Source: Candidatus Zhuqueibacterota bacterium (GTDB lineage Bacteria > Zhuqueibacterota > Zhuqueibacteria > Thermofontimicrobiales > Thermofontimicrobiaceae). From it: a stretch of 64,000 bases of DNA. How positions within the stretch are numbered: the stretch's first letter is position 1; every line of letters starts with the position of its first letter. Positions 1 to 64,000 of this stretch are shown here, piece by piece. The DNA is taken from contig JAPDPQ010000001.1 of NCBI GenBank assembly GCA_034506395.1, positions 4,435-68,434 of the forward strand, written 5' to 3'. The notes beneath the pieces are model-generated. The model was not told the origin of the DNA. It was given only the letters and a program-made list of their open reading frames with translations, and did no database searches. Made by a program: the position numbers and the translations under genes.

Positions 1-1
1 G

Positions 2-760
2 GTTGGCAATGCCGGCTGTGCTGGTTGTGCCAATGGTCAGATCGGTCAAAATGGGCCTGGCGAAATCACGATTAGCACTGGTAATCGTAATTTTGCTGGC
101 AAGCAGGGGAAGGGGGAGGTCTATTTGGCTTCACCCGCTACTGTTGCAGCCTCCGCCGTGGCGGGGATCATTACTATTGCCAAACGCATTCCAAAAGACC
201 CAGTGCTGTTTCAGACTGGGATGGCAAAAAGGAGGCAACGCGCGGAGCCACGGACAACTGCTATTGCGAGCGAGAGGCCGACCCGATTGAATGGACGCGT
301 CTGGGTGATCCGCAAGGATAACATCGACACCGATATGATTTTTCACAACCGGTACCTCGCCATCACCGATGTGGCGCAGATGGGACAATACACTTTCGAT
401 AATCTGGCTGGATGGGAGGACTTCGCCCAAAAAGCTAAGCCTGGGGACATTGTCGTGACTGGCAAAAATTTCGGTGCTGGGAGCTCGCGCCAGCAAGCGG
501 TGGATTGTTTCAAAAGCTTGGGAATCGCTCTGATCATTGCAGAATCCTTTGGCGCAATTTACGAGCGCAACGCCATCAATGCTGGAATGCCGATCATTCG
601 ATCCGATTTAGTGCAAACCGATATCCAGGATGGGGAAATCATCGAGATCGATCTAAAAACTGGCAAGATCTTCCGACCTAAAAATCAACAGCAATATCAA
701 GCAGAGCCATTTTCCCCAGTTCAGATGGAGATCTATCAGCGCGGTGGATTATTGGGCTAA
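2..760 (+). CDS. Aconitase-family dehydratase (3-isopropylmalate/homoaconitate dehydratase type), large-subunit C-terminus fused in frame to a LeuD-like small subunit; 5' partial
   Basis: Frame 2 is open from the window edge. The N-terminal part reads GNAGCAGC...STGNRNFAGKQGKGEVYLASP, an aconitase large-subunit motif. It continues without a stop into a LeuD-like domain (GRVWVIRKDNIDTDMIF...GKNFGAGSSRQQAV). The ORF track lists it only from an internal TTG at 125. Confidence 0.75.
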   Translation, partial: VGNAGCAGCANGQIGQNGPGEITISTGNRNFAGKQGKGEVYLASPATVAASAVAGIITIAKRIPKDPVLFQTGMAKRRQRAEPRTTAIASERPTRLNGRVWVIRKDNIDTDMIFHNRYLAITDVAQMGQYTFDNLAGWEDFAQKAKPGDIVVTGKNFGAGSSRQQAVDCFKSLGIALIIAESFGAIYERNAINAGMPIIRSDLVQTDIQDGEIIEIDLKTGKIFRPKNQQQYQAEPFSPVQMEIYQRGGLLG

Positions 761-1072
761 GTTTATTTGGCTGAACATAAAAATTAATCCCCTTGTCATA
801 CGAATCCTTCCTGACGAAGTGAGGAGGTCGATGAGCATGTCTCATTTTTTATCTTTATAGTGCAGTGGCTCGCGATTGAAACGTGAAAAAGCCAATGCGC
901 TCAAGATCAATCTATGCTTTGGCAGAGAACTGAGTTATCTATTGCCAGGCCGCAAATTCAAAATTATCGCCGAGAGTCAATTCTTCTCTCTATCTTCAAT
1001 TTAAATCATTGATCGGCTCTGAATCTTTTTTCCACTGGAAACATCAAATTATCAGAATAATGGAGAGATCCA

Positions 1073-1285
1073 ATGGAAAAAGAAATTGAGCCGATCATTC
1101 AAAAATATTGCGGTGCACTTGAGGAACGGATCGCAGCTTGCCACGACAAAAAGGTTGCTCGGCTCTTGAAACAGTTCCTTTTTAATGAGATTCGGCAACA
1201 CTGTAAAAATAAAGCAACCCTGGCTGCTGTGCGCGCGCATATCGATTCGCTCATTCAAAAGCGATTTCAAAGCAAACCAAACTGA
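1073..1285 (+). CDS. Hypothetical small protein (70 aa)
   Basis: ORF with an upstream GGAGAG RBS-like sequence; no recognisable motif; directly precedes a DUF1858 ORF. Confidence 0.3.
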   Translation: MEKEIEPIIQKYCGALEERIAACHDKKVARLLKQFLFNEIRQHCKNKATLAAVRAHIDSLIQKRFQSKPN

Positions 1286-1294
1286 AATTTAGCA

Positions 1295-1510
1295 ATGTCA
1301 GAAGTGAACAAAACTATCCCGATTGAAGAACTGGTCGTAAAATTTCCGCAATCGGTCAATTATTTGATGAACAAAGGGATCAAATGCATTGTTTGTGGGG
1401 AACCGATCTGGGGGACGCTTGAGGACGCTGCAAAGGAGCGCGGTTTTAGTGATCACGATATCGAAAGGCTTGTCGACGAGCTGAATCAACAGCTATCGCC
1501 AACCCTTTAA
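1295..1510 (+). CDS. DUF1858 domain protein (hybrid-cluster-protein-associated redox disulfide domain)
   Basis: 71 aa; the pattern KFPQSVNYLMNKGIKCIVCGEPIWGTLEDAAKERGFSD...LVDELN matches the DUF1858 family from memory. Confidence 0.5.
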   Translation: MSEVNKTIPIEELVVKFPQSVNYLMNKGIKCIVCGEPIWGTLEDAAKERGFSDHDIERLVDELNQQLSPTL

Positions 1511-1714
1511 ATCTTGAAAACTGATCATAGATATGAGGGAATCCTCCATCATAAACCAATTGCGAAAATAAAACTATCACTTGAGTAGATAAAGAAGTCA
1601 CCTCTATCTCATTCATAAAAGTGCCAACAGATGCCTGCAGTCGCAGGCGTGACATTCAGAATGTGGGGACTTATTTTTGGTAGAAGTATAAATTTGATTA
1701 AGAAGGACAGCTTT

Positions 1715-2155
1715 ATGAGAGCAAGGATCAAACGAGTTGATGGGTTAAGTTTAATCGGGAAGGCGGATTCGAATCACTGGGTGCCAATGGACACAGTGGA
1801 GGATTTTGGCGGTCATAATGCGGGCACAAAACCGATGGAATTGGTGCTATTGGGGCTTGGCGGTTGTACAGCGATGGATGTGCTATCGATTATGACAAAA
1901 AAACGCGCGCCAATCCAAGATTTTGAAATGGAGCTTGAGGCTGAGCAAGCAGCAGATTATCCAAAAGTATTCACCAAAATCAAAATCACTTACATTTTTT
2001 ACGGGGACAAAGAGAAAATCAAGGGAAAAGATATTGAGCGGGCCATCGAACTCTCACGGGATGTGTATTGCCCCGTCTCCAATATGTTAAAACATTCGGT
2101 AGCCATTGAGCATCACTACGAAATTCGAGAGCCCAAAATTGGTACAGACCAATGA
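1715..2155 (+). CDS. OsmC/Ohr family protein
   Basis: About 146 aa from an internal ATG preceded by AAGGA; reads ...GHNAGTKPMELVLLGLGGCTAMDVLSIMTKKR..., typical of the OsmC fold. Confidence 0.6.
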   Translation: MRARIKRVDGLSLIGKADSNHWVPMDTVEDFGGHNAGTKPMELVLLGLGGCTAMDVLSIMTKKRAPIQDFEMELEAEQAADYPKVFTKIKITYIFYGDKEKIKGKDIERAIELSRDVYCPVSNMLKHSVAIEHHYEIREPKIGTDQ

Positions 2156-2294
2156 CTGTTCTAATATGCGTCCCAGCAGCTACGGACCAATCATTTTTTC
2201 GAGTGAAACTTAGCTCTCGAGATTGAGCATCAACAAAATATGTCTTGTTTTTTTCATGAAAATTTCTATATTTCCGTTAACAAAAAACGGAAAT

Positions 2295-2870
2295 ATGGAT
2301 ATGGAATTGACAGAACAAGAATTGATCCGTCGTGCAAAGCAAGGAGATCGGGCAGCTCAGGCTAAAATTGTAAAAGACCATGAGAAAATGGTCTATAATT
2401 TGGGTCTAAAATTATTGGGCAACCCTGACCAAGCAGAGGGCGTTTTGCAAGAGACCTTCCTCAAGGTATTGCAAGCGCTTCCCAAATTCGAGGAAAAATC
2501 TCAGCTCTCGACTTGGATCTATCGCATCGCGACCAATCAGGCGCTCATGCGATTGCGTTCTCGCAAACGTCGTTTTATTTCAATTGAGGAAAATCCAGAA
2601 TTTGAGGATAAAGATTACACGACCTTCGCTCAATCGTTGGATGCAACCCCACTGGATGACGTGCTGAATCAGGAATTGCGAGAAAAGATGGATCGAGCGA
2701 TTGAGCAATTGCCAGATAATTATAAAACAGTGTTCGTGATGAAGGATATCGAAGGGATGGCATTGAAGGAAATTGCAGAAATTTTAGACCTGTCTTTGCC
2801 TGCAGTCAAATCCAATCTGCACCGCGCCAGAGTTACTCTTCGAAATAAATTGGCTGAAATGTGGAACTGA
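2295..2870 (+). CDS. RNA polymerase ECF-type sigma-70 factor
   Basis: Region-2 motifs (VYNLGLKLLGNPDQAEGVLQETFLKV...STWIYRIATNQALMRLR) and a region-4 helix-turn-helix (ALKEIAEILDLSLPAVKSNLHRAR). The start is taken at ATG 2295 (MDMELTEQ); the track ORF begins further upstream at 2223. Confidence 0.8.
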   Translation: MDMELTEQELIRRAKQGDRAAQAKIVKDHEKMVYNLGLKLLGNPDQAEGVLQETFLKVLQALPKFEEKSQLSTWIYRIATNQALMRLRSRKRRFISIEENPEFEDKDYTTFAQSLDATPLDDVLNQELREKMDRAIEQLPDNYKTVFVMKDIEGMALKEIAEILDLSLPAVKSNLHRARVTLRNKLAEMWN

Positions 2871-2880
2871 GGAATTTGCG

Positions 2881-3114
2881 ATGGAATGTTTTGAGTCTCT
2901 GGAAAAAATTTGTGAAGCGCTTGGAGAAGATATCGATAGCCCAATGTGCAAAGAGGTTGAGGAGCATTTGCGCAATTGCCCCCGCTGTTGCGCCCACGTC
3001 GATTCGGTCCGCAAGGTCGTTCGGCTTTATCGACAGATTGGCGATGCGGAGGTGCCTGTAGCCGTGGACGAACGATTGTGGAAAGTGCTCAATCTTTCAA
3101 AGCCACAAGACTGA
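2881..3114 (+). CDS. Anti-sigma factor, zinc-finger (zf-HC2/ChrR-like)
   Basis: 77 aa starting 10 nt after the sigma-factor stop; carries a HLRNCPRCCAH (H-x3-C-x2-C) motif typical of zinc anti-sigma factors. Confidence 0.65.
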   Translation: MECFESLEKICEALGEDIDSPMCKEVEEHLRNCPRCCAHVDSVRKVVRLYRQIGDAEVPVAVDERLWKVLNLSKPQD

Positions 3115-3368
3115 AGCTTGGCGCAAACCAGCTTCTATCTTTGAGCCCTACTGTTGCGCGCAGCAAATTATTATTATCCCACCGAACCAAACTAAATTCA
3201 TTTTCAAATGCAGTTCAGCCCTCGCTTCCGTTCTTTTGACCCTCCACATTTTGACTCGATCATTCGTCCGCCTTTATGCGCGGAATTACCTTTGGTGACT
3301 TTATATTCATGACTACAATAAGATCGATGCTTGGTGATGAGAAGATGGCAAAAGGCACGATTATTCGC

Positions 3369-3397
3369 TTGACAGATTGCCGATTATTTTGTATATT
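3369..3397 (+). promoter_or_regulatory. Sigma-70-like promoter candidate (TTGACA-N17-TATATT) upstream of the rpiB-deoC fusion gene
   Basis: Exact TTGACA at 3369-3374, a 17-nt spacer, then TATATT at 3392-3397; lies about 75 nt upstream of the start codon at 3470. Confidence 0.4.
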
Positions 3398-3469
3398 ACC
3401 GCCGTTTTTAAAATGCATCGCGCATGTGAGAGATCAACCATGTAACAAACGAGAAAGATTCGGAATCAG

Positions 3470-4876
3470 ATGAGCACCCAGCCGGGAATTAAAATCCGAA
3501 AAATTGCTATCGGCGCCGACCATGCGGGATTTGAGCTCAAGGAGAAGCTCAAAAAATATCTTGCTGATCGAGGGCATCATCTTTTTGATTGTGGAACTTT
3601 CAGCACCGAATCCGTGGATTATCCGAAGATCGCCTTTCAGGTTGCACAATTGGTGAGCAGAGGCGAATATGAATTGGGAATCATGATCGACGGTGCGGGG
3701 ATTGGTTCGGCGATGGCAGCCAATAAGGTCCCCGGTATTCGAGCGGCTCTCTGTTACGATCTTTCGACCGCACGCAATAGTCGCGAGCACAACAACGCCA
3801 ATGTCCTCACTCTGGGGGGTGGGCTGATCGGTTTTGAATTGGCCAAACAGATCGTCGATACCTGGCTGGCATCAGAGTGCACAGTCGATCGACACCTGCG
3901 CCGAGTACAGATGATCCATGACATCGAACAAGGAAAATTCACTGTGAATCAGATAACGATGCCTCCAGGTCCCTCATCTGGGTTGGCAATTTCCGAGGAA
4001 GACGTTAAGAAAATCGTTTCGAGAGTCCAAACTTTATTACAGCAGCAGATGGGAACTGGTGCGATGTGGACATCCGCTAGTTGTCAAAATCCCACATGCA
4101 ATTCGTGCGGCCAATGTGCGAATAAGGCCCCTGATGCCGTTCGTCAATTTATTTCCATTGGTGCTGCGCGCATCTCTAATGCTCCAGGTGGCATCGGTGC
4201 CCCGCAGGACATCGCCAAATTTATTGACCACACGCTGCTCAAGCCAGAAGCTACGATTTCGGATATCGAACGGGTTTGTCAGGAGGCAGTGAAATATCAA
4301 TTTGCAGCGGTGTGTATTAATCCCTGCTATGTGAAATTGGCGCATGAATTGACACGTGGATCCAATGTAAAAGTTTGTAGCGTGGTTGGGTTTCCGCTCG
4401 GGGCAAGCATCACCGAGATTAAAGCCCTGGAGGCTCGGCGAGCGATTCGCGACGGGGCGAAGGAGATCGATATGGTAATCAACATCGGTGCACTCAAAAG
4501 CGACAATGATGAATTGGTGTTTCGGGACATCCGGACTGTGGTGGATGCTTGTGTGGATGGAAGCGCAATCTGCAAGGTTATCATTGAAGCAGCGCTCTTG
4601 ACCGATGAAGAGAAAGTGAGGGCGTGCGAGCTGGCAAAGCGGGCGCGAGCCCATTATGTGAAAACGTCGACGGGATTCGGCCCCGGCGGTGCGACTGCGC
4701 ATGACGTCGCGCTGATGCGACAGGTGGTGAGCGGCACACGAATGGGCGTGAAGGCTGCGGGCGGCATCCGATCGCTGGCAGACGCACAAAAGATGATCGA
4801 AGCGGGGGCCACTCGGATCGGCGCCAGCGCTGGCGTGAAAATCGTCCAAGAAGCAGCAAAGGTGGCAAATCCCTGA
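3470..4876 (+). CDS. Bifunctional fusion: RpiB/LacAB-family sugar-phosphate isomerase (N-terminal) and deoxyribose-phosphate aldolase DeoC (C-terminal)
   Basis: The N-terminal ~150 aa match the RpiB fold ([14 protein letters not shown]...[25 protein letters not shown]...[13 protein letters not shown]). The C-terminal ~230 aa are DERA ([12 protein letters not shown]...[10 protein letters not shown]...[15 protein letters not shown]...[10 protein letters not shown]), including the Schiff-base lysine motif VKTSTGF. A ~80 aa linker contains a C-x4-C-x2-C-x2-C cluster. Confidence 0.85.
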
Positions 4877-5063
4877 TCGCCTCGGTCTCGTTCCCAACAC
4901 TTATCAGGTCACTATCGCTGCATCATCTTTTATTTTTTTATGCAAAAAATCGATGTTACATATAACTGAGAGCAAAACCGAACAAGATTAGTTATTGATG
5001 AGTCAGCCCATTTAAAATCCAAAATTCTAACAATGTTTTGAATTTGTTCACAAGGAGAGCTCT

Positions 5064-5693
5064 GTGGTTGACCTACGCGCTTATGTCTTTTTGGACAATC
5101 TTCAGCCGCAATACGCCGCCTTTTTGGGCACGGTGGCACAAGGGTTCCTGCCAATCGCCCACATGGCGTCGCTTTATGTCGAGATCTCCCCAGGGATCGA
5201 AATCAATCGTATCACGGATATCGCTTTGAAATCGACTCGGGTAACGCCGGGGATGCAAATTGTGGAACGCCTTTATGGTTTGCTTGAGATCCATTCTGAG
5301 TCTCAGGCGGACGTTCGGCAGGCTGGTCAGGCGATTTTGGACGCGTTGGGTTTAAAGGAAGAAGATCGCTGGAAGCCGAAGATTTACTCCAGCCAGGTGA
5401 TCCGACGAATTGATGACCATCAGACGCAATTGATTAATCGCATGCGCCACGGCAACATGATCATTCCGGGCCAGACATTGTATGTGATGGAAGTTGCCCC
5501 GGCAGCTTATGCCGCACTGGCAGCGAACGAAGCGGAAAAGGCCGCCGAAATTAATATCCTAGAGGTTCGAGCTTTTGGCAGTTTTGGACGCGTTTATCTG
5601 GGAGGAGAGGAACGCGATATCGACGTGGGGTGGCGCGCGGCTGTTCATGCCATTGAAAGCGTCACTGGCAAAATGTTTGAAGGAGCGTCTTAG
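5064..5693 (+). CDS. Divergent tandem BMC-domain shell protein, probably permuted BMC-T (EutL/PduB-like)
   Basis: 209 aa made of two ~100-aa halves. The second half ([30 protein letters not shown]...[24 protein letters not shown]) resembles BMC-domain and EutL patterns (..ADEATKQAMVEVV.. / ..[27 protein letters not shown]). It sits immediately upstream of the other shell genes. Assignment is by pattern recall only. Confidence 0.5.
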
Positions 5694-6062
5694 GTCGCTA
5701 TCCCTCTGCGCCAAAATATTTTATTGCTGATGCGTATCAACCCCATGGGCTTAAAGTTCTTCATCTTTCCATAATGAAAAAATAACGGACGCTTTTAAGG
5801 GAAGCTCATAAATTTTCCAACTTTTTTTCAGACTTCTGTGCAATGAGCCGATATCGATCAATCTCCTGTCACTGTTGAATAGGTAGGAGTCTATTTTATT
5901 TTAACAAGTCACAACTCAGGCATGCCCGCATTAACAGGCATGCCCCGATTTTGCAATTTATTTGAATTTTATGAAAGTCTCAGTTATTTAGTTAACAAGT
6001 TTAGGACAGCGCATTGACAAATTGGTTTAGAACATTTTACTGGTACTCAGGAGGAATGAAGC

Positions 6063-6383
6063 ATGGCCGAAGCTTTAGGAATGATTGAATGTCGTAGTTT
6101 TCCAGCAATGGTGGAAGCTGCAGATGCCATGGTTAAGGCTGCCAAGGTTGAGTTGGTCAGTTACGAGAAAACTGGGGGAGGATACGTCACTGCGATCATC
6201 CGTGGGGATGTTGCTGCGGTAAAGGCCGCTTGCGAAGCTGGACAAGCTGGTGCCGCCAAAGTGGGTGAGGTCGTTGCCGTGCATATTATCGCTCGGCCGC
6301 ACAGCAATGTGGACCTGGTATTGCCATTGGGCAGAAAGGAACAGGTAGCCGCAGAGCTGAAGAAAACCAAGCGCGATGAATAA
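6063..6383 (+). CDS. BMC shell protein, hexamer-forming BMC-H (PduA/EutM/CcmK family, Pfam00936)
   Basis: Canonical [54 protein letters not shown]...VHIIARPH; GGAGGAAT RBS 6 nt upstream. Confidence 0.92.
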
Positions 6384-6612
6384 TCAATAAAGGGCTGGAT
6401 AGAAGCCGCAAGTCAACGACGCTGCAAGTTGCTCTTGTTTGCTTTTAAAAATTTTTCAGCCAAGAGGCAAAACTATTTTTCCTTGCGTTAATAGCGGCTG
6501 AGAAAGAATTGAACTTCTGAAATAGCCCCTGATTCTGAATAGTTGGTAGCGAATAAGTTTGAAGCCATAAATTTGAGACAAATTGCTGCCAGAGTTATGA
6601 GCAGGAAAAGCT

Positions 6613-6912
6613 ATGGTATTAGCCAAAGTAATTGGGACCGTGGTCGCCACGCGAAAAGAAAAGAGCATGGAAGGGCTCAAATTCCTGCTTTTGCGACAGG
6701 TCGACCTCGATGGCAACGAGATTGGGGGTCATATCGTTGCTGCTGATGCTGTTGGTGCAGGTCTGGGCGAAATGGTGCTTTATGCCACTGGTAGCTCGGC
6801 TCGACAAACCGTAATGACTGATAAGCGGCCTTGCGATGCGGTCATTATGGCCATTGTGGATAACTGGGAAGTGAACGGACAGATCAAATACAAAAAAGGA
6901 CAACATGATTGA
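6613..6912 (+). CDS. BMC vertex protein BMC-P (EutN/CcmL/PduN family, Pfam03319), copy 1
   Basis: [17 protein letters not shown]...[32 protein letters not shown] is the classic EutN/CcmL pattern. Confidence 0.9.
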
Positions 6913-7027
6913 CCTGCTCCGCCGCCTAATATTTTCCATTAGCCGTGCAATGACAGATTGTTGAGATTTAAACTCCAATGAAACCGCAGGCTGATTTGGC
7001 ATTTAATGAAATAACAGGTAGCGCAAA

Positions 7028-7594
7028 TTGGATCGACCTTTTTTAATCGGCAAAAAGATCTATCTCCGACCAGTAGAGCCTGAGGATGCGGCATTTCTCG
7101 CTCGGGGGGAAAATCACCCAGCGGTGCGCGAGGCGTTATTTCTGGCATTCCCCGTGAGTATGGGAACTGAGCTGGAGAAGATCGAGCAATTCATCAAATC
7201 CAAAGAAGCAATTGTGCTGATCATTGTAGACCAGCAGACGAATCAACCAGTCGGCCAGACCGCATTCTTTCGCATCGATTTCGTCAGCCGAGCGGCCGTT
7301 TTTTATCTGGCAATCCTCGATCCGAGCCATTGGTCGAAGGGGTATGGCTCGGAGGCCACACAACTCATGGTTGATTACGCATTCGAGACGCTCAATCTCA
7401 ATCGCATCCAGCTTCATGTCTGCGCCGAAAATACCCCTGCCATTCGGATTTATGAGCGCGCTGGATTCAAAAAAGAGGGAGTTTTACGACAGGCTATGTT
7501 TCGCAACGGGGCTTATGTGGATTTCTGGGTGATGGGCATCTTGCGGAGCGATTGGTCGGTGCGATCTCAAAATAGCCAAGTCTTTTCGGCATAA
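7028..7594 (+). CDS. GNAT family N-acetyltransferase
   Basis: RimL/RimJ-like pattern (...QPVGQTAFFRIDF...WSKGYGSEATQLMVDYAFETLNLNRIQLHVCAENTPAIRIYERAGFKKEG); embedded between a BMC-P gene and the aldehyde dehydrogenase. Confidence 0.75.
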   Translation: MDRPFLIGKKIYLRPVEPEDAAFLARGENHPAVREALFLAFPVSMGTELEKIEQFIKSKEAIVLIIVDQQTNQPVGQTAFFRIDFVSRAAVFYLAILDPSHWSKGYGSEATQLMVDYAFETLNLNRIQLHVCAENTPAIRIYERAGFKKEGVLRQAMFRNGAYVDFWVMGILRSDWSVRSQNSQVFSA

Positions 7595-7741
7595 GCCAAT
7601 CAAATCCAGCCATAAATTCATCGACACAATAGGTATTTTTCGCCGGTGGTTGAATGATCTTAATAGTTGATTAGAGACTTTCGTTCACATACAACAATTA
7701 TTTGGTTTATCATGCGATCACTTTAACGCTGGAGCGAACCC

Positions 7742-9187
7742 TTGTCTTTCCTTGGTGAAAATCAGATCGAAACGATCGCCCAAAAAATTGTGGAGATCAT
7801 TATTGGCAAGAGCTCAGTGCCGGACGCGGGTATAAGGAGTAGCTCGGTCTTTCGTTCAGGCTGGTTGGGGATTTTCCCCACCATCGATGAAGCCGTGACC
7901 GCGACTTCGATCGCTCAGCGGCAATTGACCAGCATGACGCTCCGAAAGCGAGATGAGATCATCGCCAGTATCCGAGCCATGATGCTGGAACATGCGCGGG
8001 AGTTGGCCGAATTCGCCGTTGCAGAGACAGGGTTGGGCCGCGTCGAAGATAAGATTGCCAAAAATAAATTGGTGAGCGAGAAGACGCCTGGGACAGAAGA
8101 TCTCTATCCGATTGCCCGATCTGGAGACCACGGGCTAAGCTTGTTCGAGCCAGCGCCTTATGGCGTTATTGGCGCCATCACGCCAATTACCAACCCCACT
8201 TCTACGATCATCTGCAACACGATCGGAATGGTTGCAGCGGGCAACGGGGTGGTTTTCAACGTTCATCCTGGGGCAAAAAACACCTCAATCCAAAATATCC
8301 ATTTAATAAACCAGGCTATTATCCAAGCTGGTGGGCCCGTGAATTTGGTCAGTGGCATAACCGAGCCAACAATTGCAACGGCACAGCAATTGATGCGCCA
8401 TCCTGGGATACGAATTTTGGTCATCACAGGCGGAGGTGCTGTGGTCCGAGAAGCGATGAACAGTGGCAAGCGAGCCATTTGCGCTGGGCCCGGCAATCCA
8501 CCTGTGGTAGTTGATGAAACCGCTGATTTGGAGCGCGCTGGCGAGTTCATCGTGAAAGGCGCATCGTTCGACAATAACATCATCTGTGTGGATGAAAAGG
8601 AACTCATCGTGGTTGAGGCAGTGGCAGACCAATTGCTCAGGATCATGCAGAACAAAGGGGCGATCTTGCTAAAACCCCAGCTTCTCCCCCAGCTCGAGCA
8701 ATTATTGTTCGAGAAAACGAACGGGCCGGCCAAGCCAGGGATGATAAATAAAAGCTTGATCGGCAAAAATGCCAATTTGATCCTCTCGAAATTGGGGCTA
8801 TCGGTCGATGATCGGATTCGATTGGCCGTCATCGAGGTCGATCGCACCCATCCGCTGGTCTGGACCGAACAGATGATGCCAATTTTGCCGATGGTGCGGG
8901 TGGCGAATGCGGATGAGGCAATCGATTTGGCAAAACAGGTAGAAGGTGGAAATTATCATACTGCGGTTATGTATTCCCGAAATCTGGACAATCTCAGCCG
9001 GATGGCCCGGGAAATTAACACGACAATTTTTGTGAAAAACGGTCCCGCCTATGCTGGATTAGGATTTGGCGGCGAGGGATACACTTCTTTTTCTATCGCC
9101 AGCCCAACGGGAGAGGGCTTAACAGGTCCGCGCAGTTTCTCAAGAGAGCGGCGTTGCGTGTTGGTAGATCATTTTCGGATCGTTTAA
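7742..9187 (+). CDS. CoA-acylating aldehyde dehydrogenase (EutE/PduP family) with N-terminal encapsulation-peptide-like extension
   Basis: 481 aa, TTG start after GGAGCGAA. EutE/PduP-type motifs (...GNGVVFNVHPGAKNTS..., ...RAICAGPGNPPVVVDETAD..., ...SFDNNIICVDEKELIV...). The N-terminal ~20 aa (ENQIETIAQKIVEIIIGK) form an amphipathic helix typical of BMC encapsulation peptides. Confidence 0.9.
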   Translation: MSFLGENQIETIAQKIVEIIIGKSSVPDAGIRSSSVFRSGWLGIFPTIDEAVTATSIAQRQLTSMTLRKRDEIIASIRAMMLEHARELAEFAVAETGLGRVEDKIAKNKLVSEKTPGTEDLYPIARSGDHGLSLFEPAPYGVIGAITPITNPTSTIICNTIGMVAAGNGVVFNVHPGAKNTSIQNIHLINQAIIQAGGPVNLVSGITEPTIATAQQLMRHPGIRILVITGGGAVVREAMNSGKRAICAGPGNPPVVVDETADLERAGEFIVKGASFDNNIICVDEKELIVVEAVADQLLRIMQNKGAILLKPQLLPQLEQLLFEKTNGPAKPGMINKSLIGKNANLILSKLGLSVDDRIRLAVIEVDRTHPLVWTEQMMPILPMVRVANADEAIDLAKQVEGGNYHTAVMYSRNLDNLSRMAREINTTIFVKNGPAYAGLGFGGEGYTSFSIASPTGEGLTGPRSFSRERRCVLVDHFRIV

Positions 9188-9188
9188 T

Positions 9189-9812
9189 ATGAAACTATAC
9201 CCTGCAATTGCGCTGATCGAGTTTAGTAGCATTGCCACCGGAGTAATTGCTGGCGATGCGATGATCAAAAGAGCGCCGATTTCCATGTTAAAGGCTGGCA
9301 CGGTCAGCCGAGGAAAATATCTGGTGATGATTGCTGGTAGCACAGCAGCGGTCGAGGAATCTTATCGGGCTGGTCTAAGCGTCGGCGAAGCTGCGGTCAT
9401 CGATAAGGTTTTTCTGCCTGATGTGCATCCGCAGGTGCTCGACGCTATCCTTGGAGCAAGAAAAAAAATCAGCTCCGAGGCACTCGGGCTGATCGAAACC
9501 GCATCTATTGCCGCGACGATCGCCGCCGCTGATGCTGGCATCAAAGGGGCGATGGTCGATATCATCGAAATTCGGCTGGGCGACGCATTGGGCGGCAAGG
9601 CATTTGTGATGATGAACGGAACAGTCCACGACGTCACCGCTGCAGTTACCATTGGGCTGAAAGCGATCTCCAATGAAGCGCTTTGGCGCAATCATATCAT
9701 CATCCCATCGTTGCATCACGAAATGGCCCGTCAGATCGACCGTTCGAGCCGATTTGCCCTGGTAGAATATCAAAAATTAGCTGGAGACGAGAGCGAACAT
9801 GTTACTGGGTAA
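9189..9812 (+). CDS. Tandem BMC-domain shell protein BMC-T (PduT-like)
   Basis: Two canonical BMC domains (ALIEFSSIATGVIAGDAMIKRAPI... and LGLIETASIAATIAAADAGIKGAMVDIIEIRL...); starts 2 nt after the aldehyde dehydrogenase stop. Confidence 0.85.
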   Translation: MKLYPAIALIEFSSIATGVIAGDAMIKRAPISMLKAGTVSRGKYLVMIAGSTAAVEESYRAGLSVGEAAVIDKVFLPDVHPQVLDAILGARKKISSEALGLIETASIAATIAAADAGIKGAMVDIIEIRLGDALGGKAFVMMNGTVHDVTAAVTIGLKAISNEALWRNHIIIPSLHHEMARQIDRSSRFALVEYQKLAGDESEHVTG

Positions 9813-10089
9813 AGTGATCGGCACTGTTACGCCCTGCGTGGTTTACCCCGGACTCGAAGGCGTTCCGCTTCTGCTGGTTCAGCCGCTGAGTAAAAACTCC
9901 AAAGCGGTCGGCAAGCCCATTGTCGCCTGCGATGCCACCCGAATGGCTGGTCCAGGAGAACTGATCTATTACGAGGGCGGCCGCGAGGCAGCGCTGGCAT
10001 TAGATCCCTGGTTCGTCCCAGTGGATCACACCATCATTGGCATTGTGGATGGCGTCCATCTAATCGATGAAAGCTCTCAGTCCGAGTGA
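9799..10089 (+). CDS. BMC vertex protein BMC-P (EutN/CcmL family), copy 2
   Basis: MLLGKVIGTVTPCVVYPGLEGVPLLLVQPL...GKPIVACDATRMAGPGELIYYEGGREAA; overlaps the BMC-T stop by 14 nt, suggesting translational coupling. Confidence 0.85.
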   Translation: MLLGKVIGTVTPCVVYPGLEGVPLLLVQPLSKNSKAVGKPIVACDATRMAGPGELIYYEGGREAALALDPWFVPVDHTIIGIVDGVHLIDESSQSE

Positions 10090-10319
10090 AATTCAACTCT
10101 TTCAACCTCGCAGACAGCAAGTTCCTGCTGCAAAATGTCAAAAAGAGGCTATATTTTCACGCCGGCGAAGGCAGGTATCTCAACATTCGGTTGACCTAAC
10201 GATCAGTTTAGAAGGAGGTTCCTGTGCGCAAGCCAGCGGACAGAAATGAGAGGGCTCAACCATAGCGCTTTTTGCAACAGAAACTCGCTAGCTAATTTGT
10301 TAGAATTGGAGAAAAAGTT

Positions 10320-10592
10320 GTGATTATCGGCAAAGTCGCTGGAGAAATCTACTCCACGATCAACCACAGTTTCTATGATCAAAAAAAACTGCTGATCGTG
10401 GACAAATTGGACCTAACTGGAACGCCCACAGGCGACTATTTGATCGCAGTAGATTCCGTCGATGCTGGGCTCGGTGAAACGGTATTGGTCATTGATGAAG
10501 GCAATTCGGCCCGACAGGTAGTAAGCGATCCCAATGCGCCAATCCGCTCAATCATTATCGGGATCATCGATGCCGTGCGCATTGAGAGGTGA
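10320..10592 (+). CDS. BMC vertex protein BMC-P (EutN/CcmL family), copy 3
   Basis: GTG start preceded by GGAGAAAAAG; MIIGKVAGEIYSTINHSFYDQKKLLIVDKLDL...YLIAVDSVDAGLGETVLVIDEGNSAR. Confidence 0.8.
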   Translation: MIIGKVAGEIYSTINHSFYDQKKLLIVDKLDLTGTPTGDYLIAVDSVDAGLGETVLVIDEGNSARQVVSDPNAPIRSIIIGIIDAVRIER

Positions 10593-10840
10593 CTTCAATT
10601 CAAGAGCGAGATAGCAGCGTTCATCCTCCGTTCGCCGTTCCTTCGGTCCTCGCTCAAGCCAGTCGCTTCAGGTTGTCAAATTTATATCGATGCAAAGGAT
10701 GAAATATTTGACGAGCTCAAAGAGATTTGCTTTTACGATTTTGGGCCCTATTTGCATTCTTTCAGAAAAGCGTTATATTTAATTGATCGTTATTTAATCT
10801 TATTTCGAATTGCTAATCGAACCAAGCGTAGAAAGATTAT

Positions 10841-11527
10841 ATGGCGAATGAATGGCAATTGCGACGGGAGATCGTCGCGATTGGCAAAAAGGCTTACGAA
10901 CGCGGGCTGGTGACGGCCACAGATGGGAATATCAGCGTGCGAGTCATGGGAGATCGTTTTCTGATCACACCGAGCGGCAGTTGCCTCGGAGAATTGGCAC
11001 CCGAACAATTGGTTTATGTCGATTTTGAAGGCAAGACATTATCTGGCGGTAAGCCAACTGGAGAGCTGGCCATGCACCTGGCTGCTTATCGAGAGCGGCC
11101 AGACATCCATGCCGTCTTGCATGCACACCCACCAATTACCACGGGCTTTACCATCGCTGGCGAATCACTGGCGCAATGCGTCATCCCCGAGGTTGTGGTG
11201 ATCTTCGGGACCATCCCTACTACGGAATATGCCACTATTTCAACTGAAGAGGGTGCCAAAGTCATTCGGGAATTGATCCGCGACCATGATGCTTTGATAT
11301 TGGATCGGCATGGGACAATTACAGTGGGAAAAACCCTCATCGACGCATATCGCAAACTCGAGAAGGTCGAATATGCCGCCCAGGTCACCCTGGTTGCCAA
11401 ACAATTGGGCAAAGTGAAAACCTTATCGCGTGAACAAATTCAAAAATTGGAAGCCGTCAGGCAAAAATATGGCTATCAGGGCCGAAAATCGCTATGCGAG
11501 GCATGTGGCCTCTGCAATATTTCATGA
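10841..11527 (+). CDS. Class II aldolase/adducin-domain protein (L-fuculose-/L-ribulose-phosphate aldolase-like) with C-terminal extension
   Basis: LVTATDGNISVRV...FLITPSG...GKPTGELAMHLAAYRERPDIHAVLHAHPP...LDRHGTITVGKTLIDAYRKLEKVEYAAQ. The last ~30 aa (TLSREQIQKLEAVRQKYG...CEACGLCNIS) extend beyond the ~200-aa aldolase fold. Confidence 0.85.
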   Translation: MANEWQLRREIVAIGKKAYERGLVTATDGNISVRVMGDRFLITPSGSCLGELAPEQLVYVDFEGKTLSGGKPTGELAMHLAAYRERPDIHAVLHAHPPITTGFTIAGESLAQCVIPEVVVIFGTIPTTEYATISTEEGAKVIRELIRDHDALILDRHGTITVGKTLIDAYRKLEKVEYAAQVTLVAKQLGKVKTLSREQIQKLEAVRQKYGYQGRKSLCEACGLCNIS

Positions 11528-11694
11528 AATCAGTCAGCGCTGACGACTTCATCCAATTGAATTAAAGCATCGACAAATTGCCGTGATCGCCAATTGCGCG
11601 AATTGACCCAATTAACCCAATTTTGCTATTCGCCAAATTAGCTTTATTCGTTTGAATTCGCTGTTTTATTCTATATCCCATCGCGCCAATCCAG

Positions 11695-12588
11695 ATGAAG
11701 GAGAACAAATTTTTGACTGCAAATCAGCAAGAACCGATCCAATCCACATACGACTGTATCCCCTGTGCTATCGGGAGCCTGATCACTCTATTTAAAAAAG
11801 GACTGGTTTCAGAAAGGGATCAGGAAATCGCCATGCGAGCATTATTGCGTTATCTCAGCACCATTGATTTCCATCAATCCCCTCCCCAAATCGGTCAACA
11901 GATGCAACGGATCATTCGACACGTGCTCAATAATCCTGATCCGTATTTAGAAATCAAACAGCAATTCAATCGCTTGCTTCTCGATCATTACGTTGAATTA
12001 AAAGCATGGGTGGACCAGGCGGCAGATCCATTTCAGATGGCATTGCGATTGTCCATCGCTGGAAACGTGATCGATTTCGGTCCGAATCAACGCTTTGATG
12101 TCCACCAAACATTGGAACGGGCAAAGACTATTGTCCTGGCGATCGATGATTCAGAGCCTTTGCGCCAGGCCATCTCGAAAGCAACGCTACTTCTCTATTT
12201 GGGAGATAATGCTGGCGAAATCGTGTTGGATCGTATTTTCCTGGAAACGATTAACCATCCCAATGTCTATTTTGCTGTTCGCAGTGCGCCCATCATCAAT
12301 GACGCATTGCTGGAAGACGCAATCATGGTAGGAATCGACAAAATTGCCCATGTCATCACCAATGGGGATGATGCGCCTGGGACAATCTTAGAGAACACCT
12401 CAGCCCAATTTAAGACAATTTTTGACCAAGCGGATCTGATCATTTCAAAAGGCCAGGGCAATTATGAGGGTCTTAGCTGCGTTGATAAAAATATCTTCTT
12501 TTTGCTAATGACCAAATGCGAGCATGTCGCTAATCATCTTGGAGTAAAAAAAGGTGATTTTGTGGTGAAACAAGGACAAGGTTGTTGA
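11695..12588 (+). CDS. DUF89 family protein (ARMT1-like damage-control/sugar-phosphate phosphatase)
   Basis: 297 aa; pattern ...LLYLGDNAGEIVLDRIF...ISKGQGNYEGLS... recalls the DUF89 metal-dependent phosphatase family. Recognition from memory, moderate. Confidence 0.55.
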   Translation: MKENKFLTANQQEPIQSTYDCIPCAIGSLITLFKKGLVSERDQEIAMRALLRYLSTIDFHQSPPQIGQQMQRIIRHVLNNPDPYLEIKQQFNRLLLDHYVELKAWVDQAADPFQMALRLSIAGNVIDFGPNQRFDVHQTLERAKTIVLAIDDSEPLRQAISKATLLLYLGDNAGEIVLDRIFLETINHPNVYFAVRSAPIINDALLEDAIMVGIDKIAHVITNGDDAPGTILENTSAQFKTIFDQADLIISKGQGNYEGLSCVDKNIFFLLMTKCEHVANHLGVKKGDFVVKQGQGC

Positions 12589-12795
12589 GTTAAACTGTGT
12601 TAAAATTCTTGATGATCATTGCATGAGGGTTCTACAATTGAATCCATTCGAATTTTGCTCGTCGCTGCTAAAAAAGTTTAGGAATCCGTTTTGTCTCATT
12701 CATCGATGTACGCATTGATTTTATTCATAAATTAACAGATGAGCTGTTGAAAATAGCTTTTTGTATTTTGCAGAAATTCCTCAAATGTACAAGCA

Positions 12796-13623
12796 ATGGA
12801 GAAACCCATGTATCCAGTTCTTTTTAGATTTGGTGCCTTTGAGCTCCGCAGCTACGGTCTCGCTCTGGCGCTGAGCGTGGCGCTGGGAATTTGGATTTCT
12901 TTGAAGCGAGCGCCTCGCTATGGAGTCAAAAAAGAAACGATTCTCGATCTGGCTGTGATCATTATGCTGGCAGCGATCATTGGCAGTCGATTCTGGTATG
13001 TGATCTATCATATTGATGAATTTCGCGGGCATTGGTTCGATACCATCAACCCGTTTCAGGGTGGCACGATCGGGATTGCTGGTTTATCCATGGTCGGCGG
13101 GGTGGTTTTGGCAATTCTTTCGGCGCTGGTCTACGCGATGGTCAAGAAATTGGACTTTCTGAAGTTGGGCGATACCATCGCCCCAGTTTTTTTACTTGGC
13201 GAAGGGATCGTCCGCGCTGGTGGCTGCTTTCTGAACGGCTGTTGTTTCGGTCGCCCTACCGATAGCCCGCTGGGCATTGTTTTTCCTCCAGAGGGCGTGG
13301 CTGGTTCGCTGTTCCCTCACACGCATCTTTGGCCTGCCCAACTGTTCGCCTCTGCATTGGGTTTCATTGGATTTGCCCTCGCCCTCTGGCTTGATCGAAA
13401 ATCCAAATTCAAAGGATTTACCTTTTGGCTGGTGTTCGGGTATTATGCAATCGATCGGTTCATCGTAGATCAATTTCGCTATTATGAATCACCTCAAGTA
13501 TTAGCCACATTAGGGCCGATCACTTTTAACGCGAATCATTTGTTGCTGGCCGGATTGTTTATTTTCAGCGTCTTTTTCTTCATTCGAGGCTGGCGCCAGC
13601 AGCAGAGGTCAGAGAGAAAATAG
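12796..13623 (+). CDS. lgt: Prolipoprotein diacylglyceryl transferase
   Basis: Multi-pass membrane protein with the Lgt signature (...LRSYGLALALSVALGIW... and GGCFLNGCCFGRPTDSPLGIVFP). Confidence 0.85.
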   Translation: MEKPMYPVLFRFGAFELRSYGLALALSVALGIWISLKRAPRYGVKKETILDLAVIIMLAAIIGSRFWYVIYHIDEFRGHWFDTINPFQGGTIGIAGLSMVGGVVLAILSALVYAMVKKLDFLKLGDTIAPVFLLGEGIVRAGGCFLNGCCFGRPTDSPLGIVFPPEGVAGSLFPHTHLWPAQLFASALGFIGFALALWLDRKSKFKGFTFWLVFGYYAIDRFIVDQFRYYESPQVLATLGPITFNANHLLLAGLFIFSVFFFIRGWRQQQRSERK

Positions 13624-14628
13624 ATTGATGTGTTCCTGAGTTCGCTCGACTTGATGGAACGCATCCTGTTGTGACCTAACACAAAATCAAAAAAGTTCTT
13701 TCGATGAATTGAATGGGGGACAAGATGAATTGAAATGGCTCAAGGCTGCAACTTTCTTAATTTTCGCTTGGGCACCTTCTTCTTGTACCCTCTTTCTGAC
13801 ATCTTCAATTTACGATCGAATGATTTCTTTCATGAACGCAATGGCAAAATTAGTAGCTCTGAAAAATTTAAATTGCATCCCTGGCATGATCTATGCCCCA
13901 AAGAAAGCTTCATCCTCATCAAATGGCCATTGTCTTCAATTTAATATTGATCGATCATTTTGACTGAGCATTCAATCGTAAAAAGTGATATTCAAAAAGA
14001 ATTTTTCTGCCTGCATAATCTATCTGTGAAAATCAATTTATTGAGCATCTATTGGGTTTTGATCGTCACGACCCATTTGAAAATTTCTAATGAAGCAGCC
14101 TTATTTATCGCCCACAGCTTTTATGGCCCGAACATCAAAATTTGGAATTTAACCTTATTGGCTTATTTCTTGGCTGTTTGAAGATTTTGATCTCCATCCT
14201 CGATATGATAGTCAGCTTTCGAAAACAAAAATAAGGTGCTTTGATTTCACCCGACATGCTATAGCTTCTCCATGTTGCGGATTTGCTTTATCCAGCCACT
14301 AACAATTTTAGGCAGCCAAAGCGCATTTTATCCTATTTCTGGGGAAATCAGCCGAGCAGAGGATTCTGAGAGTAGACACTTTTGGCTCTAGATCCGATTA
14401 GCTTGAAACATTGGGGCGAATGGATGAGCTTCATTGATTTTGATAAATAGCATGCTGAGAATTGCATCCATTGACATGGAATCAACATTGAAAACAATTT
14501 CTGCTGAAGATCTCTCCTCCTTAAAAATTTCAATTTTTCTCGCCCACGGCTGAGTCAAATTATGTGGATATGTGAAGATATGTTTCAATCCTACAAAGCA
14601 GGTGCTAATAATTAGCTGGCAACCAAAG

Positions 14629-15504
14629 CTACATTTTGCGGCATACAATGCAAACATACGGAATGGTGAGGTGCAAAGCGCCGTTCATATGAGCAATGCG
14701 ATTCAATTTTTGTTCAACAATTTCAAACACAGGCTTTCGATCTTCTGGAGAAAGGATCTTTTCCCAACTTTCTAAAAACGCAAGCTTGATGAAGAAATGA
14801 CCGAACATGGCACTGCCATCCAAAAAACTCATCGAAAAATGATCTTCATGAATTTTCTTGATGCGAAAACCTGCAGTGGTGATCATTTTCAGCGTCTGAT
14901 GAAGGGGTCTGCGTTTTTCATGAATATGTTTGTGCATCTCGTCAATTTCCCGCCGCTTTCCCATCTCGCTTAAGGTTTGTTCGAAAATTTGATAAAACTC
15001 CTTCATGGTTCCTGGAAGGTTGACAGTAAGAATAAATTGGGCGTGAGGCTGGCTCACCCGTGCACATTCTGCCAAAACAGCCTCAGGATCGGACACATTA
15101 TTGATCCCATTATTGGACACGATCAAATGAAAAAAGAGAGCGGGAAAAGGCAAATGTTCTCCCAGTGCTTGGATTAAAGCGACATTGGATAGGGCTTGAC
15201 CGTGAGCCTTTAATTGAGCTCGCTTTAGAGCGGCGAACCATGGGTCAATCCCATAAATTTGACATGAGGCACCCATCCGATTGGCCAATTCGATCAATGG
15301 GAAGCCCGCTCCACAGCCGAGATCCAGTACATTCATCTTCGGCTTCATCAAAACGCTATCTAAAAGTCTCAATCCGAATGGCGCAGACCACAATGGGAGA
15401 TCATCCAGAATCGAAACGAGCAATGGATCGTTTGAATCGAACTTCTGACTGACATAATTGTGCATGATTGAGATCCCGTGGTTCGTTGATTTTTTGAATA
15501 TCAC
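14629..15504 (-). CDS. Class I SAM-dependent methyltransferase
   Basis: Motif I VLDLGCGAGFPLIELA. The true start may be the internal Met at about 15465 (MHNYVSQ). Confidence 0.7.
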   Translation of the reverse strand: MIFKKSTNHGISIMHNYVSQKFDSNDPLLVSILDDLPLWSAPFGLRLLDSVLMKPKMNVLDLGCGAGFPLIELANRMGASCQIYGIDPWFAALKRAQLKAHGQALSNVALIQALGEHLPFPALFFHLIVSNNGINNVSDPEAVLAECARVSQPHAQFILTVNLPGTMKEFYQIFEQTLSEMGKRREIDEMHKHIHEKRRPLHQTLKMITTAGFRIKKIHEDHFSMSFLDGSAMFGHFFIKLAFLESWEKILSPEDRKPVFEIVEQKLNRIAHMNGALHLTIPYVCIVCRKM

Positions 15505-15642
15505 GATGAGTGATGCGCAGCAGGATCGAAGATCAGCTGCGAGGAATCTTTTATTGCTGGGGAACCCATAAGTTGCCCATCAGTAGAATAGTAAAACTTT
15601 AAATAAATTGCAACCATTATTTAACAATAGGAGTGATTCAGC

Positions 15643-17262
15643 ATGAAAAATTTTCTCCTCGTTGCCCTGGTACTCATGTTTTCACAACTTTTCTCTCCCC
15701 AAACAATTTTTTCCTGTACCAATTATTTGATCACCAAAGGTGCCGCTGTCGATGGCTCGACCATGATCACCTATGCCGCTGATTCGCATGAGCTCTATGG
15801 TGAATTATATTTCACGCCTGCTGCCGATCATCTTCCTGGCACGCTGCTCGATATTTACGAATGGGACACGGGCAAATTTTTAGGCCGGATCAAACAGGTG
15901 GCTCACACATATGCGGTTGTAGGCAACATGAACGAACATCAGGTCTCTATTGGGGAAACAACCTGGGGTGGTCGCGAGGAATTGAAGGATCCAAAAGCCA
16001 TCATGGATTACGGGAGTTTGATGTACATTGCCCTGCAGCGCGCAAAAACCGCCCGCGAAGCCATCAAAGTGATCGCGGATCTCGTTGCTGAGTATGGCTA
16101 CTATAGCTCGGGCGAATCGTTCTCTATCGCCGATCCCAATGAGGTCTGGATCATGGAGATCATCAGCAAAGGACCGAACAACAAAGGGGCGGTCTGGGTC
16201 GCTCGTAAGGTGCCCGATGGCTACATTTGCGCTCACGCCAACCAAGCTCGCATTCGGCAATTTCCATTGAATGATAAAGAGAACTGCCTTTATTCCCCTG
16301 ATGTGATCTCCTTTGCGCGCGAAAAGGGCTATTTTACAGGCGAGGACAAAGATTTCAGTTTTGCAGACGCTTACGCCCCCCTGGATTATAGTGCCTTGCG
16401 ATTCTGCGAAGCGCGAGTATGGAGCATGTTCCGACGTGCAGCCCCATCGTTGAACCTGTCGATCGATTACGTAAAGGGAGTGAAAGGCGCTGAGCCATTG
16501 CCATTATGGATTAAGCCTGATAAAAAACTTTCAGTCCACGATGTTATGGAATTGATGCGCGATCATTTTGAAGGAACCGAATTCGACATGACCAAAGATG
16601 TGGGGGCAGGGCCCTTTCAGCTTCCATACCGCTGGCGTCCGCTCACTTGGAAGGTCGATACCGTTACCTATTGTAACGAACGCGCAGTTTCGACTCAGCA
16701 GACCGGCTTTTCTTTTGTAGCCCAAGCGCGCTCGTGGTTGCCAGACCCAATCGGCGGCGTATTGTGGTTCGGCGTCGATGATACCTATAGCACAGTCTAT
16801 GTTCCCATGTATTGTGGAATTAAACAAGTCCCTCATAGCTTTGCAGTAGGCACTGGATCATTCGATGAATTTAGCTGGGAATCGGCTTTCTGGGTGTTCA
16901 ATTTCGTGGCCAACTATGCATATTCCCGATACAGCGATATGATCAAGGATATCCAAAAGGTGCAGCGTGAGCTGGAGGGAAAATTTTTCGCCGATCAATC
17001 GGAAATCGAAGCTGCTGCGCTGGCGTTATACAAACAATCGCCACAACTGGCCCGAGATTATTTGACCGAATATTCGGTAAAGCAAGGCGATGCCACGGTC
17101 CAGCGCTGGAAAAAATTGGGCGAATTCCTCCTGTATAAATATCTCGATGGAAATGTGAAAAATGAGCTGGGAAAAGTCACCCATCCCGGCTATCCTGAAT
17201 CCTGGTATCGCCGCATCGTTAACGAAACTGGCGAACATTTTAAAATGAAATCACTGCAATGA
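15643..17262 (+). CDS. Peptidase family C69 dipeptidase (Ntn-hydrolase), secreted
   Basis: N-terminal signal peptide followed by the Cys nucleophile (FSCTNYLITKGAAVDGSTMITYAADS), typical of C69 dipeptidases. Confidence 0.65.
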   Translation: MKNFLLVALVLMFSQLFSPQTIFSCTNYLITKGAAVDGSTMITYAADSHELYGELYFTPAADHLPGTLLDIYEWDTGKFLGRIKQVAHTYAVVGNMNEHQVSIGETTWGGREELKDPKAIMDYGSLMYIALQRAKTAREAIKVIADLVAEYGYYSSGESFSIADPNEVWIMEIISKGPNNKGAVWVARKVPDGYICAHANQARIRQFPLNDKENCLYSPDVISFAREKGYFTGEDKDFSFADAYAPLDYSALRFCEARVWSMFRRAAPSLNLSIDYVKGVKGAEPLPLWIKPDKKLSVHDVMELMRDHFEGTEFDMTKDVGAGPFQLPYRWRPLTWKVDTVTYCNERAVSTQQTGFSFVAQARSWLPDPIGGVLWFGVDDTYSTVYVPMYCGIKQVPHSFAVGTGSFDEFSWESAFWVFNFVANYAYSRYSDMIKDIQKVQRELEGKFFADQSEIEAAALALYKQSPQLARDYLTEYSVKQGDATVQRWKKLGEFLLYKYLDGNVKNELGKVTHPGYPESWYRRIVNETGEHFKMKSLQ

Positions 17263-17647
17263 CAATCCAGAATCGAGCACATCGAATCTGGAATGCTCTT
17301 ACAAGAGCTCTGCTCTTCAACTTATGAGTGCTTTCAAAAACCGCAAATTCTGCTATGTACCAATTGGCGCATTTGCTGATTTGAAATTGATTCCCCCAAT
17401 TGGCTAAATTCGCGGCCAAGGTAGAGTGGACTCATTTCTCAATAGCAAAACAATCATAAGACGATGGGAGATCGCTGTTCGGCAGCGATCTTTCATCGAA
17501 TCATCTCTGGTGAATCCTCGGAATCATGGCGTTCGATCAAGTGGCTGGAAAAAACAATTGACATTTGAACGAAAAAATTGTATACTGTGGCGTTCAAGAC
17601 AATCAGATTCGCTCAAACCATCAAGTTAATAACGAGGGAGGAACTCA

Positions 17648-18091
17648 ATGGAAGGCATAATCCAGAAGGCTATGGAGATGTTCGAAATTCCGGCCCATCG
17701 CACTCACTATCTGTTTCTACTTCCTGCTTTCTATGTCGCTAAAGCTGATGGAAAGCTTTCAATGAAAGAAATCATGGCGCTCCGACTTCATGCTGTCACC
17801 CTCGGGCTCATCGGTCCCCAGGATGAGGATAGTGCTGAGTTAGAAACATTTTTTGAAAAAAAGATTGAGCAATTCGGCAAAGAATTGAAACTCAGTGATC
17901 TGGATTTATTGGCCAAGGCAATCAATGCTCGATTGACCAATTACACCCCAGACAAAGCCAAGGCGATTCGCGAGAGCATCTATCAATTATGCATGCACGT
18001 CGCGGATGCATCAGGGCCACTGTTCGGAGAAAATATTACTGAAGAAGAGCGCGAGATGTTGAAACAAATCTTTTATAAGCTGGAAAAATGA
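17648..18091 (+). CDS. TerB-like domain protein (hypothetical)
   Basis: 147 aa; YVAKADGKLSMKEIMAL... pattern reminiscent of the TerB/DjlA N-terminal fold. Weak. Confidence 0.35.
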   Translation: MEGIIQKAMEMFEIPAHRTHYLFLLPAFYVAKADGKLSMKEIMALRLHAVTLGLIGPQDEDSAELETFFEKKIEQFGKELKLSDLDLLAKAINARLTNYTPDKAKAIRESIYQLCMHVADASGPLFGENITEEEREMLKQIFYKLEK

Positions 18092-18417
18092 GATCGCCTG
18101 AAACATTTTCTTCAGGGCATGTATGCTGATCTCTGCAGCGCAATCAACTTAAAGCCAGCTCATCATTCGATCGGCAACCATGAGATGCTGCTTTGTAAGC
18201 GCAATCGCCTCAACAGCCAGAAATGGACACGCATCTCAGAATTGGCCCATTTTATCAACAAAGATTGCTGCACTCAAATGGGTCTCTGCGACCTTCGAAA
18301 CATCCCAGCAATGAGTTCTCAGCTTTATCGAAGCCACCTGAAACCTGAGCCAAAAGCGCTGAGGGGATATCTCATTTTGAATAGCAACTTATAACAACCG
18401 ACCTTTGAAATTGGGGA

Positions 18418-18840
18418 ATGAAACAAATGAAATTTTACACTGAATATCTCTGGTTCAATACTGCACGCAAACGGGAGTTCATCAACATCACAGACGAAGC
18501 TGAGAGGGTTTTGAAAAAAAGTGGCATAAAAGAGGGAATGATGTTGGTATCTGCAATGCACATTACAGCAGGCGTTTATGTAAACGATGCCGAGCCAGGC
18601 CTGATTCAAGATATAGAAGATTGGCTACAAAAATTAGCCCCTGAGGGCGTTAATTATCGGCATCATCGCACTGGGGAGGTCAATGGCGATGCCCATTTGA
18701 AGAATCTACTTATCGGGCATCAAGTGATTGTGCCAGTTACTCAAGGCGAGCTTGATCTTGGGCCATGGCAGCAAATCTATTACGCTGAGTTCGATGGTCA
18801 GCGTCGAAAACGGTTGATCATCAAAGTGATGGGGGAATGA
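18418..18840 (+). CDS. YjbQ/UPF0047 family protein (secondary thiamine-phosphate synthase-like)
   Basis: 140 aa; ...[39 protein letters not shown]...[33 protein letters not shown].. matches the YjbQ family. Confidence 0.6.
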
Positions 18841-20591
18841 TTCAAATGACAAAAGGCATTCGAATTGCTCTGGCGCAAATTGATGTTACCGTCGGTGATC
18901 TGGCTAATAATGAGCAGAAAATCAAAGCCGCAATCCAACAAGCCAGGAATGCTCAGGCAGATGTAGTTGCGTTCCCGGAATTGGTGATCACTGGGTATCC
19001 GCCAGAGGATTTATTGCTTCGCCGGCAATTCGTTCAGGACAATCTCCATTGTCTCAATCGAATTATTCCAGCAACCCGCGATATTCTGGCGATTGTGGGA
19101 TTTGCCGATCGAGAGGGGAATAAGCTATTTAACGCCGCAGCAGTGATTGCCAATGAAAGATTGGTCGCTGTGTATCATAAAATTCATCTACCCAATTACG
19201 GTGTTTTCGATGAGAAACGCTATTTTGAACCGGGAGAGCGGCCGCTGATTGTGGAGTGGAACGATATCAAGATCGGACTCAGCATCTGCGAGGATATCTG
19301 GATACCCGACAGTGTCGTCGAGACACAGGCTATTTCCACAGGTGCGGAGATCCTTTTAAACATCTCATCTTCGCCATATCATTCAGGCAAGGTGGAAGAG
19401 CGCGAGATTTTGCTCAAAAAAATAGCGGTAAATAACCGCGCCATGGTCTGCTACGTCAATCTCATCGGGGGGCAAGATGAGTTGGTATTTGATGGAAGCA
19501 GCCTAATTCTCAATGAGCGGGGGGAGATTCTCGCTCGCGGAAAACAGTTCGAAGAAGACCTGATCCTATTCGACCTCGATGTCTCGGTGATCCAGGCAAT
19601 CCGAGCAAAGGACGAATCGTTTCAGGGCCGTCGGGCAGCGTTCGATCCACCATTCAAGATTGAACTGATCGACCTTCCAGATCCGAGGCCAATGCCCTTT
19701 GAGCAGAAGCCGAGACTCCCCATTTCGCAAGTTCTCAAACTGGATCCATTGACCGAAATTTATCAGGCCCTGGTCTTAGGTACCCGCGATTACGTTCGAA
19801 AGAACGGTTTTCAAAAAGTCGTATTGGGGTTAAGCGGCGGTATCGATTCGGCATTGACGGCTGCTATCGCGGTAGACGCGTTGGGCTCGAAGAATGTCAT
19901 CGGCGTAAGTATGCCGTCAATATTCTCTTCCAAAGGTAGCATTGAGGATGCCGCCCAATTGGCAAAAAATTTGGGGATCAAGAATCTCATCATCCCTATA
20001 CAAAATACATTTGAAGCTTATCAAAACATGCTTCAAAACACTTTTGACAATCTGCCATTTGATATTACCGAGGAAAACATTCAAGCACGGATCCGTGGCA
20101 ATATCGTCATGGCGCTGTCCAACAAGTTCGGCTGGCTGGCTCTGAGCACGGGCAATAAAAGTGAAATTAGCGTAGGCTATTGTACGCTGTACGGAGATAT
20201 GGCCGGCGGTTTCGCTGTGATCAAAGATGTCCCCAAGACCCTGGTCTATCAATTGGCCAAGAATTTGAACAAGATCAAAGGACGAGAGATTATTCCGCAC
20301 AACACCATGGTCAAACCGCCTTCGGCTGAACTTCGGCCGAATCAGAAAGATGAAGATAGCCTGCCACCGTACGATATTTTAGATCCGATTTTGGCCGAAT
20401 ATGTAGAAAAGGACGCTTCCATCGAAAAAATTGTGGCGCTCGGCTTTGACGAAGCGATCGTGCGAAAAGTGATCCGACTGGTGGATCAGAGCGAATATAA
20501 ACGACGGCAAGGAGCTCCGGGTGTCAAAATTACGCCTCGGGCGTTTGGGAAGGATCGTCGGATGCCGATTACCAATCGCTATCGCTTGTGA
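18837..20591 (+). CDS. nadE: Glutamine-dependent NAD(+) synthetase (N-terminal nitrilase/CN-hydrolase domain plus C-terminal NAD synthetase)
   Basis: N-terminal CN-hydrolase motif ([13 protein letters not shown]...[14 protein letters not shown]...GLSICEDIW) and C-terminal PP-loop ([18 protein letters not shown]). Confidence 0.9.
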
Positions 20592-20934
20592 ACCCTTGAT
20601 AATTATCTGGACCACGCAAATAGAACAACCACGGAATTTTTTTGGTCTCAGAACTGAAAGGTCTCAGAAACAAAATTCTGTGAGCTTTCATTGCTGCGAC
20701 CATCCTTTTAAAGAATAACTACAAATGCAAACAAAAATCAATTCAGTTTTCCGCCTTAAGTTGCTTGTAAATCGGTCTTGGTTTATGTATATTGAGGACC
20801 AATAATGCTTCTCGCCCGCTTGCTGATGGCTAAGGGCTGGTTGAGACGATTATTCTACATTGCGATTGTACTTTAAATTTGACCTGAATAAAACGCTGGT
20901 CAGCTATTCCTCCAAAAAAAAATGCAATAGAAAT

Positions 20935-21279
20935 ATGAAACCGATCACGCTACAACAATGTCAGCAACTTGTCGATGACTGGATCACCACCGTCGGCGTG
21001 CGCTATTTTTCCGAATTGACCAACCTGGCGCAATTAATGGAAGAAGTGGGCGAGGTTGCCCGCATCATGTCCCGCACCTATGGGGATCAGAGCTTCAAAA
21101 AATCGGATGAGGCGAAAAAACTATCAGAGGAATTGGCGGATGTGTTTTTTGTGCTCGTCTGCATTGCCAATCAAACTGGCGTGGATTTGACCGAGGCGTT
21201 CTGGCAGGGGATGGAAAAACGAACGAACCGCGATCGGGAACGACATCAAAACAACATGAAATTGAAACAGGGTGCTTGA
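20935..21279 (+). CDS. MazG-like nucleotide pyrophosphohydrolase domain protein
   Basis: ...LAQLMEEVGEVARIM...KLSEELADVFFVLVCIANQTGVDLTEAF; start taken at internal ATG 20935 (MKPITLQQ). Confidence 0.55.
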   Translation: MKPITLQQCQQLVDDWITTVGVRYFSELTNLAQLMEEVGEVARIMSRTYGDQSFKKSDEAKKLSEELADVFFVLVCIANQTGVDLTEAFWQGMEKRTNRDRERHQNNMKLKQGA

Positions 21280-21314
21280 TCTTTGATAGACTTAAATCCT
21301 TTCGCACATGAGCC

Positions 21315-22166
21315 ATGGATGCAGATAAAGCGAAAAATGGACCGACCGTGAGCGTGATCATCCCGACCTATAATCGCGCAAATTGGTTGGCAGGTGCAAT
21401 TGAGTCGGTTTTAGTTCAATCTTATCAGGATCTCGAATTGATCCTCATTGATGACGGCTCAACGGATGAAACGCCTGAGTTAGTGGCACATTATGGGGAT
21501 CGCATCCGTTATTATGCGCAAGACCATCGCGGGCCAGCGGCCGCCAGAAATTTGGGCATTCAGAAAGCTCAGGCTGATTTAATCGCGTTTCTGGATTCTG
21601 ATGATCGCTGGCTGAAAGACAAGCTGCAAGCCCAGGTGGATCTGATGCTGAATCATCCGGAAATCAAGATTTGCTACACAGACGAAATCTGGATTCGACG
21701 AGGGGTAAGAGTCAATCCAAAGAAAATTCACCAAAAATATTCAGGGTGGATCTATCAGAGATGTCTGCCATTGTGCATTATCAGCCCATCATCAGTGATG
21801 ATACGTCGGGAGGTATTCGATCGGGTCGGCCTGTTTGATGAACAATTTCTGGTGTGCGAAGACTATGAGTTCTGGCTGCGGATCAGTCATCGGTTTCCGA
21901 TTACATTTATCAATCAGCCGCTGATCATTAAATACGGGGGACATCAAGATCAGCTTTCAAGGCAATTTTGGGGGATGGATCGATTCCGGGTTATGGCGCT
22001 GGAAAAGATGCTCCAAGATCATTCGCTCTCAGAAATTGATCGGAATGCCACAATCCAGATGCTGATCCAAAAATGCAACATCTTGATCAATGGCTTTGAG
22101 AAACGCGGCAAAACAGCGGAAGGCGATCTCTATCGATCGATTCGAGATAAATATCGCACAAATTGA
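21315..22166 (+). CDS. Glycosyltransferase family 2
   Basis: VSVIIPTYNRANWLAGAIESVLVQSYQDLELILIDDGSTDETPELV...LDSDD. Confidence 0.8.
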   Translation: MDADKAKNGPTVSVIIPTYNRANWLAGAIESVLVQSYQDLELILIDDGSTDETPELVAHYGDRIRYYAQDHRGPAAARNLGIQKAQADLIAFLDSDDRWLKDKLQAQVDLMLNHPEIKICYTDEIWIRRGVRVNPKKIHQKYSGWIYQRCLPLCIISPSSVMIRREVFDRVGLFDEQFLVCEDYEFWLRISHRFPITFINQPLIIKYGGHQDQLSRQFWGMDRFRVMALEKMLQDHSLSEIDRNATIQMLIQKCNILINGFEKRGKTAEGDLYRSIRDKYRTN

Positions 22167-22370
22167 ACCATATCGAGCAGATCATGCAGCTCAATGGTCA
22201 AATTGGATCGATCGATTGAGTCTGACTGAAATTTAAGTTTTGGAACCCACGTCATGATGAGTGGATGGATAAAATGGAGCGAATTGAATAGCTAAGTGTC
22301 CGAAAGATTGGGTGCGGGTCAAGCATCATCATGATTGGATGTTTCGGTGGAAACGGCTAACAAAGGCCAC

Positions 22371-23381
22371 TTATAACGAAGTCAATTTCAAGCCAGGGAT
22401 TGGTGCTAGCCCAAAGTCCGAACGAATCCCACGTTTTAGCTTCTGCTGTCCAAGCCAAGCCACCATTGCAGCGTTATCGGTACAAAGGATCGGCTCCGGA
22501 ACATAAATCTTGAAGCCTTCGATCGCTGCGCGTTGTTGAAATGCCGATCTAAGCCGGCGATTTCGTGCAACTCCACCGACCAAACAGATATCGCGCACCT
22601 TTTTGTCGCGGGCGGCTGCCACTGTTTTTTCCACCAGCACCTCGATTAGCGCTGCCTGAAAGCTGGCCACAATATCAGCGATATGAGCCTGGCGCTGGTC
22701 CGTTGGCATTCGTTTGAGATGATATAGGACCGCAGTTTTCAGGCCGCTGAAGCTAAAGTTATAATCATGCGTTTTGATCAGGGAGCGCGGAAAATGGATA
22801 TAAGTTTCATCACCCTGAGCAGCAAGCTGATCGATGATCGGCCCACCAGGGTAGCCCAGCTCCATCATCTTTGACACCTTATCGAACGCCTCTCCTGCCG
22901 CATCATCTAACGTTCGGCCTAAAACTTCATATTGCTCCATGCCTTTCACCAGAACAAGCAGCGTGTGGCCGCCAGAGACAACCAAGGAGATAAAGGGGAA
23001 TTCAAGATCTGGATGATTGACATAGACCGAGAACACATGCCCCTCAATATGATTGATCCCGACCCAAGGCAATTGGAGTGCGTATGCCAAGGCTTTTGCC
23101 GTGTTTAATCCGACCAAAATCGAACCAACCAAACCTGGCCCATAGGTCACTGCAATCCCTTCAAGCTGCGAAAATTCTAAATTAGCATCCGAAAGCGATT
23201 TCTTGATGATGGGCAGAATGAGGCGCATGTGCTCTCGAGAAGCCAATTCTGGAACAACCCCTCCGTACTGCTGATGGATGGTTTGCGAAGCGATGACATT
23301 CGAACGTAAGCCGTCTGGGGTATAAACCGCCGCTGCGGTTTCATCACATGAGGTTTCAATTCCCAAAACAATCATGGTCAA
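22371..23381 (-). CDS. tsaD: tRNA N6-adenosine threonylcarbamoyltransferase (Kae1/Gcp)
   Basis: MIVLGIETSCDETAAAVY...GVVPELASREH...HIEGHV... conserved TsaD motifs. Confidence 0.9.
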   Translation of the reverse strand: MTMIVLGIETSCDETAAAVYTPDGLRSNVIASQTIHQQYGGVVPELASREHMRLILPIIKKSLSDANLEFSQLEGIAVTYGPGLVGSILVGLNTAKALAYALQLPWVGINHIEGHVFSVYVNHPDLEFPFISLVVSGGHTLLVLVKGMEQYEVLGRTLDDAAGEAFDKVSKMMELGYPGGPIIDQLAAQGDETYIHFPRSLIKTHDYNFSFSGLKTAVLYHLKRMPTDQRQAHIADIVASFQAALIEVLVEKTVAAARDKKVRDICLVGGVARNRRLRSAFQQRAAIEGFKIYVPEPILCTDNAAMVAWLGQQKLKRGIRSDFGLAPIPGLKLTSL

Positions 23382-23396
23382 TTGGCTCGCTTGGGA

Positions 23397-24338
23397 TTAT
23401 TTGATCTTTTCAACGACAATTTTAAATCGCTTTGGTTTGACATCGCGATAACGAACCCCTTTTGGAGTATCAATATATGCCAGATGGTTCTTGCTTTGTG
23501 AGGCCTTCACTTTTTGATAGTCAATATATGCTCTAATATCATTCTGCGTGACATTCAATAAAATATCAGCTCCTCCCTCCAAAACGAGAGACAAAGTAGA
23601 AGGCAACACCGTCACCCTCAAGTCCGGTGGCTGATTGATGACAGTCACCGGTACCTCCGATAGCGGCTTCTCCATCAATTTCTGGACATTGACATAAAGG
23701 TTTACCTCGCGAGTCAATAGGCGCAGATGCTCGATATCTGGCCTGATCAACCTGAGCTTTTCGGTTAAATTGCGGTTGATATTTTTATACCGACGTCGTT
23801 CAGTGAAAATCGCATCCACCCTTTTGAGCTCAGTGATCGGGATCATTACCTCAGCGGAATCGGGGATTAACTTAACATCATCAACGACGGTATAGCCAGG
23901 AACTGGGGTTACCTCAACATCAGGTACGATTGCAACCTTTGTGGTGATGAGATCCATAATAAGAATTTTCAAAGTTTCGGGGTGTACGATGTTGAGCACT
24001 TCGATATCGCTATCTCGAAGCAATTTCACCTGATTCTTATCCAATACAAGATTGGCTGATCGGAAAACATGGGAGACATCAAGGTTGTAAAAGATATCCT
24101 TTCTGAGCATCGTGGTGAGCAGTGAACGTCCCTTTCCCCAACAAGTGATTTTTACCTTGCTCGGGATATCAGAGCTAATCACTCGATTCGGCCCAAGATT
24201 CGTAATCCGAAGCGGAACATTCAGCTCATATCGGTAATTATCTTCCATCTTCACAAAAAACCATATCACGCTGGCCAAGGCAATTACCGCCAATTTAATT
24301 TTCAGATTGCGAACAATTCCAACATTCATCGGTTTCAT
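23397..24338 (-). CDS. YbbR-like domain protein (CdaR-like), membrane-anchored
   Basis: N-terminal transmembrane helix followed by repeated beta-rich YbbR-like segments; sits 15 nt downstream of tsaD. Recognition moderate. Confidence 0.45.
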   Translation of the reverse strand: MKPMNVGIVRNLKIKLAVIALASVIWFFVKMEDNYRYELNVPLRITNLGPNRVISSDIPSKVKITCWGKGRSLLTTMLRKDIFYNLDVSHVFRSANLVLDKNQVKLLRDSDIEVLNIVHPETLKILIMDLITTKVAIVPDVEVTPVPGYTVVDDVKLIPDSAEVMIPITELKRVDAIFTERRRYKNINRNLTEKLRLIRPDIEHLRLLTREVNLYVNVQKLMEKPLSEVPVTVINQPPDLRVTVLPSTLSLVLEGGADILLNVTQNDIRAYIDYQKVKASQSKNHLAYIDTPKGVRYRDVKPKRFKIVVEKIK

Positions 24339-24452
24339 CTCGATCCTTTGGCTCGCTTAACGTGAAAAGAGGGTATCAGGAACTAACTCCTTTTACCCTC
24401 TTCATATGATCGACCCGTGGTAGGAAAAGGATCTGGGCGAGGCGAAGATTCT

Positions 24453-24647
24453 TTATTTATGAGATTGACCAATCACTTTGCCGATACTTAGCTCACCATT
24501 GTCGATTCGAATATTAAAGCCACATTCTGGATTGGTGCAGACCCAGGCTTTATACATAATTGATGAACCCTCACGACCATAGTCTGATAAAGGAATGAGT
24601 ACTCCAGTGGAGCATTTCAAACATTCTGGATAAGCAGTTTCCATCAT
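24453..24647 (-). CDS. Small zinc-ribbon protein (hypothetical)
   Basis: 64 aa with CxxC...CxxxxC (PECLKCSTG...CTNPECGF). Confidence 0.3.
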   Translation of the reverse strand: MMETAYPECLKCSTGVLIPLSDYGREGSSIMYKAWVCTNPECGFNIRIDNGELSIGKVIGQSHK

Positions 24648-24973
24648 AAAAGACCTCCCCTCACAATTTAACTAGTTCAAGTTTTAAAATCCCCAATGAA
24701 TTGATATTTTTGTGCTATCGCCGTTGGATTTAATAATTCCATCCCTCCTTCAAGAAATGTGAATATCAGGTCTGACAACTCAAAAAATAATTTTCATCTT
24801 CCTCGCCCAAATCCAAATTCATCGGACCAATCCAATGTTCGCCCTTGGCTTAAAAAAAATTTAACATAATTTCTATATAAAGTCAATATATTTTTTGGAT
24901 CAATACTTGTATTTGCCATTATGGTAGTTTCGTGTAAGGTGCAAACTGATTATTGTGTTCTTTTGGCATAATA

Positions 24974-25699
24974 TCACCACAGCAGCCGTACCGATAAACC
25001 AATCGCCATGGAAATCGATAGCGAGGCAATAAGATTGATCATCAGAAGTTGACGGCTTGCTCTTCCATGAAGAATTAGTCTGGGGATAAAAGCAACTGGA
25101 ATGAGAAAGAAGAACCAACCTCCGAAGATCATCCCTAAAGTGGAAAAGAACCGCTCAATATATCCGATGCGCCGTTTGTTGGCATTCGGAAAAATAATGG
25201 ATTGTTCGGCTGTTGGTTGAGTCAATTGATGAATGAATTTTTTGACATAGTAAATAATCACTCCCCCGCCAAACATCGAAACCACCAAGCCAGTGAGCGT
25301 GATAATTACCTTTCGATTCAAATAGTAGTCGGCGACAAAACGGTTCGCGATCTGCGGTGAAGGAATGTGAAATAAATGATAGCATGTGAGCCAAATAAAA
25401 AAGATATGCAATATTTGATCAACTAAAAAAACAAACACCGAATCATTTAGCACATTCCGTGTGAGAACCAGTTTCATCCAGTCTAAAATAAAGTGAATGC
25501 CAAACAGAAACAAGATCGCCAGCCGGAAATTTGCAAACTCCAGAAATGGAAACGCAATGATGATGTTAGTGATCAACGAAATGAAAATATGAGGCAGGAG
25601 CCCCCATTTGTATTTTGATTTTAACGCAAAAATTTTATCTGACTGGAGTGGAAAATCCGCGATAAAATGCGCTAGGAGCAAGAGCCAGAATAAATTCAT
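24974..25699 (-). CDS. Integral membrane protein (DUF3307-like)
   Basis: 241 aa, several hydrophobic helices, opens with HFIADFPLQ. Confidence 0.4.
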   Translation of the reverse strand: MNLFWLLLLAHFIADFPLQSDKIFALKSKYKWGLLPHIFISLITNIIIAFPFLEFANFRLAILFLFGIHFILDWMKLVLTRNVLNDSVFVFLVDQILHIFFIWLTCYHLFHIPSPQIANRFVADYYLNRKVIITLTGLVVSMFGGGVIIYYVKKFIHQLTQPTAEQSIIFPNANKRRIGYIERFFSTLGMIFGGWFFFLIPVAFIPRLILHGRASRQLLMINLIASLSISMAIGLSVRLLW

Positions 25700-25816
25700 C
25701 GATTAGCGGTCCTGGGAACTATTATTGCGATCCATCATAATTGTCTCTCTGGAAAAACCGGCTTAAAATATCGATTGAGAGGCAAGTGCCCTGGGCAATT
25801 CAACGGCATTCGTTTT

Positions 25817-26260
25817 CTATTCTTTCACGACCCATAATTTGATCTTGGCTTCGACTTCGCTGTGCAATTTGATTGGGATATCGTAGATTCCCAATGCCTT
25901 GATGGGTTCATCAAGCAAAATTTTTTTGCGATCGATATCAAAGCCTTTTTCCTTTAGCAAATCGGCGATGTTTTGGCTGGTTACGGAACCGAATACCCGA
26001 TCCTCCTCGCCAACCGCTACAGTGGCGGTACAAGAGACACCATTCAACTTTTGGGCAAGCAGCTCAGCGTTCTTCTTATCTTTATTAAGCTTCAGTTTAA
26101 TTCGTTTTTGTTCTTCTTCTAAAATCTTTAGATTTCTCTGGTCAGCTTTCAGCGCCAAGCCTTGGGGGATTAGATAATTGCGCGCATAACCATCTTTCAC
26201 TTCAATGATATTGCCAGCCGTTCCCAGAGATTCGACATCTTTTTTCAAAATAACTTTCAT
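25817..26260 (-). CDS. rplI: 50S ribosomal protein L9
   Basis: MKVILKKDVESLG..GNIIEVKDGYARNYLIPQGLA...; last gene of the conserved rpsF-ssb-rpsR-rplI cluster. Confidence 0.85.
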   Translation of the reverse strand: MKVILKKDVESLGTAGNIIEVKDGYARNYLIPQGLALKADQRNLKILEEEQKRIKLKLNKDKKNAELLAQKLNGVSCTATVAVGEEDRVFGSVTSQNIADLLKEKGFDIDRKKILLDEPIKALGIYDIPIKLHSEVEAKIKLWVVKE

Positions 26261-26285
26261 CAGCGATCTTCCCTCATGCAAATGG

Positions 26286-26507
26286 TTATCGACTCATTTC
26301 TGCCACATAAGGAATTAATGCTAATTGTCGAGCGCGCTTAATCGCTTTCACCAGCATCCGTTGATGCTTAGCACAGGTCCCTGAAGTGCGACGTGGAATT
26401 ATCTTCCCTTGTTCGGTCGTAAAGCGCATAAGCTTTTTGTCGTCCCGGAAATCTATATAGATAGCATTCTCCTCACAAAAACGACAGATCCGTTTTTTCT
26501 TTAGCAT
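26286..26507 (-). CDS. rpsR: 30S ribosomal protein S18
   Basis: ...CRFCEE..IYIDFRD...RRTSGTCAKHQRML..AIKRARQLALIPY. Confidence 0.85.
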   Translation of the reverse strand: MLKKKRICRFCEENAIYIDFRDDKKLMRFTTEQGKIIPRRTSGTCAKHQRMLVKAIKRARQLALIPYVAEMSR

Positions 26508-26547
26508 AGCTGTTTGGTTCTCCTAGTTAAATCATCCTTCCTTGGCA

Positions 26548-27075
26548 TCATAAATTTAAGTCCTTATATCCAAAGTCGTATTGCTCTAATTGCGGTTGCG
26601 TTACCGCTGGGGCTGAAGCATGATTGTCATTAATGATCGTTTCCGCCATTTCCGTTTCAGTGGGTTCATAGTCATATTCTTTCTCATCAAATGCCGTGTC
26701 ATACTCATTTTCATCTTTAGAGGAACTTTTTCGATTAAGAAACTGAATGCGCCGGGCTTTAATCTCAACAACATTTCGGCTGGTCCCATCATCGTTCCGC
26801 CAGCTTCGGCTTTGCAGCTCTCCATCGATGATTACCGCGCTTCCTTTGCTCAGGTTTTCGTAGCAGCTTTCGGCCAGTTTATACCAGGCAACTACCCCAA
26901 CATAACAGACATTTTCTCGCCATTGACCATTATTGTCCTTGAATTTTCGATTTGATGCGATGAAAAAGTTGGCCACTGGCGTTCCATTGGTCGTCTTTCG
27001 AAATGATGGATCACATGTCAAGTTCCCTGCAATGAGTACATTATTGATATCAGGCATTTTCAGATTCGACATCAT
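26548..27075 (-). CDS. ssb: Single-stranded DNA-binding protein
   Basis: OB-fold pattern (NNVLIAGNLTCDPSFRKTTNGTPVANFFIASNR...AVIIDGELQSRSW); sits between rpsF and rpsR; acidic tail with a non-canonical tip. Confidence 0.8.
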   Translation of the reverse strand: MMSNLKMPDINNVLIAGNLTCDPSFRKTTNGTPVANFFIASNRKFKDNNGQWRENVCYVGVVAWYKLAESCYENLSKGSAVIIDGELQSRSWRNDDGTSRNVVEIKARRIQFLNRKSSSKDENEYDTAFDEKEYDYEPTETEMAETIINDNHASAPAVTQPQLEQYDFGYKDLNL

Positions 27076-27198
27076 TTAGAACCTCCCTGAAAATCATTTG
27101 GCCTCAAGTCATTTCTCCATTTTCATCAATTATGACGCTGCACGACTGATTCATCTGCATCTCCATGATGTGAAGAATATGTCTTCCCGAACGAACCC

Positions 27199-27636
27199 TT
27201 ATTCGACGTTTGTTTCGGTGGCAAGCTCGACGGGTTCTTCTTCCGCTTCATCCAGCTCTTCGGTTTCGATCAGTTCTTCTAATTCTGGAATTTCTTTTTC
27301 TTCTGGAACCTGTTTTGCCATTTTGATCTGGTCCAAGTAGGTCAGAGCTTTTTTGCTCAAAGTTACCGTGAGATAGCGCAAGATGTTTTCATCCAATCGG
27401 TAATCTCGCTCTAAAATTTTAACCAGATTACTGGGCGCCTCAAAAATGATCTCCACGTAATAGCCATATTGGCGTTTTCTAATCTCATAAGCCAATCGCC
27501 GCTTTTCCCAACGATCTACATTGAGCACTTTACCACCATTGTTATTGATGATCCTGAGGATCTTTTCAATAGTGGCTTCGATCTCTTCGCTCTTTAAAAG
27601 TGAATCAATAACGACAACAGTTTGATAGGTTCTCAA
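27199..27636 (-). CDS. rpsF: 30S ribosomal protein S6
   Basis: [11 protein letters not shown]...[20 protein letters not shown]... with an acidic C-terminus. Confidence 0.85.
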
Positions 27637-27665
27637 ATCATTTACCTCCTGACTAATTTCCTAAT

Positions 27666-29726
27666 TCAAAATAATGGCGCGATAACTAGGGAAATAATGC
27701 TCATCAATTTTATCAAGATATTGAGGGATGGTCCCGATGTGTCCTTGAACGGATCGCCCACAGTATCTCCGACAACAGCAGCTTTATGGGAAGGAGACCC
27801 TTTGCCGCCAAGCGCACCGCTTTCAATATATTTTTTGGCGTTATCCCATGATCCACCCGCATTGGCCATAAAGATCGCCAACAACACGCCAGAGACAGTA
27901 GTTCCCGCCAGCACTCCTCCCAGCATTTGCGGCTTATTAAGGACCAAGCCGAAGAATACTGGAGTGAGTACAGCTAAGAGCCCTGGGGCGATCATCCGTT
28001 TGATTGCTGCTTTGGTCGCGATGTCTACACAGCGCGCATAATTGGCCTTTGTTTTTCCCTCGAGAAGGCCAGGAATTTCTTTGAACTGACGCCTCACTTC
28101 CTCGATCATATCGAAGGCCGCCCTTCCCACCGCACGTAGCGCGAACGATGAAAACACAAATGGCAGCACTCCACCAATGAACAAACCGGCCATTATCCAT
28201 GGATCATCAATATCCAGGCTCAGGTTATGGCCAATTGCCCGAGCCGCGGTTTCACGGTACGCAGCAAACAACGCCAGGGCCGTCAACGCCGCAGAACCAA
28301 TGGCAAATCCTTTACCGATAGCAGCGGTGGTATTGCCTACCGCATCCAATTTGTCGGTTCGGCTTCTCACCTCCTGAGGCAGTCCCGACATTTCGGCACA
28401 CCCGCCAGCATTATCGGCGATCGGCCCATAAGCATCAATCGCCAATTGGATGCCGGTGATCGAAAGCATGCCCAACGCGGCAATGGCAATTCCATATAGA
28501 CCGGCAAAAACGTAAGACACAATGATCGCAACCGCAATCGCAATGACTGGCAGTGCAGTTGAGAACATGCCATTCGCTAATCCAGCGATAATATTGGTTG
28601 CTGCCCCTGTTTCACTCGCCTTAGCAATCATTCGCGCTGGCCGGCGTGATTCTGCTGTGTAATACTCTGTCAGCAACCCGACAGCAATTCCCGCGATCAA
28701 TCCTGCAACGATCGCACCATACACAGAATGAGCACCAACCATCAAATTTTCGCCAGCCCTCCATTGAACGGGTTCTGGAACAAAAAATCGAATCACGAAA
28801 TAGCTAGCGATAAGCATCAGCAACCCAGCGATCCCCGTCCCAACATTCAATGCGGTTTGTGGGTTCCCCCCCTCTTTGGTCTTCACAAAAAAAGTGCCGA
28901 TGATCGAAACAATAATTCCCATCCCTGCAAGCATCAAAGGCAGTATCACAAAATTGCTATGCCCAGCACCCGCTGCCAAAACCATTGCGCCGATAATGGC
29001 GCCAACATAAGATTCAAACAGATCTGCGCCCATCCCAGCGACATCGCCGACATTGTCTCCGACATTATCAGCAATGGTAGCAGGATTCCGCGGATCATCT
29101 TCAGGAATGCCGGCTTCCACCTTTCCAACCAAGTCCGCACCAACATCAGCCGCCTTGGTGTAAATGCCACCTCCCACGCGGGCAAACAAAGCGATGCTGG
29201 AAGCCCCCATTGCAAATCCCGATAGGATCGTCATCACTCGTGACAAATCAGCATTGGCCTTCAACCCACCATATAAATAGAACAGCAGGGTAATGCCGAT
29301 GATCCCCAGCCCTACAACGCTCATGCCCATTACCGAGCCACCGCTGAAAGCGACTTTAAGCGCTGCATTCAAGCTGGTACGCGCTGCTTGCGTGGTTCGG
29401 TGATTGGCTGAGGTTGCAACCCGCATCCCAAAAAGCCCAGCTAAACCGCTACATAAAGCTCCCACAATGAACGACACCGCTACCAAACTTGTTCCCTGGG
29501 AGGCATTCCCCATTGCCAAAAGGATGGCTACTGCAATCACAAACACAGCCAAGACTTTATATTCTCGGGCCAAGAACGCCATTGCACCCTCGCGCACCGC
29601 TTGTCCAATCGACTGCATTGTCTCATTTCCAGGGTCCTGCCGATTAATCCAGCGTGACTTAATGAAAGCATACAATAATGCCAGCACACCGCTTGCTAAT
29701 CCCAACCAGACCAACTCGCTCCGCAC
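27666..29726 (-). CDS. hppA: Membrane-bound H+/Na+-translocating pyrophosphatase
   Basis: 686-aa polytopic protein with conserved pyrophosphatase motifs ([68 protein letters not shown]). Confidence 0.9.
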
Positions 29727-29842
29727 GCTTCATCCTCCTCATAAAATTTAAACCTTACCCGATTGTGATCTTATCAGTATCATAATTCATAACAGGCCTT
29801 TGATGCGATGCGCACCATCACCATATTAAAGCCAGGATTTTA

Positions 29843-30472
29843 TTACTCCTCTTTTTTCTCAGTCACTGGTGCTTTCTCAGCTTCAGCAGCAGCTTCTACC
29901 ACCTCTGGTTTCACTTCTTTTTCAACGGTTGGCGGTAATACGTTCACGATAGGCTGATCTAAGTCACCAACGATTGTGGCTTTTTCAATTGACAAAGAAC
30001 GCGCGGTAATCGTATCACCGATATTCAGCTTCGTCACATCGATCTCAATCCGATCAGGAATATCCAATGGCAAACACTCAACTTCGAGTTCCCGGAGATA
30101 TTGATGCAAAATTCCACCTTGCTGTTTCACCCCTATCGCTTCTCCGACCAGAACGATGGGCACATTGATAGTGATCTTTTCTTCGAGACTGACGCCTTGT
30201 ACATCGATATGAACAAGCGTTTGTTTGACTGGATCCACTTGAACATCTTTTATGATGGCTTTTTGTTTGCGTTTCTTGCCAAGTTGAAAATCAATTAAAC
30301 CGGATTCAGAACCTAAAATCTTTAACGTTTCTCTTTGATCGAGTGCTATCGGAATTGCTTTTTCGCCATGACTGTAAAAAATCCCAGGGATTTTCCCTTC
30401 TCTGCGCAATTTTTTAGCAAATCCCTTACCAGTTTTTTCACGGGGTTGAGCTTGCAATAAAAGTTCAGACAT
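29843..30472 (-). CDS. rplY: 50S ribosomal protein L25/general stress protein Ctc
   Basis: ...REKTGKGFAKKLRREGKIPGIFYSHGEK... plus a C-terminal Ctc-type extension. Confidence 0.85.
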   Translation of the reverse strand: MSELLLQAQPREKTGKGFAKKLRREGKIPGIFYSHGEKAIPIALDQRETLKILGSESGLIDFQLGKKRKQKAIIKDVQVDPVKQTLVHIDVQGVSLEEKITINVPIVLVGEAIGVKQQGGILHQYLRELEVECLPLDIPDRIEIDVTKLNIGDTITARSLSIEKATIVGDLDQPIVNVLPPTVEKEVKPEVVEAAAEAEKAPVTEKKEE

Positions 30473-30502
30473 TCTCGTTCTCCATTCAATTCCTAAAATT
30501 TA

Positions 30503-31438
30503 TCAATCAAATAAAATACTAATGGATTCCTCATTATGAATTCGCTGGATGGCATTCCCGAATAAATTCGCCACCGATATTACTTTTAATTTATCGAACA
30601 TCTTTTTTTCATCCAACGGGATCGTATCAGTAACAACGATTTCAGAAAAAAAGGAATTTTTCAATTTTTCTGGCGCATTCCCAGACAAGATAGCATGGGT
30701 ACACCCGGCATAAGCACCTTTTGCCCCCTCCAAAAACGCTGCCTCAGCCGCTTGCAGCATTGTCCCTCCGGTATCGACAATATCGTCGATAATAAGGATG
30801 TTTTTATCCTTCACTGAACCAATGATACTCATGACCTCCGCTTGGTTTGGCTTTGGTCGGCGTTTGTCCGCAATCGCAAGGGGAATATGAAGTCGTTTCG
30901 CATAAGCCCGGGCAAATTTGACGCCGCCAATATCGGGAGATAGCACCACCAAATCCTCTATCCCACGTTTCAAATAATAGTCGACCAAAATCGGTGCCGA
31001 ATATAAATGATCCAGTGGGATATCAAAAAAACCTTGAATTTGGGCAGCATGAAGATCCATGGTCAAAACGCGATCTGCCCCAGCAGTGGTGATCAGATTT
31101 GCCACCAATTTCGCGGTGATCGCCACGCGCGGCTGATCTTTTCGATCTTGCCGGGCATATCCATAATATGGAATGACAGCGGTGATCCTTTTAGCCGAAG
31201 AACGACGCGCTGCATCGATCATGATAAGCAATTCCATCAAATTGCTAGATGGCGCATTGGTTGACTGAACGATGAAAACATCACAACCACGGATATTCTC
31301 ATTATACTTCACCCAAATTTCACCATCGCTAAAGTATTGGATGCTGGAATCCCCTAGCGGGATACCCAAGTAATCGACAATCTTCTTGGCCAATTGCTTT
31401 CCATTCGTTCCAGCGAATACCTTCAAAGAATTGCTCAT
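30503..31438 (-). CDS. prs: Ribose-phosphate pyrophosphokinase (PRPP synthetase)
   Basis: ...VFAGTNGKQLAKKIVDYLG...FSDGEIWVKYNENIRGCDVFIVQST...ITAVIPYYGYARQDRK...DLHA.QIQGFFDIP. Start taken at MSNSLK; the longer track ORF would overlap the tRNA. Confidence 0.9.
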   Translation of the reverse strand: MSNSLKVFAGTNGKQLAKKIVDYLGIPLGDSSIQYFSDGEIWVKYNENIRGCDVFIVQSTNAPSSNLMELLIMIDAARRSSAKRITAVIPYYGYARQDRKDQPRVAITAKLVANLITTAGADRVLTMDLHAAQIQGFFDIPLDHLYSAPILVDYYLKRGIEDLVVLSPDIGGVKFARAYAKRLHIPLAIADKRRPKPNQAEVMSIIGSVKDKNILIIDDIVDTGGTMLQAAEAAFLEGAKGAYAGCTHAILSGNAPEKLKNSFFSEIVVTDTIPLDEKKMFDKLKVISVANLFGNAIQRIHNEESISILFD

Positions 31439-31615
31439 CAATTCAAGGTCCTTAGATAAAAAATGACGAGAAAACTTATGGAGCCAGCACCAAAACGATC
31501 TCAGGGGAACATAAAGTTTCCGTTTGACAGGTTGGGACATCACCCGTGATGTCGGCTCCAATACCGCTTTTCGTCATTCACCATACAATAAAGAGCTATC
31601 ACAATCAAAAACAAG

Positions 31616-31686
31616 CTGGGGCGGGAGGATTCGAACCCCCGATACAGGGACCAAAACCCTGTGCCTTGCCGCTTGGCCACGCCCCA
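31616..31686 (-). tRNA. tRNA-Gln (anticodon UUG)
   Basis: Minus-strand cloverleaf read by hand: acceptor UGGGGCG/CGCCCCA, a short D-arm (GCC AAGCGGCAA GGC) typical of tRNA-Gln, anticodon stem CAGGG/CCCUG with loop UUUUGGU (anticodon UUG), T-arm GGGGG UUCGAAU CCUCC, discriminator G. Closely resembles E. coli tRNA-Gln1. CCA is not encoded. Confidence 0.85.
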
Positions 31687-31707
31687 GTGTTGGACAATTC
31701 TAACATA

Positions 31708-32007
31708 TTAATACAGCTCATCCTCAGAGGTGGACTCTTCGACTGGAGCTCCTGATTGCAATTTTCGATTGTACTCTTCAAGGATGACTTTTTCAATCAA
31801 CTGACGAAACTCGTTGTTGATTGGATGGGCAATATCTCGAAAGGAACCATCAGACATTCTTCGACTGGGCATACTGACAAAATAGCCGTTTGCCCCTTTT
31901 ATGACTTTCATTCCGCGGACAACAAACTGATTATCAAACGTTACATTAACAAAAGCTTTCAGCTTTTCTTCGTTGCGTAGGGTAACGTTGACTTCTGTTA
32001 TTTCCAT
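31708..32007 (-). CDS. spoVG: Septation protein SpoVG
   Basis: MEITEVNVTLRNEEKLKAFVNVTFDNQFVVRGMKVIKGANGYFVSMPSRR.SDGSFRDIAHPIN.EFR; start at internal Met. Confidence 0.85.
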   Translation of the reverse strand: MEITEVNVTLRNEEKLKAFVNVTFDNQFVVRGMKVIKGANGYFVSMPSRRMSDGSFRDIAHPINNEFRQLIEKVILEEYNRKLQSGAPVEESTSEDELY

Positions 32008-32200
32008 TCCTCTCTCCTGCAATACTAATAAAATCTAAAAATGGCTGCTTGCTTTGTTTTGGCTTCTTGTTGTCTACTCTATTGGAGCATGTTCCTATCA
32101 TATTGCCCTTGGTTGCAGTTCCAATAACATTTGATAACAGAAAAAATTTGTCCCGTCTAATTATTTGTCCCCTACTCGTCTCCACTCCCGAAATCTCAAA

Positions 32201-33082
32201 CTACAGATGGGTCGTTGTTATCATTGGCATTGCAACGATAATTTGGTAGGGCATAAATCCTGACCTCTCCACCGCCACCGCATCTGTATAATTATCAAAC
32301 AATCCATAAATGGTTGATCCACTGCCCGACATACTAGCGAAAAATGCGCCTCGATCATATAGCATTTGTTTGATCTCGCCAAGCAATGGATAGCGCCGAA
32401 GAACCACCTCCTCTAAATCATTTCGAACGACCTTTCTTAGATCAGAAATTGTCATACCCTTGAAAAATAAGTAGGATAATTTAATACTTTTTTTTGTCTT
32501 TGTCAAGCTAAAATTATAATTACTAAATGCCCATCTTGAAGAAATTTCAATATTTGGATATACGAGAACACAAAAAAAATTAAATGGTAATTCAATCGGT
32601 CGAATTTGATCCCCGATCCCTGTGCCTAATGCTGTACCACCATACAAGAAAAACGGCACATCCGCACCCAGCTCTTTAGCCAGTTCATGGAATCGATCGA
32701 GCGATAAATCCAATCGCCAAAGGCGAGATAAGCCCCTTAAGACTGCCGCCGCGTCACTGCTTCCACCCCCTAATCCTGCTGCTAATGGAATGTGCTTATA
32801 AAGCCGAATCAAGACACCGTCATTCCGACCACTATGCTGGCGAATTAATTTTGCTGCCTGAACGCAGAGGTTCGATTCGCCCAAAGGCAGCCTTGCATCA
32901 TTACTCCACAATTCGATCCCATGATGATCCGTTTTTTGGATTATTATCTCGTCATAAAGATCAATTTGTTGGAAAATCGTTTCAATCTCGTGATAGCCAT
33001 CGGAACGTCTGCCTAAAATTTGGAGCCCAATATTGATTTTCGCATAAGCTCTCTCGTAACATTCCTCCATAATGGCGATCAC
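32201..33082 (-). CDS. ispE: 4-diphosphocytidyl-2-C-methyl-D-erythritol kinase
   Basis: GHMP-kinase motifs (AYAKINIGLQILGRRSDGYHEIETIF; PLAAGLGGGSSDAAAVLRGL). Confidence 0.8.
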   Translation of the reverse strand: MIAIMEECYERAYAKINIGLQILGRRSDGYHEIETIFQQIDLYDEIIIQKTDHHGIELWSNDARLPLGESNLCVQAAKLIRQHSGRNDGVLIRLYKHIPLAAGLGGGSSDAAAVLRGLSRLWRLDLSLDRFHELAKELGADVPFFLYGGTALGTGIGDQIRPIELPFNFFCVLVYPNIEISSRWAFSNYNFSLTKTKKSIKLSYLFFKGMTISDLRKVVRNDLEEVVLRRYPLLGEIKQMLYDRGAFFASMSGSGSTIYGLFDNYTDAVAVERSGFMPYQIIVAMPMITTTHL

Positions 33083-33301
33083 TATTATTCAATGTCACTA
33101 ATTTGTCAGAATAAGCTGTTACCCGAAAGCTATAAACAAGCATCTTCGCTGATAATAAACAAAAACTCCATTAAGATGGAGCTCACATTCGTTATGCAAT
33201 TCATTTCGAACGATCTTTTTATTCGGTCAAAAATTAAGAATTTTTTTTGAATTTGTCAACATTTATTTCTCTCTCCGTACATTTATCTTGCAATCGTTGC
33301 T

Positions 33302-34078
33302 TTGTTTTTGTATCTTATCACACCAATGAATGAAACTGGGGTGGAGCTGGAGATGGAAAAGATATTTTTTATTTCGGATCTTCACATCGGTGCTGGTACC
33401 AGAAGCGAAGAAGAACTTAGGCTGAAGCGACTCTTTTCATTTTTTCATCATATCAATCAACCTGGCAATCAGCTTTTCATAGTTGGAGATCTGTTCGATT
33501 TCTGGTTTGAATATCGGCATGTGATCCCAAACCAATATTTCAATGTCCTTTATCGCATTCATCAGCTTATCGAGAGCCAGGTGACGGTTCATTTCCTCCC
33601 AGGAAATCATGATAGCTGGATTAAAGATTTCTTTGCCAAACATGTCAAAATGCGGGTTCACCCAGAAATGGCCGAGCTTGTAATCCAATCGAAAAAATTG
33701 TTATTGTTTCATGGGGATGGTATTTCCAAAAAGGATGTGGGGTATCGAATTCTAAAAAAGATCTTTCGCAATCCAGTAAACATATTTTTATATCGGTTGG
33801 TTCATCCTGATATTGGGATCCCGCTGGCAAAGCTAATGTCCCAGGGGAGTAGAAAGCATACCGCTGGGAAAATCCTTAATGATGAAGAAGACTACTGGAA
33901 CTTCGCCATGGAGAAATTTCAATTGGGTTTCGATTATGTGATCGTCGGTCATTCTCATAACCCATTATTCAGGAAATTCGGAGACCAAGCGTTTTTAAAT
34001 TTGGGGGACTGGATCAATCATTTTAGTTATGGGGAATTACATCGCGGTGAGTTAACTTTGCGCTATTGGAACAGTTGA
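33302..34078 (+). CDS. Calcineurin-like metallophosphoesterase, LpxH-like (UDP-2,3-diacylglucosamine diphosphatase candidate)
   Basis: Phosphoesterase motifs ISDLHIG, GDLFDFW, GNHDSW, GH.H; the start may be the internal Met at about 33353. Confidence 0.6.
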   Translation: MFLYLITPMNETGVELEMEKIFFISDLHIGAGTRSEEELRLKRLFSFFHHINQPGNQLFIVGDLFDFWFEYRHVIPNQYFNVLYRIHQLIESQVTVHFLPGNHDSWIKDFFAKHVKMRVHPEMAELVIQSKKLLLFHGDGISKKDVGYRILKKIFRNPVNIFLYRLVHPDIGIPLAKLMSQGSRKHTAGKILNDEEDYWNFAMEKFQLGFDYVIVGHSHNPLFRKFGDQAFLNLGDWINHFSYGELHRGELTLRYWNS

Positions 34079-34266
34079 TTTTTCCTTGTCGTTTAATTCA
34101 TGAATTTTGAGCATGCAAGGGAATAAATTTTCGCTGATTATAGCGAAACTTCAAATGAGAACATTTTTTTCTGGATTACCACTTCTGCCCGAGTGCCTTG
34201 ATTGGGCTTGTTAGGCTCGTGATAGATTCACTAGGCTCTTAAAGCGAAAGCACTGTTGAGGAGCAA

Positions 34267-36471
34267 ATGCGGAGATATAGACGAATTATGGAATTAAACA
34301 ATTCTTCAAGTCCATCACAACAATTCTCCACACTAAACTTTCAAAGCTGGAAAGTCAGGATTGCAATCATATTCGGACTGTTGATATTGTTTCTTATTAT
34401 TTATATCGCGATTTTGAGTCAGGACCTACCTTCGTTAAGTCAATTGGAGAACTACGATCCTGAGCTGGCGACCAAGCTTTACTCTCGGGATGGGGTGGTG
34501 ATTAAAGAGCTCTTTACCAAAAAGCGGATCTTCATCCCGTTGGAGCAAATTCCGGACAACATGATTAAAGCAGTGTTGGCCACAGAGGACCGCATTTTTT
34601 ACAAGCATTGGGGCATCAATGTAAAACGCTTTACTTACGTGATGTTGGTCAATCTCATTCATTTTCGTTATCAACAGGGAGCAAGCACCATTACCCAGCA
34701 ATTGGCCCGACAATTATATTTGAATTTGGAAAAGAAAATCTCGCGCAAGATCAAAGAGTGGATCACGGCCATCCAGATTGAACGGACCTATACGAAGAAT
34801 GAAATCTTGGAGATGTACCTGAACCAGATGAATTTTGGTCAGGGCAATTATGGGGTGCAAGCTGCAGCATTGGATTTCTTCGGGAAGAACGCACGAGATT
34901 TGACGCTCGAGGAATGTGCTTTGTTGGCTGGATTATTGCAGCGACCTGCCTCATACTACCCCTACCGCTATCCAGAGCGCGCCATGCAGCGGAGAAACGT
35001 GGTGTTGCATAATATGTTGGAGCAAAAATACATTACTCGGGAACAGTATGAGCAGGCTAAAGCCCAGCCGCTTCGATTGAAGCCTTATGATCCAAAGGCG
35101 ATCTACGGGATCGCTCCATATTTCACTGAATATGTACGCCAGCAACTGCAGGATCGTTATAGCATGGACCTTTATAAAGGGGGCTATTCAGTATATACTA
35201 CGTTAGATACCAGAGTGCAAGCAGCAGCCGAGCGGGCGATGCAAAACCAGCTCCACCAATTGCAGAAAAAATTTAACAAACGGCTCATTTCCAGCAATCG
35301 ATTTAAAAAATTGATTCCAGAAGAGGTTTTAGCCGAAATTCCTCTTGAGCGGCTTAAGAGCAATGAACGACTACTGGACTCGCTTTTAACAGAATATGTG
35401 CCAATTCAAGCGGCGCTGATCGCCCTTGATCCGCGGGATGGACAGATCTTAGCAATGATCGGAGGACGAGACTTTGAAAAATACAAGTTCAATCGTGCCC
35501 TTCAAGCAAAAAGGCAGCCAGGATCAACTTTTAAACCGATTGTTTACACGGCTGCGATTGATAATGGATATCCGCCATGTTACGAACTTTTGAACCAGCC
35601 AGTGGTGCTATATCTTCCAAACGGTGATCGATGGGCACCACGCAATTATGACAATTCCCAGGGCGGGCCAACTACGTTGCGTGAAGCCTTACGACGTTCG
35701 CTAAATCTGGTGACCGCTCGACTGGTCCAAGAACTTGTTCCACCGAAAACGGTAGCTGATTATGCAGAAAAATTGGGCATTACCACCCCTGTTCCGCCCT
35801 ATGAGGCCGTTGCCCTTGGCTCGGCGGATGTAATTCTGGCCGAAATGACAGCTGCCTTTGGCGTTTTTGCCAATCAGGGAATTCTCACCAAACCCTTTGG
35901 CGTCTTGAGAGTCGAGGATAAATACGGCAATAAATTGGAAGAAAATAAGCCCGAAATCAAAGAGGTGCTTCGTAAGGAAACAGCCTATATCATGGCGGAT
36001 ATGCTCAGAACCGTTGTGGATCATGGCACTGGGGTCGCAGCCCGGACGACCTTTCATTTCTATCGACCCGCAGGTGGTAAAACTGGGACAACGAATGGTT
36101 TCACCGATGCGTGGTTCATTGGCTTTACCCCACAAATCGTTGCTGGAGTTTGGGTCGGCTTCGATGACCCAGCGCTGTCCCTCGGAGAAGGACAAGCTGG
36201 CGCTGTCGTTGCGCTGCCGATCTGGGCGCCGTTCATGAAAACCGCCCACGATACCCTCGAGCTCCCAGTACTCGATTTCGAAATGCCCCCTGGGGTGGTC
36301 CGTTTGGAAATCTGCAAAGAAACAAAAAAATTGGCGTCCGAATATTGTCCTGAAATCATCTCCGAGCTATTCGAAACCCGGTTTGCCCCGACCGAGCATT
36401 GCGATGTTCATACGGGATTCCATGACAGGAAAAAATCCCAGGAAAACATCCGCAAACGCATTCGCTTCTGA
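34267..36471 (+). CDS. Class A penicillin-binding protein (transglycosylase/transpeptidase, PBP1A-type)
   Basis: N-terminal transmembrane anchor, GT51 motifs (ATEDRIFYKHWGI, TITQQLAR), transpeptidase motifs (STFKP, SLN, KTGT). Confidence 0.9.
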   Translation: MRRYRRIMELNNSSSPSQQFSTLNFQSWKVRIAIIFGLLILFLIIYIAILSQDLPSLSQLENYDPELATKLYSRDGVVIKELFTKKRIFIPLEQIPDNMIKAVLATEDRIFYKHWGINVKRFTYVMLVNLIHFRYQQGASTITQQLARQLYLNLEKKISRKIKEWITAIQIERTYTKNEILEMYLNQMNFGQGNYGVQAAALDFFGKNARDLTLEECALLAGLLQRPASYYPYRYPERAMQRRNVVLHNMLEQKYITREQYEQAKAQPLRLKPYDPKAIYGIAPYFTEYVRQQLQDRYSMDLYKGGYSVYTTLDTRVQAAAERAMQNQLHQLQKKFNKRLISSNRFKKLIPEEVLAEIPLERLKSNERLLDSLLTEYVPIQAALIALDPRDGQILAMIGGRDFEKYKFNRALQAKRQPGSTFKPIVYTAAIDNGYPPCYELLNQPVVLYLPNGDRWAPRNYDNSQGGPTTLREALRRSLNLVTARLVQELVPPKTVADYAEKLGITTPVPPYEAVALGSADVILAEMTAAFGVFANQGILTKPFGVLRVEDKYGNKLEENKPEIKEVLRKETAYIMADMLRTVVDHGTGVAARTTFHFYRPAGGKTGTTNGFTDAWFIGFTPQIVAGVWVGFDDPALSLGEGQAGAVVALPIWAPFMKTAHDTLELPVLDFEMPPGVVRLEICKETKKLASEYCPEIISELFETRFAPTEHCDVHTGFHDRKKSQENIRKRIRF

Positions 36472-36933
36472 GGCCCAAGGCCTTTGGGAGACATTGCGGT
36501 TATATGGCCATTAATGTTTTCTAGGTCAAACAATCAGTGATTTGCAATGAATTGCGCCCGCTCCACCCCTTCGACCAGCACATTGACTCCGTCCTAGCTT
36601 GCGCAACTCATTCGGATCGCGTGAATTATTTGTAGGTCAGAAGTAGCAATCCTTTATTTATGAAGAGGGATGGAATAGTTTTATCCGCCTCACCTTCGAA
36701 TTGCAAAGCTCTCGAATTTATTGATACAAAAAATCTCTCGGGAAAACTATTTTATGATTCTTCATCCCTAACTTGTAGAGCTCTGCAAATTGAGCAAATT
36801 GCCTATAAGCAAATGTCCCTCTGCTGACGCATGACTCGCATTTATTTAAACACCCAATAAGTTAGCAGATCCCTACCTCTCCAGGGATGATATCGATATT
36901 GCGATATTTTTGAGCTATGAAGGCAATCGCAGG

Positions 36934-38229
36934 TTAGTGAATGGAGCCCAATATCAATCTTGGGACCTGACATGGTGCTTCATCAATTTCAATTGCCGAT
37001 CGTAAAGCGTGTTCAATTTGCTCAGCATTCATCACTTTTGAGTGATAGATTTCAGCCAAAGGCTCACCGCGTTCCACGCGATCACCGACTTTATGGCACA
37101 AAACGATCCCCGCGGTGGGATCAATGGGATCTCCAATTTTTGCCCGACCAGCGCCGAGTTCCATGGACAACAAGCCGATCTTCAGCGCATTTATCTCGTG
37201 AACATAACCTGATTTGGTGCTGAGCACGGTTTCATGATATTGGCTGAAGGGATATCGAGCAGGATTTTCAACGACTGAAATATCACCTCCCTGGGCAGTT
37301 ACCATCTCAATAAATTTATTATAGGCAGCTCCATTGGCTAATAAAAATTGCAATTGATCAGAATGATGAATTGGCTTTCCCGCCAATCGCAGCATCTCTG
37401 CCGTGAGCGCCAAAGTAATTTCAACTAAGTCATTTGGGCCACCACCATGCAATGTATCAATTGCTTCTTTAACCTCCAGCCAATTCCCAACCGCATAACC
37501 TAAAGGCTGATCCATGGCCGTCATCATGGCCGTAGTGGGCAGGCCGAAGCTTTTTGCAATCGAGATGAATGTCTCGGCTAATTGGTTCGCTCGGTCAAAT
37601 GAGCTAAAAAATGCTCCACGACCAGTTTTAACATCCAACACCAGGGCCTTTGCACCTTCTGCGATCTTTTTGCTCAATATGCTGGCAACAACTAAAGGGA
37701 TCGATGGCACAGTTCCTGTGCGATCGCGTAACGCATAAATCTTTTTGTCCGCCGGGACAATCTCATCGGTTTGCCCAATCATGGCAAGGCCGATTTTTTC
37801 AACTTGTTGAACGAACTCTGTCAAGCTCAACTGGGTTCGAAAGCCGGGGATCGATTCTAATTTGTCCAATGTCCCACCAGAATGGCCCAATCCACGACCA
37901 GACATCATGGGAACTGCTACCCCTGCCGCGGCGGCCAATGGGGCCAAGACCAATGACACCTTATCACCGACCCCTCCAGTGCTGTGCTTATCGACAGGCA
38001 TCCGATCTAAATGGCTGAAGTCTACCGTCCGGCCCGATTGAACCATGAGCTTGGTCAATGCTTGAGTCTCTTCTATGCTCATGCCCTGAAAATAAATGGC
38101 CATCAATAAAGCGGCCATTTGGTAGTCTGGGACCAAACCAGCGACATAGCCATCGATTATTGATTTCAACTCTGCCTCTGAAAGGTGAGATCCGTCTCGC
38201 TTTTTCACAATCAATTGTTCAATATTCAT
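36934..38229 (-). CDS. Thymidine/pyrimidine-nucleoside phosphorylase
   Basis: MNIEQLIVKKRDG..LS..ELK.II.GY..G...DYQMAALLMAIYF.GM...E..ALT.LM..SG...D...VDKHSTGGVGDKVSL; C-terminal domain ...LGAGR..IGD.IDP.AGI.L.KVGD.V..GEPLA.I.. Start taken at internal MNIEQ. Confidence 0.9.
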   Translation of the reverse strand: MNIEQLIVKKRDGSHLSEAELKSIIDGYVAGLVPDYQMAALLMAIYFQGMSIEETQALTKLMVQSGRTVDFSHLDRMPVDKHSTGGVGDKVSLVLAPLAAAAGVAVPMMSGRGLGHSGGTLDKLESIPGFRTQLSLTEFVQQVEKIGLAMIGQTDEIVPADKKIYALRDRTGTVPSIPLVVASILSKKIAEGAKALVLDVKTGRGAFFSSFDRANQLAETFISIAKSFGLPTTAMMTAMDQPLGYAVGNWLEVKEAIDTLHGGGPNDLVEITLALTAEMLRLAGKPIHHSDQLQFLLANGAAYNKFIEMVTAQGGDISVVENPARYPFSQYHETVLSTKSGYVHEINALKIGLLSMELGAGRAKIGDPIDPTAGIVLCHKVGDRVERGEPLAEIYHSKVMNAEQIEHALRSAIEIDEAPCQVPRLILGSIH

Positions 38230-38319
38230 CGTTCCTCTTCCTTTTTCCAAAAAACAAAGAAGCAATCAAACAACGATTGCTTCTTTAATTTTGTTTTCAT
38301 TCTATAGCTCTATTTCGTG

Positions 38320-39681
38320 TCAACTAAGAGCGCTCAATTGCTTAATCTCCTCAACAAATTGATAAGCCAGTGCATTGGCTTGGTCCATGGTTTTCGCCTC
38401 AGCGTAGATTCGGATAATTGGCTCTGTATTGGACGGTCGAATTTGCACCCAGCGATCGGGCCATAGGATCTTCAAACCGTCCGTCAGATCGAGACGCTGG
38501 TTATTGTATTTATTGGTCATCGTCTTCAATAACTCGCCAATATTCACATCGGCCAATTCAATGCGACTCTTAGCGATCACATATTGCGGCAAAGATCGTT
38601 GCAATTCGCCAATAGAGCCCCCAAATTCAGCCAATTGCTGCAAAGTTAAGGCAATTCCCACTGGTGCATCTCGGCCTAAATGAAGCTCCGGCAAGATAAC
38701 TCCTCCGTTTCCTTCCCCACCGATCACCGCCTTCACTTCCTTCATCTTTTTTGCGACATGAATTTCCCCAACTTTGGTTCGAAACACCTCAGCGCCATAT
38801 TTGGCAGCAATTTCGTCGATCGCCTGGGTGACCGAGACATTGACCGCCACTGGCCCGTGTCTTTTTTGAAGCACATAATTCACAGCTAACGCCAAAGTAT
38901 ACTCCTCGCCCAGGGGATTGCCGTGCTCATCGACAATGGCGAGCCGATCGACATCCGGATCCACTGCAAAGCCCAGATCGGCACCAGTGCGCTTCACTGT
39001 CTGGCATAATTCTTTGAGATTCTCTGGCAATGGTTCTGGTGGATGCGAAAATAACCCAGTTGGATCCTCATTGATAAATATCACATCGCATCCCAGGCGT
39101 TGCAATAATTGGGGTAAAATGGTCCCACCTGCTCCATTCACACAATCTACGACAACCCTAAATTTCCGGGCAGCTATCTTCTCTGGTGAAATCAAATCTA
39201 ATCGCAAAATGGCATCGATATGATGCCGAATAGCGGTGTTATTAAGTTCGATCTTTCCAATTTGATCCCAAGGGACAAAGCGAAATTCTGCTTCGTCGGC
39301 AAGCTGAATGACTTTCTTGCCTTGTATCTCATCGAGGAACATGCCAGAGGCATCGATCAATTTCAACGCGTTCCATTCGATTGGATTATGGCTGGCTGTG
39401 ATGGCAATGCCTCCACGCGCCTTAAAATGCTCCACCGCCAATTCTACCGTTGGCGTTGGGCAAATGCCGATATCAATTACATCGCATCCCATGGCCGTCA
39501 GGCCAGAGAGCACCGCATGCTTGACCATGGGTCCAGTGATTCGGGAGTCTCTTCCTACCACCACCTTTCCTCCACCCAAATAAGCCCCGAATGCCTGGGC
39601 GTATCGGAGGACCACCTCTGGGGTTAACCCATCTCCAACCACGCCTCTTATTCCCGAGATGCTAACCATTAATTTCGCCAC
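38320..39681 (-). CDS. Phosphoglucomutase/phosphomannomutase-family alpha-D-phosphohexomutase (phosphopentomutase candidate)
   Basis: SISGIRGVVG, GIAITASHNP (phosphoserine loop), FAVDPDVDRLAIVDEHG (metal-binding loop), GGEGNGGVILPE (sugar loop); 90 nt downstream of the nucleoside phosphorylase on the same strand. Confidence 0.8.
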   Translation of the reverse strand: MAKLMVSISGIRGVVGDGLTPEVVLRYAQAFGAYLGGGKVVVGRDSRITGPMVKHAVLSGLTAMGCDVIDIGICPTPTVELAVEHFKARGGIAITASHNPIEWNALKLIDASGMFLDEIQGKKVIQLADEAEFRFVPWDQIGKIELNNTAIRHHIDAILRLDLISPEKIAARKFRVVVDCVNGAGGTILPQLLQRLGCDVIFINEDPTGLFSHPPEPLPENLKELCQTVKRTGADLGFAVDPDVDRLAIVDEHGNPLGEEYTLALAVNYVLQKRHGPVAVNVSVTQAIDEIAAKYGAEVFRTKVGEIHVAKKMKEVKAVIGGEGNGGVILPELHLGRDAPVGIALTLQQLAEFGGSIGELQRSLPQYVIAKSRIELADVNIGELLKTMTNKYNNQRLDLTDGLKILWPDRWVQIRPSNTEPIIRIYAEAKTMDQANALAYQFVEEIKQLSALS

Positions 39682-39720
39682 TTCAACCTCCGTTGCAGTT
39701 TGTTATCAGCCAGTGCCATT

Positions 39721-40296
39721 TTAGAACCGATTATAATGAACAATATCGCTTAATCTTCTTTTAGGGACATGCAGAACACCTTGATCGTCCTTCCAATATT
39801 TAATTGAATCTTTCACTTCTTCCACTACTGGCGACTCATCGGGATAGCCCAATGCCACTACCGAGTCGATTTGATAATGCTGGGGGATGTCAAAAACCGA
39901 TCTCAATTGATTCCGATCGATCGATCCCAGCCAGCAAGATCCTACATTTTCTTCCAGGGCTGTCAGGATCATGTTTTCGATAGCCGCGGCTGCGTCCACG
40001 CTGCCGTTCCCCGATTTGATCTGAGTATTGACCAACACCACAATATACGCCACTGGACGTTTTCCTTCAGGGGGATTCCCCGCAGGAGCAATATAACCTG
40101 CCCATTTCAAAGCAGGAAATACCTTGTTCACCATCTCCGGATCATCGACAATAATGAATTCCAATGGCTGCAGATTTGCCCCCGATGGCGCTAATCGTCC
40201 TGCGTTGACTAATTTTTCCAATAGCTCCAAAGAAAGCGGTTCTTGTTTAAACCGGCGAATCGTTCGACGCTTCAGAATTATCTCATAAACGCTCAC
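39721..40296 (-). CDS. Nitroreductase family protein
   Basis: ...ILKRRTIRRFK..P.S.E.L.KLV.AGRLAPSGANLQP.EFIIVDD... Confidence 0.7.
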   Translation of the reverse strand: MSVYEIILKRRTIRRFKQEPLSLELLEKLVNAGRLAPSGANLQPLEFIIVDDPEMVNKVFPALKWAGYIAPAGNPPEGKRPVAYIVVLVNTQIKSGNGSVDAAAAIENMILTALEENVGSCWLGSIDRNQLRSVFDIPQHYQIDSVVALGYPDESPVVEEVKDSIKYWKDDQGVLHVPKRRLSDIVHYNRF

Positions 40297-40739
40297 TTTT
40301 AACTCCTATTGATTGGCAAAAATTAGTAAATGATATAAACGAATATCAACGCTATCTGAGACGGGCCAAAATCAATTGCAAGGATAATTCAACCCGGATC
40401 AGTATTCTCCGAGCCGCCTTTCTTTTTTGCCGGATATAAGCATAGATTTTCGCCTGGATTCCTGCATTCGCAGAAATGACATCATGTTATCTGAATTCGA
40501 TTTTTATATTAGAAACAAATTAGTGTCTGAACGAAAACTTACCTCTCTGTCATTTCGATTGCAGGGCGAAATCTTCAAAAGAATCTCAAAGTAGTAAGAT
40601 TCCTCCCTTCGTTCGCAATGACATTTTTAATTCAAATTTAATGGTTTTCATTCAGGCATTGATTAATTTGACATTGAAAATTTTGCCGCAGCAAAATATA
40701 TTGAAAATTTGGTCGAAAATCAATAGTAAATTTGAACCT

Positions 40740-41669
40740 CTATTCTGAGTGAAACCGATCGATTAATAGCCCATGCCGCACTCCCCTATCGCTAATGATC
40801 ACTGACTTGCTCTGCATCTGTTTCATTATCGCCGAGACAATCATCCCACCAGCCAGAATCACATCCGCCCGATCAGCAGGCAGTCCAGGCATCCGCTTGC
40901 GTTCGGCAATGGTTTTTGATTTCAATGCGCTCACTAGCGTAGTGACGTCGTGATATGAAAGCTGCAATCCATGAATCAGATTTGCTTGATAACGACGCAA
41001 TTGGTGCTGCATTGCGCCCAGGGTGGTCATCGTTGCACCGACACCCACCAGAACGCTGATTGGCCCGGACCATGGAATCGCTTGGAATGCTGCTTTGATA
41101 GATCGATCAGCCAATTGAACTTCCTCATCGGTCACAGGATCTGAGATCAAAATTTGCTCCGTCAACCGCACCACACCGATATTCAAGCTGATCTTACCTA
41201 ATAGTTGCCGATCCTGGCTGAGAATGAATTCGGTGCTCCCGCCGCCCACATCGAAGATAAGCCACCGTGCTTTCGGGACAGGCAAACTGGAAATAACCGC
41301 CAGCCAAGAGAGGCGCGCTTCCTCTTCACCATCGATGATTTGGATGTTCAAATTAGCTTCTCTGCGCAACCGCTCAACGAAATCTTGTGCATTAGCAGCA
41401 GTGCGCAGCGCCATCGTACCGACTGCCAGAATGTGATCCACTTGTTGCTCTCGGGCAATGCCCAGAAACTTCTGAATTGCAGCGATGCTGCGTTCCATTG
41501 CAGCAGTATTGAGAAGACCGCTGCTATGCAATCCTTGCCCCAATCGTGTTACCTGAGAGGTATCCAGCACCGTTTCCCAATCTCCGTGGGCATTCTTTTC
41601 GGCAATCAGAAATTTTATCGCGTTGGTCCCAATATCGAGAACCGCTGCTCTTCGGATCTCCAAAGCCAT
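40740..41669 (-). CDS. Ppx/GppA family phosphatase (exopolyphosphatase/pppGpp phosphohydrolase)
   Basis: AAVLDIGTNAIKFLIAE...LAVGTMALRTAANAQDFVERLRRE..L.IQIIDGEEEARLS.LAV...FDVGGGSTEF. Confidence 0.8.
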   Translation of the reverse strand: MALEIRRAAVLDIGTNAIKFLIAEKNAHGDWETVLDTSQVTRLGQGLHSSGLLNTAAMERSIAAIQKFLGIAREQQVDHILAVGTMALRTAANAQDFVERLRREANLNIQIIDGEEEARLSWLAVISSLPVPKARWLIFDVGGGSTEFILSQDRQLLGKISLNIGVVRLTEQILISDPVTDEEVQLADRSIKAAFQAIPWSGPISVLVGVGATMTTLGAMQHQLRRYQANLIHGLQLSYHDVTTLVSALKSKTIAERKRMPGLPADRADVILAGGMIVSAIMKQMQSKSVIISDRGVRHGLLIDRFHSE

Positions 41670-41733
41670 GTTCCTCTCAACGAATTAATTCCACCGTTTC
41701 TCTCTGATCACTGATCACTAAAACCCCTTTCAT

Positions 41734-43947
41734 CTATTCCTCCCCAATTTCTTTTCCCAGAAAATTGCGAAACCAGAATTGAACATTCTCTCGCGTAGAA
41801 TGATTTCGCTTTGTCCCGCCAACACCATGTCGAGCATTTGGATAGAGCATCAATTCAAAATCTTTATCAAGGTCCTGAAGTTTGCTGATAAGCTGAATGG
41901 TATTTTGCATGTGAACGTTATCATCCATGGTCCCGTGTGTGATCAAAAGATGTCCTTTGTATTTATCGGCGTGAGTGAGCACTGAACCAAATTCGTAGCC
42001 CTGAGGATTTTCGTCAGGCCGGTCCATGTAGCGTTCCGTATAAACGCTATCGTACAATCGCCAATCGACCACAGAATATTCGGCAATTCCATGGGTGAAG
42101 TAGTCCGCACCATAGGTCAACGCCATGCATGTGGTGTAACCGCCATAGCTTCCCCCGGCGATACCGATACGATTGGGATCAATAAAAGGCTGGCTGCGCA
42201 ACCATTTTGCCGCCTCGATGAGATCATTCATCTCCCATTTCCCCAGATTGCGATGCATCAGCGCCACTCCTTTTTTTCCGAAATGACCTGAGCCACGATG
42301 ATCGACGCTGATCATGATGATGCCATGTTGCGCAAAATAGTGCCATCTCAACGATGGGAACGAATTCGACACAGTAGCGGCGGCCGGACCGCCATAGATC
42401 TGAAACAGAACTGGGTAACGCTGAGAAGGATCGAAATTCGGTGGCAAGACCCAAATAGCGGGTAAATCATAGCCATCGCCGGATGGGATGCTAAATAATT
42501 CCACCTTGCCCAGATCATATTCGTCAAGTAGAGGTGTCCTTTCGGTCCCGAGCGTACGGATGATTTTTCCTTCGGTATCGCAGAGATCGAGTTGGCTCGG
42601 ATGATGAATACTTTGATGCCGATCGATAAAATATTTTCCGCCCGGCGCAACTTGGCATCGGTGGCTGCCAGGGGTTTTTGTGAGTCGCTTCAAATTTTTA
42701 CCTTTTAAATCGACGACATAAAGATGGTTTTCGGTGGAGCGCTCTTTTGACCCATGGAAATAGACTAGATCATTCGCCTCGTCCACCAGCGCTATATCAT
42801 TCACATTCCACTCACCGCTGGTCAGCCGCTGTTTCAATTGACCATCCAAGTCGTGATAATAAAGATGTGCCCAACCGTCTTTATTCGAGCGAAGCAACAT
42901 CCCTCTGCCGTCTTTGAATAAATAGAGATCCTCAAAAAACTCAACCCAGCTATCCTGATGCTCTTGATAAATCAGCTTGATTTGACCGGTATTGGGATCA
43001 GCCGAGTAGATAATCAATTGATCCTGCCCACGATTCATCCATTGAAACAATAATTGTTTGCTATCTGGCGTCCAAAACGGCCAGGCCACATAGTGATCCG
43101 CCCGCTCATCGAGATCGACCCAGACCAGCTTGTTCTGATCGAGATGATAAATTCCCAGCCGGACATAAGGATTTGGATCGCCTGCTTTGGGATAGCGAGT
43201 GATCTCAAGTTCGCCATGCACACCATCAGCCCGATAGAGCGGGAAAGTCGGTACAGGGCTATCATCGAATCGCAGGAACGCGATCATGTTGCTATTCGGC
43301 GCCCACCAGAATGCTGCATAGCGCGAGGCTCGGCCTAAGATCTCTTCATAATACACCCAAGAGGCATAACCATTGTAGACCGTCTCGGACCCATCACAGG
43401 TCAGTTGGCGCTCAAGCCCGCTCTCCAGGTCCAATGCGTAAAGGTTATTTTGTCGCGTATAGGCAACATAGCGCCCGTTGGGCGAAAACTTCCCATTTTT
43501 CTCTGGAGCTGGTGTGGCAGTGATCTGTCTGAAGATTCGTTTCAAAGGAGAATAATAATAAAGATCATTTTCAGAGTTGAAGAGAAAACCGCTGTAATCC
43601 TCCAAACGATCTTCAAAGCTTTGCAACGAAAATCCCTCTGACAGGAGATCCTTGTGCTTCTCCTCGTCAAAATAAATCGATGACTCTCCAGTGCGGGCAT
43701 TGACTCGCAGCACCTTCCGAGTCGCTTTTGGACCTGTTCCAACTATTTGCCACTCCAGGTAATGTTTCTCATCCAGCCATCCAACGATCATGGGCAAATT
43801 TCCCAACAATTTTGGCTCAGCTCCTTTGAACACCTGGTTGAACGTGAGTCGCTTTTTTTGTGCCCAATTGTCCGAATAGGTCATTCCAAGTAATGAAAAA
43901 GTAACGAGCCAGAAAATAATCTTACCAAATCTCCCTTCCATGGTCAC
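41734..43947 (-). CDS. S9 family peptidase (dipeptidyl-peptidase IV-like, secreted)
   Basis: N-terminal signal peptide, beta-propeller region, C-terminal alpha/beta hydrolase with Ser nucleophile motif IGIAGGSYGGYTT, plus ...DDNVH.... Confidence 0.8.
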   Translation of the reverse strand: MTMEGRFGKIIFWLVTFSLLGMTYSDNWAQKKRLTFNQVFKGAEPKLLGNLPMIVGWLDEKHYLEWQIVGTGPKATRKVLRVNARTGESSIYFDEEKHKDLLSEGFSLQSFEDRLEDYSGFLFNSENDLYYYSPLKRIFRQITATPAPEKNGKFSPNGRYVAYTRQNNLYALDLESGLERQLTCDGSETVYNGYASWVYYEEILGRASRYAAFWWAPNSNMIAFLRFDDSPVPTFPLYRADGVHGELEITRYPKAGDPNPYVRLGIYHLDQNKLVWVDLDERADHYVAWPFWTPDSKQLLFQWMNRGQDQLIIYSADPNTGQIKLIYQEHQDSWVEFFEDLYLFKDGRGMLLRSNKDGWAHLYYHDLDGQLKQRLTSGEWNVNDIALVDEANDLVYFHGSKERSTENHLYVVDLKGKNLKRLTKTPGSHRCQVAPGGKYFIDRHQSIHHPSQLDLCDTEGKIIRTLGTERTPLLDEYDLGKVELFSIPSGDGYDLPAIWVLPPNFDPSQRYPVLFQIYGGPAAATVSNSFPSLRWHYFAQHGIIMISVDHRGSGHFGKKGVALMHRNLGKWEMNDLIEAAKWLRSQPFIDPNRIGIAGGSYGGYTTCMALTYGADYFTHGIAEYSVVDWRLYDSVYTERYMDRPDENPQGYEFGSVLTHADKYKGHLLITHGTMDDNVHMQNTIQLISKLQDLDKDFELMLYPNARHGVGGTKRNHSTRENVQFWFRNFLGKEIGEE

Positions 43948-44257
43948 CTCTTTGAATTTCGATCAAAATTAATATCGGCAAATATAAGTGGAACTTTGCT
44001 AGGCCTAATTCTTTCGATTGGCCTAATAATAACGAAAATTATTTTTAATTTCAAGCATAAAATCCCTCATCAGAAAAAAGATCACGAAATGGAATTTCAT
44101 AATTAGATGTCGTTTCTCAGTCACTTAATTAAAAAAAATCGAATGGAGGATTTCAACAATTGATCTTCATCGAACCTTATTCTTGCTTTTTTAAATTTAT
44201 TTTTGTACATTTGCCATCGCTTTAAAATTGTGGTTGATCATTTCTATACGGATTGAT

Positions 44258-44761
44258 GGAATGAAGCTGAATCGACTGAAAGTTGCACTATTGTTCACAT
44301 TGGTGATACTTTGCACTGGATGCGACCTGACAACCAAATGGTTGGCTGCTCAACATCTCCAATGGGCCAATCCCGTGACCATTATTCCCAATTTGATCGA
44401 ACTTCGCTATACGGAAAATGAGGCCATTGCGTTCAGTATGTTGCGTTCGATCGATTCTGGGACGCGGAGGTGGATCATCTATTCGCTGTCCACTTTTGCG
44501 TTGATCTTCCTTGTGCTGATGATTTGGGAGGTACGAAAAGATTCATTCCTGGGATTGACAGCGTTGATGCTGATTCTCTCGGGTGCAATTGGCAATCTGA
44601 CCGAACGGATCTTCCGCGGCTATGTGATCGACTTCATTCACCTCCATTATTATGATCGGTTCAGCTGGCCAATCTTCAACGTTGCGGACATTCTGATCAC
44701 CTGCGGCGGAATTCTATTGGCAATCCTGATGCTCCGCAGAAAGAAAAAACATACTGAATAA
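44258..44761 (+). CDS. lspA: Lipoprotein signal peptidase (signal peptidase II)
   Basis: Four transmembrane helices with conserved LspA motifs (NLIELRYTENEAIAFSML and FNVADILITCGGILL); start at internal ATG 44258. Confidence 0.8.
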   Translation, partial: GMKLNRLKVALLFTLVILCTGCDLTTKWLAAQHLQWANPVTIIPNLIELRYTENEAIAFSMLRSIDSGTRRWIIYSLSTFALIFLVLMIWEVRKDSFLGLTALMLILSGAIGNLTERIFRGYVIDFIHLHYYDRFSWPIFNVADILITCGGILLAILMLRRKKKHTE

Positions 44762-44944
44762 TTTGGCCACTATCAATTGGATGAAACAATATAATAATCG
44801 GCACGCCATTGCTGCCGCCAATTTGATGTCATTATTAAAATGATTTTTTATCGTTTTTTGAAACGATCTTTCCCCTCCAAAATCGCTCTATGCATCCTTT
44901 TCGCGCGATTCGAGCGGTGAACTCATGATCATTTCATCTCGATA

Positions 44945-45769
44945 ATGCAAATGGGGCATAGGGGGATCAATCAAATTCATTTGTGTAAACCATGGTTTCT
45001 TCGTGAAGAGGCAATGATGATGGATTTCAGCGTTGTTCCCACAGCACCAATTGATGTCGATCAACTAAAAGCTCAATTGATAAACTTATGCGACCAATTC
45101 AATATTACCCGATTTGAACCGGATGACATCGTTGAACTCATTGAAGATGGAGAGACTGTCGACTGGATTATCAGTCAATTGCGATTGGATAATGCGGAAC
45201 TGGATGGGGCGCAATTCGAATCAGTACTAAATGGGCTGGCATCGGTCCTTGCCCCTCCAAAAGAAGCGGAATTGATCGAGGAAGCGGGGGTTGAGGCTGG
45301 TGAGGAACAGCCTGAAGTCGGCGAGGTGGAAGAAACGGAGGCAGCAGAGGCGATCCCAAGCATTGATCTTTCGCAGCTTGATCTCGGACAATTGGCCCCT
45401 CAGCTGGAAGAGTTGATGGGCGCGAAGTTGCCTCCTGGGATTAATTTGAAACAGATCCAAAAAATGATGGCCTCTCCTCAGGGCGCTTTTTTGGCCGATT
45501 TCGGATTGTTCTGTCAGGAGCAGGGGTTCGATATGAACGCCATATCGGATCCAAAGCAGCTTGAGGCATTGAATGAGCAATGGATGGCAACACCGAGACC
45601 AGCCTTTGAAGGCAAAACTCCTGCCGAAGTCGCCCGAGAAAACCCAACGCTTTATTCGTTTAAAAAAGTGGAAACATACCGCCGAACCGAACCGCGCATT
45701 GGCAGAAACGACCCTTGCCCCTGCGGTAGTGGGAAAAAGTACAAAAAATGTTGTGGGAAAGGGAAATGA
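44945..45769 (+). CDS. SEC-C metal-binding motif protein (hypothetical)
   Basis: Acidic low-complexity middle region and a C-terminal [22 protein letters not shown] motif; true start probably internal (MMMDFSVV). Confidence 0.5.
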
Positions 45770-45896
45770 CGAATTGAAACTTTTCAGATATCATAAATCA
45801 CAAATCCCTTAGCAGCAGGCGACGATGATTTTTAGGGAAAAAATGCTGGAAATTGAATCAAGATAGGCCATAAATTATCACAAATCCCTTCTCTCC

Positions 45897-46496
45897 ATGC
45901 CAGGGCATCAGTTATGGTCAAAGTTTATTGTGCTTCTTTATATCGCTATGAAATTATCAGAGTCCGAAAGCACCTTGTTTTTTAATTTGTACCATCCTTT
46001 GCTGCTGTTTGCAAATCAGCAATACCCAGTGATCAACGACGTGTTTACTGTGGATGGGTTGCGAAAAAAGTCTTCCGAGCAGTTGAGCGCGCTGCGACAG
46101 GTGCTCTACCAGTATCCAATTTTATTCGATCAGTTCGTTGCTGCGAATCCATTTCATTTTTTACCGCATGAACTGGAACTCATCAAAAGCTGGCAACGTT
46201 GGATCGTTGGGCGTTTTTTTATTTTCAGGGAGACCAATTATTACACCATTTTTCTTTCGAACATTCGGCCAATCCGAGCTTACGCGGTTCTGGCGCTCAA
46301 CTCCCGATTCTCTGAAATCTTTGCTGCCTCTTTGCCCGTTTATGTTGAAACAGCTCTATTGCCCTTTCGCGACAAAATAATCGCTGATGGAATCTTCAGC
46401 TATTTTCGATTGCAATTCAGCCATGGCTTCATCCGTAAATTGCATCAATCCTATATGGAGGCGATTGATCACGAAGGCATCATCACATCACTTTAA
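45897..46496 (+). CDS. Hypothetical protein
   Basis: 199-aa ORF with no recognisable motif; coding potential moderate. Confidence 0.3.
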   Translation: MPGHQLWSKFIVLLYIAMKLSESESTLFFNLYHPLLLFANQQYPVINDVFTVDGLRKKSSEQLSALRQVLYQYPILFDQFVAANPFHFLPHELELIKSWQRWIVGRFFIFRETNYYTIFLSNIRPIRAYAVLALNSRFSEIFAASLPVYVETALLPFRDKIIADGIFSYFRLQFSHGFIRKLHQSYMEAIDHEGIITSL

Positions 46497-46752
46497 TCCT
46501 TTAGATCATTTTGGGATCGAGTTTTCAAATCCAAAGTAGATTCGACCTTCATTCCAAAAATTTCATACCGCTTACTTCGCAGCACACCCTTAGCTGTGAT
46601 CGAAATCGATCGTTTAATATCTGGTAGTGCCAATTTCATGCGGTCATTAGCTTTTCATTTCATCATTTCTTGCTATTTTAGCATTCAGCGGCGAGACCAT
46701 TCTCCGATGACCCTTGCTCAGCCACAAGCTGCGTTTGTTGTCGGTTTGCAAT

Positions 46753-47757
46753 TTAGATCATGTTTAGGGTTTTGAGGAGAAAGATGCCCAAGGAGATAGT
46801 AATGATCGATCCAAGGGTGGTCATGACGATGATGTTGCCGGCCAATTCGCTATTGCAGCCCATTGCTTCCGCCATAACAAAGCTGACGATGGCGGAGGGG
46901 GTGGCGAACAAGAGAAATACCACCCCCAGGTCCTGACCAGAAAGACCCAATCGAAAGCCCAGCACTGCGATGGTTGCAGGGATAATGACGATTTTCAAAA
47001 TGGTAGCGACCGCCGCCAATCGCGCATCTTTTTTGATTTGCTCAAAATCCAATGAACCGCCGATCCCGAGCAGCGCCAGGGGCAATGTAATAGCCGCCAG
47101 GCTATTGATGGTTGTGATCAAAAACTGAGGTAACTCGATGTCGAAATACGAAAATGGCAGGGCGATGATGGTCGCAAGGATAAGTGGGTTGGTGAAAATT
47201 TCGGACAACATCTGCTGGAGCGTCAACTGTTTGTCGGCCCGGATCGGTACCGTCAATGCGATGATTGCCAGAATGTTATAGAGTGGCATGACGAACGCCA
47301 ACAAAATGGCCGCCTTACTCAGCGCTGCCGGACCAAACATGTTAGCGATCAGGGCAAAACCGATAATTGCAAAATTGCTGCGAAAACTGCCTTGAATAAA
47401 TGAAGCGCGATCCCGACCATTATTTGACAACCCCAGAGAGATCAGCCAGCTCAATGCAAAAAAAAAGAGCACACTGAGATAAACAAACAGGATCAGCTTT
47501 AGGCTGAAAGTCATTTTCAAATCGGTGCGCGAAAGGCTCTCGAATACCAGTGCTGGGGCGGCAACGGTGAACACGATTTTCGAAGAGATGCTCACAAAAT
47601 TGCCATTGATTAACCCCTTTTTCTTCAATCCATATCCCAAAAAAATAATCAAGAATACCGGGGCCACCCCATTGAATGAGAAAATCAGATTTTGCATCGA
47701 AGGTTCTCTATTTCTCTCAAGGATTTTCATCGCGACAGATCGGTTGAAAATCCTCAT
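46753..47757 (-). CDS. AEC (auxin efflux carrier) family transporter
   Basis: About 10 transmembrane segments arranged as two repeats; N-terminus MQNLIFSFNGVAPVFLIIFLGYGLKK typical of AEC/malate-permease proteins. Confidence 0.65.
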   Translation of the reverse strand: MRIFNRSVAMKILERNREPSMQNLIFSFNGVAPVFLIIFLGYGLKKKGLINGNFVSISSKIVFTVAAPALVFESLSRTDLKMTFSLKLILFVYLSVLFFFALSWLISLGLSNNGRDRASFIQGSFRSNFAIIGFALIANMFGPAALSKAAILLAFVMPLYNILAIIALTVPIRADKQLTLQQMLSEIFTNPLILATIIALPFSYFDIELPQFLITTINSLAAITLPLALLGIGGSLDFEQIKKDARLAAVATILKIVIIPATIAVLGFRLGLSGQDLGVVFLLFATPSAIVSFVMAEAMGCNSELAGNIIVMTTLGSIITISLGIFLLKTLNMI

Positions 47758-48833
47758 TGTAAAATATTCTGTTTTTGCTCCAAATAATAAATATAATTCT
47801 CGAAAGAGACATCGGAGGGCACACGATGATCGACCATCGGGATATAGCCTCCCTGGTCTACCAGCGGAGCAATTCGCTCCAGCTCCCGATCGATGGCTTC
47901 TTTGCCTTTGATCAATGCTGTTTTATCCACACCGCCCATTAATAATATCGCATTGCCATATCGCTGTCGCAGCAGAACCGGATCGGTATGGAGCGCCTCG
48001 ATCGGAAACATGCAATTGATCCCTGCCTCCAACCAACCAGGCACTAACTCATATATACAGCCATCGCAGTCAAGCACATTAATATCGACGCCATATTTTT
48101 GCAGCGCTGCCGTAACCCGTTTATAGCGTGGCACCATCAGTTCCTGAAACAGCTTGGGCGAAATCAACGGCCCGCGATTATAACACATATCCTCCCACCA
48201 CCAGGCCATATCGACTCGAATTCCTGGGAGACTTTGCTCGATCAGCTGCAGTGTCAATTGGGTCAGATGCTCCATCATCTCTTCCACCCAGTCGCGATCA
48301 GTCATGATCGCAATAGACAGGTTTTCCATCCCCATCCAGTTTCGGAGAACGCCATAAAGGGAGCCGGCATCGAATCGGATTGGCATCCCGATCGCATGAG
48401 CTTCCACCACGGCTGCTCGAACATCTCCGATTCGCTCAGCGAAATTCGGATCGAGATGCTCAGTTCGATAGCGTTCCCAATCTTCCCGGGTCTCAATACC
48501 GAATTTCAGATAGCGAGGGATGGTCTCACCAAATTTTGGTGACTGACAGATGATCCCTTCTTCATTTTGATAGACCCTGTAGTCGGCTCCTTCCTCTAAT
48601 ACACGGTAGTCGAACCGCGGACAAAGGCCATTTTTAGCAGGTAGCCAGGGGATAATCTCTACGCCCTCCAACCCCAAATATCGTTCGACATCTTGGTTCG
48701 TTTTCACATGAACTGGCAGACCTTGCGTATGCCATTTCTCGATCGTCTCATCCCAATAGCCGAATTCCATATTAGGAACGCGATCTGGCTTTTGCCAGTG
48801 CATCACTCTATAAAAACGTTCTTGGGTCGTCAT
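47754..48833 (-). CDS. Uroporphyrinogen decarboxylase (URO-D)-family protein (methyltransferase/decarboxylase fold)
   Basis: 359 aa; overall pattern resembles URO-D/MtaA-like proteins (RFYRVMHWQKPDRVP...). Substrate unknown. Confidence 0.6.
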   Translation of the reverse strand: MTTQERFYRVMHWQKPDRVPNMEFGYWDETIEKWHTQGLPVHVKTNQDVERYLGLEGVEIIPWLPAKNGLCPRFDYRVLEEGADYRVYQNEEGIICQSPKFGETIPRYLKFGIETREDWERYRTEHLDPNFAERIGDVRAAVVEAHAIGMPIRFDAGSLYGVLRNWMGMENLSIAIMTDRDWVEEMMEHLTQLTLQLIEQSLPGIRVDMAWWWEDMCYNRGPLISPKLFQELMVPRYKRVTAALQKYGVDINVLDCDGCIYELVPGWLEAGINCMFPIEALHTDPVLLRQRYGNAILLMGGVDKTALIKGKEAIDRELERIAPLVDQGGYIPMVDHRVPSDVSFENYIYYLEQKQNILQ

Positions 48834-49224
48834 TTTCGTCTCCAGTCATTGGTTTGACTTTAGCCGTCTGCAAGATTCCAAAATGCTACCCTGGGAATGT
48901 AGACACATCTGAATTTGCCGTTCAAAAAAATTAACGATGATCTTGCATTCGGAGCAATGTTTGGATCGATTTGAATCGCTTAATATAGTGCTCTCGCCCT
49001 AAAATAGCAAGCAAAACTTTCTGTTTGATCCAAGCCATATGAGACAAAAGTTTTCCTTGAAATTTTGGTTTTTTTTCTTAAATTGAATCTATAAGCATAT
49101 CGATCTCGATAAACTGCTCTCCATTTTTATGATGAGCAGAACTTTTTGCAATCTCAAGGAATGATAGATCGAAATATTAGGATTGGAGCAATAGAACGAA
49201 TCGTCAAAATAGGAGCGAATATCA

Positions 49225-51588
49225 GTGACGCCGAGAGTTGAGAAATTAAGAAGACAAAGCCTGGAGACTCCGACATCGATTACAGCAGAGCGAGCGGTTT
49301 TAATCACCGAATTCTATCGATCGCATGATGCATTGACTATCTCAGCGCCGATGCGCCGGGCATTGGCGTTCAAATATCTGATGGAACATAAAGCCGTTTG
49401 CATCAACGATGGTGAGTTGATCGTTGGCGAGCGCGGACCGGCTCCTCGGTCAACCCCAACATTCCCAGAGATCTGCTGCCATACGATTGAGGAGCTTGAG
49501 ATCCTCAATTCGAGGGAAAAAGTGAGCTACGCGGTCTCTGAAGAAACCAAGCGGATTTATCGCGAGCAAATTATTCCCTATTGGAAGGGAAAGACTATTC
49601 GGGAAAAGATCTTTGAGGAGATGACCGATGAGTGGAAAGCGGCCTATCGCGCTGGGATTTTTACCGAGTTCATGGAGCAACGCGCTCCTGGTCATACAGC
49701 ATTAGATGACAAAATTTACTTGAAAGGCTTTTTGGGATTTAAGAAAGAGATCGAAGAGCAACTGAGTCGATTGGATTATCTAAACGATCCGGAAGCGTAC
49801 GAGAAGCAGGAACAGCTCAAAGCCATGGCCATTGCTGCGGATGCCATCATTCGCTATGCCGAACGACATGCCGAACTCGCCCAACAAATGGCCCGCAAAG
49901 AATCTGATCCAGTCAGGAAACGCGAACTTGAGCAAATTGCAGAAATCTGCGCCTATGTCCCAGCCAATCCGCCACGAACCTTCTGGGAGGCGCTGCAGGC
50001 GTACTGGTTCACCCATGTTGGGGTGATTTCGGAATTAAACACCTGGGACGCCATCTGCCCTGGCCGATTCGATCAGCATTTTTATCCGTTTTACAAAAAG
50101 GACATTGAGTCTGGTCTATTGTCTCGAGAGGCCGCTAAGGAGCTTCTGCAATGCTTCTGGATCAAATTCAACAATCAGCCCGCCCCTCCAAAGGTGGGCG
50201 TCACTGCTCAGGAGAGCGGGACTTATAACGATTTTGCGCTGATTTCGCTGGCCGGACAAACGCGCGATGGAAAAGACGGTGCCAACGAGCTCTCCTATTT
50301 ATGCCTCGATGTATTGGAGGAATTGCGGCTGGTGCAGCCCCACTGTTGCGTTCAATTGAGCCAGCAAAATCCCGATCGCCTGCTGAAGCGTGCGCTCGAG
50401 GTCAATCGCACTGGTCTGGGTCAACCCTCGATCTTCAATCATGACGCCGTGGTCCAGGAGCTTATTCGCCAGGGCAAATCTATCGAAGACGCGAGGACCG
50501 GCGGCACCAGTGGGTGTGTGGAGACCGGGGCATTGGGCAAGGAAAATTACAATCTCACCGGCTACTTTAATATGATGAAAGTGCTGGAAATCACGCTCCA
50601 CAATGGCGTCGATCCCCGTACTGGAGAAAAGATCGGGATCGAAACCGGGGATCCCACTCGATTTGAAAATTTTGAGCAATTATTCGAGGCTTATAAAAGA
50701 CAGCTTCGGCACTTCATCGACATTAAGATCCGAGGCAATAACATCATCGAAAAAATCTATGCGCAATATATGCCCACGCCGTTTCTTTCATTGTTGATTA
50801 GCGATTGCATTCAACGTGGTAAAGATTATCACAATGGCGGAGCGCGCTACAATACAAGCTACATCCAGGGCGTTGGTTTGGGCAGCATTACGGACGCCAT
50901 GAGCTCATTGAAATATCATGTTTACGATCATCGCAAGCTCACCATGGAGCAGATGCTCAGCGTCCTTAAAGATAATTATGAGGGCCATGAAAGGATTCGG
51001 CAGATGATGCGCTATCAGACACCCAAGTACGGCAATGACGATGATTATGCCGATGAGATTATGAAGCGGGTATTTGAAGCCTACTTTGAAGCGATCGATG
51101 GCAGGAAAAATATGAAAGGAGGAACTTATCGCATCAACTTGCTCCCGACGACGGTTCATGTCTACTTTGGCTCAGTGGTGGGAGCAACTCCCGATGGTCG
51201 AAAGGCAGGAGACGTACTCTCTGAAGGGGTGTCTCCAGTTCAGGGGGCGGATCGAAACGGTCCAACAGCAGTGATTAAATCGGTAGCCAAAATCGATCAT
51301 TTACGCACGGGCGGCACTTTGCTGAATCAGAAATTTTCACCTTCGCTACTGAGCAGCGATAACGGACTCGCTGGACTCGCCCATTTGGTACGATCTTATT
51401 TTAAAATGAACGGACATCACATCCAATTTAATGTGGTGACCGCTGCTACGCTCCGAGCGGCTCAGCAGCACCCAGAGAAGTATCGCGACCTGATCGTTCG
51501 GGTGGCAGGATATAGCGATTATTTCTGCAACTTGAATAAAGGCCTGCAGGATGAGATCATCGCCAGGACCGAACATCAAAGCTTTTAG
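49225..51588 (+). CDS. Glycyl radical enzyme, PFL2/glycerol-dehydratase-like clade (substrate unknown)
   Basis: 787 aa. N-terminal region typical of dehydratase-type glycyl radical enzymes (RVEKLR...ERAVLITEFYR), active-site GTSGCVETG (Cys and Glu), C-terminal glycyl radical motif RVAGYSDYF. Confidence 0.9.
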   Translation: MTPRVEKLRRQSLETPTSITAERAVLITEFYRSHDALTISAPMRRALAFKYLMEHKAVCINDGELIVGERGPAPRSTPTFPEICCHTIEELEILNSREKVSYAVSEETKRIYREQIIPYWKGKTIREKIFEEMTDEWKAAYRAGIFTEFMEQRAPGHTALDDKIYLKGFLGFKKEIEEQLSRLDYLNDPEAYEKQEQLKAMAIAADAIIRYAERHAELAQQMARKESDPVRKRELEQIAEICAYVPANPPRTFWEALQAYWFTHVGVISELNTWDAICPGRFDQHFYPFYKKDIESGLLSREAAKELLQCFWIKFNNQPAPPKVGVTAQESGTYNDFALISLAGQTRDGKDGANELSYLCLDVLEELRLVQPHCCVQLSQQNPDRLLKRALEVNRTGLGQPSIFNHDAVVQELIRQGKSIEDARTGGTSGCVETGALGKENYNLTGYFNMMKVLEITLHNGVDPRTGEKIGIETGDPTRFENFEQLFEAYKRQLRHFIDIKIRGNNIIEKIYAQYMPTPFLSLLISDCIQRGKDYHNGGARYNTSYIQGVGLGSITDAMSSLKYHVYDHRKLTMEQMLSVLKDNYEGHERIRQMMRYQTPKYGNDDDYADEIMKRVFEAYFEAIDGRKNMKGGTYRINLLPTTVHVYFGSVVGATPDGRKAGDVLSEGVSPVQGADRNGPTAVIKSVAKIDHLRTGGTLLNQKFSPSLLSSDNGLAGLAHLVRSYFKMNGHHIQFNVVTAATLRAAQQHPEKYRDLIVRVAGYSDYFCNLNKGLQDEIIARTEHQSF

Positions 51589-51741
51589 TTGTCGACCTCA
51601 ATGAGCTGTTTCACCTCTTATTTCAAAACGAAACGGGTGATGACCAAATTATCAGACCCGATTTCTATCGCGCGACCAATCGAGTAGCTGTCAGTTTGTT
51701 TTTGCCTTGGCATTGATTGAATAGGAACTTTTTGCCAGAAT

Positions 51742-52842
51742 TCATTGGTAATAGACCACGATGGCCTTGATCAGCCCAAACAATTTTTTATGAAGTTCCC
51801 ATGGGATACCATCGACTGACATAGCTGGGTGGCCAAGTTTGCCGTCAACGGCGATTCCAGTTTGAAAATAGCTCTCGATGAGTTTCGTTTCCGCAGCTTC
51901 ATCGAAAAGCTCGAGAAACTCATCGGCTCGATTCAGACAGAGATATAACCCAGCGATCAGTGCATAAGCTGCCCAATTGGACACTCCGGCCACGATAGTC
52001 GCATCGGCTGCCACGCGACAGGCAAATTTGCCCGCGTGGGCTGAGGCGATGTTGCACGCAATAACACGCCATGGAATGGAACCCATGCCGATTTCATTTC
52101 CTCCATCACCAATGCCAATCGTAAAAATCGGTTTCGAGGCGATCGTTTTGTTCTCGAATAACAGATGAATGGGGGCTGTGTCCTGACCAACCGGAAGGCC
52201 GTTCATCGTGAAGGGCTCGCCTTGCGATTCGCCCGGCCCTTGGGAAAGAAACCTGTTGAAATTGGATTCATCTGATAAATTTTCTTGCTTGGAGAACGAT
52301 TCGAGGGTATGGCTGGGTCCCACCCGTTCGATCGCGATCAAACAGCTCAGACGGTCATGGTTCAAGAAGAAATTTCGAACTTCTTCCATCATCATGTTGT
52401 TGTTGGCATATCGAATATCTTGTGCAGCCACATGATCGGACCGCGACCATTGAGAAGGGAATTCGATCAATTCACAATGATCCAGTTGATTGGCATAAAG
52501 GTGAACTCCCTGTGCCAGCAAGGGGAGGCCATAACGATCACTGATGAGCAAGACAGGGTATCCCAGCCGATTCAATCCTCGGGCCAGAAATAATGCACCA
52601 GGTGGGCCATCGTTCTCTGGCGCTGGTGGCTGTACATTCGGAATAAAAAAACCTGTCACAATGCCCACCTCATTGCCAGGATGCTCGATCAGAAATTGGA
52701 TCGCTTTCGCCAAATGACCTTGGGTCCTGGTACAGAGATTATCCTCTGGGATTCGGTGAATTCCGCGGCACCCCACATCGGTTTGAATGAGCCATTCCAA
52801 TTGCGCAAGCTGCTGCATTTTTATTTGGTCAGAAATTTTCAT
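51742..52842 (-). CDS. Hypothetical protein (possibly DUF4392-like)
   Basis: 366 aa with good coding potential; contains TIGIGDGGNEIGMGS and an Ala-rich segment. No confident family assignment. Confidence 0.35.
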   Translation of the reverse strand: MKISDQIKMQQLAQLEWLIQTDVGCRGIHRIPEDNLCTRTQGHLAKAIQFLIEHPGNEVGIVTGFFIPNVQPPAPENDGPPGALFLARGLNRLGYPVLLISDRYGLPLLAQGVHLYANQLDHCELIEFPSQWSRSDHVAAQDIRYANNNMMMEEVRNFFLNHDRLSCLIAIERVGPSHTLESFSKQENLSDESNFNRFLSQGPGESQGEPFTMNGLPVGQDTAPIHLLFENKTIASKPIFTIGIGDGGNEIGMGSIPWRVIACNIASAHAGKFACRVAADATIVAGVSNWAAYALIAGLYLCLNRADEFLELFDEAAETKLIESYFQTGIAVDGKLGHPAMSVDGIPWELHKKLFGLIKAIVVYYQ

Positions 52843-52916
52843 TCCAGCAGGATCATTGCCTCATAAAAGAACCATCCCATCAATGCTCATCTTCTTTTCG
52901 GAGCAGGTTCGTGATA

Positions 52917-55900
52917 TTATCTTGCAATCACCATTTTTCGCGTGAGCCGTTCAGTCGGCGTAATTAAACTATAAAAATAGATACCGCTCACAACACTCTC
53001 TCCCAGATCATCCCTTCCATCCCAATAGATTGTGTAAAAACCAGCTTTATGAAACTCATCAACCAGCGTCTTGATCTTTCGCCCCAGCACGTTGCTAATC
53101 ATGATTTTCACCTGACCATCGGTTGGGATCTCATATTTGATCGAAGTCTGGGTGTTAAAAGGATTGGGATAATTTTGCCATAGCATGAATTTTTCTGGTT
53201 TGGGCGCTGTAAGAGCAATGACGTTGTGAAATTTTTTCTTGCCGGTCAAGCTCAACTGTTCCAATTTGTAAAAATAGGTTTTTCCCGCCTCAGCGGTGCG
53301 ATCCTGAAACGAATAATGCTCCTTTCCCGTGATGAGCTGATCGGTGAGCCGGGTGAAGTCCTTGTTGGGTGATTCGCTGCGATAAAGATGAAACCCTGCA
53401 CAATTGGTTTCATAGCTAATGATCCAAAAAAGATCAATGGTGGCATCGCTATTGATGCGGCCGAAGAAATTATCGAGCTGGGCAAATTGCGGATAATAAG
53501 AACAAGCCAAATTGCACTTTCGAAATCCAGATTGATAACCATTACTTGTCAACAACTTGACACGCCAGTAAAACGGTCGATCAATGCTGATCCGCTCAAA
53601 CCCGATCAATTGATTCAAGTTGATCCTCTTCGTTCGGCAGGTGTCGGTACTGATCAATTTTGAAAATGTGCTGTCCCAGCTGAGCTGAATCACATATCGG
53701 CACTTCGTGAGATCAATGTCCTGCGAAAGTAACGAATCATTTTCCCAAATGAATAGATCTTCCTCGTGAATTCGACCTCCTTGAATTGGGAAGATCAACC
53801 GAGGGGCAGGTAACTGGATTTGTTTGGCTGGATGAATCACCCAATGGTGCATGACTGTGGTATCGCGACCTTCGACAACGAGCCATACAGTATCACTCAT
53901 TGAAATGGCTGAATTGACACGATAACAAAAACTGCTGTCCTGGCCGATTTTCATAAGCTGCTGACCGATCGACCAACGATATTGAAGAACATCGCGATCT
54001 CCTTCGCGCACCCCAACCGAAAGGGTGAGGCTATCTGGTGGAGTAATTGAGAGTTCCTCTTCCTTGGGGTAAAATGCCAATCGGAATGGGCGAGCTTCCA
54101 GCATCTTGGCCTTTTGGATATACCAGCGATGAACGATCGCGCTATCTCCATGTTCGATCAGCACTGTAATTGTATCGATTTTCGAATCGCGAAAGACAGG
54201 ATGATAGACGAAAATCGAGTCCTGGGCTGAGGAGTCGATCTGATGATTAACTTTCCATCGAAACCGAAAGTCATTCTTGGCATGGCGAACCAGAAAGACC
54301 AAACTATCGCTCAAAACTACTACCGAATCCTGGGGCAGATAGTGAATTTTTTTGCTCTCGGCGATGGAATCGAGCGGGCTGGGCCATAAGATCCATTGCA
54401 AATAAATGGCAGTATCGGCATCGGTGATACTGAGCCTCAGGGTATCGACAGTTGAACGATTTTCGGTGCAGCTAAAAACATATTGGTGCTGGCGGGCTGA
54501 GCGATCGATCAGGCCATTGAGTGACCAACTATATCGCAAACTGTCATGATCCGGATCCTGGCACAGCACTTGAAATTGAATGCTATCGCTTTTGACGATG
54601 AACGAATCAAGCGGGGGAGAACAATACCGGATTTGAGGTGCTCGATTTGGCCGCACTTTTGTGCTTACAATCCAGCGATGCGTCATGGAGCTATCCTGAT
54701 CCGCAATTTCGACTACAATCGTATCTAGGACTGTCGATTTATCCCCTTTGATAAATTTGTAGCTTGGCTCAACGGCAATGTTATCTTTCTTGCCATTGAT
54801 CAACCAACGCCAGTGATATTTCCCTCTCGCAACAGAATCAGCTAAAACCGATAGGATCAGAGTATCCCCAAATGCAATAGTCGTGTCAGATTGGGGCAGA
54901 AATCGCAAATCATTCAGGAGCCGGCGCGCCACGATCAAATCTACGATCCATTGATGTCTTAAGGTGGTATCTGAGGCAATAATGGTCACTGCAATAACAT
55001 TCTTGCCGGAGACGAGGGAATCGGAGGGGATCAATACCCAAGGATTTATGCTTGGTGCAAAAATTCTCTCATTAACCTGCCAGCGAAAAGAGAGCGAATC
55101 GACATCGGACGAGAACGTTTGTATTGAACATTTGAGCCGATCACCTATCCTTATGGTTGTATCTGATTTGGGGAATGTCCCAACAATAGCGATCTTGTTG
55201 GCGCTTTTCTGAGGCCACAAAATCCAGGAATGAATCAGAGTAGTGTCTTCATCAAAATGTCTGATTTTTACCGTGATGGTATCATTGGGTTTCTGTTCGA
55301 ACTGGTATGATTGAAAGGCAATTCGATTCGAATCATTCGAAATGGGCTTTCTATTCAACAGCCATTGAAATGAATATTTTTCTGAATCAATTGGCACGAC
55401 AGCAAAAGATATCGACGCCCCTTTTAAGATTGATGTATCTTGGGAGGGAAAAAATTGGAATAGGGATCGCAGCTCGGGATGAACAAACACAACATTGGAT
55501 CTTGTGATTTCATGAGCGACCGAATCAAAAGCAGAGATATAATACCAGTAGCGCTGATTCGGATTGGTGTTGACGTCTGTGAAAAGAGTATCCGAAGCCG
55601 GGAATTGAGAGATGGGTCGAAACGATCGCTGATGCTCCTCTTTTCGGAAGAGACAATAGCCCGCAAACTCAGGATCGCCAGTCCACTGCAAACTTGGAGG
55701 AAATCGATTAACGATTGTTAAACTGGGTGGTTGGATAATTCGGTTTATGAACGTAAACTCTTTCTCACAACGAAAACCCTCTTGTGTTGATATTTCGAGC
55801 ACAAGTCTGGCTTTATAGCCATGCGGACAATCGCCATTCATCGTTAATATCATCGGCGCCAATTCGTTGGTGAATTCCTGATTGTATTCCAATACAGGAA

Positions 55901-57449
55901 GAGTCACGTTCGAATTTTCGATGGCGACTTGAAGATCGCGGCTGAAGAGTTGCATCGATATCCCATGGGCAGTTGAAGAGAGATTTTTGATCTTGAACCA
56001 GATTGGAACCGAAAGACAATTTGATTTATGATCTTTTTCGCCAGATAGATCAAACTGGATTTGTCGAACGACGATATTCGGCAGGAATTGGGAATTGACC
56101 GCACGGAAGAAATTGATTCTCCCAGCTCCCAGTTGGCCATAATAACCAGAGTTTTTCTGATAAATATTGTCACTGCTCCATAGAATTCTTTTCTTCAAGC
56201 TGTCGGTGGTGATGATTTTTTCATTGGACAACAATATCCCAGCTAAGCAAGTGACATGGGCAGCGGCGATGGATGTGGGTGAAGGCCAATATTTAATCGA
56301 ATCTGTTGCACTGATGGATGCGAAAAGCTGAGCAGGGGCAGCCAGATCGATCCAGGGCCCGAAATTGCCGGATGAAATTTTTTGGTCATATTGATCTGTT
56401 GCCGTGACTGACCAGACCTCAGGAAAGGCGGCTGGATAAGCCGGCGCTTGGGCAAAATAATCTCCAGCAGCAGAGATGATCACCACATCGCGCTTGGCAG
56501 CGTATCGGATTGCGTGGTGAAGCAATCGAGAGGAATCTTCTCCAGCCCAACTCAAACATATAACTCGAGCGCCGTGATTAGCCGCGTAGACGATCGCTTG
56601 GGCTGCTGCAGCAGCGGGTACCAAGATTTTGCCTTGTCGCGTCAACAAACCTGCTTTCAACGCCATCAGCGTCAATCGACCTCCTGAGCGAAAACTCGTC
56701 CAATTAAGCAGCGGCTGCATGATCATTCTTGCCAGAGAAGTTCCGTGTCCTGACTCGTCAATGGATTGATTGGTCCAATCGATCCCGTATCGGACCATCA
56801 TTTCCCTGGGCACAAAATTCCAGCCACAAAGATCATCAACCAGGCCATTGCCATCATTATCTTTTCCATCAGCCTTTTCTAGCCGGTTATGCCAGAGAAT
56901 TTCGCTCAAATGGGGATCGGTCTGATCGACCCCAGCATCGATACTGGCAATTGTCAGCGAATATTTTGGGCTCAGCTTTTCTAACAGATCGATTGTTTGC
57001 ATTTCCAACGGCATAACGATCGGCGGATTCGTCGTCACTTCCGCATAATAAAAATAATTGTAATCGACCCAATCAACATCTTTTAATTTTTCATAACTGC
57101 TCCTGATCCTCGAGGCCGCGATCCCGTTGGAAAATCGCAACAAATAACAGCGATCCAGAGGATTTCCATTAATCGGTCCTCTGCTGAACAACGGAATTAT
57201 CTCTTTTAACCGATAAATCGCGTTAAGAGAATCTAATTGAAAAACTCCAGTCAAAAATGGCGACTTGCTCAGATTGATTTTCAATGGAGACTTCAATCGA
57301 ATAATGAGTTCGTTACGCGCATATTGCTCTGATATTACGGAAGGCTGAGCATAAACGACTTGCGGAACGATAAAAAGTTGGCGGGGCGCTAAGATGGAAA
57401 TACTCAGCACAATAAATCCAGCTATAATTTTTATACCAACCTTCTTCAT
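52917..57449 (-). CDS. Subtilisin-like S8 serine protease with I9 pro-domain, about eight tandem ~100-aa repeats and a C-terminal T9SS (Por) sorting domain
   Basis: Signal peptide; catalytic triad motifs IASIDAGVD, GHGTSLA, SPTSIAAAHV; a long repetitive C-terminal half with the recurring pattern [FY]xWxxNG....Y.F....D.I.V.I.D.D....H.W.I; the last ~75 aa (...TSIKYEIPTDGQVKIMISNVLGRKIKTLVDE.HKAGFYTIYWDGRDDLGESVVSGIYFYSLIT...TRKMV) match the T9SS C-terminal domain. Confidence 0.8.
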   Translation of the reverse strand: MKKVGIKIIAGFIVLSISILAPRQLFIVPQVVYAQPSVISEQYARNELIIRLKSPLKINLSKSPFLTGVFQLDSLNAIYRLKEIIPLFSRGPINGNPLDRCYLLRFSNGIAASRIRSSYEKLKDVDWVDYNYFYYAEVTTNPPIVMPLEMQTIDLLEKLSPKYSLTIASIDAGVDQTDPHLSEILWHNRLEKADGKDNDGNGLVDDLCGWNFVPREMMVRYGIDWTNQSIDESGHGTSLARMIMQPLLNWTSFRSGGRLTLMALKAGLLTRQGKILVPAAAAAQAIVYAANHGARVICLSWAGEDSSRLLHHAIRYAAKRDVVIISAAGDYFAQAPAYPAAFPEVWSVTATDQYDQKISSGNFGPWIDLAAPAQLFASISATDSIKYWPSPTSIAAAHVTCLAGILLSNEKIITTDSLKKRILWSSDNIYQKNSGYYGQLGAGRINFFRAVNSQFLPNIVVRQIQFDLSGEKDHKSNCLSVPIWFKIKNLSSTAHGISMQLFSRDLQVAIENSNVTLPVLEYNQEFTNELAPMILTMNGDCPHGYKARLVLEISTQEGFRCEKEFTFINRIIQPPSLTIVNRFPPSLQWTGDPEFAGYCLFRKEEHQRSFRPISQFPASDTLFTDVNTNPNQRYWYYISAFDSVAHEITRSNVVFVHPELRSLFQFFPSQDTSILKGASISFAVVPIDSEKYSFQWLLNRKPISNDSNRIAFQSYQFEQKPNDTITVKIRHFDEDTTLIHSWILWPQKSANKIAIVGTFPKSDTTIRIGDRLKCSIQTFSSDVDSLSFRWQVNERIFAPSINPWVLIPSDSLVSGKNVIAVTIIASDTTLRHQWIVDLIVARRLLNDLRFLPQSDTTIAFGDTLILSVLADSVARGKYHWRWLINGKKDNIAVEPSYKFIKGDKSTVLDTIVVEIADQDSSMTHRWIVSTKVRPNRAPQIRYCSPPLDSFIVKSDSIQFQVLCQDPDHDSLRYSWSLNGLIDRSARQHQYVFSCTENRSTVDTLRLSITDADTAIYLQWILWPSPLDSIAESKKIHYLPQDSVVVLSDSLVFLVRHAKNDFRFRWKVNHQIDSSAQDSIFVYHPVFRDSKIDTITVLIEHGDSAIVHRWYIQKAKMLEARPFRLAFYPKEEELSITPPDSLTLSVGVREGDRDVLQYRWSIGQQLMKIGQDSSFCYRVNSAISMSDTVWLVVEGRDTTVMHHWVIHPAKQIQLPAPRLIFPIQGGRIHEEDLFIWENDSLLSQDIDLTKCRYVIQLSWDSTFSKLISTDTCRTKRINLNQLIGFERISIDRPFYWRVKLLTSNGYQSGFRKCNLACSYYPQFAQLDNFFGRINSDATIDLFWIISYETNCAGFHLYRSESPNKDFTRLTDQLITGKEHYSFQDRTAEAGKTYFYKLEQLSLTGKKKFHNVIALTAPKPEKFMLWQNYPNPFNTQTSIKYEIPTDGQVKIMISNVLGRKIKTLVDEFHKAGFYTIYWDGRDDLGESVVSGIYFYSLITPTERLTRKMVIAR

Positions 57450-58337
57450 CGCAACCCTTTGCTCTGCTGCAGTGCTTCAGGATGGATTTCTGGAGAAACC
57501 GATTGAAGATCTATCTGAGATAGGATTAAAATGATGTTTAGAAGAAAAATTAGGTCGTATCAAATCTTCAATAACAATTTCTCCAAAATTATTTTTCTTT
57601 CGATGATTTGTAAAGTCTTTGGGTTCAGCAATCTCTTTTCATTGCTATCTTTTCTCCAAAACTTTACGAGCTTTTCAATGAGCGTTTCTTTTTCTCATTG
57701 AAGGTCTAATCATTTTCCCTCTGTCTTGATCTGAGCTACCCCCTCTCCTAAAGGATTGGCCAGCATTGAATCGTCATCCTTGAATGAAGCCATTTGGCGC
57801 CCATTTTATTTCGAAAAATAGCTCCCGAATCATCACGCTATTTATATACCAATTAGTTTGGATATTGTCAAGTAGTTTGTTAGTTTAAAGCAAAAAATGA
57901 TCAATCAAACCTATCTGCCTATCGATCACGAAAATTTCGATTTGCTGCAACCATTTTAAGAGAGATCAAACCAACCTCTCTCATTCGTCCTTCTTAATAG
58001 AATTACTGCATGCAATTTTCATTTGTTCCAAAGGAGAGGGGTTATGTTTGAGGGTTTACCAAGATGTTGATTCAACCAATGCTTTCTTACACATTTTTTT
58101 TCACTAAACCACTTTCTCAAGCTGAAGGATTAATAGATTGCCTGATCCCCAATATGCGGGTGAATCGCGAGCCTAACCCAATCTAAATTGCATTCCCTTC
58201 TTGGAAAGCTGAAATTAACGAGGTCATCCACTCCGATTGCATGATTGCAAATGATAATTTTTCTAAAAGGGAGAAGTTCGTTGCTTCTTAAAGCACCTTT
58301 GCGCCCTTTTCCGCTTGATATTTGACAAAATTTTCTA

Positions 58338-58366
58338 TTGACATTCTTGATATTTTTTCTTATATT
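58338..58366 (+). promoter_or_regulatory. Sigma-70-like promoter candidate (TTGACA-N17-TATATT) upstream of rpsT
   Basis: Exact TTGACA at 58338-58343, a 17-nt spacer, then TATATT at 58361-58366; 48 nt upstream of the rpsT ATG; AAGGAG RBS at 58403. Confidence 0.4.
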
Positions 58367-58413
58367 CTGCCTGCCTTAATGATAATGAATTAAAATTTAA
58401 AACGAAGGAGTCT

Positions 58414-58671
58414 ATGGCACATCATAAATCGGCAATCAAGCGGATAAAAACCAGCCGAAAACAGAATCAACGCAATGTGAGCTATAAATCTCAGATGAAG
58501 ACCGTAATAAAGAAGGTATTGGGCATTAAAGATAAAGATGCGGTTCAGAATGAGGTGAAAAAGGCATATAAGCTGTTGGATAAGCTAGCAGCAAAGGGGA
58601 TTATACATAAAAATAAAGCTGCAAATAAAAAGTCCAAATTAGCTAGACATGCTAACAAAATAGCTGCATAA
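58414..58671 (+). CDS. rpsT: 30S ribosomal protein S20
   Basis: MAHHKSAIKRIKTSRKQNQRN.SYKSQMKT.IKKV... is characteristic of S20. Confidence 0.9.
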   Translation: MAHHKSAIKRIKTSRKQNQRNVSYKSQMKTVIKKVLGIKDKDAVQNEVKKAYKLLDKLAAKGIIHKNKAANKKSKLARHANKIAA

Positions 58672-58751
58672 TTTGATATTTCATTTTTCTTTTGAAATCT
58701 ATCTACGACTGGCATTAGATCTGATCAACAATCAGATCATGAAAAGCTGAG

Positions 58752-58825
58752 GCCGGAGTGGCTAGCCAAAACCGGTAACTCCCCCTAATCCCGGGATGGC
58801 ATTATAACTCCGGTCTCTTTTTTTT
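58752..58825 (+). terminator. Putative intrinsic terminator or structured 3' element downstream of rpsT
   Basis: A 7-bp stem CCGGAGU/ACUCCGG (58753-58759 with 58807-58813) encloses a ~47-nt internally palindromic loop (TGGCTAGCCA, CCCGGG) and is followed by a T8 run. A separate perfect 8-bp hairpin GATCTGAT-CAACA-ATCAGATC lies at 58718-58738. Confidence 0.4.
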
Positions 58826-58988
58826 GTCTATAAGGGTTTTGCAAATATTCAATCTACAGGATAACAATCATGCCTTAAAACAAAGGGCAACCAATCATTT
58901 CACTGCCTGCCTCAGAATGCGACAAAAAGGGGTCCCGCCTAATCAACACACCTTCCTTGAATATGCAATTTTGCTGTCCTCAATTCTT

Positions 58989-60473
<1,485 letters not shown>

Positions 60474-61076
60474 TCAAAACTAATTAAAATTTATCGATTG
60501 AAAGCATTCCTAACGAGCAATCTTTTTTATTTAAGCTGCCGTTAACTCTTCAAAAGCAAATTTGATCAATCAATTCGGCTGAACCATCAGGAGATAATCG
60601 AACCAAGCAGAATTCACCGAATTCTTCCTTTGGTTCAACCTTCATTTTTTTTTGATGGGCCTTCTATAAAAATAAAGTTGTCCAATAATACTAAATATTT
60701 TGCTCAGAGTCAACTATTTTTCAGCAATCTCTCAGTTGACACGTTCAATGACATCCGTTTATCGACCATAATAGGGATCACTCAATATATTAAGACGGTT
60801 TTAAACAACTCGCTCACAATCAACTGGAATAACCGATCCATGACGCTAAATAAAAACCTCAAAGAAGGGCATATTGAAAAAGGAGATGTACTGGTCTCAA
60901 TTCACCTCAACTACAAGCGACCAAGATTATCAATCATGGAAGAAATTCTGCAAAATCTGCCTAGTGAGAAGCAGGCGATGATGAGATAGGCTTGATTCAA
61001 AATTTAGTATTGATTTATTCGGAAAATTTTCCTATTATTGGTGACTTTAAAAAGTAATTAGTAGCGGTACAAGGTA

Positions 61077-62882
61077 GTGAACAATATGTCAATCGAGCTC
61101 ATTAGAAATTTCTCAATTATCGCACATATCGATCACGGAAAATCGACGTTAGCGGATCGGTTATTGGAGGCAACTGGCACGCTTCGCAAAGAGGAGATGG
61201 TCGATCAGGTTCTCGATAGTATGGATTTGGAACGGGAACGGGGGATTACAATCAAGGCCCATGCCATTACCATGACTTATCATGCTGACGATCATAAAAC
61301 CTACACCTTGAATTTGATCGACACTCCAGGCCATGTCGATTTTTCTTATGAAGTTTCGCGCAGCTTGGCGGCGTGCGAAGGCGCAATCTTGGTAGTTGAT
61401 GCCACGCAGGGCGTCGAAGCCCAAACGATTAGCAATCTCTATTTGGCGTTGGAAAACAATCTCGAGATCATTCCCGTGATCAATAAAATTGACATGCAGA
61501 ACGCCCGAATCGATGCGGTAAAACAACAGATCGTCGAAATCATGGGAATAGACGAGCGTGATATTTTATTATGCAGTGCTCGGGAGGGAATTGGCATCCA
61601 TGAGTTACTGGAGGCGGTTGTCCATCGGATTCCACCGCCGAAGGGCGATCCAACCGCACCGTTGCAAGCATTGATTTTCGATTCCATGTTTAATAGTTAT
61701 CGAGGCGCGATCGCTTATATCCGGGTTTTTCAGGGGGAGATTTATACAGGGATGCCCATAAAATTCTTCTCTCATGATAAAATTTATGAAGTGGCTGAAG
61801 TGGGCATTTTGAAATTGAAGAATATCCCTCGCGATCGATTAACTGTGGGAGAAGTTGGATATGTTATCGCTGGTGCAAAAGAGGTAAAGGATACTAAGGT
61901 CGGCGATACCATCACCTCCGCAGAGAATCCAGCGCCAAAACCGCTGCCTGGTTATCGAGAAGCCAAACCTATGGTGTTTAGCAGCCTCTTTCCAGCAAAA
62001 AATGAGGATTATGAAGATCTTCGGGATGCTTTGGAGCGTCTTAAGCTCAATGATGCTGCATTGGTATTTGAACCTGAGAATTCGCTCGCCCTCGGTTTTG
62101 GGTTTCGCTGTGGCTTTCTGGGATTGCTCCACATGGAGATCATTCAGGAGCGGCTAGAGCGTGAATATCATCTAAATTTGGTCAATACCCTTCCCAGTGT
62201 CGCGTTTCGAGTTCATAAGACCAATGGGGAAATCGTCATGGTGGATAACCCTGTTAAAATGCCTCCAGCAGGAAACATCAAGTTGATCGAAGAACCCTAT
62301 GTTCGCGCTGACATTTTAACTCCTATTGAATACATCGGTAACATCATGAAGATCGCACAGGAGCGGCGCGGCATATATAAAAACACCGATTACCTCGATC
62401 CCACGCGGGCGAATCTTCATTATGAGTTTCCCTTAGCAGAGATCATTTATGATTTTTATGACAAATTGAAATCGGTGAGCAAAGGTTACGCATCTTTCGA
62501 TTATGAATTTCTCAATTATCAGCCGGGCGATCTAATCAAATTGGATATTCTAATCAATAAAGAACCTGTGGACGCCCTGTCGATCATCATTCATCGTTCC
62601 AAGGGTTACGAATGGGGCCGAAAGGTTTGCCAGAAGCTCAAGGAACTGATCCCTCGGCAAATGTTTGAAGTGGTGATTCAGTCGGCAATTGGAAGCAAAA
62701 TCATTGCAAGGGAAACAATTCGACCATTGCGGAAAAATGTTACCGCGAAATGCTACGGAGGCGATATCACGCGCAAAAGGAAGTTGCTGGAAAAACAAAA
62801 GGAGGGAAAAAAGCGGATGAAACAATTGGGGAGTGTCGAGGTGCCTCAGGAAGCGTTCTTGGCGGTGTTAAAGGTGGATTGA
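61077..62882 (+). CDS. lepA: Translation elongation factor 4
   Basis: [25 protein letters not shown]...[37 protein letters not shown]... and the LepA-specific C-terminal domain. Confidence 0.9.
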
Positions 62883-63221
62883 ACTTATTGGACCATATCG
62901 AGCTGAGCGAATTAAATATGGCTCTTGACGATCCGCATCGAAAATCAATCAGAGGTCTGATTGTGAACTTTTGAAGCCTCTTGACTGATTGAAATCATGA
63001 GAATGTCCTGGACCTATGAATCCAAGGCTCTTGGATAACTTATTTGGCGGATGAAATAAATCGGGTTGCAAAGGAGACAAGCTCGCGGATGAAGCGACTG
63101 CGGATCAATATCGCTTCTTTGCCTGATCTGTAATGGTGAAACCGCGCTCAACCGTCTCCCGTATTGAAAGGTCGCATTTTTATAATTCTCAAAAAGATTT
63201 TCAAGCGAAAGGAGCTCTCCG

Positions 63222-63980
63222 TTGATCGAGGCAATTCATCTAACCAAGCGATTTGATGGGCTGGTAGCTGTTAATGATCTCAATCTCCAGGTTCATAGAG
63301 AACTTTTTGTATTTCTCGGTCCGAATGGCGCAGGAAAAACGACAACCATTAAAATGATGACGGGGCTATTGCGCCCGAATTCTGGAACGGTTCGAATCGA
63401 GGGCTATGATCTGTTACAGCAACCCATTGAAGCCAAGAGAATGTTCGGCTTGGTCCCAGACACCCCAGTGCTTTACGATAAATTGACACTCAAGGAATTT
63501 TTGCAGTTCATCGCCGATCTGTATGAAGTGGAACGTTCGACCTTCCGTCGACGTTTTGCCAATCTTGTAGAATTGTTTGAGCTCGAAGATAAGATCGATG
63601 AATTGATCCAAAATTTTTCTCACGGCATGAAACAAAAGGCAATTTTGGCCGCCGCGCTGATCCATGACCCAAAAGTGTTATTTTTAGATGAACCGACTGT
63701 GGGATTAGACCCTAAGAGCGCGAGAAAATTGAAGGATCTGCTCCGAGGCTTGATAGAACAAGGGGTCACAATATTCATGTCCACGCACATTCTTGAAATT
63801 GCCGAAGCGATGTGCGATCGCGTGGGAATCATCGATAAAGGGAAATTGATAGCCTGCGGCACGATGCAGGAATTGCGTTTAAAATCTAAAAGACATGACA
63901 CCAGTTTGGAATCTATTTTTCTGGAACTCACTGGGGGCGATGAATATCATGATGTAATCAAATATTTGGAAGAAAAGTAG
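63222..63980 (+). CDS. ABC transporter ATP-binding protein (ABC-2 type)
   Basis: Walker A GPNGAGKTT, signature LSGGMKQK-like (FSHGMKQK), Walker B LFLDEPTVGLD; TTG start with AAGGAG RBS. Confidence 0.85.
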   Translation: MIEAIHLTKRFDGLVAVNDLNLQVHRELFVFLGPNGAGKTTTIKMMTGLLRPNSGTVRIEGYDLLQQPIEAKRMFGLVPDTPVLYDKLTLKEFLQFIADLYEVERSTFRRRFANLVELFELEDKIDELIQNFSHGMKQKAILAAALIHDPKVLFLDEPTVGLDPKSARKLKDLLRGLIEQGVTIFMSTHILEIAEAMCDRVGIIDKGKLIACGTMQELRLKSKRHDTSLESIFLELTGGDEYHDVIKYLEEK

Positions 63981-64000
63981 CCATGAACTTTCATCAGCTT

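Follow-up and report, generated by a model that had tools for sequence, protein, structure and literature searches.

Microcompartment loci of the SPU class have been in catalogues since 2014, and more than 280 were known by 2021. One subtype, SPU3, has 31 loci in the catalogue of Sutter et al. 2021, among them that of candidate division KSB1 bacterium 4572_119 (B6I21_04925/04930). SPU3 as catalogued already covers KSB1 genomes, and it also covers RpiB-DERA fusions, which appear in the literature from 2014 and again in 2021 and 2024. SPU6 of Chloroflexi is the only SPU type with reported enzymology, for DERA and RPI (Dwyer, Sutter and Kerfeld 2024, PMC11585597). The SPU6 DERA was purified, with a Km of 0.104 (unit omitted here) for deoxyribose-5-phosphate, a DERA-RPI complex was shown, and the RPI was nearly inactive on ribose-5-phosphate. 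The statement in the first-pass annotation of our locus, that no member of the class had been characterised biochemically, is therefore outdated.

The window analysed here is a stretch of 64,000 nucleotides. Within it lies an intact operon that very probably encodes an SPU3-type bacterial microcompartment of a candidate division KSB1 bacterium, with breakdown of deoxyribose-5-phosphate its most likely role. The genes first listed for the locus are all present, at the coordinates given, as intact + strand ORFs, each backed by profile searches. That list was incomplete, since it passed over a GNAT gene in the middle of the operon. The cassette, and the parts of its signature enzyme, are as follows.

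3470–4876, + strand: RpiB-DERA fusion, the signature enzyme (profile matches, AlphaFold2 model)
3500–3928, + strand: RPI domain of the fusion
3995–4048, + strand: amphipathic helix of the fusion, encapsulation-peptide-like (hydrophobic moment 0.64)
4082–4117, + strand: Cys4 motif in the fusion linker
4205–4867, + strand: DERA barrel of the fusion
5064–5693, + strand: BMC-Tdp (double-permuted, stacking trimer) of the CcmP type, gating residues E68/R69
6063–6383, + strand: BMC-H hexamer protein (PF00936, 5e-29)
6613–6912, + strand: BMC-P pentamer paralogue 1 (PF03319, 4e-29)
7028–7594, + strand: GNAT N-acetyltransferase, SpeG-like (Acetyltransf_3, 3e-21)
7742–9187, + strand: CoA-acylating aldehyde dehydrogenase (PduP/EutE family), catalytic Cys282
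9189–9812, + strand: BMC-Ts (tandem, PduT-like), Ser40 instead of the pore cysteine (two PF00936 domains)
9799–10089, + strand: BMC-P pentamer paralogue 2 (PF03319, 5.5e-18; positional orthologues 52–77% identical)
10320–10592, + strand: BMC-P pentamer paralogue 3 (PF03319, 8e-24; positional orthologues 44–70% identical)
10841–11527, + strand: class II aldolase (FucA-family, DHAP-type), Cys3 tail CEACGLC at 11495–11515 (PF00596, 8e-50)

Judged from sequence, the subtype is SPU3: the locus has every testable feature by which the Sutter 2021 supplement defines it, the assignment being a match of features rather than catalogue HMM clustering. Like catalogued SPU3 loci, the cassette combines an aldehyde dehydrogenase with PF02502 and PF01791 domains, fused with PF02502 N-terminal. 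It has one BMC-H, a BMC-P triplet, a CcmP-like Tdp, a Ts without the pore cysteine, and no PduS. Positions of the encapsulation peptides also agree, as does the gene order of fused Marinimicrobia, Lentisphaerae and Verrucomicrobia loci. The order fusion-Tdp-H-P1-aldehyde dehydrogenase-Ts-P2-P3 is kept in Neomarinimicrobiota, Lentisphaerae, Verrucomicrobiota and Chloroflexi, and a KSB1 homologue, B6I21_04930 (67% identical), adjoins a Tdp typed as SPU3 in the catalogue. The window's KSB1 sub-clade differs in adding the SpeG-like GNAT, the class II aldolase 3' of BMC-P3 and the Cys4 linker, none of which is in the catalogue's SPU3 description.

The fusion carries both expected halves. Its N-terminal part matches PF02502 (2.4e-54, aa 12–149) and TIGR01120 rpiB (164.4 bits, cut-off 138.65). 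The C-terminal half had been proposed to be a DERA-family aldolase, and it matches PF01791 (6.6e-19, aa 250–460) and, with 280.9 bits, passes the TIGR00126 deoC cut-off of 117. Residue mapping places D334/K398/K428 at E. coli D102/K167/K201. The AlphaFold2 model contains both domains and a helix at 176–193. Comparison with SPU6 (Dwyer 2024) shows that both DERAs have a helical extension at the N-terminus and the conserved D/K/K residues, that both RPIs have Asp for Cys66, and that DERA and RPI associate in both, covalently in the window. Conversely, SPU6 has RPI and DERA as separate proteins, its aldehyde dehydrogenase is of a different clade with the encapsulation peptide at the C-terminus, and its Tdp is from another major clade.

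Could the RpiB-type half be an active isomerase? If so, it would work on a sugar phosphate other than ribose-5-phosphate, and another pentose or deoxypentose phosphate would be isomerised before cleavage. Across 76 homologues the DERA residues D334/K398/K428 are invariant, as are RPI residues D17, H18, H107, R141 and R145 (E. coli D9, H10, H99, R133 and R137), with D74 at least 90% conserved. The RPI pattern suggests that selection maintains an intact sugar-phosphate site. Promiscuity is common among RpiB enzymes (Axen 2014), and Dwyer 2024 leaves the possibility open. However, D74 stands where the catalytic cysteine, C66, is expected, and Ala replaces Thr68. According to Dwyer 2024, the Cys66-to-Asp change is common to all SPU RPIs and ribose-5-phosphate was converted little or not at all by the SPU6 RPI. 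Furthermore, RPI products are not linked to DERA by any pathway, and SPU5 loci lack RPI altogether. We consider an active isomerase unlikely.

The shell set is also as first described, with BMC and EutN domains within 5064–10592 (PF00936, PF03319) and one permuted and one tandem BMC-T. Note that the 5064–5693 product scores only 24.2 bits against PF00936 (cut-off 24.5), and it is the NCBIfam CcmP profile that identifies it (343.7 bits, cut-off 340). This Tdp aligns over its full length, gate residues included, with the beta-carboxysome CcmP of Synechococcus elongatus (5LSR/4HT5, 1.3e-84; IVERLYG opposite FIERLYG). The element common to the two is probably passage of a sugar phosphate or cofactor through a gated pore. 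The Tdp also matches structures 5V74 and 5V76 from the HO microcompartment of Haliangium ochraceum (~1e-70), but the main HO loci lack DERA and RPI. BMC-H has the standard interface motifs, KAAK at aa 25 and RPH at aa 78, and a KTGGG pore region. BMC-Ts aligns with 3NWG (1.4e-38), with TVSRGKY opposite PVCPGKY. BMC-P1 shares 60–76% identity with its positional orthologues in SPU3 loci of the fusion type from other phyla, and 49–54% in more divergent loci, compared with only 37–38% to P2 and P3 of the window.

The aldehyde dehydrogenase scores 658.6 bits against PRK15398 (cut-off 403). It aligns with the microcompartment enzyme 5JFL (5e-136), FDNNIICVDEKE lying opposite FDNNLPCVAEKE, and the catalytic cysteine is conserved. 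The N-terminal helix (nt 7760–7801) resembles an encapsulation peptide, being amphipathic with a hydrophobic moment of 0.63 at aa 7–20. The TTG start is kept in five loci. An SPU metabolosome centred on DERA, which yields acetaldehyde for use by the CoA-acylating aldehyde dehydrogenase, had been proposed, and the locus agrees in every testable respect. To call it a complete metabolosome kit was an overstatement, since cofactor-recycling enzymes are missing: Pfam scans of the window's large ORFs (at least 120 aa beyond 17 kb) found no PduL/Pta phosphotransacylase, alcohol dehydrogenase or PduS.

The Tdp score above the NCBIfam CcmP cut-off might be taken to indicate a carboxysome relative. Alternatively, the locus might be a decaying, non-functional remnant, a reading that the closely related genome L083 (CP070762.1), with its operon cut off after a GNAT fragment, could favour. 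Both are very improbable. RuBisCO, CcmM/N and carbonic anhydrase are absent from the same Pfam scans of large ORFs (at least 120 aa beyond 17 kb), and a CcmP-like Tdp belongs to the SPU3 definition. All 11 cassette ORFs are intact, their catalytic residues are conserved, and a second, independent assembly carries an identical locus.

The GNAT and the class II aldolase are clade-specific additions to this SPU3 operon. The best solved relatives of the GNAT are spermidine N1-acetyltransferases (2e-20). It occupies the same gap between BMC-P1 and the aldehyde dehydrogenase in L082, L089, L090 and L091; L083 has a truncated copy, and L084 and all distant loci have none. The class II aldolase is the last cassette gene in eight loci (including L082, L084, L086, L088, L089, L090 and L091). 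In this sub-clade its CxxCGxC tail and the Cys4 linker motif of the fusion always co-occur. The aldolase keeps the metal ligands and catalytic Glu of FucA (E75, H94, H96, H157), and its specificity residues differ. No substrate was assigned because no NCBIfam equivalog cut-off was reached.

A second signature enzyme is conceivable. Here, the aldolase would also cleave a ketose-1-phosphate, such as 5-deoxyribulose-1-phosphate, fuculose-1-phosphate or a related deoxy sugar phosphate, to DHAP and an aldehyde for the same aldehyde dehydrogenase. This would widen the substrate range and so extend the main model. The retained FucA site includes a phosphate pocket, the enzyme is about equally close to OtnC-like, DrdA/FucA-like and FucA structures, and its place at the end of the cassette is fixed. 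A canonical encapsulation helix at the C-terminus of longer relatives marks the aldolase family as cargo, and PF00596 aldolases are signature enzymes of PVM, SPU-like and SPU5 loci. Conversely, the window's aldolase stops at its Cys tail with no such helix, the locus has no kinase or isomerase for making a ketose-1-phosphate, the missing equivalog match counts against it, and most SPU3 loci do without a class II aldolase. We regard the proposal as possible but doubtful. The likeness to Planctomycete-type loci noted in the first-pass annotation goes no further than the PF00596 aldolase. PVM and PVM-like loci of Planctomycetes and Verrucomicrobia encode such an aldolase and an aldehyde dehydrogenase beside shell genes, but there the aldolase is the signature enzyme and DERA and RPI are missing, whereas in the window it is accessory, and both the shell proteins and the enzymes are of the SPU3 kind.

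The flanks of the cassette contain the following features.

2223–2870, + strand: ECF-type sigma factor (Sigma70_r2 and Sigma70_r4_2 domains)
2881–3114, + strand: 77-aa ORF, possible anti-sigma factor (weak zf-HC2 match, E=0.008)
3369–3397, + strand: predicted sigma-70-type promoter of the operon, TTGACA-17-TATATT (11/12 consensus matches)
11695–12588, + strand: DUF89/ARMT1 damage-control phosphatase (PF01937, 4e-63)

The locus had been drawn from 2295, but its first 1.2 kb (2295–3469) hold no microcompartment genes, only the sigma factor, the small ORF and the promoter. In this clade the ECF sigma factor is a conserved upstream neighbour. An ORF of 77–83 aa lies 3' of the sigma gene in L082, L089, L090 and L091, and with OsmC the two form a trio (OsmC-ECF-77aa) 5' of the cassette in L082, L089 and L090. 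The trio of L091 is separated from the cassette by a mutase, a PyNP and two minus-strand genes, and the sigma factor is missing from the KSB1 locus L084. The promoter sequence, CTTGACA...TTTTGTATATT, is invariant across six loci, in intergenic DNA otherwise only 47% conserved. These include L084 and L091, whose upstream genes differ. At the other end, the DUF89 phosphatase gene is present as annotated, but it is not a conserved operon member, being missing from L084, L090 and L091. The closest relatives, L082 and L089, are the only other loci that have it, and there a methyltransferase gene intervenes between aldolase and phosphatase. The phosphatase gene is probably a neighbour and not part of the operon.

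Two further genes of the window may connect the operon with nucleosides.

36934–38265, - strand: pyrimidine-nucleoside phosphorylase, PyNP (TIGR02644, 548 bits)
38320–39681, - strand: PGM/PMM-family phospho-sugar mutase (four PGM_PMM domains)

PyNP is a probable upstream feeder, converting deoxynucleosides to deoxyribose-1-phosphate. The mutase is a candidate phosphopentomutase, for deoxyribose-1-phosphate to deoxyribose-5-phosphate, and may instead be GlmM. Its best NCBIfam match is archaeal-type GlmM (558 bits); solved relatives include 9IX8, a phosphopentomutase of the PGM family, besides generic phospho-sugar mutases. In the window this pair (36.9–39.7 kb) is ~25 kb from the cassette. In L091 the mutase-PyNP pair is ~3 kb upstream, and a PyNP homologue lies within 1–2 kb of the cassette in L016, L033 and L044. 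Directly 3' of the L016 cassette are a DeoB-type mutase, PyNP, PNP and cytidine deaminase. We conclude that genes for a nucleoside phosphorylase and a phospho-sugar mutase stood beside the operon ancestrally.

DERA and nucleoside phosphorylases are reversible enzymes. The system could, on general enzymology, run from acetaldehyde and glyceraldehyde-3-phosphate to deoxyribose-5-phosphate for deoxynucleoside synthesis. This is highly improbable: characterised metabolosomes are all catabolic, the aldehyde dehydrogenase family and the logic of encapsulation suit aldehyde removal, and the related loci carry catabolic deo-type genes, cytidine deaminase included.

In the catabolic model that we prefer, the operon would be transcribed from its own conserved promoter. 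Deoxynucleosides from scavenged DNA would be phosphorolysed by PyNP, and the mutase would supply 2-deoxyribose-5-phosphate. The sugar phosphate would enter a shell of BMC-H, PduT-like BMC-Ts, gated CcmP-like BMC-Tdp and three BMC-P proteins. There, the DERA half, its catalytic residues intact, is predicted to release glyceraldehyde-3-phosphate and acetaldehyde, an activity shown only for the SPU6 homologue. The encapsulated PduP/EutE-type dehydrogenase would, as its family suggests, convert acetaldehyde to acetyl-CoA and NADH. With neither a phosphotransacylase nor an alcohol dehydrogenase or PduS among the genes, the shell would have to let acetyl-CoA, CoA and NAD(H) through, for which the large gated BMC-Tdp pore is the most plausible route. 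Following Dwyer 2024, the RpiB half is most likely a scaffold, and the internal amphipathic helix would act as encapsulation peptide for cargo assembly. The RpiB-type domain, the DHAP-type aldolase and the GNAT stand outside this model, and leave room for other substrates.

The organelle type had been catalogued, and characterised in part, before this analysis, which makes the locus a good example rather than a discovery. What it adds to the description of the family is a conserved promoter, the ancestral adjacency of nucleoside genes, and the pairing of the Cys4 and CxxCGxC motifs.

ORF calling and profile searches of the window resolved 14 consecutive forward-strand ORFs at 2.2-12.6 kb. The genes are listed below with their supporting matches.

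Genes of the microcompartment locus and its immediate surroundings
2223-2870, forward: ECF sigma factor (Sigma70_r2 and r4_2)
2881-3114, forward: 77-aa ORF (weak zf-HC2, E=0.008)
3470-4876, forward: RpiB-DeoC fusion (PF02502, 2.4e-54; TIGR00126 deoC, 280.9 bits against a cut-off of 117)
5064-5693, forward: 209-aa shell protein (PF00936, 24.2 bits against a cut-off of 24.5; NCBIfam CcmP, 343.7 bits)
6063-6383, forward: BMC-H shell protein (PF00936, 5e-29)
6613-6912, forward: BMC-P shell protein, P1 (PF03319, 4e-29)
7028-7594, forward: GNAT acetyltransferase (Acetyltransf_3, 3e-21)
7742-9187, forward: PduP/EutE-type aldehyde dehydrogenase, AldDH (PRK15398, 658.6 bits)
9189-9812, forward: two-domain BMC-T shell protein (PduT-like)
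9799-10089, forward: BMC-P shell protein, P2 (PF03319, 5.5e-18)
10320-10592, forward: BMC-P shell protein, P3 (PF03319, 8e-24)
10841-11527, forward: class II aldolase (PF00596, 8e-50)
11695-12588, forward: DUF89/ARMT1 phosphatase (PF01937, 4e-63)
12796-13623, forward: Lgt, housekeeping (PF01790, 3.5e-45)

[quoted passage not shown] Profile searches bear out all of these. Its gene list overlooked the GNAT acetyltransferase (7028-7594), and the start given for the locus, position 2295, falls inside the sigma factor gene and outside the microcompartment genes. The window locus is also present, and identical, on an independent Logan assembly. The H+-pyrophosphatase and IMP dehydrogenase encoded in the window show no difference from proteins of metagenome-assembled genomes that NCBI lists as 'candidate division KSB1 bacterium'.

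Loci of the sugar-phosphate-utilizing (SPU) class, encoding a DeoC-like aldolase, RpiB and an aldehyde dehydrogenase, were defined by Axen et al. 2014, with the fusion noted in Marinimicrobia. The class was later found to have >280 loci, in 26 phyla, and seven subtypes (Sutter et al. 2021). One subtype, SPU3, is represented by 31 loci in the supplement of Sutter et al. 2021, candidate division KSB1 included. SPU3 enzymes are an aldehyde dehydrogenase, PF01791 and PF02502; the latter two are fused in 12 of the 31 loci, with PF02502 N-terminal (Sutter et al. 2021). For the 2024 curation, Dwyer 2024 (PMC11585597) gives 20 SPU3 loci with fused PF02502-PF01791. Encapsulation peptides are found at the AldDH N-terminus and between the fused domains, and the shell comprises one standard BMC-H, a BMC-P triplet, a CcmP-like BMC-Tdp, and a BMC-Ts without PduS or the pore cysteine (Sutter et al. 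2021). Every SPU3 item that could be tested was matched by the window locus: the PF02502-N-terminal fusion, an internal encapsulation-peptide-like sequence, the BMC-P triplet, Tdp, Ts and BMC-H. Furthermore, B6I21_04930, a 67% identical homologue, adjoins B6I21_04925, a Tdp protein that is typed SPU3 in the catalogue. We conclude that, by its predicted enzyme, encapsulation-peptide and shell features, this is an SPU3 locus. The earlier assignment to an SPU metabolosome was thus correct, and is refined here. Its claim of novelty has to be withdrawn: SPU was defined in 2014, enzymology of DERA and its RpiB-type partner (RPI) from the SPU6 subtype followed in 2024, and the locus belongs to a known, partly characterised kind. 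It is an already-catalogued type with a few lineage-specific additions. The KSB1 literature that we found does not discuss microcompartments.

Both signature domains of the fusion can be compared with known enzymes. By alignment, D334, K398 and K428 of the DERA half correspond to D102, K167 and K201 of E. coli DeoC, and all three are invariant in 76 homologues. At D102/K167/K201 the aligned DeoC sequence agrees with the numbering of Dwyer 2024. In the RPI domain, D9, H10, H99 (=H107), R133 and R137 of E. coli RpiB are kept, and are invariant in the 76-sequence alignment. Conversely, the catalytic Cys66 is replaced by Asp74 (at least 90% conserved in the 76 sequences) and Thr68 by Ala76. Note that Dwyer 2024 (PMC11585597) describes the Cys66-to-Asp change in all SPU RPIs, with little or no ribose-5-phosphate activity. 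The same study reports SPU6 DERA to be active on deoxyribose-5-phosphate, and to form a roughly 1:1 complex with a nearly inactive RPI.

The AlphaFold2 model of the fusion has a mean pLDDT of 83.7, with confident domains at residues 11-153 and 246-466. Between the two lie a helix at 176-193 (pLDDT about 70) and a stretch of low confidence. With a hydrophobic moment of 0.64, against a background 95th percentile of 0.53, this helix is strongly amphipathic, and it is a putative encapsulation peptide forming a DERA-specific extension. Residues 7-20 of AldDH form an encapsulation-peptide-like amphipathic helix with a moment of 0.63, also above the 95th percentile (0.53). AldDH matches the microcompartment enzyme 5JFL (5e-136), conserves the catalytic Cys282, and has a TTG start codon that is conserved in relatives.

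The shell genes (one for BMC-H, two for BMC-T and three for BMC-P) fit into 5.5 kb and are clustered with the enzymes. The 209-aa BMC-Tdp aligns over its full length with CcmP structures (1.3e-84) and keeps the Glu-Arg gate (E68/R69). BMC-Ts has TVSRGKY where 3NWG has PVCPGKY, with serine in place of the Fe-S-binding pore cysteine of PduT-type proteins. Motifs of BMC-H are standard (KAAK at residue 25 and RPH at residue 78). The three BMC-P proteins share 31-38% identity with each other and mostly 44-77% with positional orthologues from complete SPU loci of other phyla. Judged by these identities, the paralogues are evidently old duplicates.

Two other microcompartment types share individual components with the locus. 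In beta-carboxysomes CcmP occurs beside RuBisCO, CcmM/CcmN and carbonic anhydrase, whereas the window locus shares a CcmP-like protein alone. Pfam scans of the window's large ORFs (at least 120 aa beyond 17 kb) detected no RuBisCO, CcmM/CcmN or carbonic anhydrase. Because these genes are missing from the scanned ORFs, a carboxysome reading of the CcmP match is rejected. Similarly, the first-pass annotation had seen a resemblance to the Planctomycete (PVM) type. In PVM and PVM-like loci, a class II aldolase is the sole signature enzyme, and there is no DERA or RPI. The window locus has both, and its aldolase is accessory, being missing from most loci with the shared cassette (the genes from the fusion to P3). 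For these reasons, the PVM reading is also rejected.

The contents of this SPU3 locus outline a pathway. [quoted passage not shown] AldDH, again by homology, would convert acetaldehyde to acetyl-CoA. Cofactors and acetyl-CoA would cross the shell, plausibly via the gated Tdp pore; exchange by this route is proposed by Dwyer 2024 (PMC11585597). The locus had been described as a complete metabolosome kit. This was too generous: the Pfam scans of the large ORFs (at least 120 aa beyond 17 kb) returned none of PF06130, Pta, PF00465 or PduS. Since neither a phosphotransacylase, an alcohol dehydrogenase nor PduS was found there, cofactors and acetyl-CoA would have to exchange across the shell. The lack of phosphotransacylase and alcohol dehydrogenase is shared with SPU2, SPU3 and SPU5, for which an 'incomplete core' is typical.

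Comparison with other loci strengthens the case that the substrate derives from nucleosides. In L016, a metagenome-assembled Lentisphaerae locus, genes for a DeoB-type mutase (PF01676), pyrimidine nucleoside phosphorylase (PyNP), purine nucleoside phosphorylase (PNP) and cytidine deaminase come directly after the cassette, on its strand (9564-13323). In effect, the microcompartment has a deo-like operon joined to it. A phosphorylase also lies no more than 2 kb from the cassette in two Chloroflexi loci (L033 and L044). In L091, a close relative of the window locus, genes for a PGM-family mutase and PyNP (4183-6868) lie between sigma genes and the cassette, ~3 kb upstream. Downstream of the L091 cassette the order is Prs-L25-Pth-S6-SSB-S18-L9. 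Every one of these L091 flanking families, except Pth and S18, recurs at 25.8-39.7 kb of the window, including the following adjoining pair.

Candidate feeder genes elsewhere in the window
36934-38265, reverse: pyrimidine-nucleoside phosphorylase, adjoining the mutase gene
38320-39681, reverse: PGM-family phospho-sugar mutase (best NCBIfam match, archaeal-type GlmM)

Hence, the window appears to carry the L091 neighbourhood in altered order. Because it holds this L091-type neighbourhood, the phosphorylase and mutase are likely feeders of the deoxyribose-5-phosphate route. Note that GlmM and phosphopentomutase are inseparable by sequence for the window mutase, which scores best as archaeal-type GlmM. 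Its pairing with PyNP, together with the L091 arrangement, suggests both an ancestral link to the cassette and a phosphopentomutase role.

We compared the locus with its relatives more widely. The homologue search returned thousands of RpiB-DERA homologues. Groups represented among the matches listed in a genome scan include Neomarinimicrobiota, Calditrichia, Planctomycetes, Lentisphaerae, Verrucomicrobiota, Woeseiaceae, Acidobacteriota, Chloroflexi and others; the closest relatives came from exact-protein look-ups. The cassette order, fusion (or RPI plus DERA)-Tdp-H-P1-AldDH-Ts-P2-P3, is the same in at least 30 of 80 loci. In four close relatives (L082, L089, L090 and L091) the fusion is 67-86% identical to that of the window. 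All four have the GNAT gene between P1 and AldDH, a class II aldolase gene after P3, and an upstream trio of OsmC, ECF sigma factor and small ORF. In L083, the GNAT gene is truncated. The KSB1 loci L084 and L085 have the aldolase, and lack GNAT and the sigma factor; an 83-aa ORF stands in the GNAT position in L084. The DUF89 phosphatase, counted earlier as part of the kit, is found downstream in just two relatives, L082 and L089, with a methyltransferase gene in between, and is therefore treated as a neighbour.

Some relatives depart from the common layout. Toxin-antitoxin-type genes (NTP_transf_2/HepT-like and RelB-like) are inserted between the fusion and Tdp in L084/L085 (11415-12549), L090 (11453-11641) and L083 (11523-11738); the window has a 187-nt spacer there. 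In L083 (CP070762.1, a 5.2-Mb genome; 10001-14215) the operon breaks off with a 119-aa fragment of GNAT, beyond which unrelated genes lie on the other strand. This locus is either disrupted or split. For many RPI and DERA pairs, most of them acidobacterial, no shell genes occur within the sequence covered (up to 10 kb on each side, with some contigs of 3-6 kb). These include L018-L028, L034, L036, L039, L041-L042, L045, L049-L056, L059-L060, L062 and others. Either the signature enzymes occupy satellite positions, or the pair is also used outside microcompartments.

Upstream of the fusion is a near-consensus sigma-70 promoter, TTGACA-17-TATATT (3369-3397), 72 nt 5' of the start codon. The block CTTGACA-N17-TTTTGTATATT (window 3360-3397) is invariant in six loci, with poorly conserved intergenic flanks. 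The six include L084 and L091, in which the upstream genes differ. Because the block is invariant despite this, the operon is predicted to have its own housekeeping-type promoter, with no tie to the ECF sigma factor. Control by the latter is unsupported: the promoter is sigma-70-like and also occurs in loci without the sigma gene. A second promoter-like site (7684-7713), upstream of AldDH, lacks conservation among relatives and was rejected as an internal promoter. The operon contains unusually long non-coding spacers of 229-369 nt (5694-6062, 6384-6612, 10090-10319 and 10593-10840) with no Rfam match. Across the whole window, an Rfam scan at gathering thresholds found one tRNA only, and no riboswitch or leader in the locus.

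The class II aldolase could be a second aldehyde-producing enzyme, and so either a rival to, or an extension of, the DERA-based pathway. It keeps the FucA metal ligands (H94, H96 and H157), the catalytic Glu75 and the phosphate pocket, all in favour of such activity; residues of the aldehyde site differ. The protein scores below every NCBIfam equivalog cut-off. Its solved relatives are all about 30% identical, and it is approximately equidistant from OtnC-like, DrdA/FucA-like and FucA structures. For the GNAT protein, the nearest solved relatives are spermidine/diamine N-acetyltransferases (2e-20; SpeG-like). Acetyl-CoA is both the GNAT co-substrate and the compartment product.

Matching cysteine motifs occur in the aldolase and the fusion. 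The fusion linker has a four-cysteine motif (residues 205-216; nt 4082-4117), between the internal encapsulation helix and the DERA barrel, that recurs in 71 of the 120 closest homologues and in all 46 with at least 64% identity. Its pattern is Cx4(or x2)CxxCxxC, with a core that is usually CxxCGxC. The aldolase ends in LCEACGLC (Cys 219, 222 and 225; window 11495-11515), and CxxC(G/R)xC occurs within the final 80 residues in 79 of the 120 homologues closest to it. Thirty-one longer forms continue beyond the motif with a linker and then a canonical C-terminal encapsulation helix, such as VDERVVDVVVEEVLRVL. The window's aldolase has no encapsulation helix. The two motifs go together. All eight non-redundant cassettes with a Cys-tailed aldolase have the four-cysteine linker, and paired motifs are present in the window, L082, L084/85, L086, L088, L089, L090 and L091. 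This extends to the divergent loci, with linkers CDPCSGCGQC in L086 and CGELVCGLCADC in L088. Shell-linked loci that lack the aldolase, of which there are more than 30, do not have the four-cysteine linker, with L038 and the truncated L083 as the only exceptions.

Shared ancestry could explain this co-occurrence. The CxxCGxC core resembles a ferredoxin-type Fe-S motif. When the Cys-rich linker and the aldolase tails were searched on their own against Pfam at E<=10, no Fe-S or zinc-finger family rose above noise, and AlphaFold2 pLDDT is <50 over the Cys4 segment of the fusion. In the literature that we searched, there is no mention of the paired motifs. It is conceivable, though on balance rather unlikely, that these undescribed motifs bind Fe-S or zinc, in a centre that would tether the helix-less aldolase to the fusion or serve redox or oxygen sensing in the lumen. 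Either role, if true, would represent a new metal-dependent way to organise cargo, or to achieve redox coupling, within a metabolosome, here of a subtype (SPU3) without PduS.

Elsewhere, the window encodes a 787-aa glycyl radical enzyme (49225-51588, forward; PFL-like, 805 bits, plus a Gly_radical domain) with neither shell genes beside it nor an obvious activase. Genes for URO-D-like and membrane transporter proteins (46753-48833) lie just upstream, on the opposite strand. A 1510-aa protein (52917-57449, reverse) has an S8 subtilase as its only recognised domain, the remainder being without a Pfam match.

SPU microcompartments are among the most widespread types, and are thought to support many uncultured bacteria on DNA debris. 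The window locus leaves this picture unchanged. What it does define is the promoter and boundaries of a KSB1 operon, together with an SPU3 sub-clade, of KSB1 and relatives, that has extra parts: a SpeG-like GNAT, a DHAP-type aldolase and paired cysteine motifs. The natural RpiB-DERA fusion and compact shell gene set would be convenient for heterologous reconstitution. Finally, SPU3 cassettes from several phyla have genes for nucleoside phosphorylase and mutase as neighbours, providing comparative support for a route from nucleosides to deoxyribose-5-phosphate.

What the first reader, a model, noticed from the sequence alone, without database searches (positions are those of the whole stretch)
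3470..4876. Single-polypeptide fusion of RpiB-family isomerase and DeoC with a cysteine-rich linker
The two signature enzymes of this BMC type are covalently fused: RpiB/LacAB fold at about residues 1-150, DERA at about 230-468. The ~80-aa linker carries a C-x4-C-x2-C-x2-C cluster ([12 protein letters not shown]), which could bind a metal or iron-sulfur centre, or act as a redox or structural element. Fusion would enforce 1:1 stoichiometry and co-encapsulation of an isomerase step feeding an aldolase step. The pentose-phosphate substrate logic (RpiB normally acts on ribose-5-phosphate, DeoC on 2-deoxyribose-5-phosphate) is unresolved.
Basis: seen in the sequence. Interest (0 to 1): 0.7.

Follow-up and report, generated by a model that had tools for sequence, protein, structure and literature searches.

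The report
Known RPI–DERA microcompartment fusion enzyme
This gene encodes an already-described fusion of a ribose-phosphate-isomerase-like domain and deoxyribose-phosphate aldolase, the cargo enzyme of a sugar-phosphate bacterial microcompartment. Its "linker" is the aldolase's own packaging extension, and that extension carries a conserved, so far undescribed, ferredoxin-like four-cysteine motif.

Summary
Window 3470-4876 (+) is one uninterrupted 468-aa ORF with an RpiB/LacAB domain (aa 11-154), a DeoC/DERA domain (aa 246-460), and [12 protein letters not shown] at aa 205-216. It is not an artefact: the 120 best homologues and the 80 best genome loci are all fused, and an independent assembly holds the identical protein.

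The fusion is already published (Axen 2014; Dwyer 2024, SPU3 loci). The "linker" is the N-terminal extension typical of microcompartment DERAs: a spacer, an amphipathic encapsulation-peptide-like helix present in all 121 aligned fusions, the Cys4 knuckle, and a helix-strand unit resembling DERA's own alpha7-beta8.

DERA's catalytic triad is intact. The RPI domain has Asp74 in place of the catalytic Cys and Ala76 in place of Thr, as in the SPU RPI found nearly inactive on ribose-5-phosphate. So "isomerase feeds aldolase" is not supported.

The Cys4 motif is kept or lost as a unit. It also occurs on unfused and flavoprotein-fused DERAs and resembles a ferredoxin CxxCxxCxxxCP loop. A related CxxCGxC tail sits on the locus's class II aldolase. 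Whether it binds metal is untested.

The protein is a new member of a known kind, with one undescribed detail.

The parts
3470..4876 (+). RPI-DERA fusion gene (468 aa), first gene of the microcompartment operon
   Evidence: Uninterrupted ORF. Both domains found. Fused in the 120 best homologues and the 80 best genome loci. Identical protein assembled independently.
3500..3931 (+). RpiB/LacAB-like (SPU-type RPI) domain, aa 11-154. Asp17/His18/His107/Asn108/Arg141/Arg145 are retained. Catalytic Cys66 is replaced by Asp74 and Thr68 by Ala76. Cys137 is invariant in ECTVDRH.
   Evidence: Gapless alignment to E. coli RpiB chains 1nn4 and 2vvr. Invariant and near-invariant columns in A1 and A3. pLDDT above 90.
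3932..3991 (+). Poorly conserved spacer, aa 155-174
   Evidence: Low column conservation and gaps. pLDDT 40-60 and no secondary structure.
3992..4051 (+). Amphipathic encapsulation-peptide-like helix, aa 175-194 ([20 protein letters not shown])
   Evidence: Consensus S-x2-D-[LIV]-x-K-I-[AV]-x-[RK]-[IV] present in all 121 aligned fusions. AF2 predicts a helix at 176-194. Hydrophobic residues follow an i, i+3, i+4, i+7 pattern and the hydrophobic moment is 0.52. Function as an EP is inferred from PMC11585597, PMC12747264 and PMC4594438.
4082..4117 (+). Cys4 knuckle C205-x4-C210-x2-C213-x2-C216 ([12 protein letters not shown]), ferredoxin-like loop CxxCGxCxxxAP
   Evidence: All four Cys present in 72, absent in 35, partial in 14 of 121. 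Invariant in the 72-sequence Cys4 set. Also present on unfused and flavoprotein-fused DERAs. Weak PDB and Pfam matches are mostly ferredoxin-type Fe-S chains. Metal binding was not tested.
4130..4189 (+). Conserved helix-strand unit, aa 221-240 ([20 protein letters not shown]; G231 and R234 invariant), resembling DERA alpha7-beta8 (aa 437-455)
   Evidence: Column conservation. hhalign P 1.5e-5, against 0.057 for the RpiB-domain control. None of 300 column shuffles reaches the observed score. The second AF2 run gains confidence here while the C-terminal 452-468 loses it.
4205..4849 (+). DeoC/DERA class I aldolase TIM barrel, aa 246-460, with catalytic Asp334, Schiff-base Lys398 and Lys428
   Evidence: TIGR00126 equivalog at 281 bits. 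Alignment to E. coli DERA D102/K167/K201. These residues are invariant in A1. 60-64% identity and TM 0.86-0.89 to solved Bacillus-type DERAs.
5064..5693 (+). CsoS1D-like tandem-BMC shell protein (BMC-T, double-stacking type), 209 aa
   Evidence: Weak Pfam BMC hit. Precomputed PF27545 CsoS1D_N on the identical gene and on the ortholog. 67-93% identical in 73 of 80 loci, directly downstream of the fusion.
6063..6383 (+). BMC-H shell protein
   Evidence: Pfam BMC E 5e-29. Syntenic in 70 of 80 loci.
6613..6912 (+). BMC-P pentamer protein 1
   Evidence: Pfam EutN_CcmL E 4e-29. Syntenic.
7742..9187 (+). Acylating aldehyde dehydrogenase with an EP-like N-terminus (ENQIETIAQKIVEIII)
   Evidence: Pfam Aldedh. 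Sequence. Present in 62 of 80 loci.
9189..9812 (+). BMC-T (tandem BMC domains)
   Evidence: Pfam BMC, two stretches. It has no Cys and no CPGK motif.
9799..10089 (+). BMC-P pentamer protein 2
   Evidence: Pfam EutN_CcmL.
10320..10592 (+). BMC-P pentamer protein 3
   Evidence: Pfam EutN_CcmL.
10841..11527 (+). Class II aldolase with a C-terminal helix plus a C219-x2-C222-x2-C225 tail (nt 11495-11515), an accessory second aldehyde-forming cargo enzyme
   Evidence: Pfam Aldolase_II E 8e-50. Tail sequence. The gene is present in only 3 of the 80 related loci. A Cx2Cx2C tail occurs in 81 of 120 homologues.
2223..3114 (+). ECF sigma factor (2223-2870) and zinc-finger-type anti-sigma factor (2881-3114) directly upstream, candidate regulators
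   Evidence: Pfam Sigma70_r2, r4_2 and ECF. The H-x3-C-x2-C motif is seen in the sequence. The pair is found upstream only in the closest relatives: L001 and L004, L081 and L082. A regulatory role is inferred.

Best explanation
The gene encodes the signature cargo protein of a sugar-phosphate-utilising (SPU, SPU3-like) bacterial microcompartment.

Shown by sequence: the C-terminal DERA barrel is a catalytically complete class I aldolase. [quoted passage not shown]

The N-terminal RpiB-like domain is the SPU-specific RPI. It has lost the canonical catalytic Cys and Thr but keeps an invariant sugar-phosphate pocket. In unfused systems this RPI forms a 1:1 complex with DERA, so the fusion hard-wires that partnership. 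It does not create an isomerase-to-aldolase metabolic channel. The RPI domain is probably a structural, ligand-binding or non-canonical partner.

The inter-domain region is DERA's own N-terminal extension. It has four parts: a flexible spacer; an amphipathic helix that most likely acts as an internal encapsulation peptide, so the RPI domain needs none of its own; a Cys4 knuckle with the register of a ferredoxin [4Fe-4S] loop, which most likely binds a structural or assembly-related metal centre (Fe-S somewhat favoured over Zn); and a helix-strand unit that looks like a partial duplication of DERA's last alpha-beta unit.
For: Domains and catalytic residues. SPU context: the order fusion, CsoS1D-like BMC-T, BMC-H, BMC-P, AldDH, BMC-T, BMC-P, BMC-P recurs in most of 80 loci from more than 15 phylum-level groups. 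Published facts: the fusion occurs in SPU3 loci, the extension occurs on all SPU DERAs, all SPU RPIs have Cys66->Asp, SPU6 RPI has negligible R5P activity, and DERA and RPI form a 1:1 complex (PMC11585597). EP-dependent recruitment of a Flav+DERA enzyme with an inter-domain EP is reported in PMC12747264. The helix is conserved in all 121 fusions and predicted helical. There is no N-terminal extension before the RPI domain. The Cys4 motif is conserved all-or-none, is present on unfused and Flav-fused DERAs, and has a ferredoxin-like register. The resemblance to alpha7-beta8 is supported and is consistent with the shift in AF2 confidence. A possible cytosolic supply route is a pyrimidine-nucleoside phosphorylase next to a PGM-family mutase at 36934-39681. 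A SorC/DeoR-type regulator lies upstream of the fusion in 11 related loci.
Against: No activity, metal content or encapsulation was measured; all function is inferred. AF2 confidence in the Cys region is low (below 50 with the mixed alignment, 47-70 with the Cys4-only alignment). No ferredoxin match is individually significant (E 0.0095 to 10). The Cys knuckle is replaced or lost in many clades, and the whole module is absent in Verrucomicrobia, so any role is dispensable or substitutable. The RPI pocket is invariant, which argues against a purely structural pseudo-enzyme and leaves an unknown catalytic role open. No PduS/MNdh, PTAC or alcohol dehydrogenase is in the window, so cofactor recycling is unexplained. 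Assignment to subtype SPU3 rests on the published statement that the fusion occurs in SPU3; I could not run the classifier.
Confidence: 0.8

Rival explanations
1. The protein is a true bifunctional metabolic channel. The RpiB-like domain isomerises a pentose or other sugar phosphate whose product is the DERA substrate, and the fusion enforces substrate channelling.
For: The RPI pocket residues Asp17, His18, His107, Asn108, Arg141 and Arg145 are invariant, and Asp74 is nearly invariant and could serve as an alternative base. This degree of conservation is atypical for a dead enzyme. M. tuberculosis RpiB uses Glu instead of Cys (cited in PMC11585597). Fusion and gene adjacency suggest a functional link.
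Against: Cys66 is replaced by Asp and Thr68 by Ala. SPU6 RPI showed negligible R5P isomerase activity (PMC11585597). By established chemistry, dR5P has no C2 hydroxyl, so no aldose-ketose isomerisation can make or consume it. The same paper notes that no direct pathway links R5P to DERA without a transketolase. RPI is absent from SPU5 and from some SPU4 loci.
Confidence: 0.15
2. The Cys4 knuckle holds a redox-active [4Fe-4S] cluster. It would act as an oxygen or redox sensor, or as an electron relay for the lumen (for example for NADH re-oxidation), rather than as a passive structural metal.
For: The motif has the ferredoxin register CxxCGxCxxxAP plus an upstream Cys with a variable x3-x9 spacer. 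A weak Fer4_13/Fer4 hit falls on the motif of P0178. Almost all other C..CG.C matches in the 80 loci lie in true Fe-S proteins. The organism is an anaerobe, judging from its PFL-like glycyl-radical enzyme. The locus lacks PduS and alcohol dehydrogenase, so NADH recycling is unassigned. A related CxxCGxC motif sits on the aldolase tail.
Against: No match is statistically significant. Matches to a CxxCxxC pattern are biased toward ferredoxins, the commonest proteins with that spacing. The motif is lost or replaced in many clades that keep the same operon. No shell protein in this locus has a pore cysteine or CPGK motif to pass electrons. The CsoS1D-like BMC-T could exchange NAD(H) directly (inference). 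DERA chemistry is not redox chemistry.
Confidence: 0.3
3. The locus is essentially a fucose/rhamnose-type (PVM-like) microcompartment whose signature enzyme is the class II aldolase, and the RPI-DERA protein is an accessory.
For: A class II aldolase with an EP-like C-terminal extension lies at 10841-11527. PVM and GRM5 microcompartments use this enzyme family (PMC8217296).
Against: The aldolase is present in only 3 of the 80 related loci, whereas the fusion, shell and AldDH core is constant. No PTAC, acetate kinase, or fucose or rhamnose catabolic genes were found in the window. Dwyer 2024 reports class II aldolase as a low-frequency accessory of some SPU types.
Confidence: 0.07
4. The apparent fusion is a sequencing or assembly artefact, or a pseudogene joining two adjacent genes.
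For: None was found.
Against: The reading frame is continuous. The same architecture occurs in the 120 best homologues and the 80 best genome loci across many phyla. The identical protein was assembled independently. Both domains are under strong purifying selection.
Confidence: 0.01

Closest known systems
SPU3 RPI-DERA chimera of sugar-phosphate-utilising microcompartments (Dwyer et al. 2024, PMC11585597; first noted in Marinimicrobia by Axen et al. 2014, PMC4207490)
   Same: The domain order is the same: N-terminal RpiB-like, C-terminal DERA. There is no N-terminal EP on the RPI. An amphipathic helix derived from the DERA extension lies between the domains. The RPI has Asp in place of the catalytic Cys. 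The gene lies in an operon with AldDH, BMC-H, BMC-T and three BMC-P genes, including a CsoS1D/CcmP-type BMC-T.
   Different: The published representative is verrucomicrobial. The verrucomicrobial fusions in my set lack the Cys knuckle and the helix-strand unit entirely, whereas the window protein has both. The window locus also carries a class II aldolase, a GNAT and an upstream ECF sigma/anti-sigma pair, and it has no PduS homologue within the window.
Stand-alone SPU DERA with an N-terminal extension (for example the SPU6 Chloroflexi DERA characterised by Dwyer et al. 2024)
   Same: The extension logic is the same: an amphipathic helix followed by a short, poorly modelled element before the barrel. 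The catalytic triad is the same. Among P0173's 120 best homologues, 40 of the 66 stand-alone DERAs with an extension carry the same C-x(3-9)-C-x2-C-x2-C and G-A-x-R-[IV] module.
   Different: It is a separate polypeptide from the RPI, which then carries its own N-terminal EP, and the helix is at the very N-terminus. No hit of the terms cysteine, Cys, zinc, metal, iron or disulfide in the published main text concerns a cysteine motif in the extension.
Flavoprotein-DERA fusion of Hodarchaeales archaeal microcompartments (2025 preprint, PMC12747264) and its bacterial counterparts
   Same: The same Cys knuckle and DERA module follows a different N-terminal partner (P0141, P0151, P0155, P0168, P0178). 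In that preprint, EP-containing enzymes including this fusion were recruited to shells in an EP-dependent manner.
   Different: The N-terminal partner is a PF02441 flavoprotein-like domain, not RpiB. The EP helix is at the extreme N-terminus, and the Cys spacer is x6-x7 rather than x4.
Ferredoxin-type [4Fe-4S] binding loop (C-x2-C-x2-C-x3-C-P; Pfam Fer4 and Fer4_13)
   Same: The register is C-x2-C-G-x-C-A-x2-x-P followed by a short helix. The weak PDB and Pfam matches are mostly ferredoxin-type chains, and those displayed align in this register.
   Different: The fourth Cys of the loop is Ala. The candidate fourth ligand lies 3-9 residues upstream. There is no ferredoxin beta-alpha-beta fold context. 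No hit reaches significance, and cluster binding is untested.
Canonical RpiB (E. coli RpiB/AlsB, C. thermocellum RpiB)
   Same: The fold is the same (TM 0.87-0.89, about 50% identity), and Asp9, His10, His99, Asn100, Arg133 and Arg137 are retained.
   Different: The catalytic Cys66 is Asp and Thr68 is Ala. A new invariant Cys137 lies in ECTVDRH, where canonical enzymes have Y/F-x-G-G-R-H.

Membership tests
DeoC/DERA class I aldolase (EC 4.1.2.4) | TIM-barrel DeoC domain scoring above the equivalog cut-off | tested here: met
   TIGR00126 scores 281 bits against a cut-off of 117. PDB DERA matches at E 1.6e-77. Foldseek TM 0.86-0.89.
DeoC/DERA class I aldolase (EC 4.1.2.4) | Catalytic Asp102, Schiff-base Lys167 and Lys201 (E. 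coli numbering) | tested here: met
   Asp334, Lys398 and Lys428 align to these residues and are invariant in A1.
DeoC/DERA class I aldolase (EC 4.1.2.4) | Cleavage of 2-deoxyribose-5-phosphate | not testable with these tools
   Requires an enzyme assay. The SPU6 homologue is active (PMC11585597).
RpiB ribose-5-phosphate isomerase B | RpiB/LacAB fold and family HMM | tested here: met
   PF02502 E 2.4e-54. TIGR01120 scores 164 bits against a cut-off of 139. TM 0.87-0.89.
RpiB ribose-5-phosphate isomerase B | Catalytic base Cys66 (or the Glu75 equivalent of the M. tuberculosis type) and Thr68/Ser | tested here: not met
   Asp74 and Ala76 occupy these positions in a gapless alignment to E. coli RpiB, and both are near-invariant in the family. 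It is therefore an RpiB-fold protein but should not be filed as a canonical R5P isomerase.
RpiB ribose-5-phosphate isomerase B | Phosphate-binding and ring-opening residues (Asp9, His10, His99, Asn100, Arg133, Arg137) | tested here: met
   Asp17, His18, His107, Asn108, Arg141 and Arg145 are invariant.
SPU (sugar-phosphate-utilising) microcompartment locus, SPU3-like | DERA (PF01791) plus RPI (PF02502) encoded with AldDH and BMC-H, BMC-T and BMC-P shell genes | tested here: met
   The synteny recurs in 80 loci.
SPU (sugar-phosphate-utilising) microcompartment locus, SPU3-like | RPI-DERA chimera and a CsoS1D/CcmP-type BMC-T, with a triplet of BMC-P | tested here: met
   Fusion. PF27545 CsoS1D_N on the 209-aa neighbour. 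Three EutN_CcmL genes.
SPU (sugar-phosphate-utilising) microcompartment locus, SPU3-like | Formal subtype assignment by shell-protein and locus HMM clustering (BMC Caller) | not testable with these tools
   The classifier is not available here. PduS, reported for all subtypes except SPU6, was not found in the window.
Encapsulation peptide (EP) | A 15-20-residue predicted amphipathic alpha-helix, absent from non-microcompartment homologues and separated from the catalytic domains by poorly conserved linkers | tested here: met
   A helix is predicted at 176-194. It has a heptad-like hydrophobic pattern and is conserved in all 121 fusions. Solved non-microcompartment DERAs start aligning at about aa 238-246. 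It is flanked by the spacer 155-174 and the low-conservation stretch 195-204.
Encapsulation peptide (EP) | Sufficient and necessary for targeting cargo to shells | not testable with these tools
   Requires shell co-expression or pull-down experiments. The precedent for inter-domain EPs is PMC12747264.
[4Fe-4S] ferredoxin-type cluster-binding site | Significant match to Fer4-family models, or the complete C-x2-C-x2-C-x3-C-P motif | tested here: not met
   No Fer4 hit on the window protein at E<=0.1. Homologue P0178 gives only E about 0.1. PDB ferredoxin matches have E 0.0095 to 10. The last Cys of the loop is Ala220. The resemblance stands, but membership is not established.
[4Fe-4S] ferredoxin-type cluster-binding site | Four conserved Cys ligands that co-vary as a unit | tested here: met
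   All four present in 72, none in 35, partial in 14 of 121. C-x(3-9)-C-x2-C-x2-C occurs in 87 of P0173's 120 best DERA homologues, none of them RpiB-fused.
[4Fe-4S] ferredoxin-type cluster-binding site | Bound Fe-S cluster | not testable with these tools
   Requires anaerobic purification and spectroscopy.

The most novel reading that the evidence does not exclude
The C-x(3-9)-C-x2-C-x2-C-x3-A-P knuckle found in the extension of many microcompartment DERAs (unfused, RPI-fused and flavoprotein-fused), together with the C-x2-C-G-x-C tail on microcompartment class II aldolases, binds Fe-S clusters positioned next to the encapsulation helices. Under this reading, the aldehyde-generating cargo enzymes of SPU-type organelles carry a redox- or oxygen-sensitive assembly switch or an electron-transfer element that has not been described.
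Probability: 0.25. Interest if true: 0.65.

Novelty: new member of a known kind. Interest (0 to 1): 0.35.

Why it matters
The headline feature, an RPI-DERA fusion in a microcompartment, is already in the literature, so this window mainly adds one more member, from an uncultured anaerobe.

What could matter to specialists is the anatomy of the so-called linker:
- An internal encapsulation helix is conserved in every fusion.
- A four-cysteine, ferredoxin-like knuckle is kept or lost as a unit. It recurs on stand-alone and flavoprotein-fused DERAs, and a related motif sits on the class II aldolase tail.
- A segment appears to copy DERA's last helix-strand unit.

If the cysteines bind a metal cluster, cargo packaging or activity in one of the most widespread microcompartment types would depend on metal or redox state. 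That would affect heterologous expression and engineering of these organelles. It might also help explain why extension-bearing DERA is insoluble when expressed in E. coli.

The invariant but non-canonical RPI pocket (Asp74, Ala76, Cys137) gives a concrete set of residues for addressing the open question of what the SPU RPI does.

Tried and rejected
1. Structure prediction of the Cys region. AF2 with a mixed 65-sequence alignment gave pLDDT below 50 for aa 195-246. A Cys4-only alignment raised aa 211-250 to 62-70 but not higher, and the tools return no coordinates. Cys-Cys geometry therefore could not be assessed.

2. Solved-structure relatives of the extension. None cover aa 155-245 at significant E-values.

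3. Single-sequence BLASTP of the extension against the DERA C-terminus was not significant (E 0.12), and I first dropped the idea. The profile-profile comparison and shuffles later supported it.

4. Co-variation between the DERA Cys4 motif and the aldolase CxxCxxC tail. The counts were 8 with both, 2 with DERA only, 1 with aldolase only and 2 with neither. I do not claim coupling.

5. Search for redox partners co-varying with the Cys state (PduS/MNdh, Fe-S BMC-T with CPGK). None is conserved in the 80 loci, and the window's shell proteins lack such motifs.

6. PVM (fucose/rhamnose) classification. I considered this after seeing the class II aldolase and rejected it because the aldolase occurs in only 3 of 80 related loci.

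7. Organism identification. Cluster names were uninformative. The source remains an uncultured bacterium whose closest genomic relatives are unclassified or KSB1 MAGs.

8. Supplementary files of Dwyer 2024 are not held. I cannot exclude that a sequence logo there shows the cysteines.
Full report
**Observation**

Window 3470-4876 (+) is a single open reading frame of 468 codons with no internal stop. Pfam places LacAB_rpiB at residues 12-149 (E 2.4e-54) and DeoC at 250-460 (E 6.6e-19). NCBIfam places the deoC equivalog at 281 bits and rpiB at 164 bits, both above their curated cut-offs. The best solved-structure relatives are DERAs (E 1.6e-77, residues 246-460) and RpiBs (E about 5e-41, residues 10-154), and nothing solved covers residues 155-245. 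Two AlphaFold2 models give high confidence for both catalytic domains. Foldseek returns DERA (TM 0.86-0.89, 60-64% identity to Geobacillus and B. halodurans DERA) and RpiB (TM 0.87-0.89). The motif [12 protein letters not shown] occupies residues 205-216, nt 4082-4117.

**Not an artefact**

The 120 best protein homologues all carry both Pfam domains and are 425-523 residues long. The 80 best matches in one-genome-per-species contigs all align across query residues ~1-465. They come from KSB1, Zixibacteria, Calditrichota, Marinimicrobia, Ignavibacteria, Planctomycetota, Acidobacteriota, Krumholzibacteriota, Fibrobacteres, Verrucomicrobiota, Gemmatimonadota, Elusimicrobia and others. The identical protein, in the same gene order, was assembled independently from run SRR27730043.

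**Context**

Downstream on the same strand lie:
- a 209-aa CsoS1D-like tandem-BMC shell protein;
- BMC-H;
- BMC-P;
- a GNAT acetyltransferase;
- an aldehyde dehydrogenase with an EP-like N-terminus;
- a second BMC-T;
- two more BMC-P genes;
- a class II aldolase.

The order fusion, CsoS1D-like BMC-T, BMC-H, BMC-P, AldDH, BMC-T, BMC-P, BMC-P recurs in most of the 80 related loci. The class II aldolase appears in only 3 of them. The GNAT appears in only 1 of the 80 loci (L004) and the ECF sigma/anti-sigma pair in only 2 (L001, L004); both also occur in the two closest look-ups, L081 and L082. This is the sugar-phosphate-utilising (SPU) microcompartment of Axen 2014 and Sutter 2021, not the fucose/rhamnose PVM type. 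Elsewhere in the window, a pyrimidine-nucleoside phosphorylase sits next to a PGM/PMM-family mutase (36934-39681). This pair could supply deoxyribose-5-phosphate from deoxynucleosides; that is an inference. In 11 related loci a SorC/DeoR-type sugar-binding regulator sits directly upstream of the fusion.

**What is already known**

Axen et al. [quoted passage not shown] Dwyer et al. 2024 report the following:
- the chimera occurs in 20 SPU3 loci;
- all SPU RPIs have Asp in place of E. coli Cys66;
- the SPU6 RPI has negligible ribose-5-phosphate isomerase activity;
- separate DERA and RPI form a roughly 1:1 complex.

A 2025 preprint on Hodarchaeales microcompartments describes a flavoprotein-DERA fusion and shows EP-dependent recruitment of enzymes whose EPs lie at the termini or between domains. 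Text searches of these papers found no mention of a cysteine motif in the DERA extension.

**Catalytic residues**

A gapless alignment with E. coli RpiB shows that Asp9, His10, His99, Asn100, Arg133 and Arg137 are retained as Asp17, His18, His107, Asn108, Arg141 and Arg145. Cys66 is replaced by Asp74 and Thr68 by Ala76. These positions are invariant or nearly so across the fused family, and Cys137 in ECTVDRH is additionally invariant. The DERA triad aligns as Asp334, Lys398 and Lys428 and is invariant.

DERA should therefore be active. The RPI domain is an RpiB-fold protein with a conserved sugar-phosphate pocket but without the canonical catalytic pair. By established chemistry, 2-deoxyribose-5-phosphate lacks the C2 hydroxyl needed for an aldose-ketose isomerisation. 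The more likely reading is that the fusion hard-wires a partnership that already exists as a non-covalent complex. The invariant pocket keeps an unknown ligand-binding or catalytic role open.

**Anatomy of the linker**

Column conservation over 121 aligned fusions and the AF2 secondary structure divide residues 155-245 into five parts:
1. A variable spacer, 155-174.
2. An amphipathic helix, 175-194, with consensus S-x2-D-[LIV]-x-K-I-[AV]-x-[RK]-[IV]. It is present in every sequence and meets the published definition of an encapsulation peptide.
3. A variable stretch, 195-204.
4. The Cys4 knuckle, 205-216.
5. A conserved segment, 221-245: P221, V224, R225, invariant G231 and R234, P239-G240-G241, P245.

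The RPI domain starts 10 residues after the initiator Met, so it has no EP of its own. This matches what Dwyer et al. describe for the chimera.

**The cysteine knuckle**

- *Kept or lost as a unit.* All four Cys are present in 72 of 121 sequences, all four absent in 35, and partial in 14.
- *Plastic across the 80 genome loci.*
  - The window clade and KSB1 have C-x4-C-x2-C-x2-C.
  - Calditrichia have CxCC...C-x3-C.
  - Marinimicrobia have C-x5-C-x-C-x2-C plus extra Cys.
  - Krumholzibacteria and Fibrobacteres have H-x-G-P-C-x3-C-P.
  - Zixibacteria and Ignavibacteria have C...C...H-x-G-H.
  - Acidobacteria have no Cys.
  - Verrucomicrobia lack the knuckle and the following segment entirely. 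Verrucomicrobia is the phylum of the published representative, which may explain why the motif went unremarked.
- *Rare and family-specific.* A profile of the linker found only 58 matches at E<=0.001 among 1.84 billion representative proteins.
- *Not tied to the fusion.*
  - Those matches include unfused DERAs with an N-terminal helix, the Cys motif and G-A-x-R-[IV].
  - They also include flavoprotein-DERA fusions with the same motif.
  - Among the 120 best homologues of one unfused DERA (P0173), C-x(3-9)-C-x2-C-x2-C occurs in 40 of 66 stand-alone enzymes with an extension and in 47 of 52 with a long N-terminal domain.
  - The motif therefore belongs to the DERA extension.
- *Ferredoxin-like register.*
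  - The window's [16 protein letters not shown] aligns with Clostridium ferredoxin's sCvsCGaCAseCPvnAi.
  - Nine of the ten weak PDB matches to the 37-residue segment are ferredoxin-type chains, as are 11 of the 16 weak matches to the linker profile.
  - A homologue gives weak Fer4 and Fer4_13 hits.
  - None of these is individually significant, and matches to a CxxCxxC pattern are biased toward ferredoxins.
- *Conclusion.* I regard metal binding as likely. Fe-S is somewhat more likely than Zn. A role in structure or assembly is more likely than a role in catalysis. All of this is untested.

**A parallel on the second aldolase**

The window's class II aldolase ends with an amphipathic helix followed by C219-x2-C222-G-x-C225. 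A C-x2-C-x2-C tail occurs in 81 of its 120 closest homologues, and longer forms add a second EP-like helix after it. Table 2 of Aussignargues et al. 2015 lists 5.5% Cys in the aldolase EP linker, against about 0-1% in the AldDH and CcmN linkers, and none of the passages retrieved describes a motif. In all six frames of the 64-kb window, C..C..C occurs only in these two cargo enzymes and in one spurious antisense ORF. The DERA and aldolase motifs co-occur more often than not, but not strictly: 8 with both, 2 with DERA only, 1 with aldolase only, 2 with neither. I do not claim functional coupling.

**A duplicated barrel element**

The conserved segment 222-240 ([19 protein letters not shown]) aligns with DERA residues 437-455 ([19 protein letters not shown]), which form helix alpha7 and strand beta8. 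The profile-profile comparison gives P 1.5e-5, against 0.057 for the RpiB-domain control. The observed score of 29.3 compares with 10.3 +/- 2.4 for 300 column shuffles, none of which reaches it. In the second AF2 run, confidence rose in this segment and a strand appeared at 235-237, while the C-terminal 452-468 fell below 50. That is consistent with the two elements competing for one site, but no coordinates were available. The simplest reading is that this part of the extension arose by partial duplication of the 3' end of deoC.

**Verdict**

- The fusion is real but already known.
- The linker is the DERA packaging extension.
- An isomerase-to-aldolase channel is unlikely.
- The cysteine cluster is a genuine, conserved but dispensable, ferredoxin-like motif that the searchable literature does not describe.

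I rate the protein a new member of a known kind, with moderate-to-low interest (0.35). The most novel reading still open is that Fe-S clusters sit next to the encapsulation helices of the aldehyde-forming cargo enzymes (probability about 0.25).

Noticed in passing
window 10841-11527 (+), tail at nt 11495-11515: The class II aldolase ends with an amphipathic helix followed by CEACGLC (C-x2-C-G-x-C). A C-x2-C-x2-C tail is present in 81 of its 120 closest homologues. Longer forms add a second EP-like helix after the motif.
   Followed up: yes
window 5064-5693 (+): This 209-aa protein gives only a weak Pfam BMC hit, yet it is among the best conserved genes of the operon (67-93% identity in 73 of 80 loci). 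Precomputed annotation calls it CsoS1D_N (PF27545), a double-stacking BMC-T. It has no cysteines.
   Followed up: partly
window 36934-38265 (-) and 38320-39681 (-): A pyrimidine-nucleoside phosphorylase lies next to a PGM/PMM-family mutase. The pair could act as a deoA plus phosphopentomutase analogue that makes deoxyribose-5-phosphate for the microcompartment DERA.
   Followed up: no
window 2223-2870 and 2881-3114 (+): An ECF sigma factor and a small anti-sigma factor with an H-x3-C-x2-C zinc motif lie directly upstream of the operon. The pair is shared only with the closest relatives (L001, L004, L081, L082). Other clades have a winged-helix (27 loci) or a SorC/DeoR-type (11 loci) regulator there instead.
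   Followed up: partly
window 7028-7594 (+): A GNAT acetyltransferase is inserted between BMC-P and AldDH inside the shell operon. Among the 80 loci it occurs only in L004, directly after the fusion. The closest look-ups L081 and L082 share the window's placement.
   Followed up: no
window 11695-12588 (+): An ARMT1-like/DUF89 damage-control phosphatase lies immediately after the class II aldolase, and an ARMT1-like gene also lies downstream of the aldolase in the syntenic relative L081. It may clean up stray sugar phosphates.
   Followed up: no
window 3470-4876, residue Cys137 (nt 3878-3880): The RPI domain has an invariant Cys in ECTVDRH, one helical turn before the phosphate-binding Arg141. 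Canonical RpiBs have Tyr or Phe at this position. It could be a substitute catalytic or regulatory thiol.
   Followed up: partly
window 49225-51588 (+): A PFL-like glycyl-radical enzyme (787 aa) indicates an anaerobic lifestyle. No activating enzyme was identified among the ORFs scanned.
   Followed up: no
loci L006-L008, L012, L021, L024, L025, L035 (Zixibacteria, Ignavibacteria, Elusimicrobia fusions): In place of the Cys4 knuckle, these carry GGTC...IVC...IIHYGH, a two-Cys plus two-His arrangement. It could be an alternative metal site.
   Followed up: no
P0141, P0151, P0155, P0168, P0178 and many hits: Bacterial proteins of 446-508 aa combine an N-terminal EP-like helix, a flavoprotein-like (PF02441) domain, the Cys knuckle and DERA. 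The 2025 Hodarchaeales preprint calls this architecture uncommon in bacterial microcompartments, yet 52 of P0173's 120 best homologues have a long N-terminal domain before DERA. PF02441 itself is recorded for only a few of them.
   Followed up: partly

Follow-up and report, generated by a model that had tools for sequence, protein, structure and literature searches.

What supplies the DeoC of a bacterial microcompartment with deoxyribose-5-phosphate? The question is raised by the window analysed here, a 64,000-nucleotide stretch of a candidate division KSB1 MAG, which carries an SPU3-type microcompartment locus with an RpiB-DeoC fusion at ~3.5-11.5 kb and, further along, a nucleoside phosphorylase gene next to a gene of the phosphohexomutase family. 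A preliminary description had proposed that this pair supplies 2-deoxyribose-5-phosphate to the microcompartment. The idea itself is already known; the presumed substrate of SPU microcompartments is deoxyribose-5-phosphate from DNA breakdown, and deoB is presumed to act in the step before (PMC11585597). What is unexpected is the type of mutase.

The SPU3 locus and the distant gene pair

A DeoC-bearing microcompartment locus is indeed present, with the RpiB-DeoC fusion, shell genes and an aldehyde dehydrogenase, and both ORFs of the pair were correctly placed on the minus strand, the phosphorylase from 36934 and the mutase up to 39681. The features are as follows.

3470-4876, plus strand: RpiB-DeoC fusion (Pfam LacAB_rpiB and DeoC), signature enzyme of the SPU3 type
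5064-11527, plus strand: rest of the SPU3 locus (Pfam), comprising the next five lines
5064-5693, 6063-6383 and 9189-9812, plus strand: BMC-domain proteins (Pfam)
7028-7594, plus strand: GNAT (Pfam)
7742-9187, plus strand: aldehyde dehydrogenase (Pfam)
9799-10089 and 10320-10592, plus strand: two EutN/BMC-P genes (Pfam)
10841-11527, plus strand: class II aldolase (Pfam)
36934-38229, minus strand: thymidine/pyrimidine-nucleoside phosphorylase (NP-II family), 431 aa from ATG 38229 (Pfam, TIGR02644, NF004490)
38255-38287, minus strand: terminator-like hairpin in the 90-nt spacer, with a 14-bp stem, a 5-nt loop and a T run (scan)
38320-39681, minus strand: mutase (alpha-D-phosphohexomutase), 453 aa (four PGM_PMM Pfam domains, TIGR03990, TASHNP)
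39721-40296, minus strand: nitroreductase-family gene, 39 nt upstream of the mutase (Pfam PF00881)

The locus holds the components by which SPU3 is recognised: fused DERA (pfam01791)/RpiB (pfam02502), AldDH, BMC-H, BMC-T and BMC-P genes. Such a fusion is characteristic of SPU3 (PMC11585597; PMC8217296 supplement), and KSB1 and Calditrichaeota have already been named as SPU3 hosts (PMC8217296 supplement). The RpiB-DeoC fusion, AldDH, class II aldolase and shell set are common to the window and to described SPU3 microcompartments (Sutter 2021; Dwyer 2024), although two BMC-P genes were recognised here versus a triplet in the descriptions. Within the fusion, the DERA residues D102, K137, K167 and K201 are conserved, and the catalytic Cys of RpiB is replaced by Asp. 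Published SPU descriptions name deoB upstream, whereas the window region instead offers a phosphorylase and a phosphohexomutase-family gene, neither of which is mentioned among the locus components in the SPU papers and their supplements. The window was said to lack a bacterial-type deoB, and tblastn with E. coli DeoB indeed found nothing at E<=1e-5 there, nor did the same search with this COG1015 protein in any of 167 loci. Some 25 kb separate the pair (from 36934) from the nearer end of the microcompartment locus (11527), and the two lie on opposite strands; both facts count against a feeder role.

The pair had been described as running from phosphorylase to mutase; the two genes are adjacent, but transcription reads the mutase first and the phosphorylase second. 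The reported gap of 90 nt is correct provided that phosphorylase translation begins at ATG 38229 (MNIEQL...). The longest ORF spans 36934-38265, and the ATG is favoured because the upstream TTG lies inside the hairpin and AGGAAGAGG stands ahead of the ATG. The hairpin has a dG of -20.3 kcal/mol (z -5.6), and none of 200 shuffles was equally stable. It is nearly identical in two related loci (L088 and L097) and partly retained in two more (L001 and L089), while an Rfam search of the spacer and upstream region for a riboswitch or known RNA gave sub-threshold matches to the hairpin only. With a terminator-like hairpin between the genes in the window, strict co-transcription cannot be assumed. The hairpin is possibly a partial terminator or attenuator uncoupling the expression of mutase and phosphorylase; lying 3' of the mutase gene, it may keep the mutase on and allow the phosphorylase to be regulated separately.

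In L001, L084, L085, L088, L090 and L097, too, the mutase is immediately preceded by the nitroreductase gene, which is thus a conserved companion and probably opens the transcription unit. A sigma-70 promoter scan gave nine matches versus 8.9 expected, which is no enrichment, and we claim no promoter. The surrounding block shows conserved housekeeping synteny (PBP1A, LpxH, IspE, SpoVG, Prs, L25), so that some of the pair's conservation is inertia. PRPP synthetase (30503-31438), considered as a pathway member, is a real gene but sits in this block; we ruled it out, as ispE-spoVG-prs-L25(-pth) is conserved irrespective of deo genes.

Family assignment of the two enzymes

The phosphorylase has the three-domain architecture of Glycos_trans_3N (PF02885), Glycos_transf_3 (PF00591) and PYNP_C (PF07831). 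It scores 548 bits with TIGR02644 (cut-off 409) and 533 bits with the thymidine phosphorylase model NF004490 (cut-off 269), and stays below the cut-off of NF004747. Its closest solved structure is Geobacillus PyNP 1brw (432 bits; E. coli TP, 327 bits), with which it shares six of seven active-site residues (the equivalents of Asp80, Lys81, His82, Gln153, Tyr165 and Lys188). The position of PyNP Lys108 is Met, as at M111 of E. coli DeoA, a state that Pugmire and Ealick reportedly regard as TP-like and deoxyribose-preferring. The same pattern, PM[MI]SGRG, occurs in 11 of the 13 mutase-linked orthologues examined; for L001 and L086, the tblastn segments gave no hit to it.

The mutase has the four-domain PGM_PMM_I-IV architecture, with PF02878, PF02879, PF02880 and PF00408 all above the gathering score. 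Its catalytic motifs are intact: TASHNP (S97), the metal loop DPDVDR (241-246), the sugar loop GEGNGG (322-327) and the phosphate loop RPSNTEP (415-421) are invariant in 16 relatives, except for P242 (nearly invariant) and for V244 and P416 (not listed as invariant). It passes TIGR03990, the 'archaeal'-type phosphoglucosamine mutase model (558.4 bits, cut-off 439), and falls below the cut-off of bacterial glmM, TIGR01455 (232.7 versus 447.55 bits). We dropped TIGR03990 as decisive for function, since it is not function-specific and also accepts PH0923, a PGM/PMM (598.6 bits), and TK1777, a phosphopentomutase (488.2 bits).

The nearest solved relatives are the PGM/PMM enzymes PH0923 (340 bits) and TK1108, ahead of TK1777 (PDB 9ix8; 200 bits), which diverges the most of all sequences in the NJ tree and was chosen as its root. 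TK1777, or PPMTk, belongs to the same superfamily as the window mutase and has TASHNP and DxDxDR in common with it. Its GEEN sugar loop, however, is replaced and aligns as 'AAEP-W', whereas the window mutase retains GEGNGG and groups with PGM/PMM and GlmM-type archaeal enzymes. That archaea use this family as phosphopentomutase is therefore correct at the superfamily level only, and orthology to TK1777 is ruled out by score, by motif III and by the divergence in the tree. Human PGM2 is another proven phosphopentomutase of the superfamily. PPMTk itself is a phosphohexomutase-like protein proven on deoxyribose-1-phosphate, with no hexose- or glucosamine-phosphate activity (PMC11641776). The retention of the hexose-binding loop, unlike in the archaeal phosphopentomutase, counts against a feeder role.

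The mutase is orthologous to the enzyme called "GlmM" in Bacteroidota, Ignavibacteria and Gemmatimonadota, and is probably not a dedicated phosphopentomutase. The 'phosphoglucosamine mutase' of the FCB group (Fibrobacterota-Chlorobiota-Bacteroidota), ~460 aa in Bacteroides, Parabacteroides, Prevotella, Flavobacteria, Ignavibacteria and Gemmatimonadota, forms an orthologous clade with archaeal PH0923, TK1108 and ST0242, in which TASHNP, DPDVDR and GEGNGG are identical and all members pass TIGR03990. Orthologues in Bacteroidota, Ignavibacteria, Gemmatimonadota and others are 44-53% identical to the window mutase (~140 loci among the matches listed). The KSB1-like clade differs from FCB and archaeal orthologues in having P in place of K/R after the phosphate-loop arginine (RPSNTEP). 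A comparison of specificity-determining residues between phosphorylase-linked and unlinked orthologues gave clade-specific differences only, none of them in the active site; with no active-site position separating the two sets, the sequence gives no pointer to pentose specificity.

Linkage of the pair across relatives

A mutase 56-87% identical to that of the window is followed by a phosphorylase in 15 related loci, in several arrangements (L088, L097, L001, L089, L002/L003, L085, L090, L084, L087, L086, L093, L092, L169 and L170). The KSB1 loci were obtained via protein look-ups and a metagenome scan; the matches listed from the contig scan are distant FCB orthologues and were used as a negative control. 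DeoC lies between mutase and phosphorylase in L085, L087 and L093. In L086, both DeoC and the shell vertex gene EutN stand between the pair, with mutase and EutN overlapping at ATGA. In L169 and L170, a mere 1-2 nt separate the two genes and DeoC follows a few kb on (with GNAT in L170 only), and in L002 the RpiB-DeoC fusion and GNAT lie 2 kb upstream. L092 reads mutase, phosphorylase, SorC/DeoR-type regulator (PF04198), RpiB-DeoC, thioesterase, BMC-T, BMC-H and EutN; it is the only locus in which a dedicated regulator was found, one that we take to be of the family of B. subtilis DeoR, the sensor of deoxyribose-5-phosphate. Phosphorylase, mutase and DERA thus form a deo-type cluster in each of these arrangements, while in the window itself DeoC is ~32 kb from the pair.

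The linkage to DeoC, shell and regulator genes is conserved and has been repeatedly rearranged, and this varied architecture around the pair argues for selection over inertia. All linked loci, however, fall in one clade of the NJ tree, which counts against the feeder reading. None of ~140 orthologues from other phyla (<=53% identity, among the matches listed) has a phosphorylase within 10 kb, and no FCB- or archaeal-type orthologue among these matches adjoins a pyrimidine phosphorylase or DeoC.

Candidate roles of the mutase

How, then, might the genes work together? The phosphorylase would convert thymidine or deoxyuridine and phosphate to the base and 2-deoxyribose-1-phosphate, which the mutase would turn into 2-deoxyribose-5-phosphate; RpiB-DeoC would consume this product, and the aldehyde dehydrogenase would pass acetaldehyde on to acetyl-CoA. 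In relatives, the genes for the same three steps as in E. coli deoCABD and B. subtilis dra-nupC-pdp/DeoR (NP-II phosphorylase, C1 to C5 phosphate shift, DERA) stand side by side. Unlike in those systems, the mutase is not the alkaline-phosphatase-type DeoB (COG1015), the DERA carries a fused RpiB-like domain and is directed to a microcompartment, and the window genes are split between two places ~25 kb apart. DeoB has likely been replaced non-orthologously by the enzyme that annotation calls phosphoglucosamine mutase.

The same enzyme probably also serves cell-wall synthesis as the housekeeping GlmM. A second GlmM or a deoB was assessed through published KO tables, which derive from MAGs and can miss genes: deoB (K01839) is missing from all but three genomes of the neighbouring phylum Zhuqueibacterota. 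For KSB1 (PMC9012183 supplement), K03431 (glmM) has a count of 0 in each of the 47 genomes, most of which have a single copy of K15778. In GCA_014729735.1, the published KO table gives K15778=1, glmM=0, pgm=0, manB=0, deoC=1 and pdp=1, and the sole mutase is the gene adjoining the phosphorylase in L170. The mutase is thus probably the only member of its family in most KSB1 genomes, and as such it would also make glucosamine-1-phosphate. PBP1A and an LpxH-like protein are encoded in the window, so UDP-GlcNAc is required, and the second job of the mutase would be the conversion of glucosamine-6-P to glucosamine-1-P for the envelope. The literature on Bacteroidota GlmM function offered nothing decisive.

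We infer the substrate range of the mutase, the direction of flux and the role of the hairpin, and we lean slightly towards the view that the pair provides the opening steps of a deo-type catabolic route by which deoxynucleosides feed the SPU microcompartment, with the mutase doing both jobs. The core of the preliminary proposal is supported in this form by the clusters that the two genes form in relatives (with DeoC, the vertex gene, the regulator or an entire SPU locus), and by the absence of deoB from the loci searched and from most Zhuqueibacterota genomes, whereas its archaeal-type mutase and its PRPP synthetase fall away.

But could the mutase be a housekeeping phosphoglucosamine mutase only, perhaps also a PGM/PMM, next to a phosphorylase of ordinary pyrimidine salvage? 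The adjacency would then have been inherited within one clade, and a different source, for instance a deoxyribokinase or a mutase that has escaped recognition, would supply the deoxyribose-5-phosphate. The 'phosphoglucosamine mutase' model TIGR03990 that the enzyme passes speaks for this, even if the same model does not discriminate function, with PH0923 and TK1777 both above 439. So do the orthologous Bacteroidota-type enzyme, never phosphorylase-linked among the matches listed, the identical active-site motifs of linked and unlinked mutases, the status of sole family member in most KSB1 genomes, the envelope genes PBP1A and LpxH as neighbours, and the hairpin that parts mutase from phosphorylase. 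Yet the linkage has outlasted at least five rearrangements bringing DeoC, the shell vertex gene, the DeoR-type regulator and the whole SPU locus; the codons overlap in L086 and the gap shrinks to 1-2 nt in L169 and L170; and the DeoC-phosphorylase route has no deoB found to complete it. We consider this explanation unlikely.

It is less probable still, indeed improbable, that the mutase is a dedicated phosphopentomutase replacing DeoB, with the GlmM function in another protein that MAG annotations fail to recognise. The deo-like clustering, the precedent in the same superfamily and the two K15778 copies in a few KSB1 and Zhuqueibacterota genomes would fit. Against them stand the single family member and missing K03431 in most KSB1 genomes, including GCA_014729735.1, where the one member is the linked gene; moreover, the enzyme has neither diverged faster than its unlinked orthologues nor changed its motifs compared with them, and the 5.2-Mb genome CP070762.1 contributes no close paralogue to the best 120 homologues.

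The reactions of DeoC, mutase and phosphorylase are all reversible, and a synthetic direction was once proposed for Thermococcus. That the module makes deoxynucleosides from glyceraldehyde-3-phosphate and acetaldehyde, in the direction in which the archaeal pathway is drawn (PMC11641776), is nevertheless highly improbable here: the microcompartment pairs DeoC with an acylating aldehyde dehydrogenase, as is standard for catabolic metabolosomes, the DeoR-type regulator of L092 suits catabolic control, and deoxynucleotides normally come from ribonucleotide reduction.

Returning to the two-job mutase, a wider version of this reading is quite conceivable, although we advance it more tentatively: in KSB1, Calditrichota-like bacteria and Zhuqueibacterota, the FCB-type 'GlmM' may have broad specificity and act both as the phosphoglucosamine mutase essential for the cell wall and as the phosphopentomutase that a deoxynucleoside pathway without deoB is missing. 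This pathway would be genetically wired to the SPU microcompartment, in one lineage to the point of being translationally coupled to a shell vertex gene. Few bacterial organelles are as widespread as SPU microcompartments, but their substrate has never been demonstrated in vivo and deoxyribose-5-phosphate is a bioinformatic guess, for which the linkage to DeoC, to a shell vertex gene and to a regulator with a full SPU locus provides independent genomic support and a testable gene set. If the reading is true, genetic evidence of what SPU microcompartments consume would for the first time be provided by the pair together with the DeoR-like regulator, and the 'GlmM' annotation would hide a catabolic function across a superphylum. 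Metabolic reconstructions of sediment- and necromass-degrading bacteria, in which "no deoB" has been taken as "no deoxynucleoside catabolism", would be affected as well.

The mutase and the phosphorylase

The coordinates in the preliminary description correspond exactly to two minus-strand open reading frames, transcribed with the mutase upstream and the phosphorylase downstream:

38320-39681, minus strand: alpha-D-phosphohexomutase; 453 aa, GTG start, four PGM_PMM Pfam domains
36934-38229, minus strand: NP-II thymidine/pyrimidine-nucleoside phosphorylase; 431 aa from ATG, three Pfam domains

A small nitroreductase-family gene (39721-40296) lies directly upstream of the mutase with a 39-nt gap, and this nitroreductase-mutase-phosphorylase triad is conserved in seven loci (the window and the homologous loci L001, L084, L085, L088, L090 and L097). 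The spacer of 90 nt reported earlier is right when the phosphorylase starts at its ATG, which has a good ribosome-binding site; a longer, TTG-initiated reading frame starts within a hairpin. This hairpin (38255-38287, minus strand; 14-bp stem followed by a T run; dG -20.3 kcal/mol, z = -5.6) is nearly unchanged in the two relatives closest to the window and can still be recognised in two others, and a terminator-like hairpin likewise follows the mutase in L085. Judging from these sequences, the mutase may close a nitroreductase-mutase transcript in the window's subclade, while expression of the phosphorylase would rely on read-through or be separate. A separate mutase transcript would suit an enzyme that the envelope needs constitutively.

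The phosphorylase scores above the cut-offs of TIGR02644 and NF004490 ('thymidine phosphorylase') in profile searches and resembles Geobacillus PyNP more closely overall (432 bits, versus 327 bits for E. coli TP). In the alignment, the position of PyNP Lys108 is occupied by Met, as in E. coli DeoA (Met111), which has the same PMISGRG context. According to the structures of Pugmire and Ealick, this position reportedly tells deoxyribose-specific TP from ribose-tolerant PyNP. The pattern PM[MI]SGRG occurs in 11 of the 13 mutase-linked phosphorylases examined; searching for it gave no match in L001 and L086.

The mutase carries the complete catalytic signature of alpha-D-phosphohexomutases (TASHNP, DPDVDR, GEGNGG, RPSNTEP). 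Its closest solved structures are the archaeal PGM/PMM enzymes PH0923 (1wqa, 340 bits) and TK1108 (9du5, 328 bits), followed by ST0242. The Thermococcus phosphopentomutase TK1777 (9ix8) reaches just 200 bits, and its sugar-binding motif GEEN is replaced (alignment; PMC11641776), whereas the window mutase retains GEGN; the analogy to archaeal phosphopentomutases drawn earlier therefore holds at the level of the superfamily and no further. The nearest public protein, 100% identical, is named 'phosphoglucosamine mutase [candidate division KSB1 bacterium]', and the mutase falls into NCBIfam TIGR03990 'Arch_GlmM' (558 bits, cut-off 439). When we calibrated this model with PH0923, ST0242, TK1777 and bacterial orthologues, the cut-off was also exceeded by the proven PGM/PMM PH0923 (599 bits) and the proven phosphopentomutase TK1777 (488 bits), an enzyme without glucosamine-phosphate activity (PMC11641776). 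The family name thus leaves the function of the mutase unfixed, and automatic 'GlmM' names in this family, an 'equivalog' model, are unreliable.

Among the matches listed, with one genome per species, the same family occurs in Bacteroides, Parabacteroides, Prevotella, Alistipes, Flavobacteria, Chitinophagales, Ignavibacteria, Chlorobiales, Gemmatimonadota, Cloacimonadota and others. The listed orthologues of the Fibrobacterota-Chlorobiota-Bacteroidota (FCB) type are 44-51% identical to the window mutase and share its DPDVDR and GEGNGG motifs; the window enzyme is of the type annotated as GlmM in these FCB and allied phyla. In a neighbour-joining tree with its most divergent sequence, TK1777, as the root, the bacterial mutases form one clade beside ST0242 and TK1108/PH0923, and the KSB1-like mutases a single subclade within the tree. 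Sequence comparison revealed no active-site difference between phosphorylase-linked and unlinked orthologues, which would fit a broad-specificity mutase better than a newly specialised one. In two Alistipes MAGs, the FCB-type mutase is preceded, at a distance of about 170 nt, by a divergently transcribed gene for a DeoD-like nucleoside phosphorylase (L015 9108-9833, L021 9119-9844; 27-29% identical to E. coli DeoD), a possible second, independent tie of the family to nucleoside phosphorolysis.

Does the mutase have a second job? KO tables of a KSB1 survey (PMC9012183) list K03431 (glmM) in 0 of 47 genomes and K15778 (pmm-pgm) as single-copy in most, with pgm and manB almost always missing. GCA_014729735.1 is scored there as K15778=1, glmM=0, pgm=0, manB=0, deoC=1 and pdp=1; locus L170 comes from this genome, and in it the phosphorylase directly adjoins that one mutase gene. 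Since the window encodes PBP1A and an LpxH-like protein, UDP-GlcNAc should be needed, and the sole mutase would therefore supply glucosamine-1-phosphate; this enzyme probably also serves amino-sugar synthesis.

Gene neighbourhoods in relatives

In the KSB1-like subclade (56-87% identity), the mutase is followed by the phosphorylase in 15 loci, in several arrangements, and the link is missing in four (L091, L157, L154, L094). Among the matches listed from other phyla, no phosphorylase lies within 10 kb of the mutase in any of 80 species-representative loci, and about 60 further metagenomic loci (mutase identity <=53%) are likewise without one nearby.

Arrangements of the mutase and phosphorylase genes in loci of mutase homologues
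L088, L097, L001, L089, L084, L090: mutase, spacer, phosphorylase (window-like)
L169, L170: mutase and phosphorylase 1-2 nt apart; DeoC a few kb downstream (with GNAT in L170)
L085, L087, L093: mutase, DeoC, phosphorylase
L086 (GCA_029261995.1): mutase, EutN, DeoC, phosphorylase; two BMC-H nearby
L002: RpiB-DeoC fusion and GNAT 2 kb upstream of the pair
L092: mutase, phosphorylase, SorC/DeoR-type regulator, RpiB-DeoC fusion, thioesterase, BMC-T, BMC-H, EutN

In L086, the stop of the mutase overlaps the start of EutN (ATGA). Genes of the microcompartment are interspersed in a housekeeping block there (10001-17925), in the order mutase, EutN, DeoC, phosphorylase, PBP1A, LpxH, BMC-H, BMC-H, IspE. 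The regulator of L092 (6705-7652; HTH plus PF04198 sugar-binding domain) sits between the phosphorylase and the fusion gene, and a histidine kinase and a sigma-54 response regulator are encoded upstream of the mutase; no regulator like it was recognised in the window. A GNAT gene (Acetyltransf_3, RimJ/RimL-like) travels with DeoC in the window (7028-7594) and at least three relatives (L002 7895-8437, L170 13489-14046, L087 16343-16897), in or out of the microcompartment locus.

Could the pair simply be a housekeeping GlmM beside a salvage phosphorylase, held together by inherited synteny? Static gene order, taken alone, could be explained by such inertia. However, the linkage persists through many arrangements, gaining DeoC, shell genes and a deo-type regulator, and we regard this main rival as rather unlikely. 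Linkage that outlasts reshuffling and draws in such genes classically marks a functional module.

The microcompartment locus and the rest of the window

The microcompartment with DeoC noted earlier is real: a plus-strand locus at about 3.5-11.5 kb encodes an RpiB-DeoC fusion (3470-4876), BMC-domain proteins, an aldehyde dehydrogenase, two EutN proteins and a class II aldolase. It is the SPU3 subtype of sugar phosphate utilisation (SPU) microcompartment, for which KSB1 is already among the published hosts (Sutter 2021; Dwyer 2024). The DERA half of the fusion has its catalytic residues intact (D102, K137, K167, K201). The RpiB half has Asp for the catalytic Cys (GIMIDGAG versus GIVICGTG in Clostridium thermocellum RpiB), in agreement with the 'inactive isomerase' of SPU loci described by Dwyer et al.

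About 25 kb separate the mutase-phosphorylase pair from the nearer end of this locus, and the two are on opposite strands. OsmC, ECF sigma factor and Aconitase_C genes flank the window SPU locus (window 1-12600). In relatives (L001, L002, L084, L169, L170), the distance of these genes from the pair is no more than a few kb. Comparison with L002, L084 and L170, in which OsmC, the ECF sigma gene, DeoC/SPU, mutase, phosphorylase and PBP1A are neighbours, shows the separation to be the product of rearranging an ancestrally compact region.

The nucleotide-related genes recognised in the window are the pair, IMP dehydrogenase (58989-60458), PRPP synthetase (30503-31438) and a MazG-type nucleoside triphosphate pyrophosphohydrolase (20860-21279), with no others. 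The PRPP synthetase, brought up earlier alongside the pathway, is a genuine gene within an ispE-spoVG-prs-L25 block conserved in every relative examined, and is therefore uninformative on nucleoside catabolism. The remaining genes are housekeeping, including H+-pyrophosphatase, ribosomal proteins, TsaD, NadE, IMPDH and LepA. A PFL-like glycyl radical enzyme (49225-51588, 787 aa) is encoded far from the microcompartment genes, with no adjoining activase recognised. A large protein (52917-57449, 1510 aa) combines a subtilase domain with a weak Por/T9SS C-terminal sorting signal; by its sequence, it would suit a protease secreted by an FCB-group bacterium that degrades necromass.

A proposed deo pathway without deoB

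As first described, the window has no bacterial-type deoB: E. coli DeoB finds no homologue there or in any fetched locus, and a Zhuqueibacterota survey (PMC11683472) records the gene in just three genomes. The core of the feeder pathway put forward in the preliminary description is upheld by the linkage to DeoC, shell and regulator genes in relatives, while its archaeal analogy beyond the superfamily and its PRPP synthetase fall away. Nucleoside breakdown feeding SPU microcompartments is already a published concept; new relative to the literature are the gene pair, the kind of mutase it contains, and the pair's link with genes for shell proteins and a regulator. The likeliest mechanism, which we propose with moderate confidence, is a deoB-less deo pathway leading from the phosphorylase through an FCB-type 'GlmM' mutase to the SPU microcompartment: thymidine phosphorylase would yield deoxyribose-1-phosphate, and the mutase would turn this into deoxyribose-5-phosphate for the microcompartment, while the same enzyme would also serve amino-sugar synthesis.
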